Shown: positions 1 to 64,000 of the stretch, in pieces
Layout: every line of letters begins with the position of its first letter
Numbering within the stretch: the first letter of the stretch is position 1
NCBI GenBank assembly: GCA_046254885.1
Contig: CM100994.1
Span: forward strand, 93,702,727 to 93,766,726
Source: Sinanodonta woodiana
Taxonomy: Eukaryota
Direction of reading: 5' to 3'
Length of the DNA stretch: 64,000 bases
Notes under the pieces: model-generated
What the model saw: only the letters and a program-made list of their open reading frames with translations
What the model was told of the DNA's origin: nothing
The model's database searches: none
Made by a program: the position numbers and the translations under genes

Positions 1-78
1 GTCAAACGCGGGGTCTCGTTGTTCCTTAAACATTTTATTTAAATACTAGTATTTTCAATTGTGAAACTCTTCGAATTT

Positions 79-552
79 TTATCGTCGCCGTTTTCTCCCA
101 AGTCCACTTCCGGCTATAGCACTCAATATAGCGGTATTTGTTGCTGATGGCGAAGCCATCAATGACGGAGTCATTGACGACTCAGTCATCAACGATGCTA
201 GTTTTTGTTCTACATTTTTGTTTATTTCTTTACTAATATTTGCCGGCATAACTGTTGTAGACGGTAGTGGCTGTTTTCTTCTGGATTTCACCAACGCTAC
301 TATTTTATCTCTAGCCGCAGAAAATGCTCTTCCAGAAAGATCTCCTACGGCACTAAGTCCCTTATCACGAATAACATCAATCGCTTTCATTCCTAATTGT
401 TTAGCAATCGGCGCTACCCTTGGAGCAGCTCTTGTAAACAACCCAGCGATTACATTACCTAAACCATCACCGTAATATTCTTTATATACTGGTAGTCTTG
501 AGTTTACCACAAATTCCATTCTTGGTTTATCATGATTGTAGTATATGATCAT
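79..552 (-). CDS. Hypothetical small basic protein, possibly a virion core or minor-capsid precursor
   Basis: Track ORF of 157 aa with a TAA stop. The C-terminus AIAGSG-LGRKRRR is an Arg-rich tail preceded by an (I)xGx-G motif resembling the adenain-type cleavage consensus. No catalytic motifs are recognisable. Confidence 0.45.
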   Translation of the reverse strand: MIIYYNHDKPRMEFVVNSRLPVYKEYYGDGLGNVIAGLFTRAAPRVAPIAKQLGMKAIDVIRDKGLSAVGDLSGRAFSAARDKIVALVKSRRKQPLPSTTVMPANISKEINKNVEQKLASLMTESSMTPSLMASPSATNTAILSAIAGSGLGRKRRR

Positions 553-608
553 CTTATTGTAAAAACACTTAGTGTTTTCAATTGCTGGTAGTTTTTCTAA
601 ATGAAATC

Positions 609-1061
609 CTAGTCGCTGTAGTTTCCATCAACGCGGCGGCCTTCTACTAACTCTTCGACTAGTTCTCGATATAGATTAATATCCATGATACCACCCTGGA
701 ACAGTCTTCGACAAATATCAGCAGCCTCATTGATTATTTCTGGAGAATTATTTCCAGCTCGCTTTCCACCTACGAGTACTTCTAGCCGTGATATATCACT
801 GAGAATATTACCAGGACACGGAAAATTCAAAGAATTTTCTACCGTTGAATTTCCAACAATGCCCTTGTCATTGCCACTACCTGAGTATCCAGCGGCAATT
901 TTTTCCCCTTTCTTAGGTGTTTTTGATTTTTTTGTCAGTCCAAGGGCTTTCCTTTCTTCTATTACTTTATCACGAAAAGTATTATAGATTCCCCTGTTGT
1001 CTTTATGTATTCCAAATTCATGTCTATTTACTAAAAACACAGTTTTGTATCCAATCATCAA
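609..1061 (-). CDS. Hypothetical protein
   Basis: Track ORF of 150 aa with a TAG stop. It overlaps the upstream ORF by 38 nt in another frame. No recognisable motif. Confidence 0.35.
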   Translation of the reverse strand: MMIGYKTVFLVNRHEFGIHKDNRGIYNTFRDKVIEERKALGLTKKSKTPKKGEKIAAGYSGSGNDKGIVGNSTVENSLNFPCPGNILSDISRLEVLVGGKRAGNNSPEIINEAADICRRLFQGGIMDINLYRELVEELVEGRRVDGNYSD

Positions 1062-1737
1062 TATCTTTTACTTTTTCTAGTTTATTATCTTCTATATATT
1101 TATCTCGAAGTTTCTTTGGAGAATTTGTTGCGGTAAATTTAATTAAATCTTCTCCTTGATAACCTCTGATTTTACTTATATAGGATTTTTTAATTATTTT
1201 TGGGGGTGTATCTTCTCCATAAATACTAGGTAATTGTTCTTCTTGGAAACCTTTGGGTTCATCTTCTGGTTCTCTTGCAGTCGCTCCTTGCAGTTCTTCT
1301 TGGAAACCTTCGGGTTCATCATCAGCGAATTCAACATACGGTTGTTGGTCGGGAGTTGGTTCAATTGGTTGTGGTTGACGCTGTCGTATTTGTTCTAACA
1401 TTCGTTCTTTTCGTTGTTGCTGTCGTGAAGTAGTTACTATATCTGTAGGAAGCGTTTTTAGAATCTCCCTAGTTTGTCCGGTTTCCGCTGCTACCTTTTC
1501 TAGCGCGCAAAGAAGTGGTACTGTGGTTTTTATTACATCTTTTGTAGCAGTCGTTATCTGAGAAAATAGCTGTTCAGTTCCAACAGTAAAATCAGTTTGT
1601 GCTTGCTGTCGATGTTGAAGTTTATCTCGGACGCGATCTCGTACTGGTATAAAAGCTTTCAGCGCGGCTGATCTTTCTCGCGCTAATCTATTTGTAAGTG
1701 ATTCATTAACCATTATTGTAACATATATATTCATCAC
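1024..1737 (-). CDS. Hypothetical acidic protein with an internally duplicated DEPEGFQEE motif
   Basis: Track ORF of 237 aa starting ATGATG. It is Q/E/R-rich and contains two copies of D-E-P-(E/K)-G-F-Q-E-E. Its position in a co-oriented cluster with the two ORFs downstream suggests a structural gene module. Confidence 0.45.
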   Translation of the reverse strand: MMNIYVTIMVNESLTNRLARERSAALKAFIPVRDRVRDKLQHRQQAQTDFTVGTEQLFSQITTATKDVIKTTVPLLCALEKVAAETGQTREILKTLPTDIVTTSRQQQRKERMLEQIRQRQPQPIEPTPDQQPYVEFADDEPEGFQEELQGATAREPEDEPKGFQEEQLPSIYGEDTPPKIIKKSYISKIRGYQGEDLIKFTATNSPKKLRDKYIEDNKLEKVKDIDDWIQNCVFSK

Positions 1738-1937
1738 AATAATTCGATGTTTTCCTCTTTGATTGGAAAATCCTACGGATTTTCAAGTAAATTTACTTTT
1801 ATTTTATCGCCCAGTTTCACTAAGAAAGAAAAAAAAATAATAATTTTATAAACAAATTCCATTTTTCTTCTTCTAAAAAACATTATTGTTGATTATTATT
1901 TTTCAACCATAATTTTCGATTACCACGATTGTCATCA

Positions 1938-1980
1938 TCCATGATTAATCGCCATGATTAATCACCACGATTAATCATGG
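1938..1980. promoter_or_regulatory. Three tandem palindromic GATTAATC sites (13-bp spacing) between two minus-strand genes
   Basis: The sequence is catGATTAATCgc catGATTAATCac cacGATTAATCatgg. It is a candidate transcription-factor site array or terminator/promoter element. Confidence 0.35.
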
Positions 1981-2721
1981 TCATTGAAATAACGCGTTAT
2001 CAAAATCCTTTGCTGTGTCGGAGATTTCTTCTTCAAGCGAAAACATTTCACCGATAGTTCTCAGCAACGGAATTAAAAGTCTAGAAATATTAATCATTTC
2101 ATCTAACAACACTTTATTTCGGGATTTAACAAGATGATAAATTATTAGTTTTCGCTGTCTATCAAGAGTCTTTATGACACGATATTCAGAACGAATAATC
2201 TTTTCGTCGAAATTTATTTTTACGGGAAAATCTTTTCTAATTTTAAATAAATATTTTACACAGTTTTCTTCTTCGGCGTAGTTGCCAAATTCTTTCGGAA
2301 GATGATCCCACATCGTTGGAATAATGAGAAACTTGGTAAATAAATCAGCAACGGGATATGTTTTTGGGCAAAATACTTCTCGTAACGGACTAAATTTTTC
2401 TGTTTGACATATGATATATTCGAAGAAATGACTACTATTAATAATCTCTTCAAATAATGAAATCGCATGTGGAATTTTCCGAATAAAAACATTAAACATA
2501 AAGAAACGATTATTAATAATCTCATTGAGAAACCAATATTGGTAACAATCGCAAACATGATTCTCTAAATCTATATTCGTTGCATAATAGCGGTCATCGA
2601 TAATATCACAACGAAATGGTTCGGGTGAATATCGATTAACTTTTCGTGCGGCGATGCGATAATTTTCTTTCATTATATATATGTAAAATCTTATGTTTAA
2701 TTGGATATATTTTTTCAACAT
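1981..2721 (-). CDS. Hypothetical protein
   Basis: Track ORF of 246 aa with a TGA stop. No recognisable motif. The upstream region contains TATATAAAT. Confidence 0.45.
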   Translation of the reverse strand: MLKKYIQLNIRFYIYIMKENYRIAARKVNRYSPEPFRCDIIDDRYYATNIDLENHVCDCYQYWFLNEIINNRFFMFNVFIRKIPHAISLFEEIINSSHFFEYIICQTEKFSPLREVFCPKTYPVADLFTKFLIIPTMWDHLPKEFGNYAEEENCVKYLFKIRKDFPVKINFDEKIIRSEYRVIKTLDRQRKLIIYHLVKSRNKVLLDEMINISRLLIPLLRTIGEMFSLEEEISDTAKDFDNALFQ

Positions 2722-2725
2722 AATC

Positions 2726-3232
2726 TTATTTATATAAAAATGAAACCCAACAGCGGAATCCTTTTGAATATGCGCTTAGAGTGATGCCATCAGCAACAAA
2801 TTTGATAGATCGATTATTAATACTATAGTATTTTCCAGCAGAATATGTTGACGGAAAAACTTTTTCTTCAACATCCATGATTCCAATAACGGGTCTACGT
2901 GGTTGTGATCTAGTTCTCGGCGAAGAATTGAGGCAGTTTTCTTGTTGAGTTACCACACGAAGATTATCTAACCTGTTGTCAAGTTTATCGCGATTAATAT
3001 GATCAATAACAAATCCATTTGGAATTTCACCGCAAAAACATTCGACGATAAACCTATGAGATAGATAGTATTTTTTTCTTTTTATTATTACTATAAACAC
3101 ATATTTGCATATAACCAGAATTGATAACAGCACCGATATTTTTCCTTAATCGTTTATTTCTTATAATACCGTCGGTGGAAGCTTCGTAATCGACGTAAAT
3201 TGGATGCGACGCGAACGTTTTTTGATTCATAT
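2726..3232 (-). CDS. HNH homing endonuclease (NUMOD4-like N-terminus, HNH_3 core, AP2-like C-terminus), frameshifted in an A-run
   Basis: The track ORF 2726..3133 contains HRFIVECFCGEIPNGFVIDHINRDKLDNRLDNLRVVTQQEN, which is a canonical HNH motif. A 59-codon ORF starting with ATG at ~3232 (MNQKTFASHPIYVDYEASTDGIIRNKRLRKNIGAVINSGYMQICVYSNNKKKK) looks like the NUMOD4 N-terminal module. It is out of frame by 1 nt, with the shift lying in the aaaaagaaaaaaa run near 3060-3080. Confidence 0.75.
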
Positions 3233-3247
3233 ATTAATTAAGTGAAT

Positions 3248-3541
3248 TTATTTATTTAATTGTTTTTCCTTATAGCCCCCAGTTAGAAAATCATTTTCAT
3301 CATAAATAATATTGTATCTACGTTTGTAGTATTCTAGAAATGATCTACATCTTTTTCCGCCACATTCTGCGCATAATTTAGTTTTGCCTCGAACTACTTG
3401 TCCACATTTGATACAAGTTATCATCACTGTTGAACCATTTTTTATTTGTTGATTATGAGCCGCGCAAAAATCTCCAACGCATCTGCGTGAGCACATCTCG
3501 TTGCCTTTTTTATATAACCATTTGCACCTATTTTGTGCCAT
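3248..3541 (-). CDS. Cys-rich zinc-ribbon protein
   Basis: Track ORF of 97 aa with paired CxxC motifs (CKWLYKKGNEMCSRRC, CIKCGQ...CAECGGKRC). The ATG is preceded by TATATAAATG. Stop codon is TAA. Confidence 0.5.
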   Translation of the reverse strand: MAQNRCKWLYKKGNEMCSRRCVGDFCAAHNQQIKNGSTVMITCIKCGQVVRGKTKLCAECGGKRCRSFLEYYKRRYNIIYDENDFLTGGYKEKQLNK

Positions 3542-3595
3542 TTATATATTATATAAACTAAATTTCTAATTGAAGATAAATTTACTAATATATAA
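3542..3595. promoter_or_regulatory. 54-bp divergent intergenic promoter with TATATAAATG immediately at both start codons
   Basis: Both flanking genes start with ATG directly preceded by ATATATAA(ATG). A similar TATATAAAAATGAAAC sits at ~2739-2754. TAAATG resembles the late-promoter and initiator arrangement of cytoplasmic DNA viruses. Confidence 0.35.
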
Positions 3596-3943
3596 ATGAA
3601 ACATAAATTCAATCTTGATAAAGTTTCGGGAATATCATTAAAGGGGATTCCTAAAGATATTCTCGCGATGATCAGGCGCGCCAAGAGAGAATTTTATCGA
3701 GATGGCGCAGTACATACATGGATCACATATAATATCATCGTTGTTAGAAATAATAGACGGTATAATGTGAGCTCAGTTATGGATGATTCACGAGCGCTAA
3801 ATTTATTATCGATGATAGAAAATAATTCCTATTTTATGAGAATAAAATATATCACCGTAAGTAAGACTGGAGGTGATAACAACTATGTAATCCGAGATCA
3901 TCTAAATCCAGTAAGAAAAGATAAAAAAAAACTGTTGTCATAG
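3596..3943 (+). CDS. Hypothetical protein
   Basis: Track ORF of 115 aa with an ATG start directly preceded by TATATAAATG (a divergent promoter shared with 3248..3541). Stop codon is TAG. Confidence 0.45.
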   Translation: MKHKFNLDKVSGISLKGIPKDILAMIRRAKREFYRDGAVHTWITYNIIVVRNNRRYNVSSVMDDSRALNLLSMIENNSYFMRIKYITVSKTGGDNNYVIRDHLNPVRKDKKKLLS

Positions 3944-4032
3944 ATAAATATACTACTTCTCCGGGAGTATTAACAGGAATAGATAGTCACTATTATGAAA
4001 GAGACTATATTGTTACAGTTACTATTTATGGA

Positions 4033-4308
4033 TTGTATAAAATAAATAAAAATCCTGATATAAAAAAATTAGCTCCAATGAGAACTGCGGTAAATTTAAA
4101 CTGTGTAGAGAAGCGTGTAATAGAACATTTTATGAATGCTACTCACGGAGGAAAATTAACTGAGCAAAGAAAAGAAATAATAACTTCTTGGGGAGAACGT
4201 GTAAGGGAAACCGGAGCTACAATCGATGATGTAAAAAAAATTAGAAACGTTGTTAAGAACTCCGATATACGTGAAAACGTTATCTGGAGAACCATTAAAT
4301 ACAAGTAA
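4033..4308 (+). CDS. Small hypothetical protein
   Basis: The track start is TTG and the first in-frame ATG is at ~4078 (MRTAVNLNCVEK...). The 3' end overlaps the next ORF. Confidence 0.3.
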   Translation: MYKINKNPDIKKLAPMRTAVNLNCVEKRVIEHFMNATHGGKLTEQRKEIITSWGERVRETGATIDDVKKIRNVVKNSDIRENVIWRTIKYK

Positions 4309-5128
4309 ATATAAGAATAGAGGAACTCAAATTGATATTTATGATCATAATGGCCACGCGTGGAATGAAAGTGTAATGATGTTTCCGAAAGAAAGAAAAC
4401 TTAGATTTTACAATAAAGAAAATATATTTGACGCTATTTTACAAGTACAGAGTAGTTGTAATGATCCAGTTTCGGTGTGGCTATTATCTAGTGAACAAGA
4501 AGAAATGGGATTTGATCAATTTGTTACGACTAGTGGAGAATTATATAGAACTGAAGAGCTAAACAAGCGCATGATAAATATCGCTAATGATTTTATAAAA
4601 AACGTTGATGAAAAATTACTATTGAATTCCTTTACTGTATCATCGGTGTTAGCACATTACGCAAGAGAAAAGAACTTCTGGAGAAAAACTCCTCGAGGAC
4701 TTCTCGATGACATAAAATCAAGCTGTGTAGAATATTCTCATGGCGGACTGTGGAATACAAAATATGACTACGAGGATATGATCGCGATTGACATGGTTGC
4801 TAGCTATCCTGGTGGTTTTCTTGGAAACGGCGAATGTAATAAATATTTTATGAGATTTGGCCATCCAACTCATGAAATGGCTAGAGTCAGCATTAATGGA
4901 GAATTGCCTGATTTTGATTTAACTGGATTTGCTTACGTGGTCTCATTTAAACTTAGACCTGGATTACATCCTTGTAGTTATTGTTGGATTGGTAGACACA
5001 TGTCTGAAAAATCGTGGACTCCAATTGTGTTATTACGATATATGCTTGATAGTGGAATGTTACTGTCGTTGATTGTCAGCGAAGCAATTATATCGTATCG
5101 ATGTCAAAAGGATGTTTGGTTACCTTGA
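4250..5128 (+). CDS. N-terminal domain of the large replicative protein; same frame as the helicase, interrupted by TGA at 5126-5128
   Basis: The track ORF starts at TTG, and the first ATG is at ~4376 (MMFPKERK...). It is in the same reading frame (position mod 3 = 2) as 5135..6553, separated only by one TGA (tgg tta cct TGA cca gag ttg). No primase or Rep motif could be assigned by eye. Confidence 0.55.
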   Translation: MLRTPIYVKTLSGEPLNTSKYKNRGTQIDIYDHNGHAWNESVMMFPKERKLRFYNKENIFDAILQVQSSCNDPVSVWLLSSEQEEMGFDQFVTTSGELYRTEELNKRMINIANDFIKNVDEKLLLNSFTVSSVLAHYAREKNFWRKTPRGLLDDIKSSCVEYSHGGLWNTKYDYEDMIAIDMVASYPGGFLGNGECNKYFMRFGHPTHEMARVSINGELPDFDLTGFAYVVSFKLRPGLHPCSYCWIGRHMSEKSWTPIVLLRYMLDSGMLLSLIVSEAIISYRCQKDVWLP

Positions 5129-5134
5129 CCAGAG

Positions 5135-6553
5135 TTGGACAATATAATTCAACAGCATCGAGAAAATCATCCAGATCTCAGCGAAGAAAAAATCAACAAA
5201 GACTCACAGATGTTATATAGTTGTAGAGAAATATCTGCAAAAGATCTCGGAAGAAAGATTATAGGGAAATTTACCGCTGGAGGAAGATTTGATAACGCAA
5301 AATATTCCTCAAGATTGATAACTGATAACATTGAATATGATTTTATAGTTAAAAATCTAACAGAAACCAATAAGTTCGTAGCTAGAAAAGGTGCATTTTT
5401 ATCAAATGGAGAACGATTCGGTACTATAGTTACTTACATAGATGGAGAAAGCTCTCAGTGGACCCATTTGCGAAGTAGTATGCTCGCGTATACTTCGATT
5501 AATTTATTCTCGATGATAAATCGATTTCCAGAAACCGCTGTAAGAGTAGCGACTGATTCTATGTATATCCACCGGAAACATATTGAGGATGTTAAACCAT
5601 TTTTAAACGATAATGAAAACTGGGGTACTTGGAGAATTAAAAAGGAAATGTTACATAATTACTGTTTATCAGCTGATGCAGAAATATTTGATAATTACGT
5701 AGAATATTCCTCAGAATTTTTACCATCAAATGCACCTTCGGTATCTGACCCTGTGACTAGATATAAAATAGTTTATTTGAGCGGTTGTGGAGGTAGTGGG
5801 AAAACAACAAGAGCAATCGAATTATATAAAAATACGAATACGATTGTGTTAACACCAACTCATCGACTCGCCAGAGAACTAACCCAGCGAGGAGTAAAAG
5901 CTTGTACTTACCATAGTTTCTTTAGATATAAGGGGAATCTGTGGACACCAGAGCGAATGGGAGATAAATTCATTCCTGAAGTAGTTATGTGGGATGAGAT
6001 ATGTACTGTATCAAAGGAAATATTACAAGTATTTCTGGATTGGCTAAATAAGAAAAATACAAAAATTATATTATGCGGCGATCACGGTCAACCTCCGCCA
6101 TTTTGCGGAGATTCTCCGCATGATTGGCTAAAGGGTTACGTAGAATACTACGAAGAAGTTACTACTGATTATAGATCATTAGATGAACAACTACGAGAAT
6201 TGAAATCTAAAATTAGATTACAATCAAATAAAACTCAGTGTGAAATAATTAGAGAAGAAATAGCTGAAACTCCATTAGATGAATTTTGGAAAACGTGGAA
6301 TCCTAACGATTTAATAATCGCGAGTAGAAAAATAGTCCGGGATGAAATTCAAAAGAAATTATTTAAATTACATAAAAAGAAATTTCCCACGATGAAAGTT
6401 CCTTTATGTTATAGACCATTTGATACTAGGAAACAAAATATTCTAGTTGATATTCCTGGTGAATCCCAACAACAAATGTTAGTGTTGAATGATATTGTAT
6501 TCGTGGACATAAAATATGTTAAAGATGCAATTAACGCTGTTCAATCACCATAG
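5135..6553 (+). CDS. SF1 DNA helicase core (PIF1/RecD-like, AAA_30 type)
   Basis: Motif I is YLSGCGGSGKTT and motif Ia is VLTPTHRLARELT. Motif II is VVMWDEICTV and motif III is IILCGDHGQPPP. The ORF ends at an in-frame TAG (6551-6553) just before motif VI. Confidence 0.85.
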   Translation: MDNIIQQHRENHPDLSEEKINKDSQMLYSCREISAKDLGRKIIGKFTAGGRFDNAKYSSRLITDNIEYDFIVKNLTETNKFVARKGAFLSNGERFGTIVTYIDGESSQWTHLRSSMLAYTSINLFSMINRFPETAVRVATDSMYIHRKHIEDVKPFLNDNENWGTWRIKKEMLHNYCLSADAEIFDNYVEYSSEFLPSNAPSVSDPVTRYKIVYLSGCGGSGKTTRAIELYKNTNTIVLTPTHRLARELTQRGVKACTYHSFFRYKGNLWTPERMGDKFIPEVVMWDEICTVSKEILQVFLDWLNKKNTKIILCGDHGQPPPFCGDSPHDWLKGYVEYYEEVTTDYRSLDEQLRELKSKIRLQSNKTQCEIIREEIAETPLDEFWKTWNPNDLIIASRKIVRDEIQKKLFKLHKKKFPTMKVPLCYRPFDTRKQNILVDIPGESQQQMLVLNDIVFVDIKYVKDAINAVQSP

Positions 6554-7015
6554 ATGTTAGGTTATGCAGCTTCGATACATTCTTCGCAAGGATTGACCAT
6601 CGAGGATAAAACCGTTTGGATTATTGATAATCGTATTGAGTGGTCAAATTTAGTTTATCTTGCAGTTAGTCGAGTACGACGAATAAATCAACTTCGAAGA
6701 GTTTTCATTGATGAAAAATCTTCAGAGTTACCAGAAATATCTATAATTGACAACATCAATAAGAAACTTTCTGGATATAAACAACAAGATAAAGCAAAAC
6801 AACGAGAATTTAACATAGATGAACAATTAATAATTGAGCTGCGAGATAAACAAAAAAATCATTGCGCTGTTTGTAATTGTATAATGCGCTGGCAGTATCT
6901 AGCAGGAGATTCTCGTCAATTTACCGTAGATAGAATAAATAATAATCTCGGTCATATAAAAAACAATGTAAAATTAACCTGTTTAGAATGTAATAGACGC
7001 CATGATAAATTATAA
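6554..7015 (+). CDS. Helicase motif V/VI segment plus C-terminal HNH-like zinc-finger domain (continuation of the helicase frame)
   Basis: It begins GYAASIHSSQGLT, which is PIF1/RecD motif VI. The C-terminus HCAVCNC...FTVDRINNNLGHIKNNVKLTCLECNRRH has a CxxC...CxxC pattern with an HNH-like spacing. Stop codon is TAA. Confidence 0.7.
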   Translation: MLGYAASIHSSQGLTIEDKTVWIIDNRIEWSNLVYLAVSRVRRINQLRRVFIDEKSSELPEISIIDNINKKLSGYKQQDKAKQREFNIDEQLIIELRDKQKNHCAVCNCIMRWQYLAGDSRQFTVDRINNNLGHIKNNVKLTCLECNRRHDKL

Positions 7016-7022
7016 ATAATTT

Positions 7023-7469
7023 TCAATTAAGATTCTTTGGTGGTAATTGAGTATCCTCAGGAATCACCTGTAGTTGTTCGCGTGTAAAACCTCGTTGTGG
7101 CGCAGTTGAATCTAATCTATATATCGGAGGTCTATTTGAAACTCCCTTGGAATTTTGCGATCTTGTTATCGTAGATATTTTATGTGTAGTAACACTCCAG
7201 ATTGGATCAGTGGCTCTTCTTGTACCGCCTTCAAGTTCTCCTGGCTCATATAAATATCTCACAGTGACATTGGAAATCCCTTGGATTTCAAGAATTGGCT
7301 GAGAAATAATATCTCGTGGTTGTGGTATATAATTTTTTTTTATTGCGTCGCTGGGTTTCATATTAATTGTTCGATTAATCTCATTGTTTAGCGCTGTAAT
7401 TACTCCTGGTAATCGTTTAACCCATTCACGAGATCTATCATCGGAGATGAATTCTTTCGCGTATTGATA
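7023..7469 (-). CDS. Integrase C-terminal domain (same frame as the core, beyond an in-frame TGA at 7470-7472)
   Basis: Immediately after the TGA the frame reads YQYAKEFISDDRSREWVKRLPGVITALNNEINRTINMKPSDAI. This matches the conserved post-DDE W..LP..(A)YN......P motif of retroviral and retrotransposon integrases. The frame then continues as track ORF 7023..7361. Confidence 0.6.
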   Translation of the reverse strand, partial: YQYAKEFISDDRSREWVKRLPGVITALNNEINRTINMKPSDAIKKNYIPQPRDIISQPILEIQGISNVTVRYLYEPGELEGGTRRATDPIWSVTTHKISTITRSQNSKGVSNRPPIYRLDSTAPQRGFTREQLQVIPEDTQLPPKNLN

Positions 7470-8033
7470 TCAAAATAATCGTTCAGCAAGAGTTCGATTA
7501 AATCGTTCAACAATTGCTTGATCACGATGTATTGCGGTATGTCCTCGTCGTATATTAACGTTATGATTTTTCATTGTTGAGTTTACTACACCTTGAAACT
7601 CTTTACCAGGATCAATCTGTAGTAGATTTGGCCATCGCAAAGGTCCTTTTTTTAAAATAAATTTTTCAAATGTTGAAGCGACTTCAGTTGATGTTTTTGT
7701 TTTTAGCGGCTCTGCGTGTTTATATCGAGTCGCTACATCAACGACCGTTAACGCATATTTGTAACCGTTATCGTGTGGGAGAAATAATATATCAGCTTGA
7801 TGAACTTCATTAGGTACAAAAACATCAAAATGAGAATAATTGATCTTCTTAGGTCGAGGTAGATAAATCTGCCATATAGCTTGTTTAGATAACCAATTAG
7901 CTGCGGTTGTTTTTGATACCTTTGCAGCGTTAGCTAATTTATTAATAGCTGATTTACCCCTCCAATATCCAGTAGGAGAATAATAAATTTTTTCCATCAT
8001 TGATTTATCAACAGAAATTACTTTACGTGACAT
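7470..8033 (-). CDS. rve-family DDE integrase, catalytic core with N-terminal HTH-like region
   Basis: The catalytic residues are D in HQADILFL, D in LQIDPGKEF and E in AIVERFNRTLAE. The ORF ends at a TGA that is in frame with a conserved C-terminal continuation. Confidence 0.85.
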   Translation of the reverse strand: MSRKVISVDKSMMEKIYYSPTGYWRGKSAINKLANAAKVSKTTAANWLSKQAIWQIYLPRPKKINYSHFDVFVPNEVHQADILFLPHDNGYKYALTVVDVATRYKHAEPLKTKTSTEVASTFEKFILKKGPLRWPNLLQIDPGKEFQGVVNSTMKNHNVNIRRGHTAIHRDQAIVERFNRTLAERLF

Positions 8034-8571
8034 TATATACTTGTACGGGAAGCTCCACTTCCAAATAACAATTTACCCTTCATGATAGTTTTAATAACCG
8101 CAGATGTTATTTTTTCTCTAAGGGATTTATCCGGGATGGCATTTATCGCATGAATCAATCTTACATCAGCGAGATGACGCTGTTGAAGATCACCACTACG
8201 ATAAGCTATATCATGTATTCGACATGCTTCATCGATCGCATTTATAGGCTCTTCTCCGGGATTGGGGTTATCGTTGCTATCAAGTCTGATATCTAATCTT
8301 GTTCCCGGACCACAGTAATTATATCCTGGAACATGTTTTTCACCGGGATACTTAGCCCACGGAGTTCCTGGAAGCTTTATTAATTTGGCGGTGATGTCAC
8401 CTCCGAGTTTTTTTTTTTTATAAATCTAATTTTTTTTATGCCACATGTTGCACACTTACCGGTAAGTGCTGGTCGATTATTCTTAGTTGTAATAGTTGTT
8501 TGGTCGGTTGTTGGGGTACGTGTTCTACATTTCACACAATATAAATCCATAATTATTATGTTATATAACAT
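8033..8571 (-). CDS. Zn-ribbon protein fused to a parvovirus-type phospholipase A2 domain (apparent frameshift in a 12-nt A/T run near 8408-8419)
   Basis: The track ORF 8380..8571 reads MLYNIIIMDLYCVKCRT...CATCG, a Zn ribbon. An adjacent frame reads ...PGYNYCGPGTRLDIRLDSNDNPNPGEEPINAIDEACRIHDIAYRSGDL..., which carries the Ca-loop YxGPG and the catalytic HDxxY of the parvoviral VP1u PLA2. That frame ends at a TAA sharing one base with the integrase ATG (ATAATG). The PLA2 frame has no start codon of its own. Confidence 0.7.
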
Positions 8572-8610
8572 GACTGTAATTAGTTATTCAGCAACACGAG
8601 AACCAAACCC
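8533..8610. repeat. Upstream copy of a ~80-bp direct duplication of the ATPase promoter and 5' end
   Basis: cacacaatataaatccataattattatgttatataacatgactgtaattagttattcagcaacacgagaaccaaaccc is near-identical to 8766-8847. It contains overlapping ATGs on both strands. Confidence 0.7.
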
Positions 8611-8765
8611 CACAAAACGATTTACCAAGATACCAGATTCCGACCGATGATAGTTAAACCAATTGTTGGTATACGACGCGATATACACTTTCCATCAATA
8701 ATACTAATATGCTATTCTGATGGAACTAGCAGTCGGCTCAATTATCGATGTACGCCTTATACCCC

Positions 8766-8847
8766 TCACAACAATATAGATTCATAATTTATTTTGTTAT
8801 ATGGATATGAATGTAATTGATTATTCAGCAACACGAGAACCAGAACC
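8766..8847. repeat. Downstream copy of the same duplication, including the ATPase start
   Basis: See 8533..8610. The segment includes ATG 8801 and the first ~15 codons of the ATPase. Confidence 0.7.
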
Positions 8848-9316
8848 CGTAAAACATCACCCGTTGTTGCCAAATTCGATACGGATGATTATCATTGGAC
8901 CTTCAGGAAGCGGCAAAACACATTTGCTAATTGATATGATAATGAGACATATGAAATGGGACAAGTTGTATTTAATTGCTCCAAGTGTAGACGATCAACG
9001 ATGTTATCAGGTGCTAAAGGATTTAAACGAACGAATATTAGAAATTACCGGCGAAAACGGTATTGAATTTATAACCGATATTGACGAAGCGCCATCCTTG
9101 GATGACCTAGATAGAGAAATTAGGAATCTTGTAGTGTACGATGATGTCATGTTGGATAAACAAAAAAATCCCGCTAGGATATTTTCCAGAGGCAGGCATA
9201 AAAACGCCGACGTGATATATGTAACTCAGCGGTATACGCAAATACCAAAAGTAATACGAGACAATTGTAATTTGTTATGTGATGTGTATTTAACGGCATT
9301 GATACTCACACGCTAA
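8801..9316 (+). CDS. A32-like (FtsK-HerA superfamily) genome-packaging ATPase
   Basis: Walker A is IIIGPSGSGKTHLL and Walker B is LVVYDDVM. The family-specific SRGRHKNADVIYVTQRY motif is present. The ORF ends at an in-frame TAA, and the same frame continues to ~9472. Confidence 0.85.
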   Translation: MDMNVIDYSATREPEPVKHHPLLPNSIRMIIIGPSGSGKTHLLIDMIMRHMKWDKLYLIAPSVDDQRCYQVLKDLNERILEITGENGIEFITDIDEAPSLDDLDREIRNLVVYDDVMLDKQKNPARIFSRGRHKNADVIYVTQRYTQIPKVIRDNCNLLCDVYLTALILTR

Positions 9317-9472
9317 GAAATATTTGGACGACTTGGTGTTCCGATATGGATTATAATACGTTTATGAATTTTTTTCAGCCATGCAAGATCAACTCCACAC
9401 GGATTTGTAACGATAAATATACATGATCCTCGAACACGATATCGTATCAGATTAGATAGAATCTTTGGATAA
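9317..9472 (+). pseudogene. Probable original C-terminus of the packaging ATPase (same frame, beyond TAA 9314-9316 and TGA 9365-9367)
   Basis: Frame 2 continues EIFGRLGVPIWIIIRL*IFFSHARSTPHGFVTINIHDPRTRYRIRLDRIFG*. The total would be ~224 codons, which is the typical length of A32-like ATPases. Confidence 0.4.
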
Positions 9473-9542
9473 CATATAAATTTCCTATTTGCTACCCTCG
9501 TTGCAGAGTAACGTTATGATACAACGCAGCTTGTTTAGTGAA

Positions 9543-10270
9543 AAATCTAGTTGCAAAAAAACGAAATATTTTTTTTTTTTATCCCCGATGATCGGGTATA
9601 TGTTTCGGGCAAAAAGTACAGTTAATCCTCGGTATATGTTTCGGGCAAAAAGTACAGTTCTCCCCCTGGTGGAAAAATGCAGTTTTCTCATTGTCGCAGC
9701 TGTAACATAGAAATATTTTTTACCGTTAGATTACCGCTTCGGTGGCCTAGTGGTTAGAGCGTCCGCCACGGAAGCGGGAGGTCGTGGGTTCGATCCCTGG
9801 CCGAGTCATACCAAAAACTTACAAAATGGTACTAGCAGCTGCCTCGCTTGACGCTCAGCATTAAGAGGTTAGTGTTAGGACTGGTCGGCCTGGTGTCAGG
9901 ATAATGTGACTGGGTGGGACATCATGCTACACGTCTGCAGCATGATGTCTCGGTGCTAGACATCACTTTAAACCTCACAGCAGACATCGTAGCGATATGA
10001 CTGAAAAATTGTTAAAGCTACGTTAAAAATCCTAATCAAACAAACAAACAAAATTACCAAAATAAGGTTTCTATATTGGAAATCTGCTTATGGCATATAG
10101 TAATGAAGGGTGGTAAAAAGTACAGTTCTCCCTCTGTGCTAGAAAAATATTCATGACAACATTATCGCAGCTGTATCATAGAAATATCTAGTTGCAAAAA
10201 AATGAAATTTTTTATCCCCCGATGATTAGGTATTTGTTTCAGGCAAAAGTACATTTCTCCCCCTCTGCTG
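9543..10270. repeat. Diverged ~180-bp direct duplication bracketing a SINE, just outside the last viral gene
   Basis: atctagttgcaaaaaaa(c/t)gaaat...tatcccc(c)gatgat..ggtat.tgtttc.ggcaaaa(a)gtacagttctccccct and gcagctgta(a/t)catagaaatat occur at 9545-9715 and again at 10142-10262. Copy A also has an internal 36-bp duplication. Confidence 0.55.
9741..10060 (+). mobile_element. tRNA-derived SINE, family A, full length
   Basis: The tRNA-like head GGTGGCCTAGTGGTTAGAGCG...GGTTCGATCC carries A and B boxes. The conserved body is ...gctgcctcgcttgacgctcagcattaagaggttagtgttaggactggtcggcctggtgtcaggataatgtgactgggtggg... with an (aaac)n tail. There are four copies in the window. Confidence 0.75.
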
Positions 10271-10360
10271 CTTCTTCTGTTAACCTTTCTGAAGAAGAAA
10301 AAAATAGTAACTATAAAACAAAATAAATATTTTTTTCCATTGCGCTGAAGCTTTACGGCG

Positions 10361-10469
<109 letters not shown>

Positions 10470-13400
10470 CGTATCAGCGTACAATACAATTATAGCGTCA
10501 GTTAAAAAAATGTAGTTTCTATTTTGCAATACAAACATTCATGTATGTATCTGATGGTTAAAACCTATTTTAAATTTCTATGAAATAAAGGAATACGAAA
10601 CCTTTCAAATTTCTTTCATATTGCATTTTTTAAAATTATTATTATTGAGTTCCATTATTTCATTGCATACTGCAATTCCATTTCAATCGATTTTACGTTT
10701 GCGTGTTTTAGTCATGCCTCATCGAGTAACGTCCCCTACAGTACCCAGCAGATGACCATACAAAAATGTAAGCATATATATTTGATCCATCATTACATAA
10801 AGTTCCCATCGTATGTAAAACTAAACCTCAATACAGTTCAATATTGCAAAGTATTTCTAACCGTTCTGTTGTGTTTTCTATTAAGCGGTTTAACAGGTAT
10901 AATAGCGTTCACATACTTATTGGCGACGAGGAGATTGAGGCCTTTACGTACAGTACAGTAGAGCTTGACATGTCATTTGTTTACTCTCCTGGATGCCGAC
11001 ATTACCCCGTATGAATTTTGTAGTGTACGTCAACGAGGCCATTTATGTGCTTTTTCTTGAATTAAATATTGTTTTTTTTTAAAACAATTAAATTTAACAA
11101 AGTTCAACAATTTTTTTTAATGGAAGCGCAAATGATCTGCACCTTAAATAAAATTGCAAAAAAACATCGAATAACTTCCACACAAGAATTATTGATCACT
11201 AATGAAATCTTACAGTGATGGCCAGGTTCTGATAATGAGCCGAGAAAAAAGGATGTCATGTCTAATCAGCACAAATTCTTGTCAGCATAGGCAGCTTTGC
11301 TTATGGCATTATAGCAACCAAATTATATCCAGTTTGTACTGGATCATACATTTAACTTGATATTGTCCAAAAATGTCCACGGACTTGACCAATGTTTTTG
11401 ACATATGTACATGTATTACTCATTGCATCTATGTATTGACTTCCTGAAGAATATGGCTGTTTTATGATGGAAATAATATGAACAAATAGCACTTAAAGTT
11501 AAACATGTGTGATCAAATTCTACTAAATGACCCAGTTACTAAATCTGTTGGTACTGTACTTTCTCACCCAAGCGACAGAGAAATCTGGCTGTTTTGCTAA
11601 CCTTACTTTTTTTTATCTCAGTCAAGTCATCTCATTCCAGGCATCTCAGTCATGGTGTCCACATGCTCAGAACTACTTTTATTAATAATACAAACAGCAT
11701 TCTTGTCTTCGCTGTGCCATAGTTGTTCTCAAATAAAACAACAGCAATAACATCAACAACAAAAATAGATAACCAAAATATAGTTACTTAAGGTCATTCT
11801 GTCTTACAAAACACTAAACAAAAACAGTTTGATAGAGACCAATACACACACACATACTATTTCGAGGTTTTGATATTATGTTAGTTCGCTTTAACTTGCC
11901 TAGTCAAATTAAATTTATCCTATATGCAGGAATAGCTCAGTAGATTTTCAGAACAATGCAGCTAAAACAACTGTCTGAGCTAGTTGTAAACACATCGTGT
12001 GAAAGAATGTATATACTTTTTAGCTACATTTAATGAAGCTGACCTGAAAATTTGCCATGCTACAGATAGGATAAAACTCTAAATGGTGTTTGAAATAAAC
12101 TGTCAGAAACACTGATCTATGCACATAACTTCGTAAGACTATATCCATATACACTTCATTGCATCTCAACTATCTAACAACAATGGAAAACTTAGCAACA
12201 GCCAGGAATGTATTGCGTCAAACAATCTTTATAATAATTTTGTTTGGCATCTCGATTCGTTATGCTCCATCTGAGTGAATGCAATATTTATTGATAAATA
12301 ATAAACTTACCAGCCAGAATGAAATTGATTTATTCATTAACACACTAATCCATCAGCAAATTTCACTACATCATTTGCCATATTTCTAAGACAGAAATAT
12401 AATTTTTCAAAGAATCAGTGAACTTGAAAGGTTTGCACATTTTTATCCTCTGGGGTACACAATGGTGATGAGTTTGTTTTATATGGGAGAGCTTGGAGTA
12501 CTCAAAATTGGAAATGATGAAAGGAAACTGTTTTTTCTAATAAAGTATAACTATTTATTGTTAATTTTATATAACATCCATATATAAAATATGATAAAAT
12601 CTCATTACTATGCTACGTTTTATGTTGTTATTTTTCTTCGCTCATGCATATAAACAGTGTACTTCGGATGCAACAGTCACATCACTGCCCTCGTTAGCAT
12701 ATTAATATTCATGTGCCACATGTAAACATTACAATGAAAACACTAGTAAAACGTTCTTTTTACTTAAAGGATAATATTGGGTGAGAAAAATAATCTACAT
12801 TGGGGTTTTGGCCAAGAAAATGAAATCCCAGCCGTGGGGTTATATTAAATATCTCCCCACTCGGACAAGCCTTGCTGGGAGACAAATAATATAACCCCTA
12901 TGCTGGGATATACAGTGGAGCCTGCTATAATGCGCCCCGCCATAACGCGAATTCGGATATAATGCGGTCACGGCGTGGCTCCCGAAATTTGATATACTTT
13001 TTCGCTCATAAATTTTGTCTTTTTCTTGAAGTGTTATGTCAAAATAAACATGATGTGTTTGTTCTTTGTGGTTGTCTTCAATTAATTCTGTATACAATCG
13101 TTGCTCTCACTTTAGCCGACGTGTATTTCTTCTTTAATTGGACACAAAAACAGACAATGCGGTGGTTGAAAAGTTTCTCATAGTTTAATAAACATAAAAA
13201 AAAAAAAACGAAAGCCAAGCCGCCAACGTTTTTCTGGGCTTGGCGGTGTTACTAGACGCAATCAGTTGACCAGTAAGTAATGTTTGCTTCACAAAGTAGA
13301 AATTGACAGGGTATGAAATTGACATGCGTTAAGCTTTAAAAAAAATTATAAAAGTGACTTGTGACAATTGCAGGCCTACAGCACTTAGTTCTCGGGTTTT

Positions 13401-14764
13401 ACACATGTGATGATGAAATGGTTATTAATTGCACTTTTTTCTCTTAATAAATATTTTACCGATACGGAAAAGCAAATTCACAAGCGAAGTCGTTCAATGC
13501 ACTTTTGCGCTCACACATAAAAAAAATTATGATTTCGGGGGAAGAGATGTAGATGAATTTTAATATAATACAATGTATTAATTTCACCAGGTCCTTGAAC
13601 TAATTGATTATGCCTAAATAAACATCGGAAATATAACTTATGATTAATCCAAGAGTAAAACACATGTTCTTGAACTGCATAAAGAACAAAGCAGCCGACA
13701 CTAAGGTGGTTGATAAAGATTGTGACAATTTAATAAACATCACCAAAAAAAAAAAGCTTTCTGGGCTTGGCTGTGTAACTAGGCAGAGGAAATCATTTGA
13801 ACAGTAAATAGTGTTGGCTTTGTTAGCTGGAAATTGTACATGCGTACATTGTGGGTGGGGGTGGGGAGTACTTTACCTCATTGGCGCGTGACCATTACAG
13901 ACACACGTTTAGGATTTAGTTCTCGAATTTTATTTATATGGTGTTTGTTAACTAACTCGTCAGTACTTTTCTATTTTGTATATTTTTAAAAAAATATTTT
14001 TTTGTTGTTACCGTTATGGAAAATCAAGTTTACAATGTGTATAGACACCGTTCATAGTAGACCCCGGAACATAATGAATGTACAACTTACTTTGTTTTTC
14101 GTAACCTAATTTTCTGTTAATTTTTCTCAGTGAATTCTGACATAATGATTTGTGACAAAAATATTGAACAGTTTTTAAATACGTTTGCAATTTTTGCAAT
14201 GGAATTAGATACAGATATTATAGATTAGCTGCATGCCATGACGGTACTATATCAGACGGTAAGTAAACGGTGTTAATACTCCCTGTACATGCTATATATT
14301 TATTGGACATTTAATTCAGTAACAACGATCTTGGACAATATTATTTAATATTTTAAGTCTGTGCAATCTTCCAATGGAATTGTATACTTTATGGACGAAC
14401 TTCGTGCTATGATGGCACGATAGTAAACGATGTTAATACCATCCCTATTCATTATGTAACGTCAGTCACGGTGTTATTGATTTGTATTTTCAGTTAAAAA
14501 ACAATAAAACTTAGTAAAACTATCTAAAGCAAAGCAATAACCTATAAATATATTATACCTCCACTTTTTAAAAATAAGTCGTGTTATTCATCCGATAATA
14601 CTCCGATTTCTTATATTAGACACGAGTACATGTATATACGCTGATGCGGTGTTTACAAGAGATTTTTTCCCTTCAAAACACTAAAACCCCGCTTTAACGC
14701 GACCCCGCTTTTAATGCGATCTAATTTCATGGACCCCGATCATCGCGTTATAGCCGGGTTCCAC

Positions 14765-14872
<108 letters not shown>

Positions 14873-15232
14873 TTGCCTCACACAAATACCACCCAACAAT
14901 TATTGGGTTTTGTTTGAATAATAATATAAAGCAAAATAAAATATGATTAATGTGATTTTGATACAAGTTTACTTTTTTCTAGTTTTAGCAGGCATCATAT
15001 GGTCATACTTTATTGGACAGGAATGGAGATAGTTTGATAACAACTGATTGTTGGGGTTTGAAGATAATCTTTGGAACAATAATCTCTGGAATGGATGGTG
15101 TAAGTCTGCTTAATTCATATTGTTTAAAGTCGCTTGATTATTGTTCTAGCTGATTGCACTCCACACAGATTTATTGTTCTCCCTTTGATCTCTTTTCTTG
15201 CCGTATTCAAGCTTAGAAAATAATCTTCAATT

Positions 15233-15349
<117 letters not shown>

Positions 15350-16795
15350 TCAAGTAAAGAATAAATAATTCATATAAATTTATATTATTAGCTTTTTATT
15401 TTTATTCAAACATGTTTGACTATTCCCATTCCAATATTTCCAAGAAGAAGACTTTCTTCACAAAAATTAATTAAATGTTATTTATTTGTATAAAATATAT
15501 AATGAAAAGTTATAATGAATATACATGTACATATATAATATAGAATCAGCAAATACTTTTGATTCTTCAATACTTTTCCTATCACTCTGTGTATTTAAAA
15601 AAATATGTTTTACTATGATTCGCCATGTATTAGATCTGTCAAATCAAATTCATGTACAACCAAGTTTTACATCATTAAATTGTTCCATAAATAGGAATTA
15701 AGGTAAATAATTTGTATCAAAATCACATAATAATATTTTATTTTGCTTTATATTATTATTCAAACCCCCAAAAATAATTTGTGTGTATATTTAATTTGTT
15801 GTGTGCAGATAAATTGTATTACAAAAATTCATATCTGGAGTATTTTCAATATAATTTTATAAGTTTTTTTGAGAAAAAAGTTCTTGTCATTTAAATTTGT
15901 CTTCTAAAACATAAATACCAAAACAATAAATCCAAATAAATTTAAGTCTTTTTAATTAACATTTGATAAAATAAAAAAACCTAACATGAATATGGTACAT
16001 GTATTTAGTCTATCATATAGATTCTCAATAAATTCCCATTATTCCCACCTGTTAAACAATGATAATTTTTTTTATGTGCCATTTTAGTTAGTTATTTAAC
16101 AGAGAGATACCATGTTAGATTATAAATGGAAAAAAGAGGTGCTACCATTTCATTCTAGACTTTGTGGAGGCTTTCATTTCAACATGAATAAAAAGTATAT
16201 ACTTTCTAAAAGCTTTTGAAAAATTGGTTGAAAATTTTAAATTTATGCCCATTTGAATCTTTGTATGTTATATAGACCAATTTTTCATCTAGTTTTTAGA
16301 TCCTCATTTGCCTGAGATACAAATTCAAACTTTATCATTGAAGACTTTATTTTGAAGCAAAGTATCTATGCACCTAAATTATGTTGTGTATATATTACTA
16401 TTATTTCCTTCTCCAAAAATGTTCACACATGAATGGAGATTAATTGAGTGTAGTAATATTGGAAATTTTTGGTCTATTATTTATTCTCTGAACATAATGC
16501 AATGAGAGGAGCATTTTCCAAGGAGAAAGCAAATTGTTAAGTACATTATGTTTCTCCAAGAATATATACCCAATCATAATACTTAATTTTAGATGAGAAA
16601 GCAATTTATTTATTTTAAAATTATATCAAATTTGTTTATGATATGAAGGTGGTGAGGTTCATGTAAGGTTTATGTATAACTGAAAATTATGATGATAATG
16701 CTACTTTGCAGTGGACATTTAATTGTCCATTTTTTTGTTTGTTAGTTCATCTTGGGAACTGTGTTGTGTTTGATAAAGAGTTTGTTTTATTTCAG

Positions 16796-16942
16796 GATCA
16801 TCCGAAGTTTATGATGAAAATCTTCAAAAATTGTACTGTAGTCCTCCTGTTTGATACAAATACCTCTTTCAAAGAGAAAACATCTTGGAAAAAGAAAATC
16901 ACCAACAATGGTGGAGTGATCTCATATATAGTAACAAAGAGG
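16796..16942 (+). CDS. Host gene exon (BRCT domain, N-terminal half), phase 0-0
   Basis: The acceptor is ttgttttatttcag| and the donor is agg|gtatta. The exon encodes DHPKFMMKIFKNCTVVLLFDTNTSFKEKTSWKKKITNNGGVISYIVTKR, which matches the BRCT beta1-alpha1-GG pattern. Confidence 0.5.
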
Positions 16943-18049
16943 GTATTAACACAGTTATATGTCTGTATTCTCTGTCTATAAAATATAGGTAGCATGATTC
17001 TGTTGGGAATGGTCGGAACATCATTAACAATGTTGATGTTGTGTTAATAAAGCTATGTTTGCCAGGCTGTTTGTCCATGTAAGTGTAAGGTGTAGTCCTG
17101 TGTTATGCATCAAAACTCACTAAACAAACTTGATCTAAATTTGAAGAAGAGCATCCTCACACAAGTGGTTTTAAATTTGTACAAAATGATGCCAATCCAC
17201 CATCAGATATGACGACTATTTATAAAATTAGAAAAGTCTTTGAAACAATTTTTTAAAAGCAACATAACAAATTTGAAAGCATCATAGCATAAAGTGCTTT
17301 AATTTGCTGCTAATCGGCCATCAGATATTACAACTAAGTATAGAAAAACATTTTCAATTTGTTTCTTAGAAGCAAATCATTAGAGTTTATTGAACTTTAG
17401 AAACAAATAAAGGGCTTTCACATTTGTATAAATGATGCTAATTTACTGTCTAAAAAGTTAATATGGCTAACATTACTAAACATAAAACTAAAAATCAAAC
17501 ATCAAAGCTGCACAGCAAAAATTTACCAAATTTAATAGAAAGCATCCTGAAAAAAAGGGCTTTCAATTTTTATACATGTGTGTTGATTTTGGCTTCAAAT
17601 ATGATTATGAAAGATATGAAAGTTTTTTGGCCATGTGACTTCAAATGAGCACTGCAGAATCTCAACATTGTAATTCATTCAAATAGCTAGGAATACTTAG
17701 ATTACTAATTGCTACTAAATGAAAAGTCGTACCTGGATATCTCACAAACTCACTTATAATGCATGGTCAGGCATAGATCCCATTTTATAAAACTAGAAAA
17801 TACAAAGAATAATGTCCCCATATGTTGAACATGAAGAAAATCAAAAATGGTTGGTATGATGGAGAAATTGGAATTAACATTTTGGAATTCTCATCTTTAA
17901 ATAAGAAGTCTTATATTTTGTTGTATTTCCAACAACATTCTCATTACTAAAAACAACACAACAATATTGAACTAAATTTCAGTCAACGAAAATGTCACTA
18001 ATTGTTTTGTTGTGAATCCGCAGCAGCTAAATCAGTGATATAATGCACA

Positions 18050-18350
18050 CATCATATATACTTGCATATAAGCCAAAACCTTAGGAAAAAAATAAGGCCT
18101 GGAAGAGGTGGGGGTGGGTGGGTGGTCAGCTTATCTGCTGGCCAAGGTCCAAGTCTGAAACTTTGAACACTTTTTGTTAGTGGTAGTGTGTTGTACAATA
18201 GCTACCATATACTTCATCCATGGTAAATGCCTCAGGATAATAGGTTTGTTTTGTTGCATAATGCCAATGACTTTACTAATACATGCCAACTCTCAGATGT
18301 ATTGCTTAAGGAGATATGGTAGTGAACATGGCTTCCGCTCAATGTTATAG
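18050..18350. repeat. Dispersed ~300-bp repeat family (other copies at 23050-23170 + 23760-23930; fragments at ~27090 and ~60430)
   Basis: The shared segments are ...ataagccaaaaccttaggaaaaaaataaggcctggaagagg...gctggccaaggtccaagtctgaaac... and ...gtggtaaatgcctcag.ataa..g..ttgttttgttgca.aatgccaat.actttactaata.atgc..actctcagatgtatt.... The 23-kb copy is split by ~590 bp. Confidence 0.4.
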
Positions 18351-19242
18351 ACTGTCACAATACTTGACAAGGACAACATATATGATTAAAGCATTCTTGT
18401 AACAGAAACTTAGTTTTGTGAACTGTTTGGCAAGACTGATACAGCGCCAGAACCTGACTTTGAAGGATTCTAAAAGTGATTGAACTGTTAAAATTCATTA
18501 TTTTAGAATAAGGATTAATTAAACTTCCATTAAGACTTAACACTAGAATTGTTTTTATTTCAACATATAAGTTAGCTTTGTTACTTTCATTGTTTTTAAT
18601 AATGTGATTTGCCTAAATAAACGTATTCAGAACTCACTTTGTGCATCTCATGCGTCGGCTTATTTACATTCATGCACTTTATAACAGTTTTACCAATTCA
18701 GTTACAAACTTAGCTACCTAATCATGTTTTGTATCTTGTATGTTTTCAGCATGTTTTTATGTTTTCCAATTTCATTGTTTATTGTTATTTATTATTCTGT
18801 AGTGTAGTCATATCATTATTGATAGTGTAAAGTGCTTAGAGCTTCGAAAGATTTGGCACTATACAAAGTTCTCATTATATGTGGATGAGCAAGTATATAC
18901 AGTAATTATTTCATGTAAACTTGATGGTTGTTGAAATCTCCTGCTAAATACTGTTGTTAAGAGTCTTTTAGTGGCTGGTTATGTTAATAATAAAGGTAAT
19001 TTATACAAAAGAATCAATAACTTTAGCAGAATAAGCTGTTTCTTGATAATTATTCCCTCACCCCAGTATTCTATAAGTCCAGCACTGGAGATGGCATCGT
19101 CTACATGAGTTTTTGGAGGTGCTTTTGTAACTCATGCCTTTGATTATAGTGTCATCTGTTGTTTATTTTACCCAGTTGTGCTTGAGTTATTGAGATAGTG
19201 GTGTAGGCTAACAATATTTAGTAAACTAATACCAAAAACTAA

Positions 19243-19493
19243 GGTGCCCAGAGTGGTCAAGTGGTTTAAAGTGCTCTCTATTATGGATCACTGCCATCTC
19301 ATCTCTGCGTGGGTTCGACTCTAAGATTTGGCTAATGTAGGTAATGTGAGAAAGTTTGCCAGTAACTTCTCGTGGGTCAGTGGCTCTTACCGTGGGTTTT
19401 CCCAGGTTCTTCCTTCACGATTAATACTGACCACAATGTATAGACTATTGTGTGCTGAAAAATGGCGTTAAACCTTACAACAACGGCAATCAA
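19243..19493 (+). mobile_element. tRNA(Leu/Ser-like)-derived SINE, family B
   Basis: The head is GGTGCCCAGAGTGGTCAAGTGGTTTAAAGTGCTC...GCGTGGGTTCGACTCTAAG, with body ...gtgagaaagtttgccagtaacttctcgtgggtcagtgg... and tail gtgctgaaaaatggcgttaaac. There are five copies in the window. Confidence 0.75.
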
Positions 19494-21154
19494 AAACCAA
19501 AATATTTCAAAGCTAATTTGAAAGAACTGCATCATTGTACTGGAGAGCACATGTATAGGTGTTGTCACACAATAGGGGTCATGTACTTAGATTGTAATGG
19601 TCACTGATGTTACAGGTGTGTATTTTCAACTTTGTAACTACACCGCCTGTTGATAACTCATGTACATTGGGGTCCACATTATAAGTGAGGGCACAAGTTA
19701 CCAAGTTACCTCCGGTAATAGTAGGGATAATATCCTCACTGAATATTATGAAAACATGGCGGGGGGAGGGGGTTATTTGGATTTTTAATTCCCAAATACA
19801 CTTTTAAAAAAAAAAATACTTGCATTGGGATTAATTGGCAATAAAATACTTTTTATAGTGTAGTGTAGTTGTTTTTCTGTATCAGCTGTCATTTTATTTT
19901 CAAGATGTCTAACCACAAAAAAAGTCATTGTCATTATGCATGCAGAAATATTGGGCATTTTATTACTGCCTTTTTGTTGTTGATAAGTTTGGTTCTTTGC
20001 TTTGTAAGGTCACAGAACCAAATGAGATTCCTTTTTTTTGTAAAAATATACTAGGTATGTTTATTTCTTGAAACAACCATAAACATTGAGACTAGTTTTA
20101 TTTTTTTCTTCTAGTAAAATAGTGATACTGTATTTTCTTTGCAAGTACATGTAAGATTTCTGAATGCTTTTTCAGGAAGTTTTAGTTAAGTACAAACTCT
20201 TAAATTGTGCAAATAGCTTTATTTTTAAACTTCAAGTAAACATATTATTTCTTTGATTAAATTGAGAATGAGTAGGCTAATTAAGGTAGTTAAATATTAT
20301 TACATACATAATAATATTGATAAAAGTATTTGATTGATTAATTGAAATGAATTGACCTGACTCACAACCAGGGCTGCTACCTGATACACAAGTAGTATTA
20401 GATTGTCTTTTAAGTTTCCTTTGTTTCACCCACTTTATTTGATTAAATAAAACATAATTAACTTGATAATTAAAAGCTAGTCTGTTTTTAATTTGGTGCA
20501 ATAATACAATAAATACATCTGACATATAAAAATATGATCGACACTTAATGCCTATGAAATGCAGACAATCTTCAGAAATGGTTCTGATCTGTCACCAGTC
20601 ATCTTTTAAATCTTGTTATCATTATTCCTTTTGAATGGATGGCATTTCTTACAACATTGAGCTGTTCCTAAATTAAAATAATGCCAATCTGACAACAACA
20701 TGATCACATTGATGGACATCTTGAAATTTTTCTAATTGTTACTCCTCTGTCATTATCAGTCAGACAGATCTGGAGTTTCTACTTTAAGACTTTATAAAAA
20801 ATGAAGTTGGTTCTGATTAAAAATGGTGCAGATATAATTGAACTTTTCAAAATGCTTTAGCAACCATCATGAAAGTTTCATCATGGGTATTCCTCCAAAA
20901 TGGATGCCAGTATTGACAAATAGTGTTCACTAAACATTTAATGTGATATGTAGTTTGTTTGTAGATGGTGATTCCACAAGGGATGATTCATTGCCCATCT
21001 GTAAAATCTTTCTATTGCTTTTTTGCCTGAACAGATAACTGTACTGACATGGGCTTTTTCATTAAAACACTAACAATATGTACCTAGTCAAGATGATGAG
21101 GTGCTGATATGATTTTCAACATGGCAACCATTTTTAAAAATTGTTTTTTTAAAT

Positions 21155-21384
21155 GGTTTAACGTCATTTTTCAGCACAATATATTCTATACATGGCGGTC
21201 AGTAATAATGATGGATGAAGAACCCGGACAACCCCATGAAAGAACCACCGACCCACAAGAAGCTACTGGCAAGCTTTCTCACATAACTACATTTCCCGAA
21301 TCTCAGACTCGAACACATGCAGGGGTGAGATGGCAGTGGTCTGTAATGTACAGCGCTTTAGACCACTCAGCCACTCTGGGCCCC
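21155..21384 (-). mobile_element. SINE, family B
   Basis: Reverse complement of family B. Confidence 0.7.
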
Positions 21385-22496
21385 TCATGGCAACCGTAGT
21401 GGTCATCTAAACCAAATCTTGTTTTCATTACTTTGCTTGACAGAATGTATCACTAAAGCATCTTTTGGAAAATATAATTGGTTCTGAAATGAAAATGTTG
21501 CAGGATAGACCATTAATATGTCAACACTATTGTGAACATGTTTGAAAGCCAAAACCTACTTTACTCTGGGGAAAGGTTAACAACCATTGATTGCTTTTTA
21601 AAAATATGTTAAAAAACTTCATTGAGTCCAGGAACATGGCTAATGGTTGCAAATCAATTTTATGCAGACCATGTAATACTTTTTCTTTTGCTAGCACTCT
21701 TAGGTTGTTTGTCCGTCGATTTGACAAGGACCTTTCTAATCATCCAAGGGTTGGAGGGGCTGGCTTTGTTCTCTGTGTGTGCACATGGCTGTTGAGGCTA
21801 ACCATAGCACATAATGTTTGTTTGCATAAGGGACGGGAGATGAGTGGGACATCTCCAGGAGGAATGATGGCACATACTTTTCTGGCTTGCCTCTAAAGCT
21901 TCTTTCACTGCTGTTCAGCTAGATTTCTCACAACTTTGAGCCTTTGTGCATGTGACTTGATCGCTTGCTGTTTTCTCCCGGAAATAAGGGTTTATGTTGA
22001 ACACTTTCAATGCAGCTTTCAGATTGTCTTTGAAGCATTTATTCTGACCTCTTTGTATCTTTGCTGTGAGCATGATACACAGTATGATTAGATTTTTATC
22101 TGAAAATTACCTTGAATAATGATAATTCAGACACATTTTGGGTTAATAAAATTATTTATGAATAAATGAAACTTAACATTTGGGTCAAATTTGACAGTAT
22201 CTGAGATGAGATCAGTGGACCTGTTTTCATGGTCCAGGTAAAATAACATTGCACTACACTTTTTTAATTTAGATGTATAGGATGATATTTTTCTTTCCAA
22301 ATTTTGTATGTTTGAATTTCATATGATTATCTGAAATAATTTAAATACTGGTACTCGTAGATTAAAATAAAAGATAAATGTAGTGAAGAAATGGATTGAT
22401 AGGGATTACCTACTATTCTACTCATCAGAGTATCAATTCCTTTATAAAACTAAATATTAGGGTAAAAATACTATTTGATTATGATCTCTGTTGCAG

Positions 22497-22695
22497 GCAT
22501 CTTTGATAGTTCTGTTCAACAAAAGCAATGTTAGTCACTCATTCAAAATAAGACAAGCCAGTCGATACAGAATTCCTGTGGTGAACCCCAGATATCTGGA
22601 TCAGTGTATTGAGCAAGGATATATCCTAAGCACAGAGGGCTTCATAGTTGCAGAGCCTCGATATGAGCAGGGGCTCAAGACAGGGAAAATTCAAA
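22497..22695 (+). CDS. Host gene exon (BRCT domain, C-terminal half), phase 0-1
   Basis: The acceptor is ctctgttgcag| and the donor is caaa|gtgagt. The exon encodes ASLIVLFNKSNVSHSFKIRQASRYRIPVVNPRYLDQCIEQGYILSTEGFIVAEPRYEQGLKTGKIQ, carrying the BRCT motif vV.p.Wl.dci..g. It is phase-compatible with the previous exon. Confidence 0.55.
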
Positions 22696-24323
22696 GTGAG
22701 TTATATGAGCTTTCTTTAACTACACTAAAGGCCTTATAATTCTGACAGAGATTTCCTTTTATTCTGTGCCTGCATATTATATTGAAGCTATTTTTGTCCA
22801 TATATCCTTCCATCTATCCATTCATTATCAACTTGGCTTCCATGCAGTAAGTTAGGTTCAGCTTTACATATCATTACCAAGCTTTGCAAAAACCCTGTAG
22901 ATTTAGGATAAAAGAGGGGTCAAAATGCAAGGTTATTGTGATTGACAATTGAAAATGGTTTTTATGGAAAGCATGAGTTCTAGTTTACATAACCTTCACC
23001 AAACTTTGCAGATGGGTTTCTATGTAGGAAACAAAAATCCTAAATGATTTGAGGTTACCATAAATACTTGTATATAAGACAAAAATTAAAATAGGAAAAA
23101 AAATAAAGCCTGGAAAGAGGGCTGTCTGCTTATCTGCATGCCAAGGTCCTAGTCTTAAACATGTTTAAGATTTGTTTTCCCTCGATTACCAGTATTGTTA
23201 CTGTCGATTGCCGAAGATAAGTTAACAAGGCTAATGGCGCTATGTGTTGTCATGAAATAAACAGATTTTTCTAACTTAACTGGTAGTATAATGAATGAAA
23301 AACATGTATCATAACTGTACTTGACATCAATTTGACCGATGTCACTCCACTAATAAATGCAGCCATACATGTTATTTGAGCCACTAGTGGTATGTGTATT
23401 TTGTAAAAGAACTGCCATTTTGTAGTCTCTCATTGAAGTATATAACCCTCAGCTAATCACTACTCCTTAAACTCTATTGTACTGTACAAATGCACATTAG
23501 CTTTTTTTCAGTATGAAAAGATTTTACATAACAAAATTAGAATTATGATAATGACAGTATTTACGACACATTTTGGTATTGAGAGTAGAAATACATGTAT
23601 GATTGTCAAGGAACAAAAAGCCACATTTGGTTATGAAGTCATGAAGCAATATATGATTCAGCTGTATAATTGTAAAAAAAATAATTTGTGGGATTTCTTT
23701 GACAGGTATTTTTGAAGTTATCGGCAGTCACAATTTATCTTCTACGGCTGTTTAGTTGTTTGTACAGCAAAGTGGTTTGTTAGCGGTAGTGTATTGTACA
23801 GTAACTACCAGTATGCTTAATCAGTGGTAAATGCCTCAGAGATAAATGGACTTGTTTTGTTGCACAATGCCAATAACTTTACTAATATATGCTGACTCTC
23901 AGATGTATTCTTTAATGACATACAGTAGTGGTTGGATATAAATTTGTATTTGATACTTATTTATCAATGTTTCATTTTTGGGGGTTTCTTTAACTACCGG
24001 TAGCATGATTCAGTGGGCCAAAATAAGGATTGGTTTCAGCATGGACATTGGCCTTTCCCATAACTAGGTTGTCGTTCGTGGTAAATCATTGATTACGTCC
24101 CTTGATTCAGGTGACTCACTTATGGTGACTATCATATGCTGTATCAAATGTTAACTGTTGCCAAATCTACAGCATATACTTTAACACCATGGATGATTTT
24201 ATTATGGATGATTGTTTTCTGTGAGAGTGAGTGTGAAAGGCATGCATATGATAACCTCAAGGTGATAATTAATTCAAACATTCCTGTACAAGAATATGTA
24301 TATGTAAACTTTATACTGTTGTT

Positions 24324-26440
24324 ATGGATAATAACATAAAAGATATATCTATAAATGTTAGAGGCCTGCAAGGTTCAGTCTTGAAACGAAGGGACATTTT
24401 CCACTGGGTAAAACAAAAGAATGTATCTGTAGTATGCTTGCAAAAAACTCATAGTACAAAGAACGATGAATCATATTGGACAGCAGAATGGGGATACAAA
24501 TGTATATTTAGCCATTGTTCTAGCAATAGTGCTGGGGTTGCAATATTTTTTAGAAATACTTTTGAATTCATAATTCATAGAGAAAGATGTGACTGTCAAG
24601 GAAGATTTATTATTTTAGATATTACAATTAATGGTAACTGAATAACCCTCTTAAATTTGTATGGTTATAATGATGATAATCCTAGCTTTTTTAGAGTTAA
24701 AAGAGGAGATATTATATTTTGAAAACTCATCAATTATAATGTGCGGAGACTGGAACACTGTTCAAGACTTATATTTGGATACTTATAATATTTTACATGA
24801 CAAACACCAACAGTCCAGGGCAGCGATTCAAGACCTCAAAAATGAATTGGAATTAATTGACCCCTGGCGAAATTCCAATCAAGACTTAAAGATGTAAACT
24901 TGGAGGCAAAAACCTCCCTTGAAACAAAGTAGATTAGATTACTTTCTTGTATCAGATGACATTCATATGAATACAGCAGATGTGTGTATCTTACCAGGGT
25001 ATAAAACTGATCATTCAGCTATTGTTTTAAGTGTGGCATTCTCAACGACTCCAAAGGGAAAAGGATATTGTAAATTTAATGCCCAACTGTTGAAGAACAT
25101 TGAGTACATTGATTTAGTCAAAAAGTGTATAACTGACACGGTAAATGAATATTATGTAAGGGGAAATAAATATGACTATCTCCATGTTTATCTATCTTGT
25201 AATGATCAAATGTTTTTTGAAATTTTGAAAATGAAAATAAGATATGAAACTATATGTCATTCTATTAAGAAAACAAGAAAAACAGCAAAATTTAAAGAAA
25301 ATTGAATAGGAAATAATAGAAATTCAGGGGGGACTGTTGAATAACATAGAAGGGAAAGCTCTAGAAAATTTAGAAAGAAAAACTGCAGGATTAAAGGAAT
25401 CTAGGAAAAATTACATAGAAGGTGTTATATTAAGATCTAAAGCTAGATGGTACGAATTTGGGGAAAAAAGCACAAAGTATTTTTTAAGTCTTGAAAAAAG
25501 AAACTACGTCAATAAGACAATAAAGGAAATTATTTTAGATGATGAGACAAATATATCTGACCAAATAGATATTTTAGAAGCACAAAAACAGTTTTATATG
25601 GAATTATATAAAAGTAGAACTGCTTAGTTTATTGACTAGGCAACTCAAGAAACTCTAAATAGATTTCTTAATCACAATATTAAACTTAGGCTAAACGAAC
25701 ACTGGCAAGCTGGAGTCAACGACATATATCTTTAGTGGGTAAGGTAATTGTTGTAAAATCTCTTGTTCTGCCAATATTCATACATTTTTTTTCAGCACTT
25801 CTAAATCCATCAGCTAAAGTTGAAGCAGAACTAAATTGCACACTATTTAAATTTGTATGGGTTGGAAAAGTAGAAAGAATAAAACGTGATATAACAGTAT
25901 CCCCAGAAAATGAGGGAGGACTAAATATGATACACATATTTTCATTCATTAGATATATTAAGATAAGATGGGTAAAACGATTGTTGGAAAACGAGAATGG
26001 AGTGTGGCAGAACTTAGTCAATTTAATTGTATTCAGAAATAAAAAGAATATTTGGATTTTAGGGAAAAGGAAATCAGAAGAATTTTTAGTAAGCTCATTA
26101 AAAATAGTTTTTGGAGATATGTAATTTTGGCAATATCTAGTTGGAAAGAGGAACCGCAGGGTCCAAACGAGTATCTATCCATGAATATTTTAATTTTTTT
26201 CCCCACTAAATTGTTTTATCAATACAACTCATGGAGAGAAGCTGGTTTTGAAATTCTGAAGGATCTAATAGATGATAATTGCAATTTAATTCCTTTTGAA
26301 ATAATAAAACAAAAGACTAGAAGTGATGATATCTTAAAATACTTCTCCTTAATATCCAAAATTCCTAAAGCATGGAAAGATGCCATAAAAAAAAACATTA
26401 AGTACAAAATAATTTTGAGAAACAGGAGGATAAAATAATG
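24324..26440 (+). mobile_element. Non-LTR retrotransposon (LINE, L2/CR1-like) remnant with an apurinic/apyrimidinic endonuclease (APE) domain and post-RT region but the RT core deleted
   Basis: ORFs 24324-25305 read VCLQKTHS...IMCGDWNTV...SRLDYFLVS...KTDHSAIVL, an APE endonuclease. ORFs 25735-26438 read VKSLVLPIFIHFFSALL...KRDITVSPENEGGLNMIHIFSF, the region C-terminal of RT. The ~250-aa RT motifs are absent. Several frameshifts are present. Confidence 0.75.
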
Positions 26441-27390
26441 AACTTACAAAAACAAAATTCTTTGTTTACAAAGATCTTTTAGAAAAAACAAACCTAAAAG
26501 GCAACACACTGCCAAACATGAAACTTGGATACAAGTATTAATAAAAGTATAATCTTATTGCTTGTAATCTTGTAATATCATATCACTGGATGTCCCCGGA
26601 AGTGTAAAGTGATTTCTCGGTCATGCGCACCTCGTCAAAGGGCAAGTAATTTTCAAGGGAAACAACCTAGTTATGGGAAAGGCCAATTGTGACCGCTTAT
26701 AACTTTAAGCAGAAACCATGTCCACTACCGTATGTCAGTAATCAGTGGTAGTATATTACAGGATAAGGTATATGAATAATATACTACCACTGTAAATAAA
26801 TGTAGATTTTGAAGGATTCTAAGAGTGATAGAACTTTTATAATTCATAATTTTGAATTAATATTTTTAATAATTTCAATTATGACTTAACATTGATGATA
26901 CATGTTTTTATTTTAGCATATAGCTTTCTTACTTTCATTTTTGTTAAATTTGAAGATAATATTTATGTTACTAATGTGATTTGCCTAAATAAATGTGTTT
27001 AGAACCACTTTTTTGCATCTTGTAATGTAGTCTAAACTTATGGGTCAGCATTATGTGGGTCATGCACTTTTTAACATTTTTACCTATTCAGCTGGGTGGG
27101 GTGGGGTGTCGGCTTATATGCAAATGGGTTTATATGCTAAAATATATGGTAAGACAATTTGAAGTCAGATATACTGTAGCCAAAATATTTTAGACAAAAT
27201 TGCTTCTGTGAAGTAACTTGAATTCTGTTTGACGTACCACTGCAAACTTTGTAGTTTGGTTTCAATCTAAAACTTGGGGGTCAAAAGGTAAAAAGTCAAG
27301 GTCATTAGGATCCAACAAAGTACAATTGTTTCTGGACAATATCATGAATTGAGCAGTATCTATAGATACATTGTGTATGTTTAACTGCTC

Positions 27391-27730
27391 CAGTGGCCTA
27401 ATGGTTAAAACATCTGCAATGGGTGTGGAAGATCATGAGTTTTATCCCCAGCAGAGTCATCCCAAAGACATACAAAAATGGTAATAACAGCTGCCTCGCT
27501 TGGTGCTCAGCATTAAGAAGTTAGTGTTAGGACTGGTTGACCTGTTGTCAGGATAATGTGACTGGGTGGGATATTCAGCTATAAGCTGAAATAAAAACAT
27601 TTTATCTGTATGTCTGCATCATGATGCTCCAGTGCTAGATATCACTATAAACTGCATCACTGCAGACATTGTAGCAATATGACTGAAAAATTGTTAAAGC
27701 TATGTTAAAAATCCTAATCAGATCAAACAT
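27391..27730 (+). mobile_element. tRNA-derived SINE, family A, full length
   Basis: Same family as 9741..10060. Head is CCAGTGGCCTAATGGTTAAAACA. Confidence 0.7.
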
Positions 27731-27969
27731 TGTGTATGATGTTACAAGAAGCTTGTTACTTTTATATCTGAAGATTACAGGTGAAGGACACTGTGAAGAG
27801 TCTTTCATAATAACTTAATTTTCTGAATTTGTCTTCACCGAACTTCACAAGTAGGTTGCTTTTGATAAGACAAAAGACCTGATAGCTTCAGGGTTATAAT
27901 AGTCCATGTAAAGATAGTCATAACCTTAACAAGTAACCAATTTAATATGCATTAATCTTTTTGTTTTCA

Positions 27970-28193
27970 TGGTTTAACGCCATTTTTCAGCACATGATAG
28001 GCTATAGATGATGGCCAGTATTATTGGTGGATGAAGAACCCGGGAAAATCACGGGATAGAACCACAGACCCACGAGAAGCTTTCTCACATAACTACATTA
28101 GCCAAATCTTAGACTTGAACTCACACAGACAGGTGAGACAGCAGTAATCTGTAATGGAAAGCGCTTTGGATCGCTCGGACACTTGGGGGCCCC
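27970..28193 (-). mobile_element. SINE, family B
   Basis: Reverse complement of family B. Confidence 0.65.
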
Positions 28194-28474
28194 TGCAATA
28201 ATTGTGTATTCTTGTTAGTCATAATTAAGAACCTCTTAAAGGCACCTGTTGGAAAAGGTTTCATTGATACATTTATACATGTTCATTATCATATATATGG
28301 CCTTATTTGTGTCTTTTAATCTAAATATCTTTTTATCTATAATAAGCCAATCTTAATGTTATTGAAATAGGTTTCAAAATCTGTTTTGTGATAAGTGTGT
28401 GAAATATCTGTTGGACACGTGTGGAATACAGTATGACATGCAAGGCTCAATACATGTTGTTCATTGTATTTTAG

Positions 28475-28623
28475 GATCTTTCTCAGAAGCTGTCATCCAA
28501 AAAAAGAAGAAACATGGGAAGCTCATCAACCTTGCATCACACCCTAGCTTCCTGCATGGTGACCCAGATGGACCCGAGTTTGATGAGGGCAGATATGAAC
28601 TGGCTAAGTGGGCAGTTCTTCAG
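28475..28623 (+). CDS. Host gene exon, phase 1-0
   Basis: The acceptor is tgtattttag| and the donor is cttcag|gtttgc. The exon encodes (R)SFSEAVIQKKKKHGKLINLASHPSFLHGDPDGPEFDEGRYELAKWAVLQ. Its phase matches the 1-nt overhang of the previous exon. Local GC is higher than the flanking sequence. Confidence 0.45.
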
Positions 28624-28715
28624 GTTTGCAGCATATCTATTTTATCATATGTAATGTACATAACATGCAAACAGAATGAATCTAGTTGTGCCATTGCATG
28701 GTGCACTGCCATCAC

Positions 28716-30185
28716 AGTATGCAATGACAGATCTGACTCTGTGCTGTTAATAGATAGGATTATATTACACATGATCATATATAATAATACACTGGCCATC
28801 ACAGTATGCAATGACAGATCTGACTCTGTGCTGTTAATAGATAGGATTATGTTACAAATGATCATATATAATAATATGCTGGCCATCACAGTATGCAATG
28901 ACAGATCTGACTCTGTGCTGTTAATAGATAAGATTATGTTACACATGATCATATATAATAATACGCTGGCCATCACAGTATGCAATGACAGATCTGACTC
29001 TGTGCTGTTAATAGATAGGATTATGTTACAAATGATCATATATAATAATACACTGGCCATCACAGTATGCAATGACAGATCTGACTCTGTGCTGTTAATA
29101 GATAGGATTATATTACACATGATCATATATAATAATATGCTGGCCATCACAGTATGCAATGACAGATCTGACTCGGTGCTGTTAATAGATAGGATTATGT
29201 TACAAATGATCATATATAATAATACACTGGCCATCACAGTATGCAATGACAGATCTGACTCTGTGCTGTTAATAGATAGGATTATGTTACAAATGATCAT
29301 ATATAATAATACACTGGCCATCACAGTATGCAATGACAGATCTGACTCTGTGCTGTTAATAGATAGGATTATGTTACAAATGATCATATATAATAATACA
29401 CTGGCCATCACAGTATGCAATGACAGATCTGACTCTATGCTGTTAATAGATAGGATTATGTTACACATGATCATATATAATAATGCGCTGGCCATCACAG
29501 TATGCAATGACAGATCTGACTCTGTGCTGTTAACAGATAGGATTATATTACACATGATCATATATAATAATACGCTGGCCATCACAGTATGCAATGACAG
29601 ATATGACTCTATGCTGTTAATAGATAGGATTATGTTACACATGATCATATATAATAATGCGCTGGCCATCACAGTATGCAATGACAGATCTGACTCTGTG
29701 CTGTTAACAGATAGGATTATGTTACACATGATCAAATACAATAATACACTAGCCATCACAGTGTGCAATGACAGATCTGACTGTGCTGTTAATAGATAGG
29801 ATTATATTACACATGATCATATATAATAATACGCTGGCCATCACAGTATGCAATGACAGATCTGACTCTGTGCTGTTAATAGATAGGATTATATTACACA
29901 TGATCATATATAATAATATGCTGGCCATCTCAGTATGCAATGACAGATCTGACTCTGTGCTGTTAATAGATAGGATTATGTTACACATGATCAAATACAA
30001 TAATACACTAGCCATCACAGTGTGCAATGACAGATCTGTCTATGCTGTTAATAGATAGGATTATATTACACATGATCAAATACAATAATACGCTAGCCAT
30101 CACAGTATGCAATGATAGATCTGTCTCTATGCTGTTAATAGATAGGATTATGTTACACATGATCAAATATAATAATACGCTAGTT
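28716..30185. repeat. 87-bp satellite, ~17 tandem copies
   Basis: The unit ...ctggccatcacagtatgcaatgacagatctgactctgtgctgttaatagataggattatgttacacatgatcatatataataatac... is open in two frames on both strands, which gives spurious 466-aa and 382-aa ORFs. Confidence 0.9.
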
Positions 30186-30484
30186 TTTGCTGTTCAGAAA
30201 CGGAAAGGTAAGTAGTGCTGCAAAAGTTTAATTCGCTCATGTTTTAGCACTGTTTATCATCTGTTCTCAGTCATAGTACCAAAACTGAAAATATTCAAAT
30301 GGAGGATTTGATCACTCTCCTGGAGCCAGATGCTCATACTGCAAAAGATTAACTGTTAACACTCATGTTTTTAACTGTTCATCATTGTTCTTTAATTCAT
30401 GTTCAGTATCAAACAGAAAATATTTTTACAGAGTTCTTTACGGGAATAGTGTTTGTGACATGTGTTGATAGCATGCTTGTATCG

Positions 30485-30670
30485 TTATAAGTGGTGATAT
30501 CTTCCAAAGAATATAAGATAAACCAACATGAATATTTTGGCATTATGTAATCCTGGAACTACGTCATCAAAAGTTGGAAGTCTATATCGTTCCCTCACTA
30601 ACACTTTGTTCAGCAGTTGAGGATCTAAACAAATCCTCCACGATCCATTACTCTTCTTTGTAATTGTCAT
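30485..30670 (-). pseudogene. Reverse-transcriptase fragment (RT motifs 1-2)
   Basis: ITKKSNGSWRICLDPQLLNKVLVRERYRLPTFDDVVPGLHNAKIF matches xKKdGxxRxCxDYRxLNKxTxxdxYPLPxIdDL. Confidence 0.6.
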
Positions 30671-31242
30671 CTGGCTAACCCATTCAGTTGGTTCTGTAAC
30701 TGGTATTAAAATGCCACGTTCTGTCAGTAGGTCAATTTGTTTTTTTCACCTCAGTTCTCACTGCCAGCGGTATGTTGTGAGCTGGCAATGCTCTGGGTTT
30801 TGCATCATCTGTGACTCTGAGTTTCACTTCACCAAGATCTCTGAGGTGGCGTTTGACGCTTCCGATAAAATTATCGGTGTTAATTGTGACCAATTTCAGT
30901 TCTTAAACTGCTTTCAAACCTAGCAAGCAATCTAGCTTATTTGGCACAATTACAAAAATTACTTCACGTTTCATTGTTCACTGGGTTTGTCACAGTCAGA
31001 GTTGCCTCCCCTAAGGATTTCGCTGTTGACTTATTCCACATTCTGAGATGTGACACTTTCTGTATTCTCTGAGATTTGCAGACAAATCTCTGTTGGATTG
31101 TATTTACCTAGGTCCCAGTGTCAATGTGAAATGTTACATCACAGTCATTTGCAATCATTTTGGCCTTTGCCTTTGAATTGATAGAACTGTCAATGTAGTT
31201 AAGCCAGAATTTTTCTTCTGTAGCTTCTTCGGGCTTGTCATT

Positions 31243-31485
31243 TTAGTCAACTGTTTGCACTTTCTTGCAGCATGATTTGAAATGGTTCTTTACACCACAG
31301 TTGTTACATTTCTTTCCCCAGGCTGGACATTTTTCTTTTCTTCGTTCATGAAACAGTCCACAGAAGCCGCACTTAAGTTTCAGTCTTACCAATCCAGTAC
31401 CATATGCACCTGCTTGTGATCGTGGTTTCGCGTTATCAACTTTGTTCACCGAATCATGTACTTTGTCTTGTCTGATTTCTTGCAC
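31243..31485 (-). pseudogene. gag zinc-knuckle fragment
   Basis: CNNCGVKNHFKSC has the CX2CX4HX4C spacing. Confidence 0.55.
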
Positions 31486-31697
31486 ATGTCTATTTGATTG
31501 TTCAAATGCTCAGCAAGTTTGAAGACACTTGTCAAGTTCAAGTTTTTCTTCTCTCAACAACAATTTTTGGAGCTTACCACTTGTGCTGAGTACAATTTTA
31601 TCTCTTATCATTCAGTCTTTTTCTTTGAAATTGCATGACTCTGCTCTTCTCCTAACTTAGGTAAGGAAATGTTCAAATGATGTAAAGTCATCATATT

Positions 31698-32057
31698 TCA
31701 CACACCAGAACCTGTGGGTTTCAAGAACTTCATTCCTCCATGGATTACAGTAGGCTTCAGTCTGTTGCAGAACTTTGGATCGTTTTTGTCATCTTGATTT
31801 GCCCATACGAACTGGTCATAAATGTTGATTACCTTCGGCTCTGCACAGTGTAAAATGATACTGGTTCGAACTGTCTTGTCTTTGTTTTGGGAACCACTAG
31901 CGGTCAAATATATTTCTATCTGTCGCTTCCATCTCTTGAAGTTTTCACTTATATTTCCTTCAGTAATATCTAAAGTCCCAGGTGGCTTTAACGAGTCCGC
32001 CATGTCGAACGAATCAAATCGGAAATGTGATCTATTTTCGCAACCTGGCTTGGTCAA
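31698..32057 (-). pseudogene. Retrotransposon gag N-terminal fragment
   Basis: FDSFDMADSLKPPGTLDITEGNISENFKRWKRQIEIYLTASG...DKTVRTSIILHCAEPKVINIYDQF is a retrotransposon-gag-like pattern. Confidence 0.55.
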
Positions 32058-32699
32058 ATTTTCGGAGTTTCTTCAACTCTGTGCGTTTATCCAGCGAAAA
32101 TCAACATTGCAGACGTTATCAGTATATGCGTTCATCGCTGCCACCATGTTGATAGCATGCATGTATCGTCATAAGTGGTGATATCTTCAAAAGAATAGCT
32201 CATAGACAAAACACAAGTCATGTGCCAAATTGCATGTTTAATCAACTCACCGGAGGTAACTCCTTCAAGACCACTACAGAATATAGAGTAACAGTTGTCT
32301 TTCTTAGATCATATCAACAACATGTCTTTGTTAAAATTTCCCACTATAACAAAATACAATGGTAGAAAAAATTATCATATTAGTACCAGCATTTTATTTT
32401 AGTGGTAATGAACAGTTTTTACTGAATAAATTTATTATCTTATATTAAGTGTGCTTGTCATGATTTCCAAATTACATGCTAAGCGTACCTAACAATGAAA
32501 GTGCCTTAAAGTTTCTTTACAGTTTCAGCAAGTTTAACGGTCCTGATACAAAAAGATAAGAAAACTTGCTTCAGTTAAAATAAACCTGTTTTGAAAGATC
32601 ACTGCCATGAGAGACCACCTGTCTTGAGGGATGTGATTCTCATTGCAAGGATTTATTGAATATATAGTTATATCACCTGTTATGATTGACCAATGCATA

Positions 32700-34467
32700 T
32701 ACAGTAGTCCCCCTCTTATACGGCCACCCCTGGTGCACCGGCAAAAAGGCCTTATAAGACGGGTGGCCGTTCCAGAGGGGGGCTAAATTTATTATAAGTA
32801 CCTGTACATGTATATGTAATGTACGTAATAAGATATCTGCATACTTCAAAACATTAAATATTAGACTAAATAAAAGATTAATGATCAAAAGTTTTTGTTG
32901 TTGTTATAATAACAAATTTATTTCAACTGAGTCTACGTTAATATTTTTTCTTTCTTGTCGTAAGGGTGATATACAAATGTATCAAAAACGTCATTTACAT
33001 CTTGGTACATACATAATTATCTTTCTATTTGCTCCATTTTCCAACTGCTGCTGAATAACCTTTTTATCGGTTTCGACTTTATTCAAATTATTTCAGCATA
33101 AACTTTTTATGTTCTTTCCCGGAGTCGTTTTAACATAAAATTGTTCGGCGAATCCCCCCCCCATGTCGTCGTCGTGTAGAATATCCAACTATATTTTATG
33201 CTTAGCAGTGAATTACTTGATTTTCCGGTTAAAATAATATTGATATTTCACTGCAGTGAAAAAATAACGGTGAAAAAAAAACGATATTTTTTCACTACAG
33301 GAACTACTTTTTTGGGGTCTGAAAATAACATCACATTTTTACATTGATGAATTACTTATGGTTATTTTCTTATTAATAATCCATGTATGTTATCCCTGAA
33401 ACTTATATTTGATTATTCTGGAAATATCAAGTTAATTTTTATCACTCTAATGTGGATCTATTTTCTGTGCAGGTACACATAGAACAGCAGAACATGTACG
33501 GTAAACAGCTGATATTACCGTAACAAATCTGCTGTTTCACTGTCATAAACTTTAGGCAGCCAACGTATGTGAGCATAAAATATAAAGAATATTTGGTTGA
33601 AACGAGTGAATAACGGATACATTTCATCTCGTGGATGAAAAACTCTAGTATTTTCACTCGTGGCTTTGCCACTCGTGAAAATACTGAGTTTTTCATCCAC
33701 TCGATGAAATATATCCGTTATTCACTCGTTTTAACCAAATATCCTCTATTTCTTCTTAAATAATGTATCCGTTAAAGTGATGACATTTTTTTCAGTGTTT
33801 GGTAATGATTTATTCGGTTATAGCTGACTGTATGCGATTTAATTATGCAAACAAAACTGAGTCAAGTGTAGGAAATTCATTCTTTGTAAAAGCCATATTG
33901 TGTTGGCACGTGATTTTTCTTTGACTGGTACCCTATTGTTTTTATGCTACAAAATCTATTTTTAGCATATAAATTGTCCCTGTTATGTCTGTTATGATCA
34001 TAACAATTAGTGAATTACGTCTGGTAATAATCATCGAAGAGAAGAATACGACATAGGTGTTAAACCCCAAACTCTTATCATAACATTGTTGAGCCCATTT
34101 CCTGCAAACATCGACTTTTATAGATAATGATATACTATAAATCTTTAGTCGACACCTGTGACCTTTAACGGCCACTTGACACTCCGGTATATAGCTATCT
34201 ACGATAGTGATAATCTAAATTGCTTACCATACGTCAAGATTTAAATTAATTCTTTGATTATGAATACAATTAAAAATCCAAAAGTGGCCGTTCACGAGGG
34301 GGACATTTGACATTTTTGTACTAAAATGCTGGCCGCTGGTCGCGTTAGGCGGGTGGCCGCTCATGAGGGGTACTTTTGAGTAGAAACTGATCGGTGCCAA
34401 GGAATTCTGGCCGTACGAAGCGGGTGGCCGCTGGTCAGGGGGGCCGTTCAAGAGGGGGACTACTGTA
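32700..34467. mobile_element. Tc1/mariner-like non-autonomous DNA element (~1.77 kb) with TA target duplication
   Basis: The termini are TA|CAGTAGTCCCCCTCTTATACGGCCACCC... and ...GGGTGGCCG...CAAGAGGGGGACTACTG|TA, which are ~30-bp TIRs beginning CAGT flanked by TA on both sides. Four subterminal GTGGCCG(N)GAGGGG direct repeats lie at 34280-34460. No transposase ORF is present. Confidence 0.65.
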
Positions 34468-35397
34468 TCTCTACCAGATTTGTGTTTTTAAATTTATCTG
34501 ACCTTACCTGGTTAACTTGATTGACATGTTTGAATTATTAGCACATGCTGACTGATATGTAGATTCATGTATGCAGGTCTCTCATGTGTCATGTGTTGTC
34601 TAAGTATGGTCGGCCTATGAAAGGCTGATGAATGAATGAAAAAGAAAAAGTCACATGGCAACATATTTTTGCTTAGCTGTATGCTTATGTCTTGATAGAT
34701 TAAAGACTTTTTACAAATATTATTGTTCTGTAGTCACAGGAGACTTTTTGCCTTTCCATATTTCCCCACTGCTACTGAAGCTTTTCCAGTGATACTACAG
34801 TCATTGCATATTTAGAACCAGTGTTATTACATTTTAAAAAAAGTATTCAGCATGTTTGCATTTTATATATATTAGAGCCTGAATGCAAACTGGACATTAA
34901 AAAGCCTTCTTTAGTAGTTCAACTCTCACTGGAAAATTATTAACCATATTTTCTGTGACCATGCCATGTGACTAGATTGTGGCTATTATTTGACACTTAT
35001 CCATATGAGCAAGATGGTTTTAAAGTGGTCTAAATATTGTCCTTGACCAACCAGATCATATTCTGCCATTACCCATAGTATAGACAAAAATGGAAAATTT
35101 AGGGTCAGTCAGGAAACTGGAACCACAATTCTTTTATCAATCATAGCACAATATAATAGACACACTGTATTTAAGGTCCTGCCTCAGGATATGAGGGAGC
35201 TGAGTTATAATCAGGGCACTGAGATTGTTGCATTTGATTGACTTGCTGAAATTCACCCTAACATTTGCTTGTTGAAATCTTTGTTTTAAAGTAGAATTAG
35301 ATGAATTTTAATAACTTTATATCGTGTTATGCAGTTACAAAATCTCCAAAATACTTGTATATATTTTTGATACTTAACAGAGCTGAATTTATTTCAG

Positions 35398-35511
35398 AGT
35401 GGGACTTTGGTACAGGCACTGGAGATTCATGCACATCCAAGTGGGAATCTTCAGTCAGGGCAAGGCAAATTCCGTCTGTTTGCCCAGGGAGCAGTCATGG
35501 ATAAAAACAAT
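35398..35511 (+). CDS. Possible additional host exon, phase 0-0
   Basis: The acceptor is aatttatttcag| and the donor is aat|gtaata. It is open as SGTLVQALEIHAHPSGNLQSGQGKFRLFAQGAVMDKNN. The only support is phase compatibility and splice signals. Confidence 0.25.
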
Positions 35512-35529
35512 GTAATAGATATGTCAGTT

Positions 35530-38043
35530 AGCAGTACTTTTTCATACATTTAGCAGTAGTTTTCTAATGATATCAGTACTTTTACATACATTTAGTAGTA
35601 GTTTTCTAATGATATCAGTACTTTTCCATACATTTAGTAGTAGTTTTCTAATGATATCAGCACTTTTCCATACATTTAGTAGTAGTTTTCTAATGATATC
35701 AGCATTTTTCCATACATTTAGTAGTAGTTTTCTAATGATATCAGCATTTTTCCATACATTTAGCAGTAGTTTTCTAATAATATCAGTACTTTTCCATACA
35801 TTTTGTAGTAGTTTTCTAATGATATCAGTACTTTTCCATACATTTAGTAGTAGTTTTCTAATGATATCAGTACTTTTCCATACATTTAGTAGTAGTTTTC
35901 TAATGATATCAGCATTTTTCCATACATTTAGCAGTAGTTTTCCAATAATATCAGTACTTTTCCATACATTTTGTAGTAGTTTTCTAATGATATCAGTACT
36001 TTTCCATACATTTAGTAGTAGTTTTCTAATGATATCAGTACTTTTCCATACATTTAGTAGTAGTTTTCTAATGATATCAGCACTTTTCCATACATTTAGT
36101 AGTAGTTTTCTAATGATATCAGCACTTTTCCATACATTTAGTAGTAGTTTTCTAATGATATCAGCACTTTTCCATACATATAGTAGTAGTTTTCTAATGA
36201 TATCAGCATTTTTCCATACATTTAGCAGTAGTTTTCTAATGATATCAGTACTTTTCCATACATTTAGTAGTAGTTTTCTAATGATATCAGCACTTTTCCA
36301 TACATTTAGTAGTAGTTTTCTAATGATATCAGCATTTTTCCATACATTTAGCAGTAGTTTTCTAATGATATCAGCACTTTTCCATACATATAGTAGTAGT
36401 TTTCTAATGATATCAGCATTTTTCCATACATTTAGCAGTAGTTTTCTAATGATATCAGCATTTTTCCATACATTTAGCAGTAGTTTTCTAATAATATCAG
36501 TACTTTTCCATACATTTTGTAGTAGTTTTCTAATGATATCAGTACTTTTCCATACATTTAGTAGTAGTTTTCTAATAATATCTGTACTTTTCCATACATT
36601 TAGTAGTAGTTTTCTAATGATATCAGCACTTTTCCATACATTTAGTAGTAGTTTTCTAATGATATCAGTACTTTTCCATACATTTGGTAGTAGTTTTCTA
36701 ATGATATCAGCACTTTTCCATACATTTAGTAGTAGTTTTCTAATGATATCAGCATTTTTCCATACATTTGGCAGTAGTTTTCTAATGATATCAGCACTTT
36801 TCCATACATTTGGTAGTAGTTTTCTAATGATATCAGCACTTTTCCATACATTTAGCAGTAGTTTTCTAATGATATCAGTACTTTTCCATACATTTAGTAG
36901 TAGTTTTATGATATCAGTACTTTTCCATACATTTAGCAGTAGTTTTCTAATGATATCAGCATTTTTCCATACATTTAGCAGTAGTTTTCTAATGATATCA
37001 GTACTTTTCCATACATTTAGTAGTAGTTTTATGATATCAGTACTTTTCCATACATTTAGCAGTAGTTTTCTAATGAAATCAGCACTTTTCCATACATTTA
37101 GTAGTATTTTAAGGATATCAGTACTTTTCCATACATTTAGCAGTAGTTTTCTTATGATATCAGTACTTTTCCATACATTTAGTAGTAGTTTTCTTATGAT
37201 ATCAGTACTTTTCCATACATTTAGTAGTAGTTTTCTTATGATATCAGTACTTTTCCATACATTTAGCAGTAGTTTTCTTATGATATCAGTACTTTTCCAT
37301 ACATTTAGTAGTAGTTTTCTAATATTAGTACTTTTCCATACATTTAGTAGTAGTTTTCTAATGATATCAGTACTTTTCCATACATTTAGTGGTAGTTTTC
37401 TTATGATATCAGTACTTTTCCATACATTTAGTAGTAGTTTTCTAATATTAGTACTTTTCCATACATTTAGTAGTTTTCTAATGATATCAGTACTTTTCCA
37501 TACATTTAGTAGTAGTTTTCTAATGATATCAGTACTTTTCCATACATTTAGTAGTAGTTTTCTAATGATATCAGTACTTTTCCATACATTTAGTAGTAGT
37601 TTTCTGATGATATCAGTACTTTTCCATATATTTAGTTGTAGTTTTCTAATATTAGTACTTTTCCATACATTTAGTAGTAGTTTTCTAATGATATCAGTAC
37701 TTTTCCATACATTAATAGTAGTTTTCTAATGATATCAGTACTTTTCCATATATTTAGTAGTAGTTTTCTAATATTAGTACTTTTCCATACATTTAGTGGT
37801 AGTTTTCTTATGATATCAGTACTTTTCCATACATTTAGTAGTAGTTTTCTAATATTAGTACTTTTCCATACATTTAGTAGTAGTTTTCTAATGATAGTAC
37901 TTTTCCATACATTTAGTAGTAGTTTTCTAATGATATCAGTACTTTTCCATACATTTAGTAGTAGTTTTCTAATGATATCAGTACTTTTCCATACATTTAG
38001 TAGTAGTTTTCTAATGATATCAGTACTTTTCCATATATTTAGT
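35530..38043. repeat. 42-bp satellite, ~60 tandem copies
   Basis: The unit is ttagtagtagttttctaatgatatcagtacttttccatacat, with variants ttagcag, ttatgatatc and deletion variants. A solitary diverged monomer lies at ~39915-39950. Confidence 0.9.
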
Positions 38044-39415
38044 ACAGTCCTACCTGTTTATATTGACATCGCTTTTCTTGACAAGCCGCCTATGTCGACA
38101 AAAATGCAAAGTCCCGGCCCGGTCCCATTGTCTTTTTTTTACTATCAAATTGTCATGCCTATCTTGATGTTGAGATAAAAGAAAAACGTATATGTCGACA
38201 GAAGCCCTTGGTCCCAGATTGAACAAATCCTTTGTTTTCAAAACGTTTATGTCGACAAGCTGCCAATTACAACTAATACTTTGTTCAACAGTTGATCTTG
38301 CCGGCAGGCTTTTGATGACACGGTCAGATAAAACAAACAAACATAGCAGTACATGTTCTCACTACTCTGCAACCAGTCCAGTCTTTCATCTTGCCGCCTA
38401 GCACGTGGGTCATGTTTTTCAGATGTACTCTTACAATGACAACATGTACATCTGTCGGTCTTTCAGACACTGAATTTTCTGATTAACACAATTTCCCAAT
38501 GAACAGGTGGTCAAAGCAGGACTAGCAATCCCTTAAATTTGCCATCCAGGAAATTCATGTGTACAGAGAGGATTCTTATATACGTGATTTTCTGAATCCT
38601 TAAAATTTGCATGAAAATACGGATTACGTGTTTTCGAGACCTTTGAAAATAATCAGTGATTTTCGCTGTGAAAGTTTCATTTTTAACTTTATTTACATTT
38701 ACGATGGCTACAGACAGCAGGGTAAAATGCAAATTAAATAATCTGAGTCTGGCAACTAAATTATCTGGCTGTTGAGGAAGTTAAGGGATGAACATGTCGC
38801 AAAGAGGTCTGACATTTTTTCACTTAAAAATAACACGTCCAGGAAGGATGAAAGATGCTGAGTCTATGAGTAAAGACTACATTGAAGTTAACTGTGCTTC
38901 CCAAAGGAAGAAGCATGACTGCTACATTTGAAGACGTGGAGGAAGCATTAAAATGGTCCAATGAAGCATTATCGAGAAAACTTTATGTGGAGAACTTCAC
39001 TGCAACAAGTGGTTGGTGCAGTCGCTTTAATGTTCATCATAATATCGGATACAAAAGTATTTGTGGAGAATACATGTAATTTTGAGTTTTTCATTTCCCT
39101 GTGAATATCCCCATTGGTAGCCACAATAAGATGGGAATGGACTGATCAAAATCGAGGCCAATTTAAGTACATGTACATGAAGCATGTAACTGACAACTTC
39201 CAAACTATGTGCTAATACGGACATTGAATATCATAATGTTGTTCTTGTCAGGATGTGATCAACACAATATTTTAATTTGGATTTTATTACACAAAGGTAA
39301 CCAAAATGTAATTTATCAATATACAAGTGTATTTCACACTGATTCAGTCTTCATGTACTCAAAATTTCTGCACAAAAAAATCTTCTCAAAGTGTAAATGT
39401 TATTCACTGACAACG

Positions 39416-39788
39416 GTAGACCAGCTAGTTAGTCTCTAAGCCTGTTTTTATTTTGAGTTGACGACTGACACAAGACATATTCTGCATTAATGCTAAATGG
39501 TACTTTTTCGCGCGCCATAACTGCCAATGATTGGACTGCACGCCATTAATTAAATAATTTATTTAAATTAATCTTTGTACCCAAAATGGTAACTATAATT
39601 CCTCTTTTAATGATCTACTGCGTTAAATCCTTTAGAACACTTAATTAATAGCGTGCATCTGATCGTCCGCAAGTTATGGCGCAGTGAGCAAGTACCATTT
39701 AGCTTTAATGCAGAATACAGCTGGTCTCAAAAGCCGTTAAGTTAAAATAATTTTAAAAAGGCTTAGAGACTAACTAGCTGGTCTATGA
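39416..39788. mobile_element. Foldback/MITE-like element (~370 bp, near-perfect long inverted halves) with a 7-bp TSD TGACAAC
   Basis: The outer TIR tagaccagctagttagtctctaagcc is 26 bp and perfect. Internal arms ctgcattaatgctaaatggtac / gtaccatttagctttaatgcagaat are also inverted. The flanks read cacTGACAACgg|tagacc...ggtcta|TGACAACacc. Confidence 0.6.
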
Positions 39789-40973
39789 CAACACCCTATG
39801 CTGAAGAATTTGAAATTTTATCATCCCCCCTCCCTCACTACACACTTATCTCGACATTCGGCTATCTCAACAATATTTCCTCAGGCCCAAGGATGTCGAG
39901 ATAAACGGGTAGGTAGTAATTTTCTAATGATATCAGTACTTTTCCACAAAACCCATTTTTGTCTCATCATTGTTAAACTTTGTATTTAATAAGACATGGG
40001 TATCATTTTTGTGGTGGTAAGGGCATTGTTGTCATCATGATATTGCAAATGAACAATGTTACAGTTGTATTTTTTGTGTTTTCATGTAAATCATAATGCT
40101 TTTGCACTGTAGTGTTATTCATGTCAACTGAACATTGAGAATATTTTAGGATTGATAGTATTTTCATTTTATATGCCTCACATAAGGTAGTGCATATGTG
40201 ATTATTGTCAGTGCCACATGTCCATTTGATGATATTTTGGTTTCATTGTACTAGCATGAGTTCTTTACACACCTCCACCAACTTAGCAGATGGTTTGCTC
40301 CATTGTCAACACATACCCTGTTAATTTGTGGTTGAACAAATTTTAATGCAATGTCACTGACAGGAATAGCAAATCAGTTTCTGTACAGTACTGTTTCTCA
40401 TACATTGACAGAACATAGTGGGTTGCACTGTGAGAGACAGAACCTTTTTAATTTGTATGTGAGAAGGGCAAATGTAAAGGTCATTTGTTCCCACTGACAA
40501 ACAATTCTGTACAGAATCAGCATATTTTGTATCCTAATTAAAACATATAAATATATGTCCTGTATGATAATTGATAAGCAAGAGAAAACTGCATCATATT
40601 TATGTTCAAATTGTCAACTACAAACAATTCAAACAAAGGGGAAAGTAAATTAACCTAATAGGCTCAATAGATGATCATTTAAAGTTAATACACTTAAATG
40701 TATGAGAGTGACATTGATTTTTTAACCTTTTTTGCATCAGAATACTGTCTGGCAGTGACTTTCCCCTTTAGTCTAGTTTTTAATGTGTTCTAAAGCCATA
40801 GTTCTAAAATATGTTTTATTCTGGCATATTCACATATCTTTCAAGGCAGAACACATTTACTTGGTTCTATAATTAGTTGACAGAAGCAAATGAATTGGTA
40901 AGCTGCAAAATAATTATCAATTCAGATACTGATGGTTTATTAATAACATTGTGGTCATTTGTTGTATGTCAAG

Positions 40974-41144
40974 GTGGTGACATCAGTTGAAGAAGCAGTC
41001 ATATGGTACTTTGAGACCATAGAGGAAGTGGTTAGTGGATATGAACATCTCTACAAGAAGTTTATTGGTTTTCCAAACAACATGCAACCTTCTGACACTG
41101 CCAGGGTGGACTTTGGTCAGTTGGGATCACCGTGCCTCAGGCTG
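40974..41144 (+). CDS. Host gene exon, phase 0-0
   Basis: The acceptor is ttgtatgtcaag| and the donor is ctg|gtatgt. The exon encodes VVTSVEEAVIWYFETIEEVVSGYEHLYKKFIGFPNNMQPSDTARVDFGQLGSPCLRL. Confidence 0.4.
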
Positions 41145-42138
41145 GTATGTTTCGTCCTTTATGGGTTTAAAATTTTGTTTTTTTGCTTAGGCACACAAAA
41201 TAACTTTTCTTCTAATGCATTAATCAAAACAAATTAGCAGTACTACTGCCTTGCAAATTTAGCAGTGATATAAGTTGTCTGTCTGCCTAGGTGGAAGTCA
41301 GACAGTAGTGATCTTTCCTTGAGTAGAGGAGATGGTACCAAATTCCAGCTATATTAGTACTACTGCTTGTGCCTTTACATCATTTTAGTGACTAGAATTT
41401 CTCACTGTGGAGAAGCATGATCCACCCATATTTTTATTTTCTTGTTCTGCTTTTATTTCACATGAGGAATTCACAATTATATTTCGAGATTTGGATGCAG
41501 AACCATTATTTATTATACAACTTTTACTATATTTTCGGTACATAAAATGGGTGGTGGGTGGTTGATGATGGTTGCATATTTTTATATATGGTGAATCTTT
41601 GCATCTTTGTTAGCGTAAGGCCAAGCAAGTTTATGGTATGTCCCTACATCCATTGTGCCATGTGCACTGCCCATCATGCATCAACCAGCATATAGGTTTT
41701 GCAATTAGTCCGAGACAGCTGGACAGATTTGCAGAGAAAATCATGACAAGAAGAGCTTTTAGTTTTGTACAAATAACACTAATATACTTTCAGATACTTA
41801 GTTTATTCTTTTCATTTTAAGGTCATTAGATATATTGCTAAATTATGCATTCCTGCATGTACTTTTTGTACAGTAATGAGTTCCTTTTATAAATGATGTT
41901 ACATCTGTGACTTAAAGGCAAACATTTTAGGACAACAATACAGACCTCACATTTCACACTGATTTTCGTGTTTAAAACAAAACGACTCATCTAAAAACAA
42001 ATTGATAGTCTAGATTATTTTAATGATAACTAGTGACCAATATAGTTATGCAAATATATAACACATCATGTACACACACACACACACACACAGAGTTATC
42101 TTGATATCTGATATTCATTTCCATCTAACATTTTATAT

Positions 42139-43092
42139 TGTAGTATCATCAATATTCGTAGGGGATCAATTTTCGTGGCTGCAAGGAACCATAAATTTAA
42201 ATCCCCAACGAATAATGAGCCATGTAGGATGATGACTCTTCCCCCCACCCCCACCAATTCCCAACCCGTTTTTGTTTACAGTGTTTCATTCCTAGAGATG
42301 AACATAGTTACTTACATTTAATAAATCAAGGCCATTAATGTTATTTTGTAATTAAATATTATCTTTATACATGTGTTTGTTTTATTTTTTAACCTTTTAA
42401 AGCAAGAATTATAAATCATTGTCTATCGTTTTAATGCACACGTTTGATAAGGCACCGGATCCAATAGCTTATACTCAGTGCCTTAAATTGTTATGTGAGG
42501 TTAGTAAGGATAGAGAAAAAATATAGACAAAGCATACAATATTCAAACAATAGTAATACTAAACAGAACAAAACACTATGTGTATACAATAGCTAAAGCA
42601 GATTATTCAAGCTCACACTGCACATATTGTTGGACAAAGCCACTGTTTCAACATCGTGTCAATCAAGTCTCACAGTATTGTTGGTGGCGTCTGCTTCCTT
42701 TGATGTTGAACACTCAATCGAAAACATGGCGAAACTGATTAATCCTGACGGGTGTTTGATATGTGCTCACATAGATGGAAGTATTGTTTCAGTGTTGTTG
42801 GCTGCGTCTGCTTTGACAGATGTTAATCACTTGATCAAAAACATGGTGTAAGTATTGCATTTGCCAGGTCTTAGATATATACTCATATGGGTGGAAGTAT
42901 TGTTTTAAACATTAATGTGACCGCCATTTTAGTTGGTATAGTTATATTCTTTGTTTTGGGTTAAAACATGAAATTACCTACCTTATAATATACAAACCTT
43001 GACAAGCAAAACCACAAATTTACGTCTCAACAAAAATGCCTATTTTTGAAAAACCACGAAAATTGAGCCCCACGAAAATAAATGATACTACA
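42139..43092. mobile_element. ~950-bp TIR-bounded non-autonomous element, copy 1
   Basis: The ends are TGTAGTATCATCAATATTCGTAGGGGATCAATTTTCGTGG... and ...CCACGAAAATTGAGCCCCACGAAAATAAATGATACTACA, which are ~40-bp imperfect TIRs. The internal sequence is shared with 50768-52398. Confidence 0.55.
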
Positions 43093-43315
43093 GTATATCT
43101 TCTGTTCTGATGATAATTGGATACATTGATATTACTTCAGAAACTTTATATATTTATCAAAGCAATACAATATGCACTAGGCAAAGGTTTTTACCCCCAA
43201 TAAACTTAAAACGTTAATTTGAATTACATTTGGATACTGTAGACATTACGCATATCACCTGTAGTAATGCCATAGCATGCTATTTTGCTTGAAGTAAGAT
43301 ATGTTTTGTTTTTAT

Positions 43316-43548
43316 GGTTAAACGCCATTTTTCAGCACAATATATAAGCAATACATGGCAGCCAGTATTAGTAGTGGAGGAAGAAACCGGAAACCCCCCA
43401 GAAAAAACCATTGACCCACAAGAAGCTACTGGCAAGCATTCCCACTTAACTACTTTAGCCGAATCTTAGACTGGAACACACACAGACAGGCGAGATGGCA
43501 GTGGTCCATAACGGACAGCGCTTTAGACCACTCGGCCACTCTGGGCTT
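43316..43548 (-). mobile_element. SINE, family B
   Basis: Reverse complement of family B. Confidence 0.65.
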
Positions 43549-43606
43549 CTTGTAAGATATGTAATGTGCATAAAGAGTAATAAAACAAGGACAAATATAC
43601 TTGTAG

Positions 43607-43744
43607 GTTTTGAGTAAACTGTTAATCCTGCAGACGAAGCTAAGCAGTGAAGTGGCAGAATTTACAGAGATTGTATGGAGAGAGGCACTGGATGAGGTGG
43701 AAAATCTGCTGACCATTCCACTCCACCTTGTCACACAAGATAAG
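43607..43744 (+). CDS. Host gene exon, phase 0-0
   Basis: The acceptor is atatacttgtag| and the donor is gataag|gtactg. The exon encodes VLSKLLILQTKLSSEVAEFTEIVWREALDEVENLLTIPLHLVTQDK. Confidence 0.4.
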
Positions 43745-44282
43745 GTACTGCTGAATCACTGATGAAAGATAAAGCATAAGTTTTGTTTTTTCATCAATTT
43801 GATGTTTAATTAAATATTGAGATTTCCTCCAATGTTTATTTGTTACAAAGTGTTATTGTATAATGTTTCATTTAATTATTGAAGACTTTCCCAGTGTTGA
43901 TTTTCGTGACATCTGGACTTTAGTAATATGTCATCAATACTGGCATGTTTATATGAATCTTATTGAATTATTTCGTACCTACATATCAATGAAGATGCGA
44001 GGGTATTGTAACAGAATTGTTACCGAATGGATGGGGGATTAAATGAACACGTCACACACAAGGTGTGAATGAAGAAAATTTATAAAGAAAATTACTAATA
44101 AAAAATATGATGAAATAATACAACAAACCCTTGTGCATTCAATGCACTATAAAACAAATTAATATTTAAACAGACGAAACCAACATATCACTGTAACCTC
44201 CTGGATTGTATGCACAAAGTTTCACGCAAACAAAATTACAAACACTACGTAGCTACGCAGTTAGCTATACAAAATACGCTAT

Positions 44283-44401
<119 letters not shown>

Positions 44402-45276
44402 CCCTTTCAGCTTTTCAGCTACACAGTTAGCTTAACATATATACTCTTATATTTGTATATACTGATTCCTTTTCGCTACACAGTTAGCTCTAGTACTATC
44501 AGACCCTGTCTGACTTATTACAGTTAGCTTAACAAATATACTTTTATATTTGTATATACTGAACCCATTTTGCTACACAGTTAGCTCTAGTACTATCAGA
44601 CCCTGTCTGATATACTACCATTTAGACACAACCATCTAATAACACTGACTGAACCAACACAGCTCCTGTAACACAGACAGCTCCCAGGACAACTTCCGCA
44701 ATACAGACAGCTCCCAAGACACACCCTGCAGACGTAGCACACCAGCTATGAAGCCCTCTGCAGACCCGCAGCACTTTCTCCTTATGCATCTTTTTGCAGC
44801 CCTCTGCAGACCTGCAGCACTTCTGCTCTATGCATCTTTATGCATATCTGCGGCTCACCAACCCTGCATAGCCCTATGGCTCCCTCTGCAGCCCCTCTGC
44901 ATCTCTCTGCAGCCCCGTGGCACACATGCCCTACGTACGTAGCCCTATGGCTAAAGAAACGGTGATGACCTCTATCCTTTGATAAGAAACTCGTCATGTT
45001 TAAAGCCTCTAGAACTAGTACATATAATCCGAATAGTGAGTATAGTTAAGGACTAAAAGGACCTGTGCATTACCTGCTAAGACTGCAATGTTTTTCAGTT
45101 GTCTATACATAATTTAACCTTGAGAAATACCGAATCACCCTGGGTAATGTAAGTACGATGAAACAAAAAAAGAAAAAGATCAAATTAGGTTTTATAAAAA
45201 TCCAATTATTTTATTTAGTTCTGTGACAGGTATATTGTACTATTTGTTCATATTTTTCAGTGTTTGTTCATTCATG

Positions 45277-46212
45277 ATGTCCTGGACATCTCCAGTTTTC
45301 TAGTGGTTATAGTGTCCTGGATATCTCCAGTGGACTAGTGGTTGTAGTGTCCTGGATATCTCCAGTGGACTAGTGGTTGTAGTGTCCTGGATATCTCCAG
45401 TGGACTAGTGGTTGTAATGTCCTGGATATATCCAGTGGTCTAGTGGTTTTAATGTCCTGGATATCTCCAGTGGACTAGTGGTTGTAGTGTCCTGGATATC
45501 TCCAGTGGACTAGTGGTTGTAGTGTCCTGGATATCTCCAGTGGTCTAGTGGTTTTAATGTCCTGGATATCTCCAGTGGTCTAGTGGTTTTAATGTCCTGG
45601 ATATCTCCAGTGGTCTAGTGGTTATAGTGTCCTGGATATCTCCAGTGGACTAGTGGTTGTAGTGTCCTGGATATCTCCAGTGGTCTAGTGGTTTTAATGT
45701 CCTAGATATCTCCAGTGGTCTAGTGGTTATAGTGTCCTGGATATCTCCTGTGGACTGGTGGTTATAGTGTCCTGGATATCTCCAGTGGTCTAGTGGTTAT
45801 AGTGTCCCAGATATCTCCAGTGGTTTAGTGGTTATAGTGTCCTGGATATCTCCAGTGGACTAGTGGTTATTATCTTATAGTGTCCTGGATATCTCCAGTG
45901 GTCTAGTGGTTATAGTGTCCTGGATATCTCCAGTGGTCTAGTGGTTATAGTGTCCTGGATATATCTCCAGTGGTCTAGTGGTTATAGTGTCCTGGATATC
46001 TCCTGTGGACTGGTGGTTATAGTGTCCTGGATATCTCCAGTGGTCTAGTGGTTATAATGTCCTGGATATCTCCAGTGGTCTAGTGGTTATAGTGTCCCAG
46101 ATATCTCCAGTGGACTAGTGGTTATTATCTTATAGTGTCCTGGATATCTCCAGTGGTCTAGTGGTTATAGTGACCTGGATATCTCCAGTGGTCTAGTGGT
46201 TATAGTGTCCTC
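45277..46212. repeat. 35-36-bp minisatellite, ~26 copies
   Basis: The unit is agtgtcctggatatctccagtggactagtggttgt. Two sub-variants (gttgtagtg and ttttaatg/ttatagtg) alternate. Confidence 0.9.
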
Positions 46213-46389
46213 CTCCGATGCAGGATTACTGCCCATGAGATTCGCACATACAAACCAATTTTTATGAGTGTAGGGCCAATTTATTGAGGACGTAATGTGT
46301 GTTTGATTTAGATTTTAATGTAGCTTTAACCATGTTTAGTCATATTGTCACAATGTCTGCACTGTGGCAGTTTATAGTGATATTAAACA

Positions 46390-46625
46390 CTGGGGTATCA
46401 TGCCACATGCATGTAGCATCATGTCCTAACCAGTCATATTAGCCTGACACCAGGCCAACCAGTCCAAGCACAAACCTCTTAATGCTAAGTGCCTAGTGAT
46501 GCAGCTGTTACTAACATTTTTGTAAGTCTTTGGTATATGTCTTTGGCATGGACTCAACCAGGACTCAAACACACAACCTCCTGCATCTGAGATGGACACT
46601 CTAATCACTTAGCCACTGGGGCACA
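46390..46625 (-). mobile_element. tRNA-derived SINE, family A
   Basis: Reverse complement of the family-A body and head. Confidence 0.6.
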
Positions 46626-48491
46626 GGAAAAGCCATTTTACTGAATGTGGAGTTATTAATTAGAGGGAAAATTATTTCAATTAACTTGTGAGACTGGGCA
46701 CTGGCCTATCTTATTCTGCAAAGAAATTTATGTACCACCTTTCCAAAAATGCCATGGCTTTCCTAACAGTATTTAAAGCAGGAGCCTGAACAGTAGTATC
46801 AGAGCAGTTTATAACTCCTTTGTGCCCATCTTTCTTATGTGGAGCTGGCCAGAGAGACAGAGGTGTCAACCATTTGAGATTGAAACCTGTACACTGGACC
46901 AATAAAAACCTTACAAAGACTCCAAAAACCTTACATATTTCTTTTTAAATTTAAACATTATATACAAATTTTTTTATAAAAAGAATGCTATACACAAAGT
47001 ATTTATACAAATTTACATTTTTTAAACTTTATTTCGTTTCTTTTTACTTGGGTGTTGTATTATTTACAACACTTGCACCTTTTGCTTGCGTTTCTTCAAG
47101 TTACGATCAGCCATTTGATGGATTCAATATTTCAGCTAAATAAAAAATTAATTTTATTAAAAATATTGAAAATTGATATGTGATGGCTGAAGACCCCTCC
47201 CCCCAATTACAAATGTGTTATGGATTTATATTTTACCCCATACACACCAATATATTATGCCTGATGCTATCCAAAAATAGAAATCTAAAAAGAAAAAGAA
47301 ATTGACAGTCCAAAAGTTTTTACTTCGTAAGTTTTTGATCGATATTAATTGCATATCAGGTATTTGAAAAGTTGTGAATTATCTATAGGGTGTGCCTATT
47401 TTGCTCAAAATTAGATATAAAGTGGCAGTCCAACATTTTTTCGAGGTACAAGAATGACGTTACTTTGTATTTTTACTACTTATGTCTATAGGGGCTTGTT
47501 ATGAAGAAAATTAGTAGTATCCGTCGATGAATCAAGGGATGGGGTTCTAACCTGTAACATTGTGTTATATTATTACAGGTTAGAGCCCCCATCCATTGAA
47601 TCTTGGACGGATACTACTAATTTTCTTTGTAACAAGATCCTGTGCTTTCATCATGCTGGCAATGCAACTTCTTGTGTCAGTTACGTAAATGTAATTAAAA
47701 AATATGACAGCATAATAAAATGCAGGTGCTAAATTCAGTATATTATTTATTTTGAAATAATACAGGGTTAACATGTTTGATAACTCAACTTTATCACCAC
47801 ATAGAAAAGTCAGACGAATTACGGTTACACCACCATGACTGCCACACTTTGTAAAGTATGAAAATTGATGTAAACTGTAAGCATTTGATAGCTTTGATTT
47901 TGTAGAATTTTTGTTCTAAACAAAAATTATTTCCATAGCATGCAAAACGGAAGAAGAAAAAATTGATTATTTTTATTTAAAAAAACGAAAATGAAAAAAA
48001 ACATACAGATTACGGGTAAACTGTAATAGTTGACACCTATGTAGCGACCAAGGGAAGACGTCTACAGACCCCTTCTACATTCCTATGGAGGGAGGCACCT
48101 GTTTCTGGAGAGTCACACCCTCTTATGCCAGTTTTACCACTTTTCACAGTCCTAGTTAGTGCCAAACTGTATCATCTTTTAGATGCTTGTTTGGGCCTGA
48201 GATTTGATGCATGGGTCTTTACCATGATTTTACTGCTTTCTGAATGATCTTAGTTTGGTTCTTTCAGTCAGACATTCCTATCTGTTATCCCTATGGAAAG
48301 AAGTGTACACCCTTATAAGGTAGGGCAGAGGAGAGAGGGTGGCCAACATCTAAAGTCTAGCATTTTCTTATTCATACATAATTAAAATGGGTTCCACCTC
48401 CCCACAAGAAATGATCCAAAGCTACATTATAATAGCATTTGTCCTGCAAAGAATCAATGTAGACATTTTATGTATAAATGTATGTTTTCAG

Positions 48492-48674
48492 ATTGACCAA
48501 GCAGAGGTTGCTTTGATGCTTATGGGGAACCTTCTATTCAACCTTAGTGAGGCAGACAGTAACAGGATGGACAGTCTGATAACAGACTTATACCAGGCTC
48601 TTCCACATAAAGATCAGCACAGAAAAGAGAAATTTACCCTGAATGAGATCTCAGCCAAGAAAGACCTCTGTCAG
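48492..48674 (+). CDS. Host gene exon, phase 0-0
   Basis: The acceptor is tgtatgttttcag| and the donor is tgtcag|gtaaag. The exon encodes IDQAEVALMLMGNLLFNLSEADSNRMDSLITDLYQALPHKDQHRKEKFTLNEISAKKDLCQ. Confidence 0.45.
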
Positions 48675-50767
48675 GTAAAGCGGTGCCAGTTGGCTTAACA
48701 ACCCTTGCTATAGGCATGCTATAACAAGTTTTTACCCCAAAGCCTTGGGCATTGTTATATTGTAATCAAATAGGAAAAATGAGAGAGACCTTTCTAGATC
48801 ACAAAATTATATACCCAGAGCCAGCATACACAGTAAACACTTGTGCTTGATGTTGTTGAGCACCACTATAAAAGGCTAATTTGCATAAATAAAGTACACA
48901 AAGGAAAACAACTTTAAAAAAAAATTGTTTGAAGTTTGGTAAGTTAGAGATATGTGTGATGAAGAAACAATATACTCTTCCTTGTGAATGATAATGTTTA
49001 GGCAATTTTATTAAAGATTATTTTCTAGTTCATTATTAGGGCCAGTATTTCCTTGAAGTCTGATATAACTACAGTAATACCTCAAACATTTGCGAAGTTA
49101 GGTTACAGAACCCGTAGTGGATCAGGAGGAATTGTGAATGTTTGGTATGAGTCACTAAAAATGCTAATAAATGTTATTTCTAGAGTTTAAACCCTAAATC
49201 ATGCTCCCAAAGCCCTTTAATTTCATTTAAATATTATCTTAATACATTGCCCTTTAAAAAAAGAAATAATTGGTTGGCGTAAAAATAGAGTACAGTATCA
49301 CATAATGGGTATTAGTCAGAGTTTCCTCTACCTTGCTACCCTATTTTTGATTTTTGGACATTTCTGTTGGGGTGTAGGGTTAGAGCACATATAAAAAAGA
49401 TGGAATTCAATGACACCATTTGGTGTTGGCATGGGGTAGCTGCTTACTTGCCAATTGAGCAAACTTGAACAATCTTTCATCAGTATATACCTGCATGAAA
49501 TCGATGGGAATATGATTTATTTTCTTAATAATCATGAGAATAGCATTTGTTTTATCTTTAATCTGCTGATAGATGAGACAAAAGTACATTTATTGCTGAA
49601 ATTTGACCTGATCTAGCCATTTGCATTTTTAGTCATGTGACTACACAAATCTTGCAACCTACATGTTAATGGCATCAGGGGTCAGACAGTCACGTGATAT
49701 CAACAATATGTCATTTCTAGTGTTCTGTAGATAAACTAGCATAAAAAATGGCTATTTGCCACATTAGTGCATGTACAGTACTGTATACCAATATTATCCC
49801 TATACTAATTCATTGGCTGCCATTTTCTTTTGCACTCGCAGTAAGGTACAACCAAGTAGCAGTTGAGAAATATTTTGCAGATCTGTGGAAAAAAATCACA
49901 GATGCAAATTAGTTAGGTTCCAATAAAAAAAAATCACTAATCTGTGAATTTGCGAATCCAGAAATGCAAATGTTTGAGGTATTATTGTACACGTGTATAG
50001 CATGTATAATATAACTGTTTTTGTAATAAATGAAAGTGTGATTCTCTTTGTAAGGAAACAAACTGAAATGCTGGCTGCGATTTAGTGAAGTATAAGCCAT
50101 CATAGAACAGAGCTTAGAATGTGAAAATTTTAGAGGTTCCTGGTGACAGATGTTGAGTTTATGAAGTGCAGCATCAATGGAAGCATTGTATTCTTAATAC
50201 ACTTACTGCAAACACAGTATTGACATTTAGTCAACAAGCATGAAGATGTGAACAGTACCATTAAGTGTCTAATGAAGTCTCGCATTAACTCAAATGACAC
50301 AGACATCCCCTTTAAACTGATTAAAAGACTAGTTGCCAAATTGACGCCTCCAAACGTTGGTCTGTTCACCCCCTCTGCTGCTGTAGCAAAGACTGCATCT
50401 AGTTAAGGATTTGTTGTTGTTGTAGTAGGGCTTAATTCCATTTTTCATTACACAATAGGCTATGTGCATATCAATATAAAAAAATAGAGTTTTGATCCTA
50501 ATATTTCTCAAAATAAATCCATTAAAAAAAATTAGAATTCTGTTTTGTACTGAAACAACAGTAACACTTGAATATATCCAGTCACAAGCAAAGCCAGTGA
50601 TATAATGTAGTATTTGCTGGTTGATACATGTGTAGTTTTAACCTCTTTGAGTTATATTTTTAATGAACTTTCAGAGAATGGTTATATTGAAAATCAAGTT
50701 CATTGATTCAGAAAAGTTAATAACTTCATTGATGAATACTATTTATTGACAATAATTTGCATAGTAC

Positions 50768-52398
50768 TGTAGTATCATCAGTATTTGTGGGGGATATTTT
50801 TTTTGTGGTTTTTGTTATTGCCATGAACCACAAATTTAGATCTCCAATGAAAAATGAGCCACTTAGGATGATAACCATCCCCCAATTTCTTAGTGTTTCA
50901 TTTCTAGAGATTAAGACAGCTACTCATATTTGATAAATCAAGATATTATTGTATTTTGGTAATTAATTATTAGCTTTTACATGTTTGTTTAATTTTTTAA
51001 AAAAATCTTTTGAAGCAAGAATTATTATCATTTTATATTGTTTCAATGCACGTGTTTGATAAGGTCCTGCATCTGATAGCTGTAATTTTATACTCACTGC
51101 CTTAAATCGATATGATAGGTAAGTAAGGATAAAAGAAAATATAGAAAAGCATAATGTATTGAAACATTTGTAATACTAAAAATGAAAGAAAAAAATAATA
51201 CCAAATAACAGTGTATACAAATTAAATTGAATTATTATTCAAGTCAATCCTTCATTCGAGTACAATTTAAATCCTTCTGAAAGCCCATTTCATTTTATCT
51301 ATGCTTTTTAATCCAAATGAACAGCAATCCTGTAAAATACTATAATTATTCCTTGAAACACTCGTATGAAACACTATTTATGTACACTAATTACAGCAAA
51401 TTATAAGAGCTCACACAGCACAGATTGTTGGACAAAGCCACTGTATCAACAGTTTATCAATCAAGTCTAATGGTACTTGTAAATGCTTCTCAGGTAGAGA
51501 ATTCCCAAATTGCTGAATTAAACAAGTCCAGCTTTCTCAAAACCTCTGATAATTAGGTCGGATCTTTCACTCATTGTTGCATGAGTCACAATTATCTGTT
51601 CAGCAGGAATGGGATTGATTAATGAGGTTGCAAGGCTTACTAATACTGTTGATGATCGTCACCAGTTGTGTCTTCTTTTTCTGTAACAGCATCCATGATA
51701 ATCAAGCATACCACATGTGGAAGTATGAGTTTAGTTCTTCTTTGTACTCTTTATTTACTGTCTGGTCTAATGGTATCAGTTAGTTTGTACAAGAAGCAGG
51801 CACAAACAAAGGAGTGATTCCACAGTCTTCCAATTTACCATGTTCACACTTTGATGGGCTTTAAACATATCAATATGTGATAATTCATGTGTGGTCTGGT
51901 TTTCTTGGTTGTATTGACTTCCTTTGATGTTGAACACTCAGAAGAAAAAAAAACATGGCAAAACTGATTCATCTTGATGGATGTTTTATTTGTGCACACA
52001 GAGATGGAAGTATTGTTTTAGTGTCGTTTATCTACATCAGCTTTCAATTGACTGATGGTATTCACTTGCTCAAAAGCACTGTGTAAGTATTAAACTTGCC
52101 AGGCCTTTACAAGTGGTAGTATGGTTTTAAACATTACTGTAAATACTGTTTGCATTGGCATATTTTGAAATTATTTATATTTATTTTGGGTATTTGTGAA
52201 AATTAAAGCATAAAATTAAATGCCTACTAATATGCAAACTTTGACTGGCAAAACCATGATTTTAAGTACCCACAAAATGTCTTTTTTAAAGAAGAAAAAA
52301 AACATGAAAATTTAACTTATTTTAGCACTCATGGAAACACCTTTTTTTTGTTATTGCAAAACCACAAAAATTGAGACTTACAAAAAAATGAAACTACA
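50768..52398. mobile_element. Same TIR element, copy 2, with ~0.7 kb of extra internal sequence
   Basis: It starts tgtagtatcatcagtatttgtggggga and ends aaaccacaaaaattgagacttacaaaaaaatgaaactaca. It is collinear with copy 1 over ~900 bp. Confidence 0.5.
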
Positions 52399-52510
52399 GT
52401 AATTTTGAAATGAATCTTCCTTTCATGGCTTTCCTGATCTTTGAAATAAATGAAGAAATAACATTTGATGGCATAATATTTATGCTGAAATTGTATTGTT
52501 TCTGCCCTAG

Positions 52511-52671
52511 CTACTAAGAGATATAATCAGTGTGAGAGAAGCTACTGACTGGTCTCAAGAGGTCACTACTGTAGCTAAGTATAGAGCTCTCGGATGCCAC
52601 ATTTCATGCTTGGAGACTTCATCAGAAAAGTACAAAAAAGTTGAGAATCTAGTGACAGCTACAGGAAAAGG
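52511..52671 (+). CDS. Host gene exon, phase 0-2
   Basis: The acceptor is ttctgccctag| and the donor is aaagg|gtaattt. The exon encodes LLRDIISVREATDWSQEVTTVAKYRALGCHISCLETSSEKYKKVENLVTATGK. Confidence 0.4.
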
Positions 52672-53411
52672 GTAATTTACTTGGATTTCATTTATTTTCA
52701 TTATTTTCAACTTTTGTAGATTTGCAACAAAAAATATCTTTTTGTGAATACTTAAAATAATTGAAATGAAAAATTTGAACTTTTGTTTCATAAGATTGAT
52801 CATTCTTGGCTTTATCTTCAAAATCAATGAAAATTGGTACTCCATTAAAACTGGTATGCTCAGTAGTCAGTTGTTTTACTGTGAAAACTCACTTGTTATG
52901 CTGTTGAAAGAAGCCATATAGAATACCATCTTAGAGTGAACCCATCTTACAATGAATTACATGAATACATATAATTGACCTTACGCCAAAAGGTAGACCG
53001 CTCCGCCTACCGAACACATGACTTGACAAGAGCTGAACCTCCGACAAGCTTTCTGTGAAAATGGCTGGCGTGATAGCATTACAGTATATACCAGACGATA
53101 TTGGTGAGCAATATTTGCCATAAGAAACAGCATTGAGACAGAGACAGAAAGCGAAAACATTTAAAAATCGCTAGCCCCAATTGGCTGGAGACATCATCCC
53201 AAAACTTCTCTCCCAAATTATCTTTTTATAGCATAATTCAGTAATCTTTTACGTGATTCAAATTTTTTATTATTATTCTTATATATGCGATCACAAAAGA
53301 GATATTAACTAAATTAAAGCAATATCATTGTAATATGTATAAGAACGAAATTAAGTCTGTATATCATCTAATGAATGATGACAGAATAGTGATTTAAAAG
53401 GATAAGTCAAA

Positions 53412-53445
<34 letters not shown>

Positions 53446-54710
53446 GTGAATCAAGATGATTTAGTTTAATTGAACGTCAACTGGAAATGAAATAGAAAAT
53501 TTCAATATCCATTAATGAGATCGCTAAAAGGAATAATTCAGTATTTGATGAAATTGATAGTTTTTGTCTGAACAGTAACGTACGCCTCAAAAATAATAAT
53601 TTTGTATATTAGAAATTTGATACTTTCCGTTTTAACATATGTACAACTCAATTCTACATATTACCCAAAATGCATTGTAATTCATATACAAAAAACCTAT
53701 CCAAATATATTGATAATGTATTACAACCTTTAATGAAATTACTCCTTTCATACCTTAAAGATATAACTACATTCATTAAAAGTTGAAGTCTATTCCATAT
53801 TTATCTGAAAATTTAAATCCCGGTATCATTAGATGTAACATCACTATATTACCAACATTCCGAATGTAGATGGTATTAAAGCATGCAAATATGCTCTTGA
53901 TAACAATCCTAAGAATAACACACTATCTAGCGAATATATTTGAATTACATACAAAAATCTTGGGGAAAATATTTTCAATTTAATAATTTGAATTACATAC
54001 AAGTAATGGTACATGAATCGATATTAATATGTCTCATTCATACTCTATCCGGAAATGTGTGAATTAGAATAGGATTTTCATTAAAAACGAAAAGTTTAAT
54101 CCATCTCTTTTGTTGATATTTTAGATGATATTTATAATCTGGAAGCTTTCAAATGATGAACTTAAAAAAGTATTGATCGCCTAAATCATCTTCACCTGAC
54201 GATTAAATTTACTTATCCTGCATCTAGTAAGCATGTTTAATGTTTGGATGTAAATGTAATAACAAATAGTGATACACAATATTCTCTACAAATATTATTA
54301 AATACATACATTTATATGAAAAGCAGAGCAAATGGGACAAATAACACTTATTTTTTGTGAATTAAAAAAGCGAAGTTGATCAAATGGAAAAGTTTTAAAA
54401 AAAATGAAAATTTTATAAATCTAATAAGTTATTAAGTTGAGCGAGTTCGCCCAGATCGAGTTTTTAACTATTCAGTTACGTCTTGGTTTCGGGAAGAGAA
54501 TAAACTTTACATATACATATACAATAGCCGAGTCCATAGCGACAGAAGCAGCTTGTCGGAGGAACATGGCGCTTAACGACAGTGGCTGAAGGTGTGTATA
54601 ATAGCGCTCGCTGATTGGTCAAACGAGCAGAATGATTGACATCTGGCGATAGGTCAATTGTATTAGCACTTAATGAAATGGAATCTATGATAATGCTTAT
54701 CATAGCTTAA

Positions 54711-54980
54711 GAGATCCCTGGCCAAGTCATACCAAAGACTTACAAAAATGGTACTAACAGCTGCCTCGCTTGACTCTAAGCATTAAGAGGTTAGTGTTAG
54801 GACTGGTCGGCCTGGTGTCAGGATAATGTGATTGGGTGGGACATCATGCTACATGTCTGCGGCATGATGCCTCGGTGCTAGACATCACTATAAACTGCCT
54901 CACAGCAGACATCATAGCAATATAACTGATTTTTTTTTAAAGCTACGTTAAAAATCCTAATCAAACAAGCAAACAAAATC
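54711..54980 (+). mobile_element. tRNA-derived SINE, family A, 5'-truncated
   Basis: The copy starts within the B-box region (gatccctggccaagtcatacc) and is then collinear with the other copies. Confidence 0.65.
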
Positions 54981-55269
54981 ATAGTTTAAGTAATGCAGGG
55001 ATAGGTTTTTCCATTCTTGTCCAAAATATTTCAAGCAACATTCATGTTTAATAAGAAAATGAGGTTACAGCTTAAATTTCATGTGAATCTACATGGAGCA
55101 GTGTCATCAGTTTCTTAAAATAGATTACTTGATCATAATTTTTCAGAAGTACTGTGCAATTTCCAGCCCATCAGTGCAGAACATTTTAAGAATGGAGCTA
55201 TATGTTGTCTTACCACATGTGTAGCAGTGAAACTGAATGGTTTCCTTGTGAAATAGAGATAAGCACAAA

Positions 55270-56492
55270 AGGCCTGTGTTTACCCCAGATATACAAAAGC
55301 CTGTGTTTACACCAGATATACAAAACCATGTGTGTACCCCAGATATACAAAAGCCTGTGTGTACCCCAGATATACAAATGTGTGTACCCCAGATATACAA
55401 AAGCCTGTGGGTACCCCAGATATACAGAAGCCTGTGTGTACCCCAGATATACAAAAGCCTGTGTGTACACCAGATATACAAAAGCCTGTGTGTACCCCAG
55501 ATATACAAAAGCCTGTGTGTACCCCAGATATACAAAAGCATGTGTGTACACCAGATATACAATAGCCTGTGTGTACCCCAGATATACAATAGCCTGTGTG
55601 TACCCCATATATACAAAAGCCTGTGTGTACCCCAGATATACAAAAGCATGTGTGTACACCAGATATACAAAAGCCTGTGTGTACACCAGATATACAAAAG
55701 CCTGTGTGTACCCAGATATACAATAACCTGTGTGTACCCCAGATATACAAAAGCATGTGTGTACACCAGATATACAATAACCTGTGTGTACCCCAGATAT
55801 ACAAAAGTCTGTGTGTACCCCAGATATACAAAAGCATGTGTGTACACCAGATATAAAATAGCCTGTGTGTACCCCAGATATACAATAGCCTGTGTGTACC
55901 CCAGATATACAAATGTGTGTACCCCAGATATACAAAAGCATGTGTGTACCCCAGATATACAAAAGCCTGTGTGTACCCCAGATATACAAAAGCCTGTGTG
56001 TACCCCAGATATACAAATGCCTGTGTGTACCCCAGATATACAAAAGCCTGTGTGTACCCCAGATATACAAAAGTCTGTGTGTACCCCAGATATACAAAAG
56101 CCTGTGTGTACACCAGATATACAAAAGACTGTGTGTACCCCAGAAATACAGAAACGTGTGTACCCCAGATATACAAAAGCATGTGTGTACCCCAGATATA
56201 CAAAAGTCTGTGTGTACCCCAGATATACAAAAGCCTGTGTGTACACCAGATATACAAAAGCCTGTGTGTACCCCAGATATACAGAAACGTGTGTACCCCA
56301 GATATACAAAAGCATGTGTACACCAGATATACAATAGCCTGTGTGTACCCCAGATATACAAAAGCCTGTGTGTACCCCAGATATACAGAAACGTGTGTAC
56401 CCCAGATATACAAAAGTCTGTGTACCCCAGAGATACAAAAGTCTGTGTGTACCCCAGATATACAAAAGCTTGTGTGTACCCCAGATATACTA
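55270..56492. repeat. 27-bp satellite, ~45 copies
   Basis: The unit is ccccagatatacaaaagcctgtgtgta. It is open in all six frames, which gives spurious ORFs of up to 477 aa. Confidence 0.9.
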
Positions 56493-57469
56493 CTTCCATG
56501 TGTGCCAAGAAGCATGCTCTTTTGTGAGAGACCTTGCAGACCAAACAAGAGTTTTGGGTATTCAACTGTAGGCCAAGTTGGATGATTTTCTAGCTCTTTT
56601 CCTGAGACAAGGTTTTTACATTTATTGATGGAATTACTATGCTGTTGTAAAAAGATATGTGACCTTTTGTTGTTACAGCTTAGGTCATTAGTTTGTGCAT
56701 TCAGTATTATGCACTCAATTTGACTTATTAAGTTATGCAATAATTTTTTTTTTTCTTGAAAAAATAACTATTTTGGTCCACCTCATGAATATTAACTCAG
56801 TCAGCAACATCAATGTTAAAAGTTATATTTTTCATCTTCTCTAGTAGCAAGAAGTCGTGTCTAGCTACTTGTGTCCAATATAGTTTTACCTGTTTAGGCA
56901 ATTTTGTAAATATCATGCACATGCAATCACACTTATCTTAATTTCTCATCTTATATCCAATAATACTCCACAAAGTTTTCACCAATTATTTCCAATGAAT
57001 TTGTCTATGCAGTGATGTATTTTTCTCTATTTGTCCAAGTCTTTCACAGCTTTTTTATACATTGTTTACAAGATTAACACGATCGCTAAAATCTTCTAGA
57101 TCCGCAAGATCTCTTTCATCAGCTTTATCAGCATCCTCTTCTTCTGGTGATTCAAAATTAAATGTCCGATTCTAAATCTTGCAAATTATCTTACTGCTGA
57201 ACATATCTTTCTTCTACTTCCTCAATATTTTTTAGATCAAACCTGAGATACTTCTCATTTTCATTCTCACTGTCATCAAGCTGCCATCATGATTTTTCAA
57301 GAACAGAACATGTGTAGTGAAACTGCTCTCAATATTTAACCCTTGGTTCCTGAACAATTCAGGTTTGCACAAAGGAAAGTAAAATAATTTCTGATTAGTT
57401 AATATTGGTATGATTCTTGGAAAAGCCCCATTACTCAATAGAGTTCATTTGCACCATTGTATCTTTAAG

Positions 57470-59745
57470 ACAGAAATATTTTGTGTGTTTCAGCATACAC
57501 ATCAGACATGTATTTTGTAGTATAAATATTTTGTGTGTTTCAGCATACACATGTAGTATAAATATTTTGTGTGTTTCAGCATACACATGTAGTATACATA
57601 TTTGGTGTGTTTCAACATACACATCAGACATGTATTCTGTAGTATAAATATTTTGTGTGTTTCAGCATACACATCAGACATGTATTCTGTAGTATAAATA
57701 TTTTGTGTGTTTCAGCATACACATGTAGTATAAATATTTTGTGTGTTTCAGCATACACATCAGACATGTATTCTGTAGTATAAATATTTTGTGTGTTTCA
57801 GCATACACATGTAGTATAAATATTTTGTGTGTTTCATGTTTCAGCATACACATCAGACATGTGTTCTGTAGTATAAATATTTGGTGTGTTTCAGCATACA
57901 CATCAGACATGTATTCTGTAGTATAAATATTTTGTGTGTTTCTGCATACACATCATACATGTGTTCTGTAGTATAAATATTTTGTGTGTTTCAGCATACA
58001 CATCAGACATGTATTCTGTAGTATAAATATTTTGTGTTTCAGCATACTTATCAGACATGTATTCTGTAGTATAAATATTTTGTGTTTCAGCATACACATC
58101 AGACATGTATTCTGTAGTATAAATCATTTGGTGCGTTTTAGCATACACATCAGACATGTATTCTGTAGTATAAATATTTTGTGTGTTTCAGCATACACAT
58201 CAGACATGTATTCTGTAGTATAAATATTTGGTGTGTTTCAGCATACACATCAGACATGTATTCTGTAGTATAAATATTTGGTGTGTTTCAGCATACACAT
58301 CAGACATGTATTCTGTAGTATAAATATTTTGTGTGTTTCAGCATACACATCAGACATGTATTCTGTAGTATAAATATTTTGTATGTTTCTGCATACATAT
58401 CAGACATGTATTCTGTAGTATAAATATTTGGTGTGTTTCAGCATACACATCAGACATGTATTCTGTAGTATAAATATTTTGTGTGTTTCAGCATACACAT
58501 CAGACATGTGTTCTGTAGTGAAATATTCTGTAATGTAAATATTTTGTGTGTTTCAGCATACACATCAGACATGTGTTCTGTAGTGAAATATTCTGTAATG
58601 TAAATATTTTGTGTGTTTCAGCATACACATCAGACATGTGTTCTGTAGTGAAATATTCTGTAATGTAAATATTTTGTGTGTTTCAGCATACACATCAGAC
58701 ATGTGTTCTGTAGTGAAATATTCTGTAATGTAAATATTTTGTGTGTTTCAGCATACACATCAGACATGTATTCTGTAGTATAAATATTTTGTGTGTTTCA
58801 GCATACACATCAGACATGTGTTCTGTAGTGAAATATTCTGTAATGTAAATATTTTGTGTGTTTCAGCATACACATCAGACATGTGTTCTGTAGTGAAATA
58901 TTCTGTAATGTAAATATTTTGTGTGTTTCAGCATACACATCAGACATGTGTTCTGTAGTGAAATATTCTGTAATGTAAATATTTTGTGTGTTTCAGCATA
59001 CACATCAGACATGTATTCTGTAGTATAAATATTTTGTGTGTTTCAGCATACACATCAGACATGTATTGTGTAGTGAAATATTCTGTAATGTAAATATTTT
59101 GTGTGTTTCAGCATACACATCAGACATGTATTCTGTAGTGAAATATTCTGTAATGTAAATATTTTGTGTGTTTCAGCATACACATCAGACATGTATTCTG
59201 TAGTGAAATATTTTGTGTGTTTCAGCATACACATCAGACATATATTCTGTTGTGAAATATTCTGTAATGTAAATATTTTGTGTGTTTCAGCATACACATC
59301 AGACATGTGTTCTGTAGTGAAATATTCTGTAATGTAAATATTTTGTGTGTTTCAGCATACACATCAGACATGTATTCTGTAGTATAAATATTTTGTGTGT
59401 TTCAGCATACACATCAGACATGTATTGTGTAGTGAAATATTCTGTAATGTAAATATTTTGTGTGTTTCAGCATACACATCAGACATGTATTCTGTAGTGA
59501 AATATTCTGTAATGTAAATATTTTGTGTGTTTCAGCATACACATCAGACATGTATTCTGTAGTGAAATATTTTGTGTGTTTCAGCATACACATCAGACAT
59601 ATATTCTGTTGTGAAATATTCTGTAATGTAAATATTTTGTGTGTTTCAGCATACACATCAGACATGTATTCTGTAGTGAAATATTCTGTAATGTAAATAT
59701 TTTGTGTGTTTCAGCATACACATCAGACATGTATTCTCTATTAGA
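57470..59745. repeat. 50-bp / 65-bp two-variant satellite, ~40 copies
   Basis: The 50-bp unit cagcatacacatcagacatgtattctgtagtataaatattttgtgtgttt dominates 57470-58500. A 65-bp derivative, with tataa replaced by gaaatattctgtaatgtaa, dominates 58500-59745, with occasional 50-bp units interspersed. Confidence 0.9.
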
Positions 59746-62162
59746 AGGATGCAAGAAGAGATCAACTTCCAACCGAGAAATACGCGAACACTGATGCACT
59801 CATCTGCTCCCCACAACTTTCTGGGAATTCTGTCCAGGTATTCATTTGACTGGAAAGGTAGAGAAAGATTTAACTATGGAGAAGGCTGATAGTGATTACT
59901 ATAATCTTATGTATATGAGGGGAATAGGAAAATAAACCAAGTGTGCTATTATGTTAAGTCATTGACACAAATCTTGATCCCTGCAGGTTAGATTTTCCTA
60001 TTCTTTTGATAGACATGGGGAAAAATATATTTCTAACACACTACAAAACTACTGTATTTATTGTACTTGTAAATAAATGCTTGCAGTATTTCACAGTGAC
60101 GGGCCAATTAGTTTAAACCACTTACCTCTATTGATTACTGCTGTCTCATTTCTATCCATGTGGGTGTTTCAGCTAAAGTTTGTGACTAGACAGTGTTTTT
60201 TACTGTTGTTTTTTTTTCTTGTACTGTCTTGTGCAGAGAAATGGTATTAAACCCAAAGCAACAAGAATTTATTTTCTCAAAGATGGTGTAAAGAAAGTAA
60301 AAATTAGAGCTGTACCAATGTCACTTTTTGCCGATTATGCCAATACCGCATATAGCCGATTATCAAAATTGCCGATACCAATTATGAGACTGATTATTTG
60401 ATTATCACATTATGTACTCAGGTATAAGCAGACAAATTTAGAAAACAATAAAGGCCTGAAGGGGGGCTTATCCATGGGCCAATGTCAAAACTTTACAGGT
60501 TTTAGGTGTTTTTGTTGACTTTTGTAACGGCAGTACATCTTGAGATAAAAATATCCGTGTTCTAAGACATAGGCATGTTAAAAAAGTAACTTTCGGTGAC
60601 CTGAAAATTATTAAACTTTTATAAAGTACTATTTATTATTGATTTTGCTATTATTTTGCATGAGCATATTTTCTGATTTCCACAACACGAAATTACATAA
60701 AGGTAAAATACAGTACTTACGCAGTGAAAAGTGTGCATAGTATCAATTAAATCCTTTTTTATTCCCAAATATATTAGTTGCAGATTTTGCTTTCTTTGGT
60801 GTTTCAATCAAAGTGTATTCTTTCAGATAACATTTCAGATAATCTGTAATAGCTGTTTCATTTACAATGAATCATCTCTCACGAGTTACTCATTTTCAAT
60901 GATATAAGCGATCCTACAAAATGAGTTAATATTTTGAATGTACAAGGGACACAACTGGTATAATTTACATCTTCACGCAGCATGGTAATAATAAAGGCTA
61001 AATTTCTCATATAGATCAACTATAGAGCCGATATTAATAATCCAATCTATTTGGGCTCTTGAAACAATGTGTCAAAATACATTACTACTCTGTTGTCCAC
61101 TGACCGTGGGAGTGGGCGATTTTTTTAATTTTTTTTTGCTAACAGGAAAGTTTAGCGACACAATAAATATGTTCTAATCACTATGTAAATTGAGACAATG
61201 CCTTTGAGTTTATTGCCGACTTTCTATGAGCAAAGGTCATCGGCATGCTTTGACGACAACAAATACTCTTTTGCTATTGCTGCGGTAACATCAGATAATT
61301 GTAAAACATTGACACAGAATTGTTTTATTTGTTTAGCATATATCGGTGCTTCAAAGGTACAGTAAAACCTGTTATGAGAGACCACCCCTTCTGCCAGATG
61401 GTGAAACACTAGCAAAAGAAATAAAAAATAATTTTAAAAAATCCGGAAATGATTCTCACTTACTAGTATTAAAGACAATGTGTCTGTTCACCCTCCAGGC
61501 ATTACGGATTAACTGAAATACAGACGACGTACTCAAGCCTACACTGAAGCCCTTTCAAACAATATCTCACTGGGACAAAAGGACTATCGGTGTTTAGTGA
61601 GTTTTCATAAAGATAAAAAAAAGCACAAACCTCAAAATTGACTATATATCCATCATTACTCTGTTTGATGTTAATCTTACTGGCTATTCACATGACTTTG
61701 GCACTACAATGGCAGTTAGCAACATGTACTTTATTTAGTCTGGTTGACTGCAGTTTACAAATGTTACCGGACGCTGGAGTTGAAAATTTTGCACAACTGG
61801 CAGCAAGATAAATTCTTTTTAAATACTTTATTAGAGCAATCTCTTTGTTACAAAGGATTAATTGATGGTTCGATGTGTTTATCTCGATATATGGTTATTC
61901 GACTATACAGTAGTGTTAGTTAATGAGCAGCTTGTTTGCATACTGCATTTATCCCGAGCTCTAGTGTTACAAAGGATTAAGTCACGGTCAGTCCAAACAC
62001 GACTGTATATACAACTTTTATCAGGAAAAATTGGTTATTTTTAATGAAATTTAAAAAAAAATTGTATCAGCACCGATTATTTTTGCTGATACCCGCTTGT
62101 ACTGATTATGCTAATAATTGGCCCGATTACATGTATGGGCGACGCTTTTCATGTGGACAGTG

Positions 62163-63657
62163 CAGTAGTCCCACTCTGATACGGCCACCCCTGCTGCACC
62201 GGCAAAGTGGCCTTATAAGACGGATGGGGAGCTAAATTTATTATGAGAAGTACATGTACATGTATTTGTAATGTACCTAGTAAGAAATCTACATACTTCA
62301 AAACATTAAATATCTTCATCTAAATGAAAGATTAATGATCAAAAGGTTATTTTTGTTATAATAACAAATTTATTTCAACTAAATATATTTTTTTCTTTCT
62401 TGTCATAAGCATGATATGCGAGCGGGTATTGTTGTGTGCACATTACAAATGGGATCAATTACATCATTTACATCTCGGTACATACATAATTATCTTTCTG
62501 TTTGCTCCATTTTCCCACTGCTGCCTATTAACCTTTTTATCGGTTACAACTTTGTTTATTCAAATTATTTCAACATAAACTTTTTTTTCTTCTTTTTCTT
62601 GGAGTCTTTTTAACCCAAAATTGTTAGGCAAGTCCCTCCCCTTTCCCTATGTCGTCGTGTAGAATATCAGACTTTCTTCTAAAATAATGTATCCATTAAT
62701 GTGATGACATTTCAGTGTTTGGTAATGTTTTATTCGGTTATAGCTGACTATGCGATTTAATTATGCAGACAAAACTTGTGTCGAGTGTAGGAAATTCAGT
62801 CTTTTTAGAAGCCATAATGTGTTGTCATGTGATTTTTCTTTGTCTGGTACCCTGTTGTTTTTTAAGGTTCTCTGTGTGTGCCAATGATACAAAAACTATT
62901 TTAAGGGGCCCCGAGTGGCCGAGTGGTCTAAAGCGCTGTCCGTTACGGACCACTGCCATCTCACCTCTGTCTGCGTGGGTTCGAGTCTAAGATTCGGCTC
63001 ATGTAGTTAAGTGAGAAAGCTTGCCAGTAGCTTCTCGTGGGTCGGTGGTTCTTTCCGGATTTTTCCGGGTTCTTCCTCCACCACTAATACTGGCCGCCAT
63101 GTATAGCCTATATATTGTGCTGAAAAATGGCGTTAAACAATAAAAACTGAAAACAAAACAAAAACTATTTTTAGCATATATGCTGACCCAGTTATGATTA
63201 TAACAATTAGTGAATTACGTCTGGTTATAATCATCGATGAGAAGAATACGACATAGGTGTTAAACCCCAAACTCTTATCATAACATTATTGAGCCCATTT
63301 CCTGCAAACATCGACCTTTATAGATAATGATACACTATAAATCAGTAGTCGACAACTTTAACGGCGACTTGACACTCGGAGATGTGTATCTATGATAGTG
63401 ATAATCTAAACTGCTTACCTTACGTCAAGATTTGAATTAATTATTGAATCTGGATACATTTGAAGAAACAAAAGTGGCCGTTCAAGAGGGGGAGATTTGA
63501 CATTTTTGTACTAAAATTCTGGCCGCTGGTCGTGTTAGGTGGGTGGTTGCTCATGAGGGGTACTTTTGAGTAGAAATTGGTCAGTGACAAGGAATTCTGG
63601 CCATACGAAGTGGGTGGCTGCTGTTCAGGGGGGCTGTTCAAGAGGGGGACTACTGTA
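62163..63657. mobile_element. Second copy of the Tc1/mariner-like element, same orientation, carrying a nested SINE
   Basis: It is collinear with 32700-34467 except for small indels and the 255-bp SINE-B insertion. The right end is ...AGAGGGGGACTACTG|TA. The left end is degenerate (tgCAGTAGTCCCACTCTG). Confidence 0.65.
62904..63158 (+). mobile_element. SINE, family B, nested inside a Tc1-like element and flanked by a 14-bp TSD
   Basis: The TSD acaaaaactatttt is present at 62889-62902 and again at 63159-63172. The paralogous element copy at ~33950 has a single uninterrupted acaaaatctattttt, which is the empty site. Confidence 0.75.
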
Positions 63658-64000
63658 CTACAATGAGTTTACAAGTGTGTGTGTGTGTGCTGTCAGCACC
63701 AATGGATGTATATTATACAGCAGTAGCATCAATCAATGAAGATCATGAAAAATTCAAAAGAAATATTTGTTTATCAGTCATTTTATTTATTAAATATTTT
63801 GCAAAGAGGCAAATATTTCAGGGTATCTTTCTACCTTGGTTTTTCTCTGCATGTTAGGAGTTGGTGGAGACATAATTTAACAAGATAAAGAGATAGAAAA
63901 GAAAAGAAAGAAAAAGAAATAATAATTAAGATTTATTAAATAGTTGTTATAATATTTATAACTTATTCAATGACTTATAGAATCAGAATTAATTAGGGAA

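What the first reader, a model, noticed from the sequence alone, without database searches (positions are those of the whole stretch)
1..9480. Endogenous polinton-like viral element with an unusual gene set: rve integrase, A32 ATPase, SF1 helicase, parvo-type PLA2 and HNH nucleases, but no pPolB in view
Canonical polintons and adintoviruses pair the integrase and packaging ATPase with a protein-primed PolB and an adenain protease. Here the only replication enzyme in ~9.5 kb is a ~920-codon reading frame ending in a PIF1/RecD-like SF1 helicase. That arrangement resembles the Tlr1-type polinton-like viruses of protists rather than animal Mavericks. The element also encodes a parvovirus-like PLA2 and two HNH-type nuclease modules. 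The small co-oriented ORFs at 79-1737 may be virion proteins. This would be an undescribed or rarely described lineage of integrating mid-size dsDNA viruses in an animal genome.
Basis: partly seen in the sequence, partly recalled or inferred. Interest (0 to 1): 0.85.

Follow-up and report, generated by a model that had tools for sequence, protein, structure and literature searches.

The report
Decayed polinton-like virus in mussel-type genome
The region is the right-hand ~10 kb of a ~16 kb virus-like mobile element of an already described kind, inserted in an animal (apparently bivalve) genome and now broken by mutations, so it is a real but ordinary find.

Summary

An intact syntenic relative in the mussel Potamilus streckersoni (L005) shows the whole ~16.1 kb element. 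It has long terminal inverted repeats, a double-jelly-roll capsid gene, a weak adenain-like protease candidate and a possible penton gene. In the window these capsid-side genes would lie beyond the left edge.

The window copy carries about eight disabling lesions and a host SINE in its terminal repeat region, so it is an endogenous, decaying copy. Two recent preprints already describe animal "group 2 Maverick-Polintons" with helicase-polymerase fusions and phospholipase, and report many such elements in bivalves. Verdict: new member of a known kind.

One side observation may be new. PLA2 sits in the -1 frame behind an A8-A12 run at the end of the DUF5679 gene in 9 of 11 loci.

The parts
79..552 (-). 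157-aa small basic protein gene, the last virion-block gene before the window edge
   Evidence: 89 homologs. It is 66% identical to the L005 151-aa protein, and weakly similar to a 126-aa protein next to the capsid gene in L003. In L005 and L006 its homolog is followed directly by the double-jelly-roll MCP gene.
609..1737 (-). Gene for a ~370-aa protein, split here into ORFs 1024-1737 and 609-1061 by one frameshift
   Evidence: Both ORFs match one intact 370-aa ORF in L005 (8851-9963), at 51% and 71% identity. The C-terminal motif is shared with the L003 368-aa protein. No Pfam hit.
1981..2721 (-). 246-aa ORF of unknown function, lineage-specific cargo
   Evidence: No Pfam hit. No counterpart in the equivalent L005 region 6875-8520.
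2726..3133 (-). Stand-alone HNH_3 homing-type endonuclease
   Evidence: Pfam HNH_3 E 1.4e-17. The L005 homolog is 168 aa with HNH_3 plus NUMOD1.
3248..3541 (-). 97-aa zinc-ribbon protein
   Evidence: Pfam Zn_ribbon_3 E 3e-4, below the curated cut-off. Syntenic homologs in L001 and L005, 47% identity.
3596..7015 (+). Pseudogene of the replication protein (pPolB-S1H, or 'Tlr1-like helicase'). Landmarks: N-terminal domain 3605-3928; vOTU Cys motif LNCVEKRV 4096-4119 and His motif DHNGHAW 4343-4363; PolB motif A DMVASYPG 4781-4816, motif B 5465-5506, motif C VATDSMY 5540-5569; helicase Walker A 5783-5806 through motif VI 6662-6682; HNH-like 6860-6994. Lesions: frame changes near 3930 and 4240, TGA 5126-5128, TAG 6551-6553.
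   Evidence: - Intact homologs of 1,168-1,176 aa at 57-62% identity.
- tblastn shows three frame segments in the window.
- Helicase: Pfam AAA_19/AAA_30 and PDB Pif1/RecD hits.
- Motif coordinates.
7023..8033 (-). rve (DDE) integrase with an in-frame TGA at 7470-7472
   Evidence: Pfam rve E 1.4e-8. 74% identical over 316 aa to the intact 317-aa integrase of L001, which has Gly at the stop position.
8036..8425 (-). Parvovirus-type phospholipase A2 reading frame. It has no start codon of its own and lies in the -1 frame relative to DUF5679.
   Evidence: YCGPG and HDIAY motifs. 72% identical to L005. Frame analysis.
8380..8571 (-). DUF5679 zinc-ribbon gene, ending in an A12 run (about 8405-8420) where the PLA2 frame opens
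   Evidence: Pfam DUF5679 E 2.8e-14. Sequence.
8570..8650 (+). Duplicated copy of the 5' end of the ATPase gene
   Evidence: 86% identical over 49 nt to 8807-8855. Also present in metagenome contigs L016 and L017, so it is a lineage feature and not a local rearrangement.
8801..9473 (+). A32-type packaging ATPase, disrupted by a 5-nt insertion (9277-9281) and a 1-nt insertion (9369)
   Evidence: Pfam Pox_A32 E 2.9e-12. The reconstructed 221-aa protein is 98% identical to intact P0156, 219 aa. Indels mapped against L016.
9487..10350 (.). Probable terminal (inverted) repeat region with internal direct repeats, interrupted by a host tRNA-derived SINE at 9733-10054. (TC)52 follows at 10363-10466.
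   Evidence: - Repeat units 9540-9716 and 10112-10264 occur nowhere else in the window.
- The SINE has three other copies in the window. Its tRNA-like head is at 9736-9808.
- Contigs L016 and L017 both end at the position matching 9486.
- In L005 the TIR starts right after the ATPase stop and holds ~160-nt tandem units.
- The outer boundary is inferred, not shown.

Best explanation
Window 1 to ~10350 holds the ATPase-side two-thirds of an endogenous, mutationally decayed copy of a ~16 kb Maverick/Polinton-type (polinton-like) dsDNA virus in an animal genome, most likely a bivalve.

**How the intact element is expected to work**
- It is a linear genome bounded by long terminal inverted repeats.
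- One large protein replicates it. That protein joins a terminal-protein-like N-terminal domain, a viral OTU cysteine protease, a protein-primed family B polymerase palm without exonuclease, an SF1 (Pif1/RecD-like) helicase and a C-terminal HNH module.
- The rve integrase inserts the genome into host DNA.
- The A32 ATPase packages it into a double-jelly-roll capsid. That capsid gene, plus weaker protease and penton candidates, lies in the part beyond the window's left edge.
- A virion PLA2 would help membrane penetration, as in parvoviruses.
- The stand-alone HNH_3 gene is a selfish homing-endonuclease passenger.

**Shown here:** domain identities, synteny with an intact relative, the TIRs of that relative, and the lesions and SINE insertion in the window copy.
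**Inferred:** protein priming, polymerase activity, OTU self-processing, the role of PLA2, and the exact right boundary.

The window copy itself is non-functional.
For: - **Domains.** Pfam and PDB hits for rve, A32, SF1 helicase, HNH_3 and DUF5679.
- **Replication protein family.** 1,964 homologs at E <= 0.001. Twenty residues are invariant across 22 full-length members, among them D418 (motif A), R649 (motif B), D677 (motif C), Walker A G760/G762/K763 and D830/E831.
- **Intact relative.** L005 (Potamilus streckersoni, JAEAOA010001884.1) has the same gene order with uninterrupted ORFs. It also has an MCP with Pfam DJR-like_dom at E 2e-17, a weak adenain-like candidate (Peptidase_C5 E 0.016, below the curated cut-off) and a 473-aa possible penton gene. 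Its TIRs are at least 336 nt, 97-100% matched, about 15.4 kb apart. L006 shows the same small-gene-then-MCP adjacency.
- **Endogenous and decayed.** About eight disabling lesions. A SINE of a family with three other copies in the window sits in the terminal region.
- **Literature.** The same architecture is described for PLVs (PMC5499653, PMC11161782) and for animal group 2 Maverick-Polintons (10.64898/2026.06.19.733378).
Against: - The capsid, protease and penton genes and the left TIR are not in the window. They are inferred from relatives whose proteins are 41-83% identical to the window's or to its closest intact homologs.
- No target-site duplication could be examined.
- The non-coding terminal region of the window shows no nucleotide similarity to the L005 TIR, so its assignment rests on position and repeat structure.
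- No phylogeny was run. Placement as 'group 2 Maverick-Polinton' rather than an Aquintoviricetes-type PLV rests on gene content only.
- The host was not identified directly.
- The L005 protease call is weak, and the 473-aa 'penton' has no profile support.
Confidence: 0.85

Rival explanations
1. It is an ordinary (group 1) Maverick/Polinton whose canonical stand-alone pPolB and adenain simply lie off the left edge of the window.
For: - The window is cut on the left.
- A more distant relative, L003, has a classical polinton/adintovirus layout with a protease-like gene, MCP and penton-like gene.
- MCPs of the L005 and L003 types are homologous, E 1e-18.
Against: - The intact syntenic element L005 is bounded by TIRs and holds no second polymerase gene.
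- Its only polymerase is the palm domain inside the helicase fusion, which lacks an exonuclease domain.
Confidence: 0.05
2. It belongs to the protist-type polinton-like viruses (Aquintoviricetes/Tlr1 lineage) that entered an animal genome, not to the animal Maverick-Polinton radiation. That would be the rarer case.
For: - The replication protein is the Tlr1-like pPolB-S1H typical of PLVs (PMC5499653, PMC11161782).
- Preprint 10.64898/2026.06.19.733378 notes that some Bivalvia ATPases group with Aquintoviruses.
- Preprint 10.1101/2025.04.19.649669 provisionally assigns 40.8% of bivalve viral regions to PLVs.
Against: - Gene content fits what the 2026 preprint describes for animal group 2 Maverick-Polintons: rve integrase, PLA2, a weak adenain-like protease candidate in L005, and a single MCP homologous to that of an adintovirus-like contig. 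DUF5679 is common in coral polintoviruses (PMC11131425).
- ATPase relatives at 29-36% identity sit in a polinton-like contig and a spider genome.
- No tree was built.
Confidence: 0.15
3. The sequence is a free virus or contaminant assembled into the contig, not an integrated element.
For: Near-identical (97% nt) and many 60-80% aa relatives occur on short contigs of environmental metagenomes in ENA and JGI.
Against: - Three nonsense codons and several frameshifts are present.
- A host SINE with three other copies in the same window is inserted in the terminal region.
- The sequence continues into 54 kb of repeat-rich eukaryotic DNA.
Confidence: 0.03

Closest known systems
Tlr1-like helicase / pPolB-S1H replication protein of polinton-like viruses, Tlr1 elements and transpovirons (Krupovic, Yutin, Koonin 2016, PMC5499653; PNAS 2024, PMC11161782)
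   Same: - Size is ~1,170 aa, within the published 1,000-1,400 aa range.
- Same domain order: variable N-terminal domain, vOTU with conserved Cys/His, protein-primed PolB palm without exonuclease, C-terminal SF1 helicase, terminal HNH.
- Motif C has lost the first Asp (ATDS). Motif A Asp and motif B are conserved, as the papers describe.
   Different: - The host is an animal (unionid-mussel relatives) rather than a protist or a giant virus.
- It is paired with rve integrase, PLA2, DUF5679 and a weak adenain-like protease candidate.
- Sequence similarity to published members was not measured here.
Animal 'group 2 Maverick-Polintons' / adintoviruses (bioRxiv 10.64898/2026.06.19.733378; Starrett et al. 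2021, PMC8502044)
   Same: - Animal host, rve integrase, A32 ATPase, DJR MCP and a protease candidate.
- Phospholipase is common in the group.
- pPolB is often replaced by an SF1 or SF3 helicase fused to a polymerase.
- Integrated copies have TIRs.
   Different: Membership was not tested by phylogeny. This particular mussel lineage, with its HNH_3 and zinc-ribbon genes and the 246-aa cargo ORF, is not named in the text I could read.
Tlr1 element of Tetrahymena thermophila
   Same: rve integrase, A32 ATPase and DJR capsid genes combined with a Tlr1-like helicase instead of a stand-alone pPolB.
   Different: - Tlr1 has a GIY-YIG rather than an HNH domain at the helicase C-terminus (PMC5499653).
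- Its host is a ciliate.
- The texts I read do not report PLA2 or an adenain-like protease for it.
Canonical (group 1) Mavericks/Polintons
   Same: Morphogenetic module, rve integrase, TIRs, animal hosts.
   Different: They carry a stand-alone pPolB with exonuclease and terminal-protein regions and no fused helicase.

Membership tests
Polinton-like viruses / Maverick-Polintons in the broad sense (Preplasmiviricota with DJR capsid) | A32/FtsK-type genome-packaging ATPase | tested here: met
   Pfam Pox_A32 E 2.9e-12. 98% identical to an intact 219-aa homolog.
Polinton-like viruses / Maverick-Polintons in the broad sense (Preplasmiviricota with DJR capsid) | Double-jelly-roll major capsid protein and penton protein | tested here: inconclusive
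   Not in the window, which is cut at the left edge. The syntenic intact relatives L005 and L006 have MCPs with Pfam DJR-like_dom at E 2e-17 and 8e-18, directly downstream of the homolog of window ORF 79-552. The L005 473-aa penton candidate has no profile hit.
Polinton-like viruses / Maverick-Polintons in the broad sense (Preplasmiviricota with DJR capsid) | Terminal inverted repeats and target-site duplication | tested here: inconclusive
   L005 has TIRs of at least 336 nt at 97-100% identity. In the window only one end is present, as a repeat-bearing region at 9487-10350. The TSD could not be examined.
Maverick/Polinton in the strict sense (original definition) | Retrovirus-like rve integrase | tested here: met
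   Pfam rve E 1.4e-8. 74% identity to the intact 317-aa L001 integrase. Candidate D, D, E residues lie at 7776-7802, 7722-7751 and 7497-7541.
Maverick/Polinton in the strict sense (original definition) | Stand-alone protein-primed PolB with exonuclease domain | tested here: not met
   Only a palm/polymerisation domain fused to a helicase is present. The TIR-bounded relative L005 has no other polymerase gene.
Maverick/Polinton in the strict sense (original definition) | Adenain-like cysteine maturation protease | tested here: inconclusive
   Not in the window. The L005 162-aa ORF gives Peptidase_C5 at E 0.016, below the curated cut-off.
Tlr1-like helicase / pPolB-S1H protein family | C-terminal SF1 helicase domain in a protein of 1,000-1,400 aa | tested here: met
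   Pfam AAA_19/AAA_30. PDB Pif1/RecD hits. Intact homologs are 1,168-1,176 aa.
Tlr1-like helicase / pPolB-S1H protein family | Protein-primed family B polymerase palm domain with motifs A, B and C and no exonuclease domain | tested here: met
Tlr1-like helicase / pPolB-S1H protein family | vOTU protease domain with conserved Cys and His upstream of the palm | tested here: met
Tlr1-like helicase / pPolB-S1H protein family | C-terminal homing endonuclease (HNH or GIY-YIG) | tested here: inconclusive
   The motif CxxC...GH...N...CxxCN is present at 6860-6994. Only 1 of 22 members reaches Pfam HNH, at E 0.013. No Pfam hit for the window segment itself.
Group 2 Maverick-Polintons (Polintoviricetes) versus Aquintoviricetes PLVs | Placement in ATPase and MCP phylogenies | not tested
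Gene content (PLA2, rve, protease candidate, DUF5679) favours group 2.

The most novel reading that the evidence does not exclude
In this lineage of animal polinton-like viruses, the virion phospholipase A2 may be made only by recoding.

**What the sequences show**
- The PLA2 frame has no conserved start codon.
- It opens in the -1 frame at an A8-A12 run at the end of the DUF5679 zinc-ribbon ORF.
- This holds in 9 of 11 independent loci: the window, the mussel genome contig L005, short-contig assembly and environmental contigs L007-L010, L012 and L014 (8 of 10), plus L016 read by eye.
- The window and L016 carry an in-frame A_AAA_AAC heptamer.
- Amino-acid conservation switches to the PLA2 frame right after the run.

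**Possible mechanisms**
- A programmed -1 ribosomal frameshift, or transcriptional slippage adding one A. Either would yield a zinc-ribbon-PLA2 fusion alongside the short zinc-ribbon protein.
- A 59-nt intron from the GGTAAGT inside the zinc ribbon to the AG before GGTGA would also join the frames.

I found no report of this in the papers I read.
Probability: 0.4. Interest if true: 0.5.

Novelty: new member of a known kind. Interest (0 to 1): 0.3.

Why it matters
It adds one more, partly decayed, example to the large population of polinton-type endogenous viruses in bivalve genomes. The published TP-like/vOTU/pPolB-palm/SF1-helicase/HNH architecture was recovered independently, by structure prediction, in a mussel-associated lineage. 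The catalytic residues of the protease, polymerase and helicase are invariant across diverse members. That agrees with the 2024 prediction that these proteins are active polymerases. The finding opens no new question by itself. The conserved -1 frame junction between DUF5679 and PLA2 is the only element that could lead to something new, namely recoding in a eukaryotic dsDNA virus.

Tried and rejected
**Searches that found nothing**
- IMG/VR scan with the close-homolog alignment A1: no relatives. The diverse alignment A2 was too variable to derive search patterns.
- Pfam on 22 full-length members and a PDB sequence search with the palm-region profile gave no polymerase hits. Only structure comparison revealed the PolB and OTU folds.
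- The Sinanodonta protein P0005 could not be located on a contig.
- The AFDB50 fold library was unavailable, so the host distribution of the fold could not be surveyed.
- Left-hand ORFs 79-2721 have no Pfam hits. They gave no phmmer hits against L003 or L004. Only manual pairwise comparison showed weak similarity.
- ORF 1981-2721 has no counterpart in L005.
- The ORFs at 24919-26438, which I suspected to be retrotransposon (LINE) fragments, gave no Pfam hit.

**Ideas considered and rejected**
- An alternative genetic code as the cause of the in-frame stops. Rejected because both TGA and TAG occur as in-frame stops, and intact orthologs have sense codons or uninterrupted ORFs at those positions.
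- The DUF5679/PLA2 frame change as a pseudogenising lesion. Rejected because the otherwise intact L005 and seven or eight other loci share it.
- The duplicated ATPase 5' fragment as a local rearrangement. Rejected because L016 and L017 carry it too.

Full report
**1. What is in the sequence**

- rve integrase at 7470-8033(-), E 1.4e-8.
- Pox_A32 ATPase at 8801-9316(+), E 2.9e-12.
- SF1 helicase P-loop domains in 5135-6550(+), E ~1e-10.
- HNH_3 at 2726-3133(-), E 1.4e-17.
- DUF5679 zinc ribbon at 8380-8571(-), E 2.8e-14.
- On the minus strand at 8036-8425, a frame with the parvovirus-type PLA2 motifs YCGPG and HDIAY.
- A family profile of the big protein hits Pif1-family and RecD helicases in the PDB at E 9e-7 to 9e-4.
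- The second "HNH", at the C-terminus of the helicase gene, rests on its motif and one weak Pfam hit among 22 relatives.

The rest of the window is repeat-rich, AT-rich eukaryotic DNA with long tandem arrays, microsatellites and a tRNA-derived SINE.

**2. The replication gene is larger than reported and contains a polymerase**

Homology search found intact proteins of 1,168-1,176 aa at 57-62% identity. tblastn maps them onto window 3605-7003 in three frame segments, with two in-frame stops. The gene therefore spans 3596-7015 and is a pseudogene here.

A profile search of 1.84 billion representatives found 1,964 relatives. Twenty residues are invariant across 22 full-length members. They include:
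- D418 in a DxxACYP motif;
- R649 in the motif-B-like stretch (Y655 is nearly invariant);
- D677 in ATDS;
- the helicase Walker A (G760, G762, K763) and D830/E831.

N173, C174 and H258 are nearly invariant in that set. They are invariant in a 19-sequence N-terminal alignment.

The architecture is therefore: N-terminal domain, vOTU, pPolB palm without exonuclease, SF1 helicase, HNH-like tail. This is the "Tlr1-like helicase" described in 2016 (PMC5499653). It was re-described in 2024 as TP-vOTU-PALM-S1H and predicted to be an active polymerase (PMC11161782).

**3. The whole element, from an intact relative**

The homolog of window ORF 79-552 led to a contig of the unionid mussel Potamilus streckersoni (L005). 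It carries the same genes in the same order, all uninterrupted:
- ATPase;
- DUF5679 and PLA2;
- integrase (313 aa);
- pPolB-S1H (1,169 aa);
- zinc-ribbon protein;
- HNH_3 with NUMOD1;
- a 370-aa gene, equal to window ORFs 1024-1737 plus 609-1061 joined;
- a 151-aa gene, equal to window 79-552.

Beyond these it continues with:
- a 479-aa capsid protein (Pfam DJR-like_dom, E 2e-17);
- a small membrane protein;
- a 162-aa adenain-like candidate (Peptidase_C5 E 0.016, weak);
- two further ORFs;
- a 473-aa possible penton gene.

The element is bounded by inverted repeats of at least 336 nt, 97-100% matched and about 15.4 kb apart, with ~160-nt internal tandem units. A second contig, L006, shows the same small-gene-then-MCP adjacency.

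The full element is thus ~16.1 kb. The window holds its ATPase-side two-thirds. By this synteny the capsid-side genes would lie beyond the window's left edge.

No second polymerase gene exists within the TIRs of L005. This rules out an ordinary Maverick with pPolB off-window.

**4. State of the window copy**

Against the intact relatives, the window copy has about eight disabling lesions:
- two frame changes (near 3930 and 4240) and two stops (TGA 5126-5128, TAG 6551-6553) in the replication gene;
- TGA at 7470-7472 in the integrase, where relatives have Gly;
- a 5-nt and a 1-nt insertion in the ATPase (9277-9281 and 9369);
- one frameshift in the 370-aa gene.

Two metagenome contigs (L016, L017) are 97% identical in DNA to window 8364-9486 and encode an intact ATPase. 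Both end at the position matching 9486, which is where a terminal repeat would break an assembly.

The stretch 9487-10350 contains locus-specific direct repeats. It is interrupted by a SINE at 9733-10054 that has three other copies in the window. This shows residence in this host genome after integration.

The right boundary is therefore probably near 10350 rather than 9480. This is inferred.

**5. Comparison with the literature and novelty**

- One preprint states that animal "group 2 Maverick-Polintons" (insects, spiders, molluscs and others) often replace pPolB with SF1 or SF3 helicases fused to a polymerase, and commonly carry a phospholipase (10.64898/2026.06.19.733378).
- Another reports that bivalve genomes have the highest content of endogenous dsDNA viral regions. 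It provisionally assigns 58.5% to Orthopolintovirales and 40.8% to PLVs (10.1101/2025.04.19.649669).
- DUF5679 is frequent in coral polintoviruses (PMC11131425).
- PLA2 domains are known in PLVs (PMC11296320).
- A spider gene model (P0207, Caerostris darwini) fuses A32, PLA2 and DUF5679. More distant relatives therefore exist in arthropods.

The finding is a new member of a known kind. I did not run the phylogeny needed to choose between Polintoviricetes group 2 and Aquintoviricetes. Gene content favours the former.

**6. Side observation**

In the window, DUF5679 and PLA2 are in different frames. This is not a lesion.

I compared ten loci: the window, L005, and eight of the nine contigs recovered from a metagenome scan. 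In eight of the ten, PLA2 lies in the -1 frame relative to DUF5679. The PLA2 frame opens at an A8-A12 run, lacks a conserved ATG, and becomes the conserved frame right after the run.

L016, read by eye, shows the same arrangement with A9, giving nine of eleven. Like the window, it carries an in-frame A_AAA_AAC heptamer.

Three mechanisms could join the frames:
- programmed -1 frameshifting;
- transcriptional slippage that inserts one A;
- a 59-nt intron using the GGTAAGT inside the zinc ribbon.

RNA data would decide. Homopolymer miscalls are an alternative explanation for the long-read assemblies. They are less likely for the several contigs that appear to come from short-read assemblies.

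Noticed in passing
window 8380-8571 and 8036-8425 (-), junction at the A12 run about 8405-8420; also L005 1008-1507, L007-L010, L012, L014, L016: PLA2 lies in the -1 frame behind an A8-A12 run at the end of the DUF5679 ORF in 9 of 11 independent loci, and has no conserved start codon of its own. The window and L016 have an in-frame A_AAA_AAC heptamer. Candidate programmed frameshift, transcriptional slippage, or a 59-nt intron.
   Followed up: partly
window 8570-8618 versus 8807-8855: The first ~49 nt of the ATPase gene plus a few upstream bases are duplicated 237 nt upstream (86% identity), abutting the DUF5679 start. Metagenome contigs L016 and L017 carry the same duplication, so it is a lineage feature. 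There it is part of a called 118-aa ORF of unknown meaning.
   Followed up: partly
L016 and L017 (ENA metagenome contigs) versus window 8364-9486: Two independent metagenome contigs, 97% identical to the window, both stop at the base matching window 9486, which is 13 nt after the ATPase stop. This suggests the inner edge of a terminal repeat, or a genome end.
   Followed up: partly
window 9733-10054; copies at 27384-27729, 46296-46616(-), 54713-54979: A tRNA-derived SINE family (~320 bp). The copy at 9736-9808 is called tRNA-Pro(CGG) by ARAGORN and just passes the Rfam tRNA threshold (30.1 versus 29 bits). This copy is inserted in the element's terminal region.
   Followed up: partly
window 1981-2721 (-): A 246-aa AT-rich ORF between the HNH_3 gene and the virion-gene block, with no Pfam hit and no counterpart in the intact relative L005. 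L005 has ~1.6 kb without long ORFs at that place. This looks like a variable cargo slot.
   Followed up: partly
window 28621-30181, 35403-38178, 45172-46266, 55214-56500, 57474-59864: Large tandem arrays with periods of 87, 42, 35, 27 and 50/65 bp produce long spurious ORFs on both strands. Microsatellites are also present: (TA)n at 14768-14869 and 44286-44401, (TG)n at 15233-15352, (TC)52 at 10363-10466.
   Followed up: no
ENA and JGI metagenome contigs (e.g. Ga0209400, Ga0114972, OSIY01034822): Proteins 60-98% identical to the ATPase, the 157-aa protein and DUF5679/PLA2 are common on ~1 kb contigs of environmental metagenomes. They could be mussel DNA in water samples or free virus particles. 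This was not resolved.
   Followed up: no
L004 (Caerostris darwini, BPLQ01012505.1) 10001-12454: A spider 'gene' (P0207, 360 aa) is an annotation chimera that joins an A32 ATPase, PLA2 and DUF5679 of a related element, with an rve integrase next to it.
   Followed up: no
alignments A2 and A4 (P0001 numbering): Catalytic-type residues of all three enzymatic domains are conserved across 19-22 diverse family members: OTU C174/H258, polymerase D418/D677, helicase K763/D830/E831. This agrees with the published prediction that the polymerase is active, not inactivated.
   Followed up: partly
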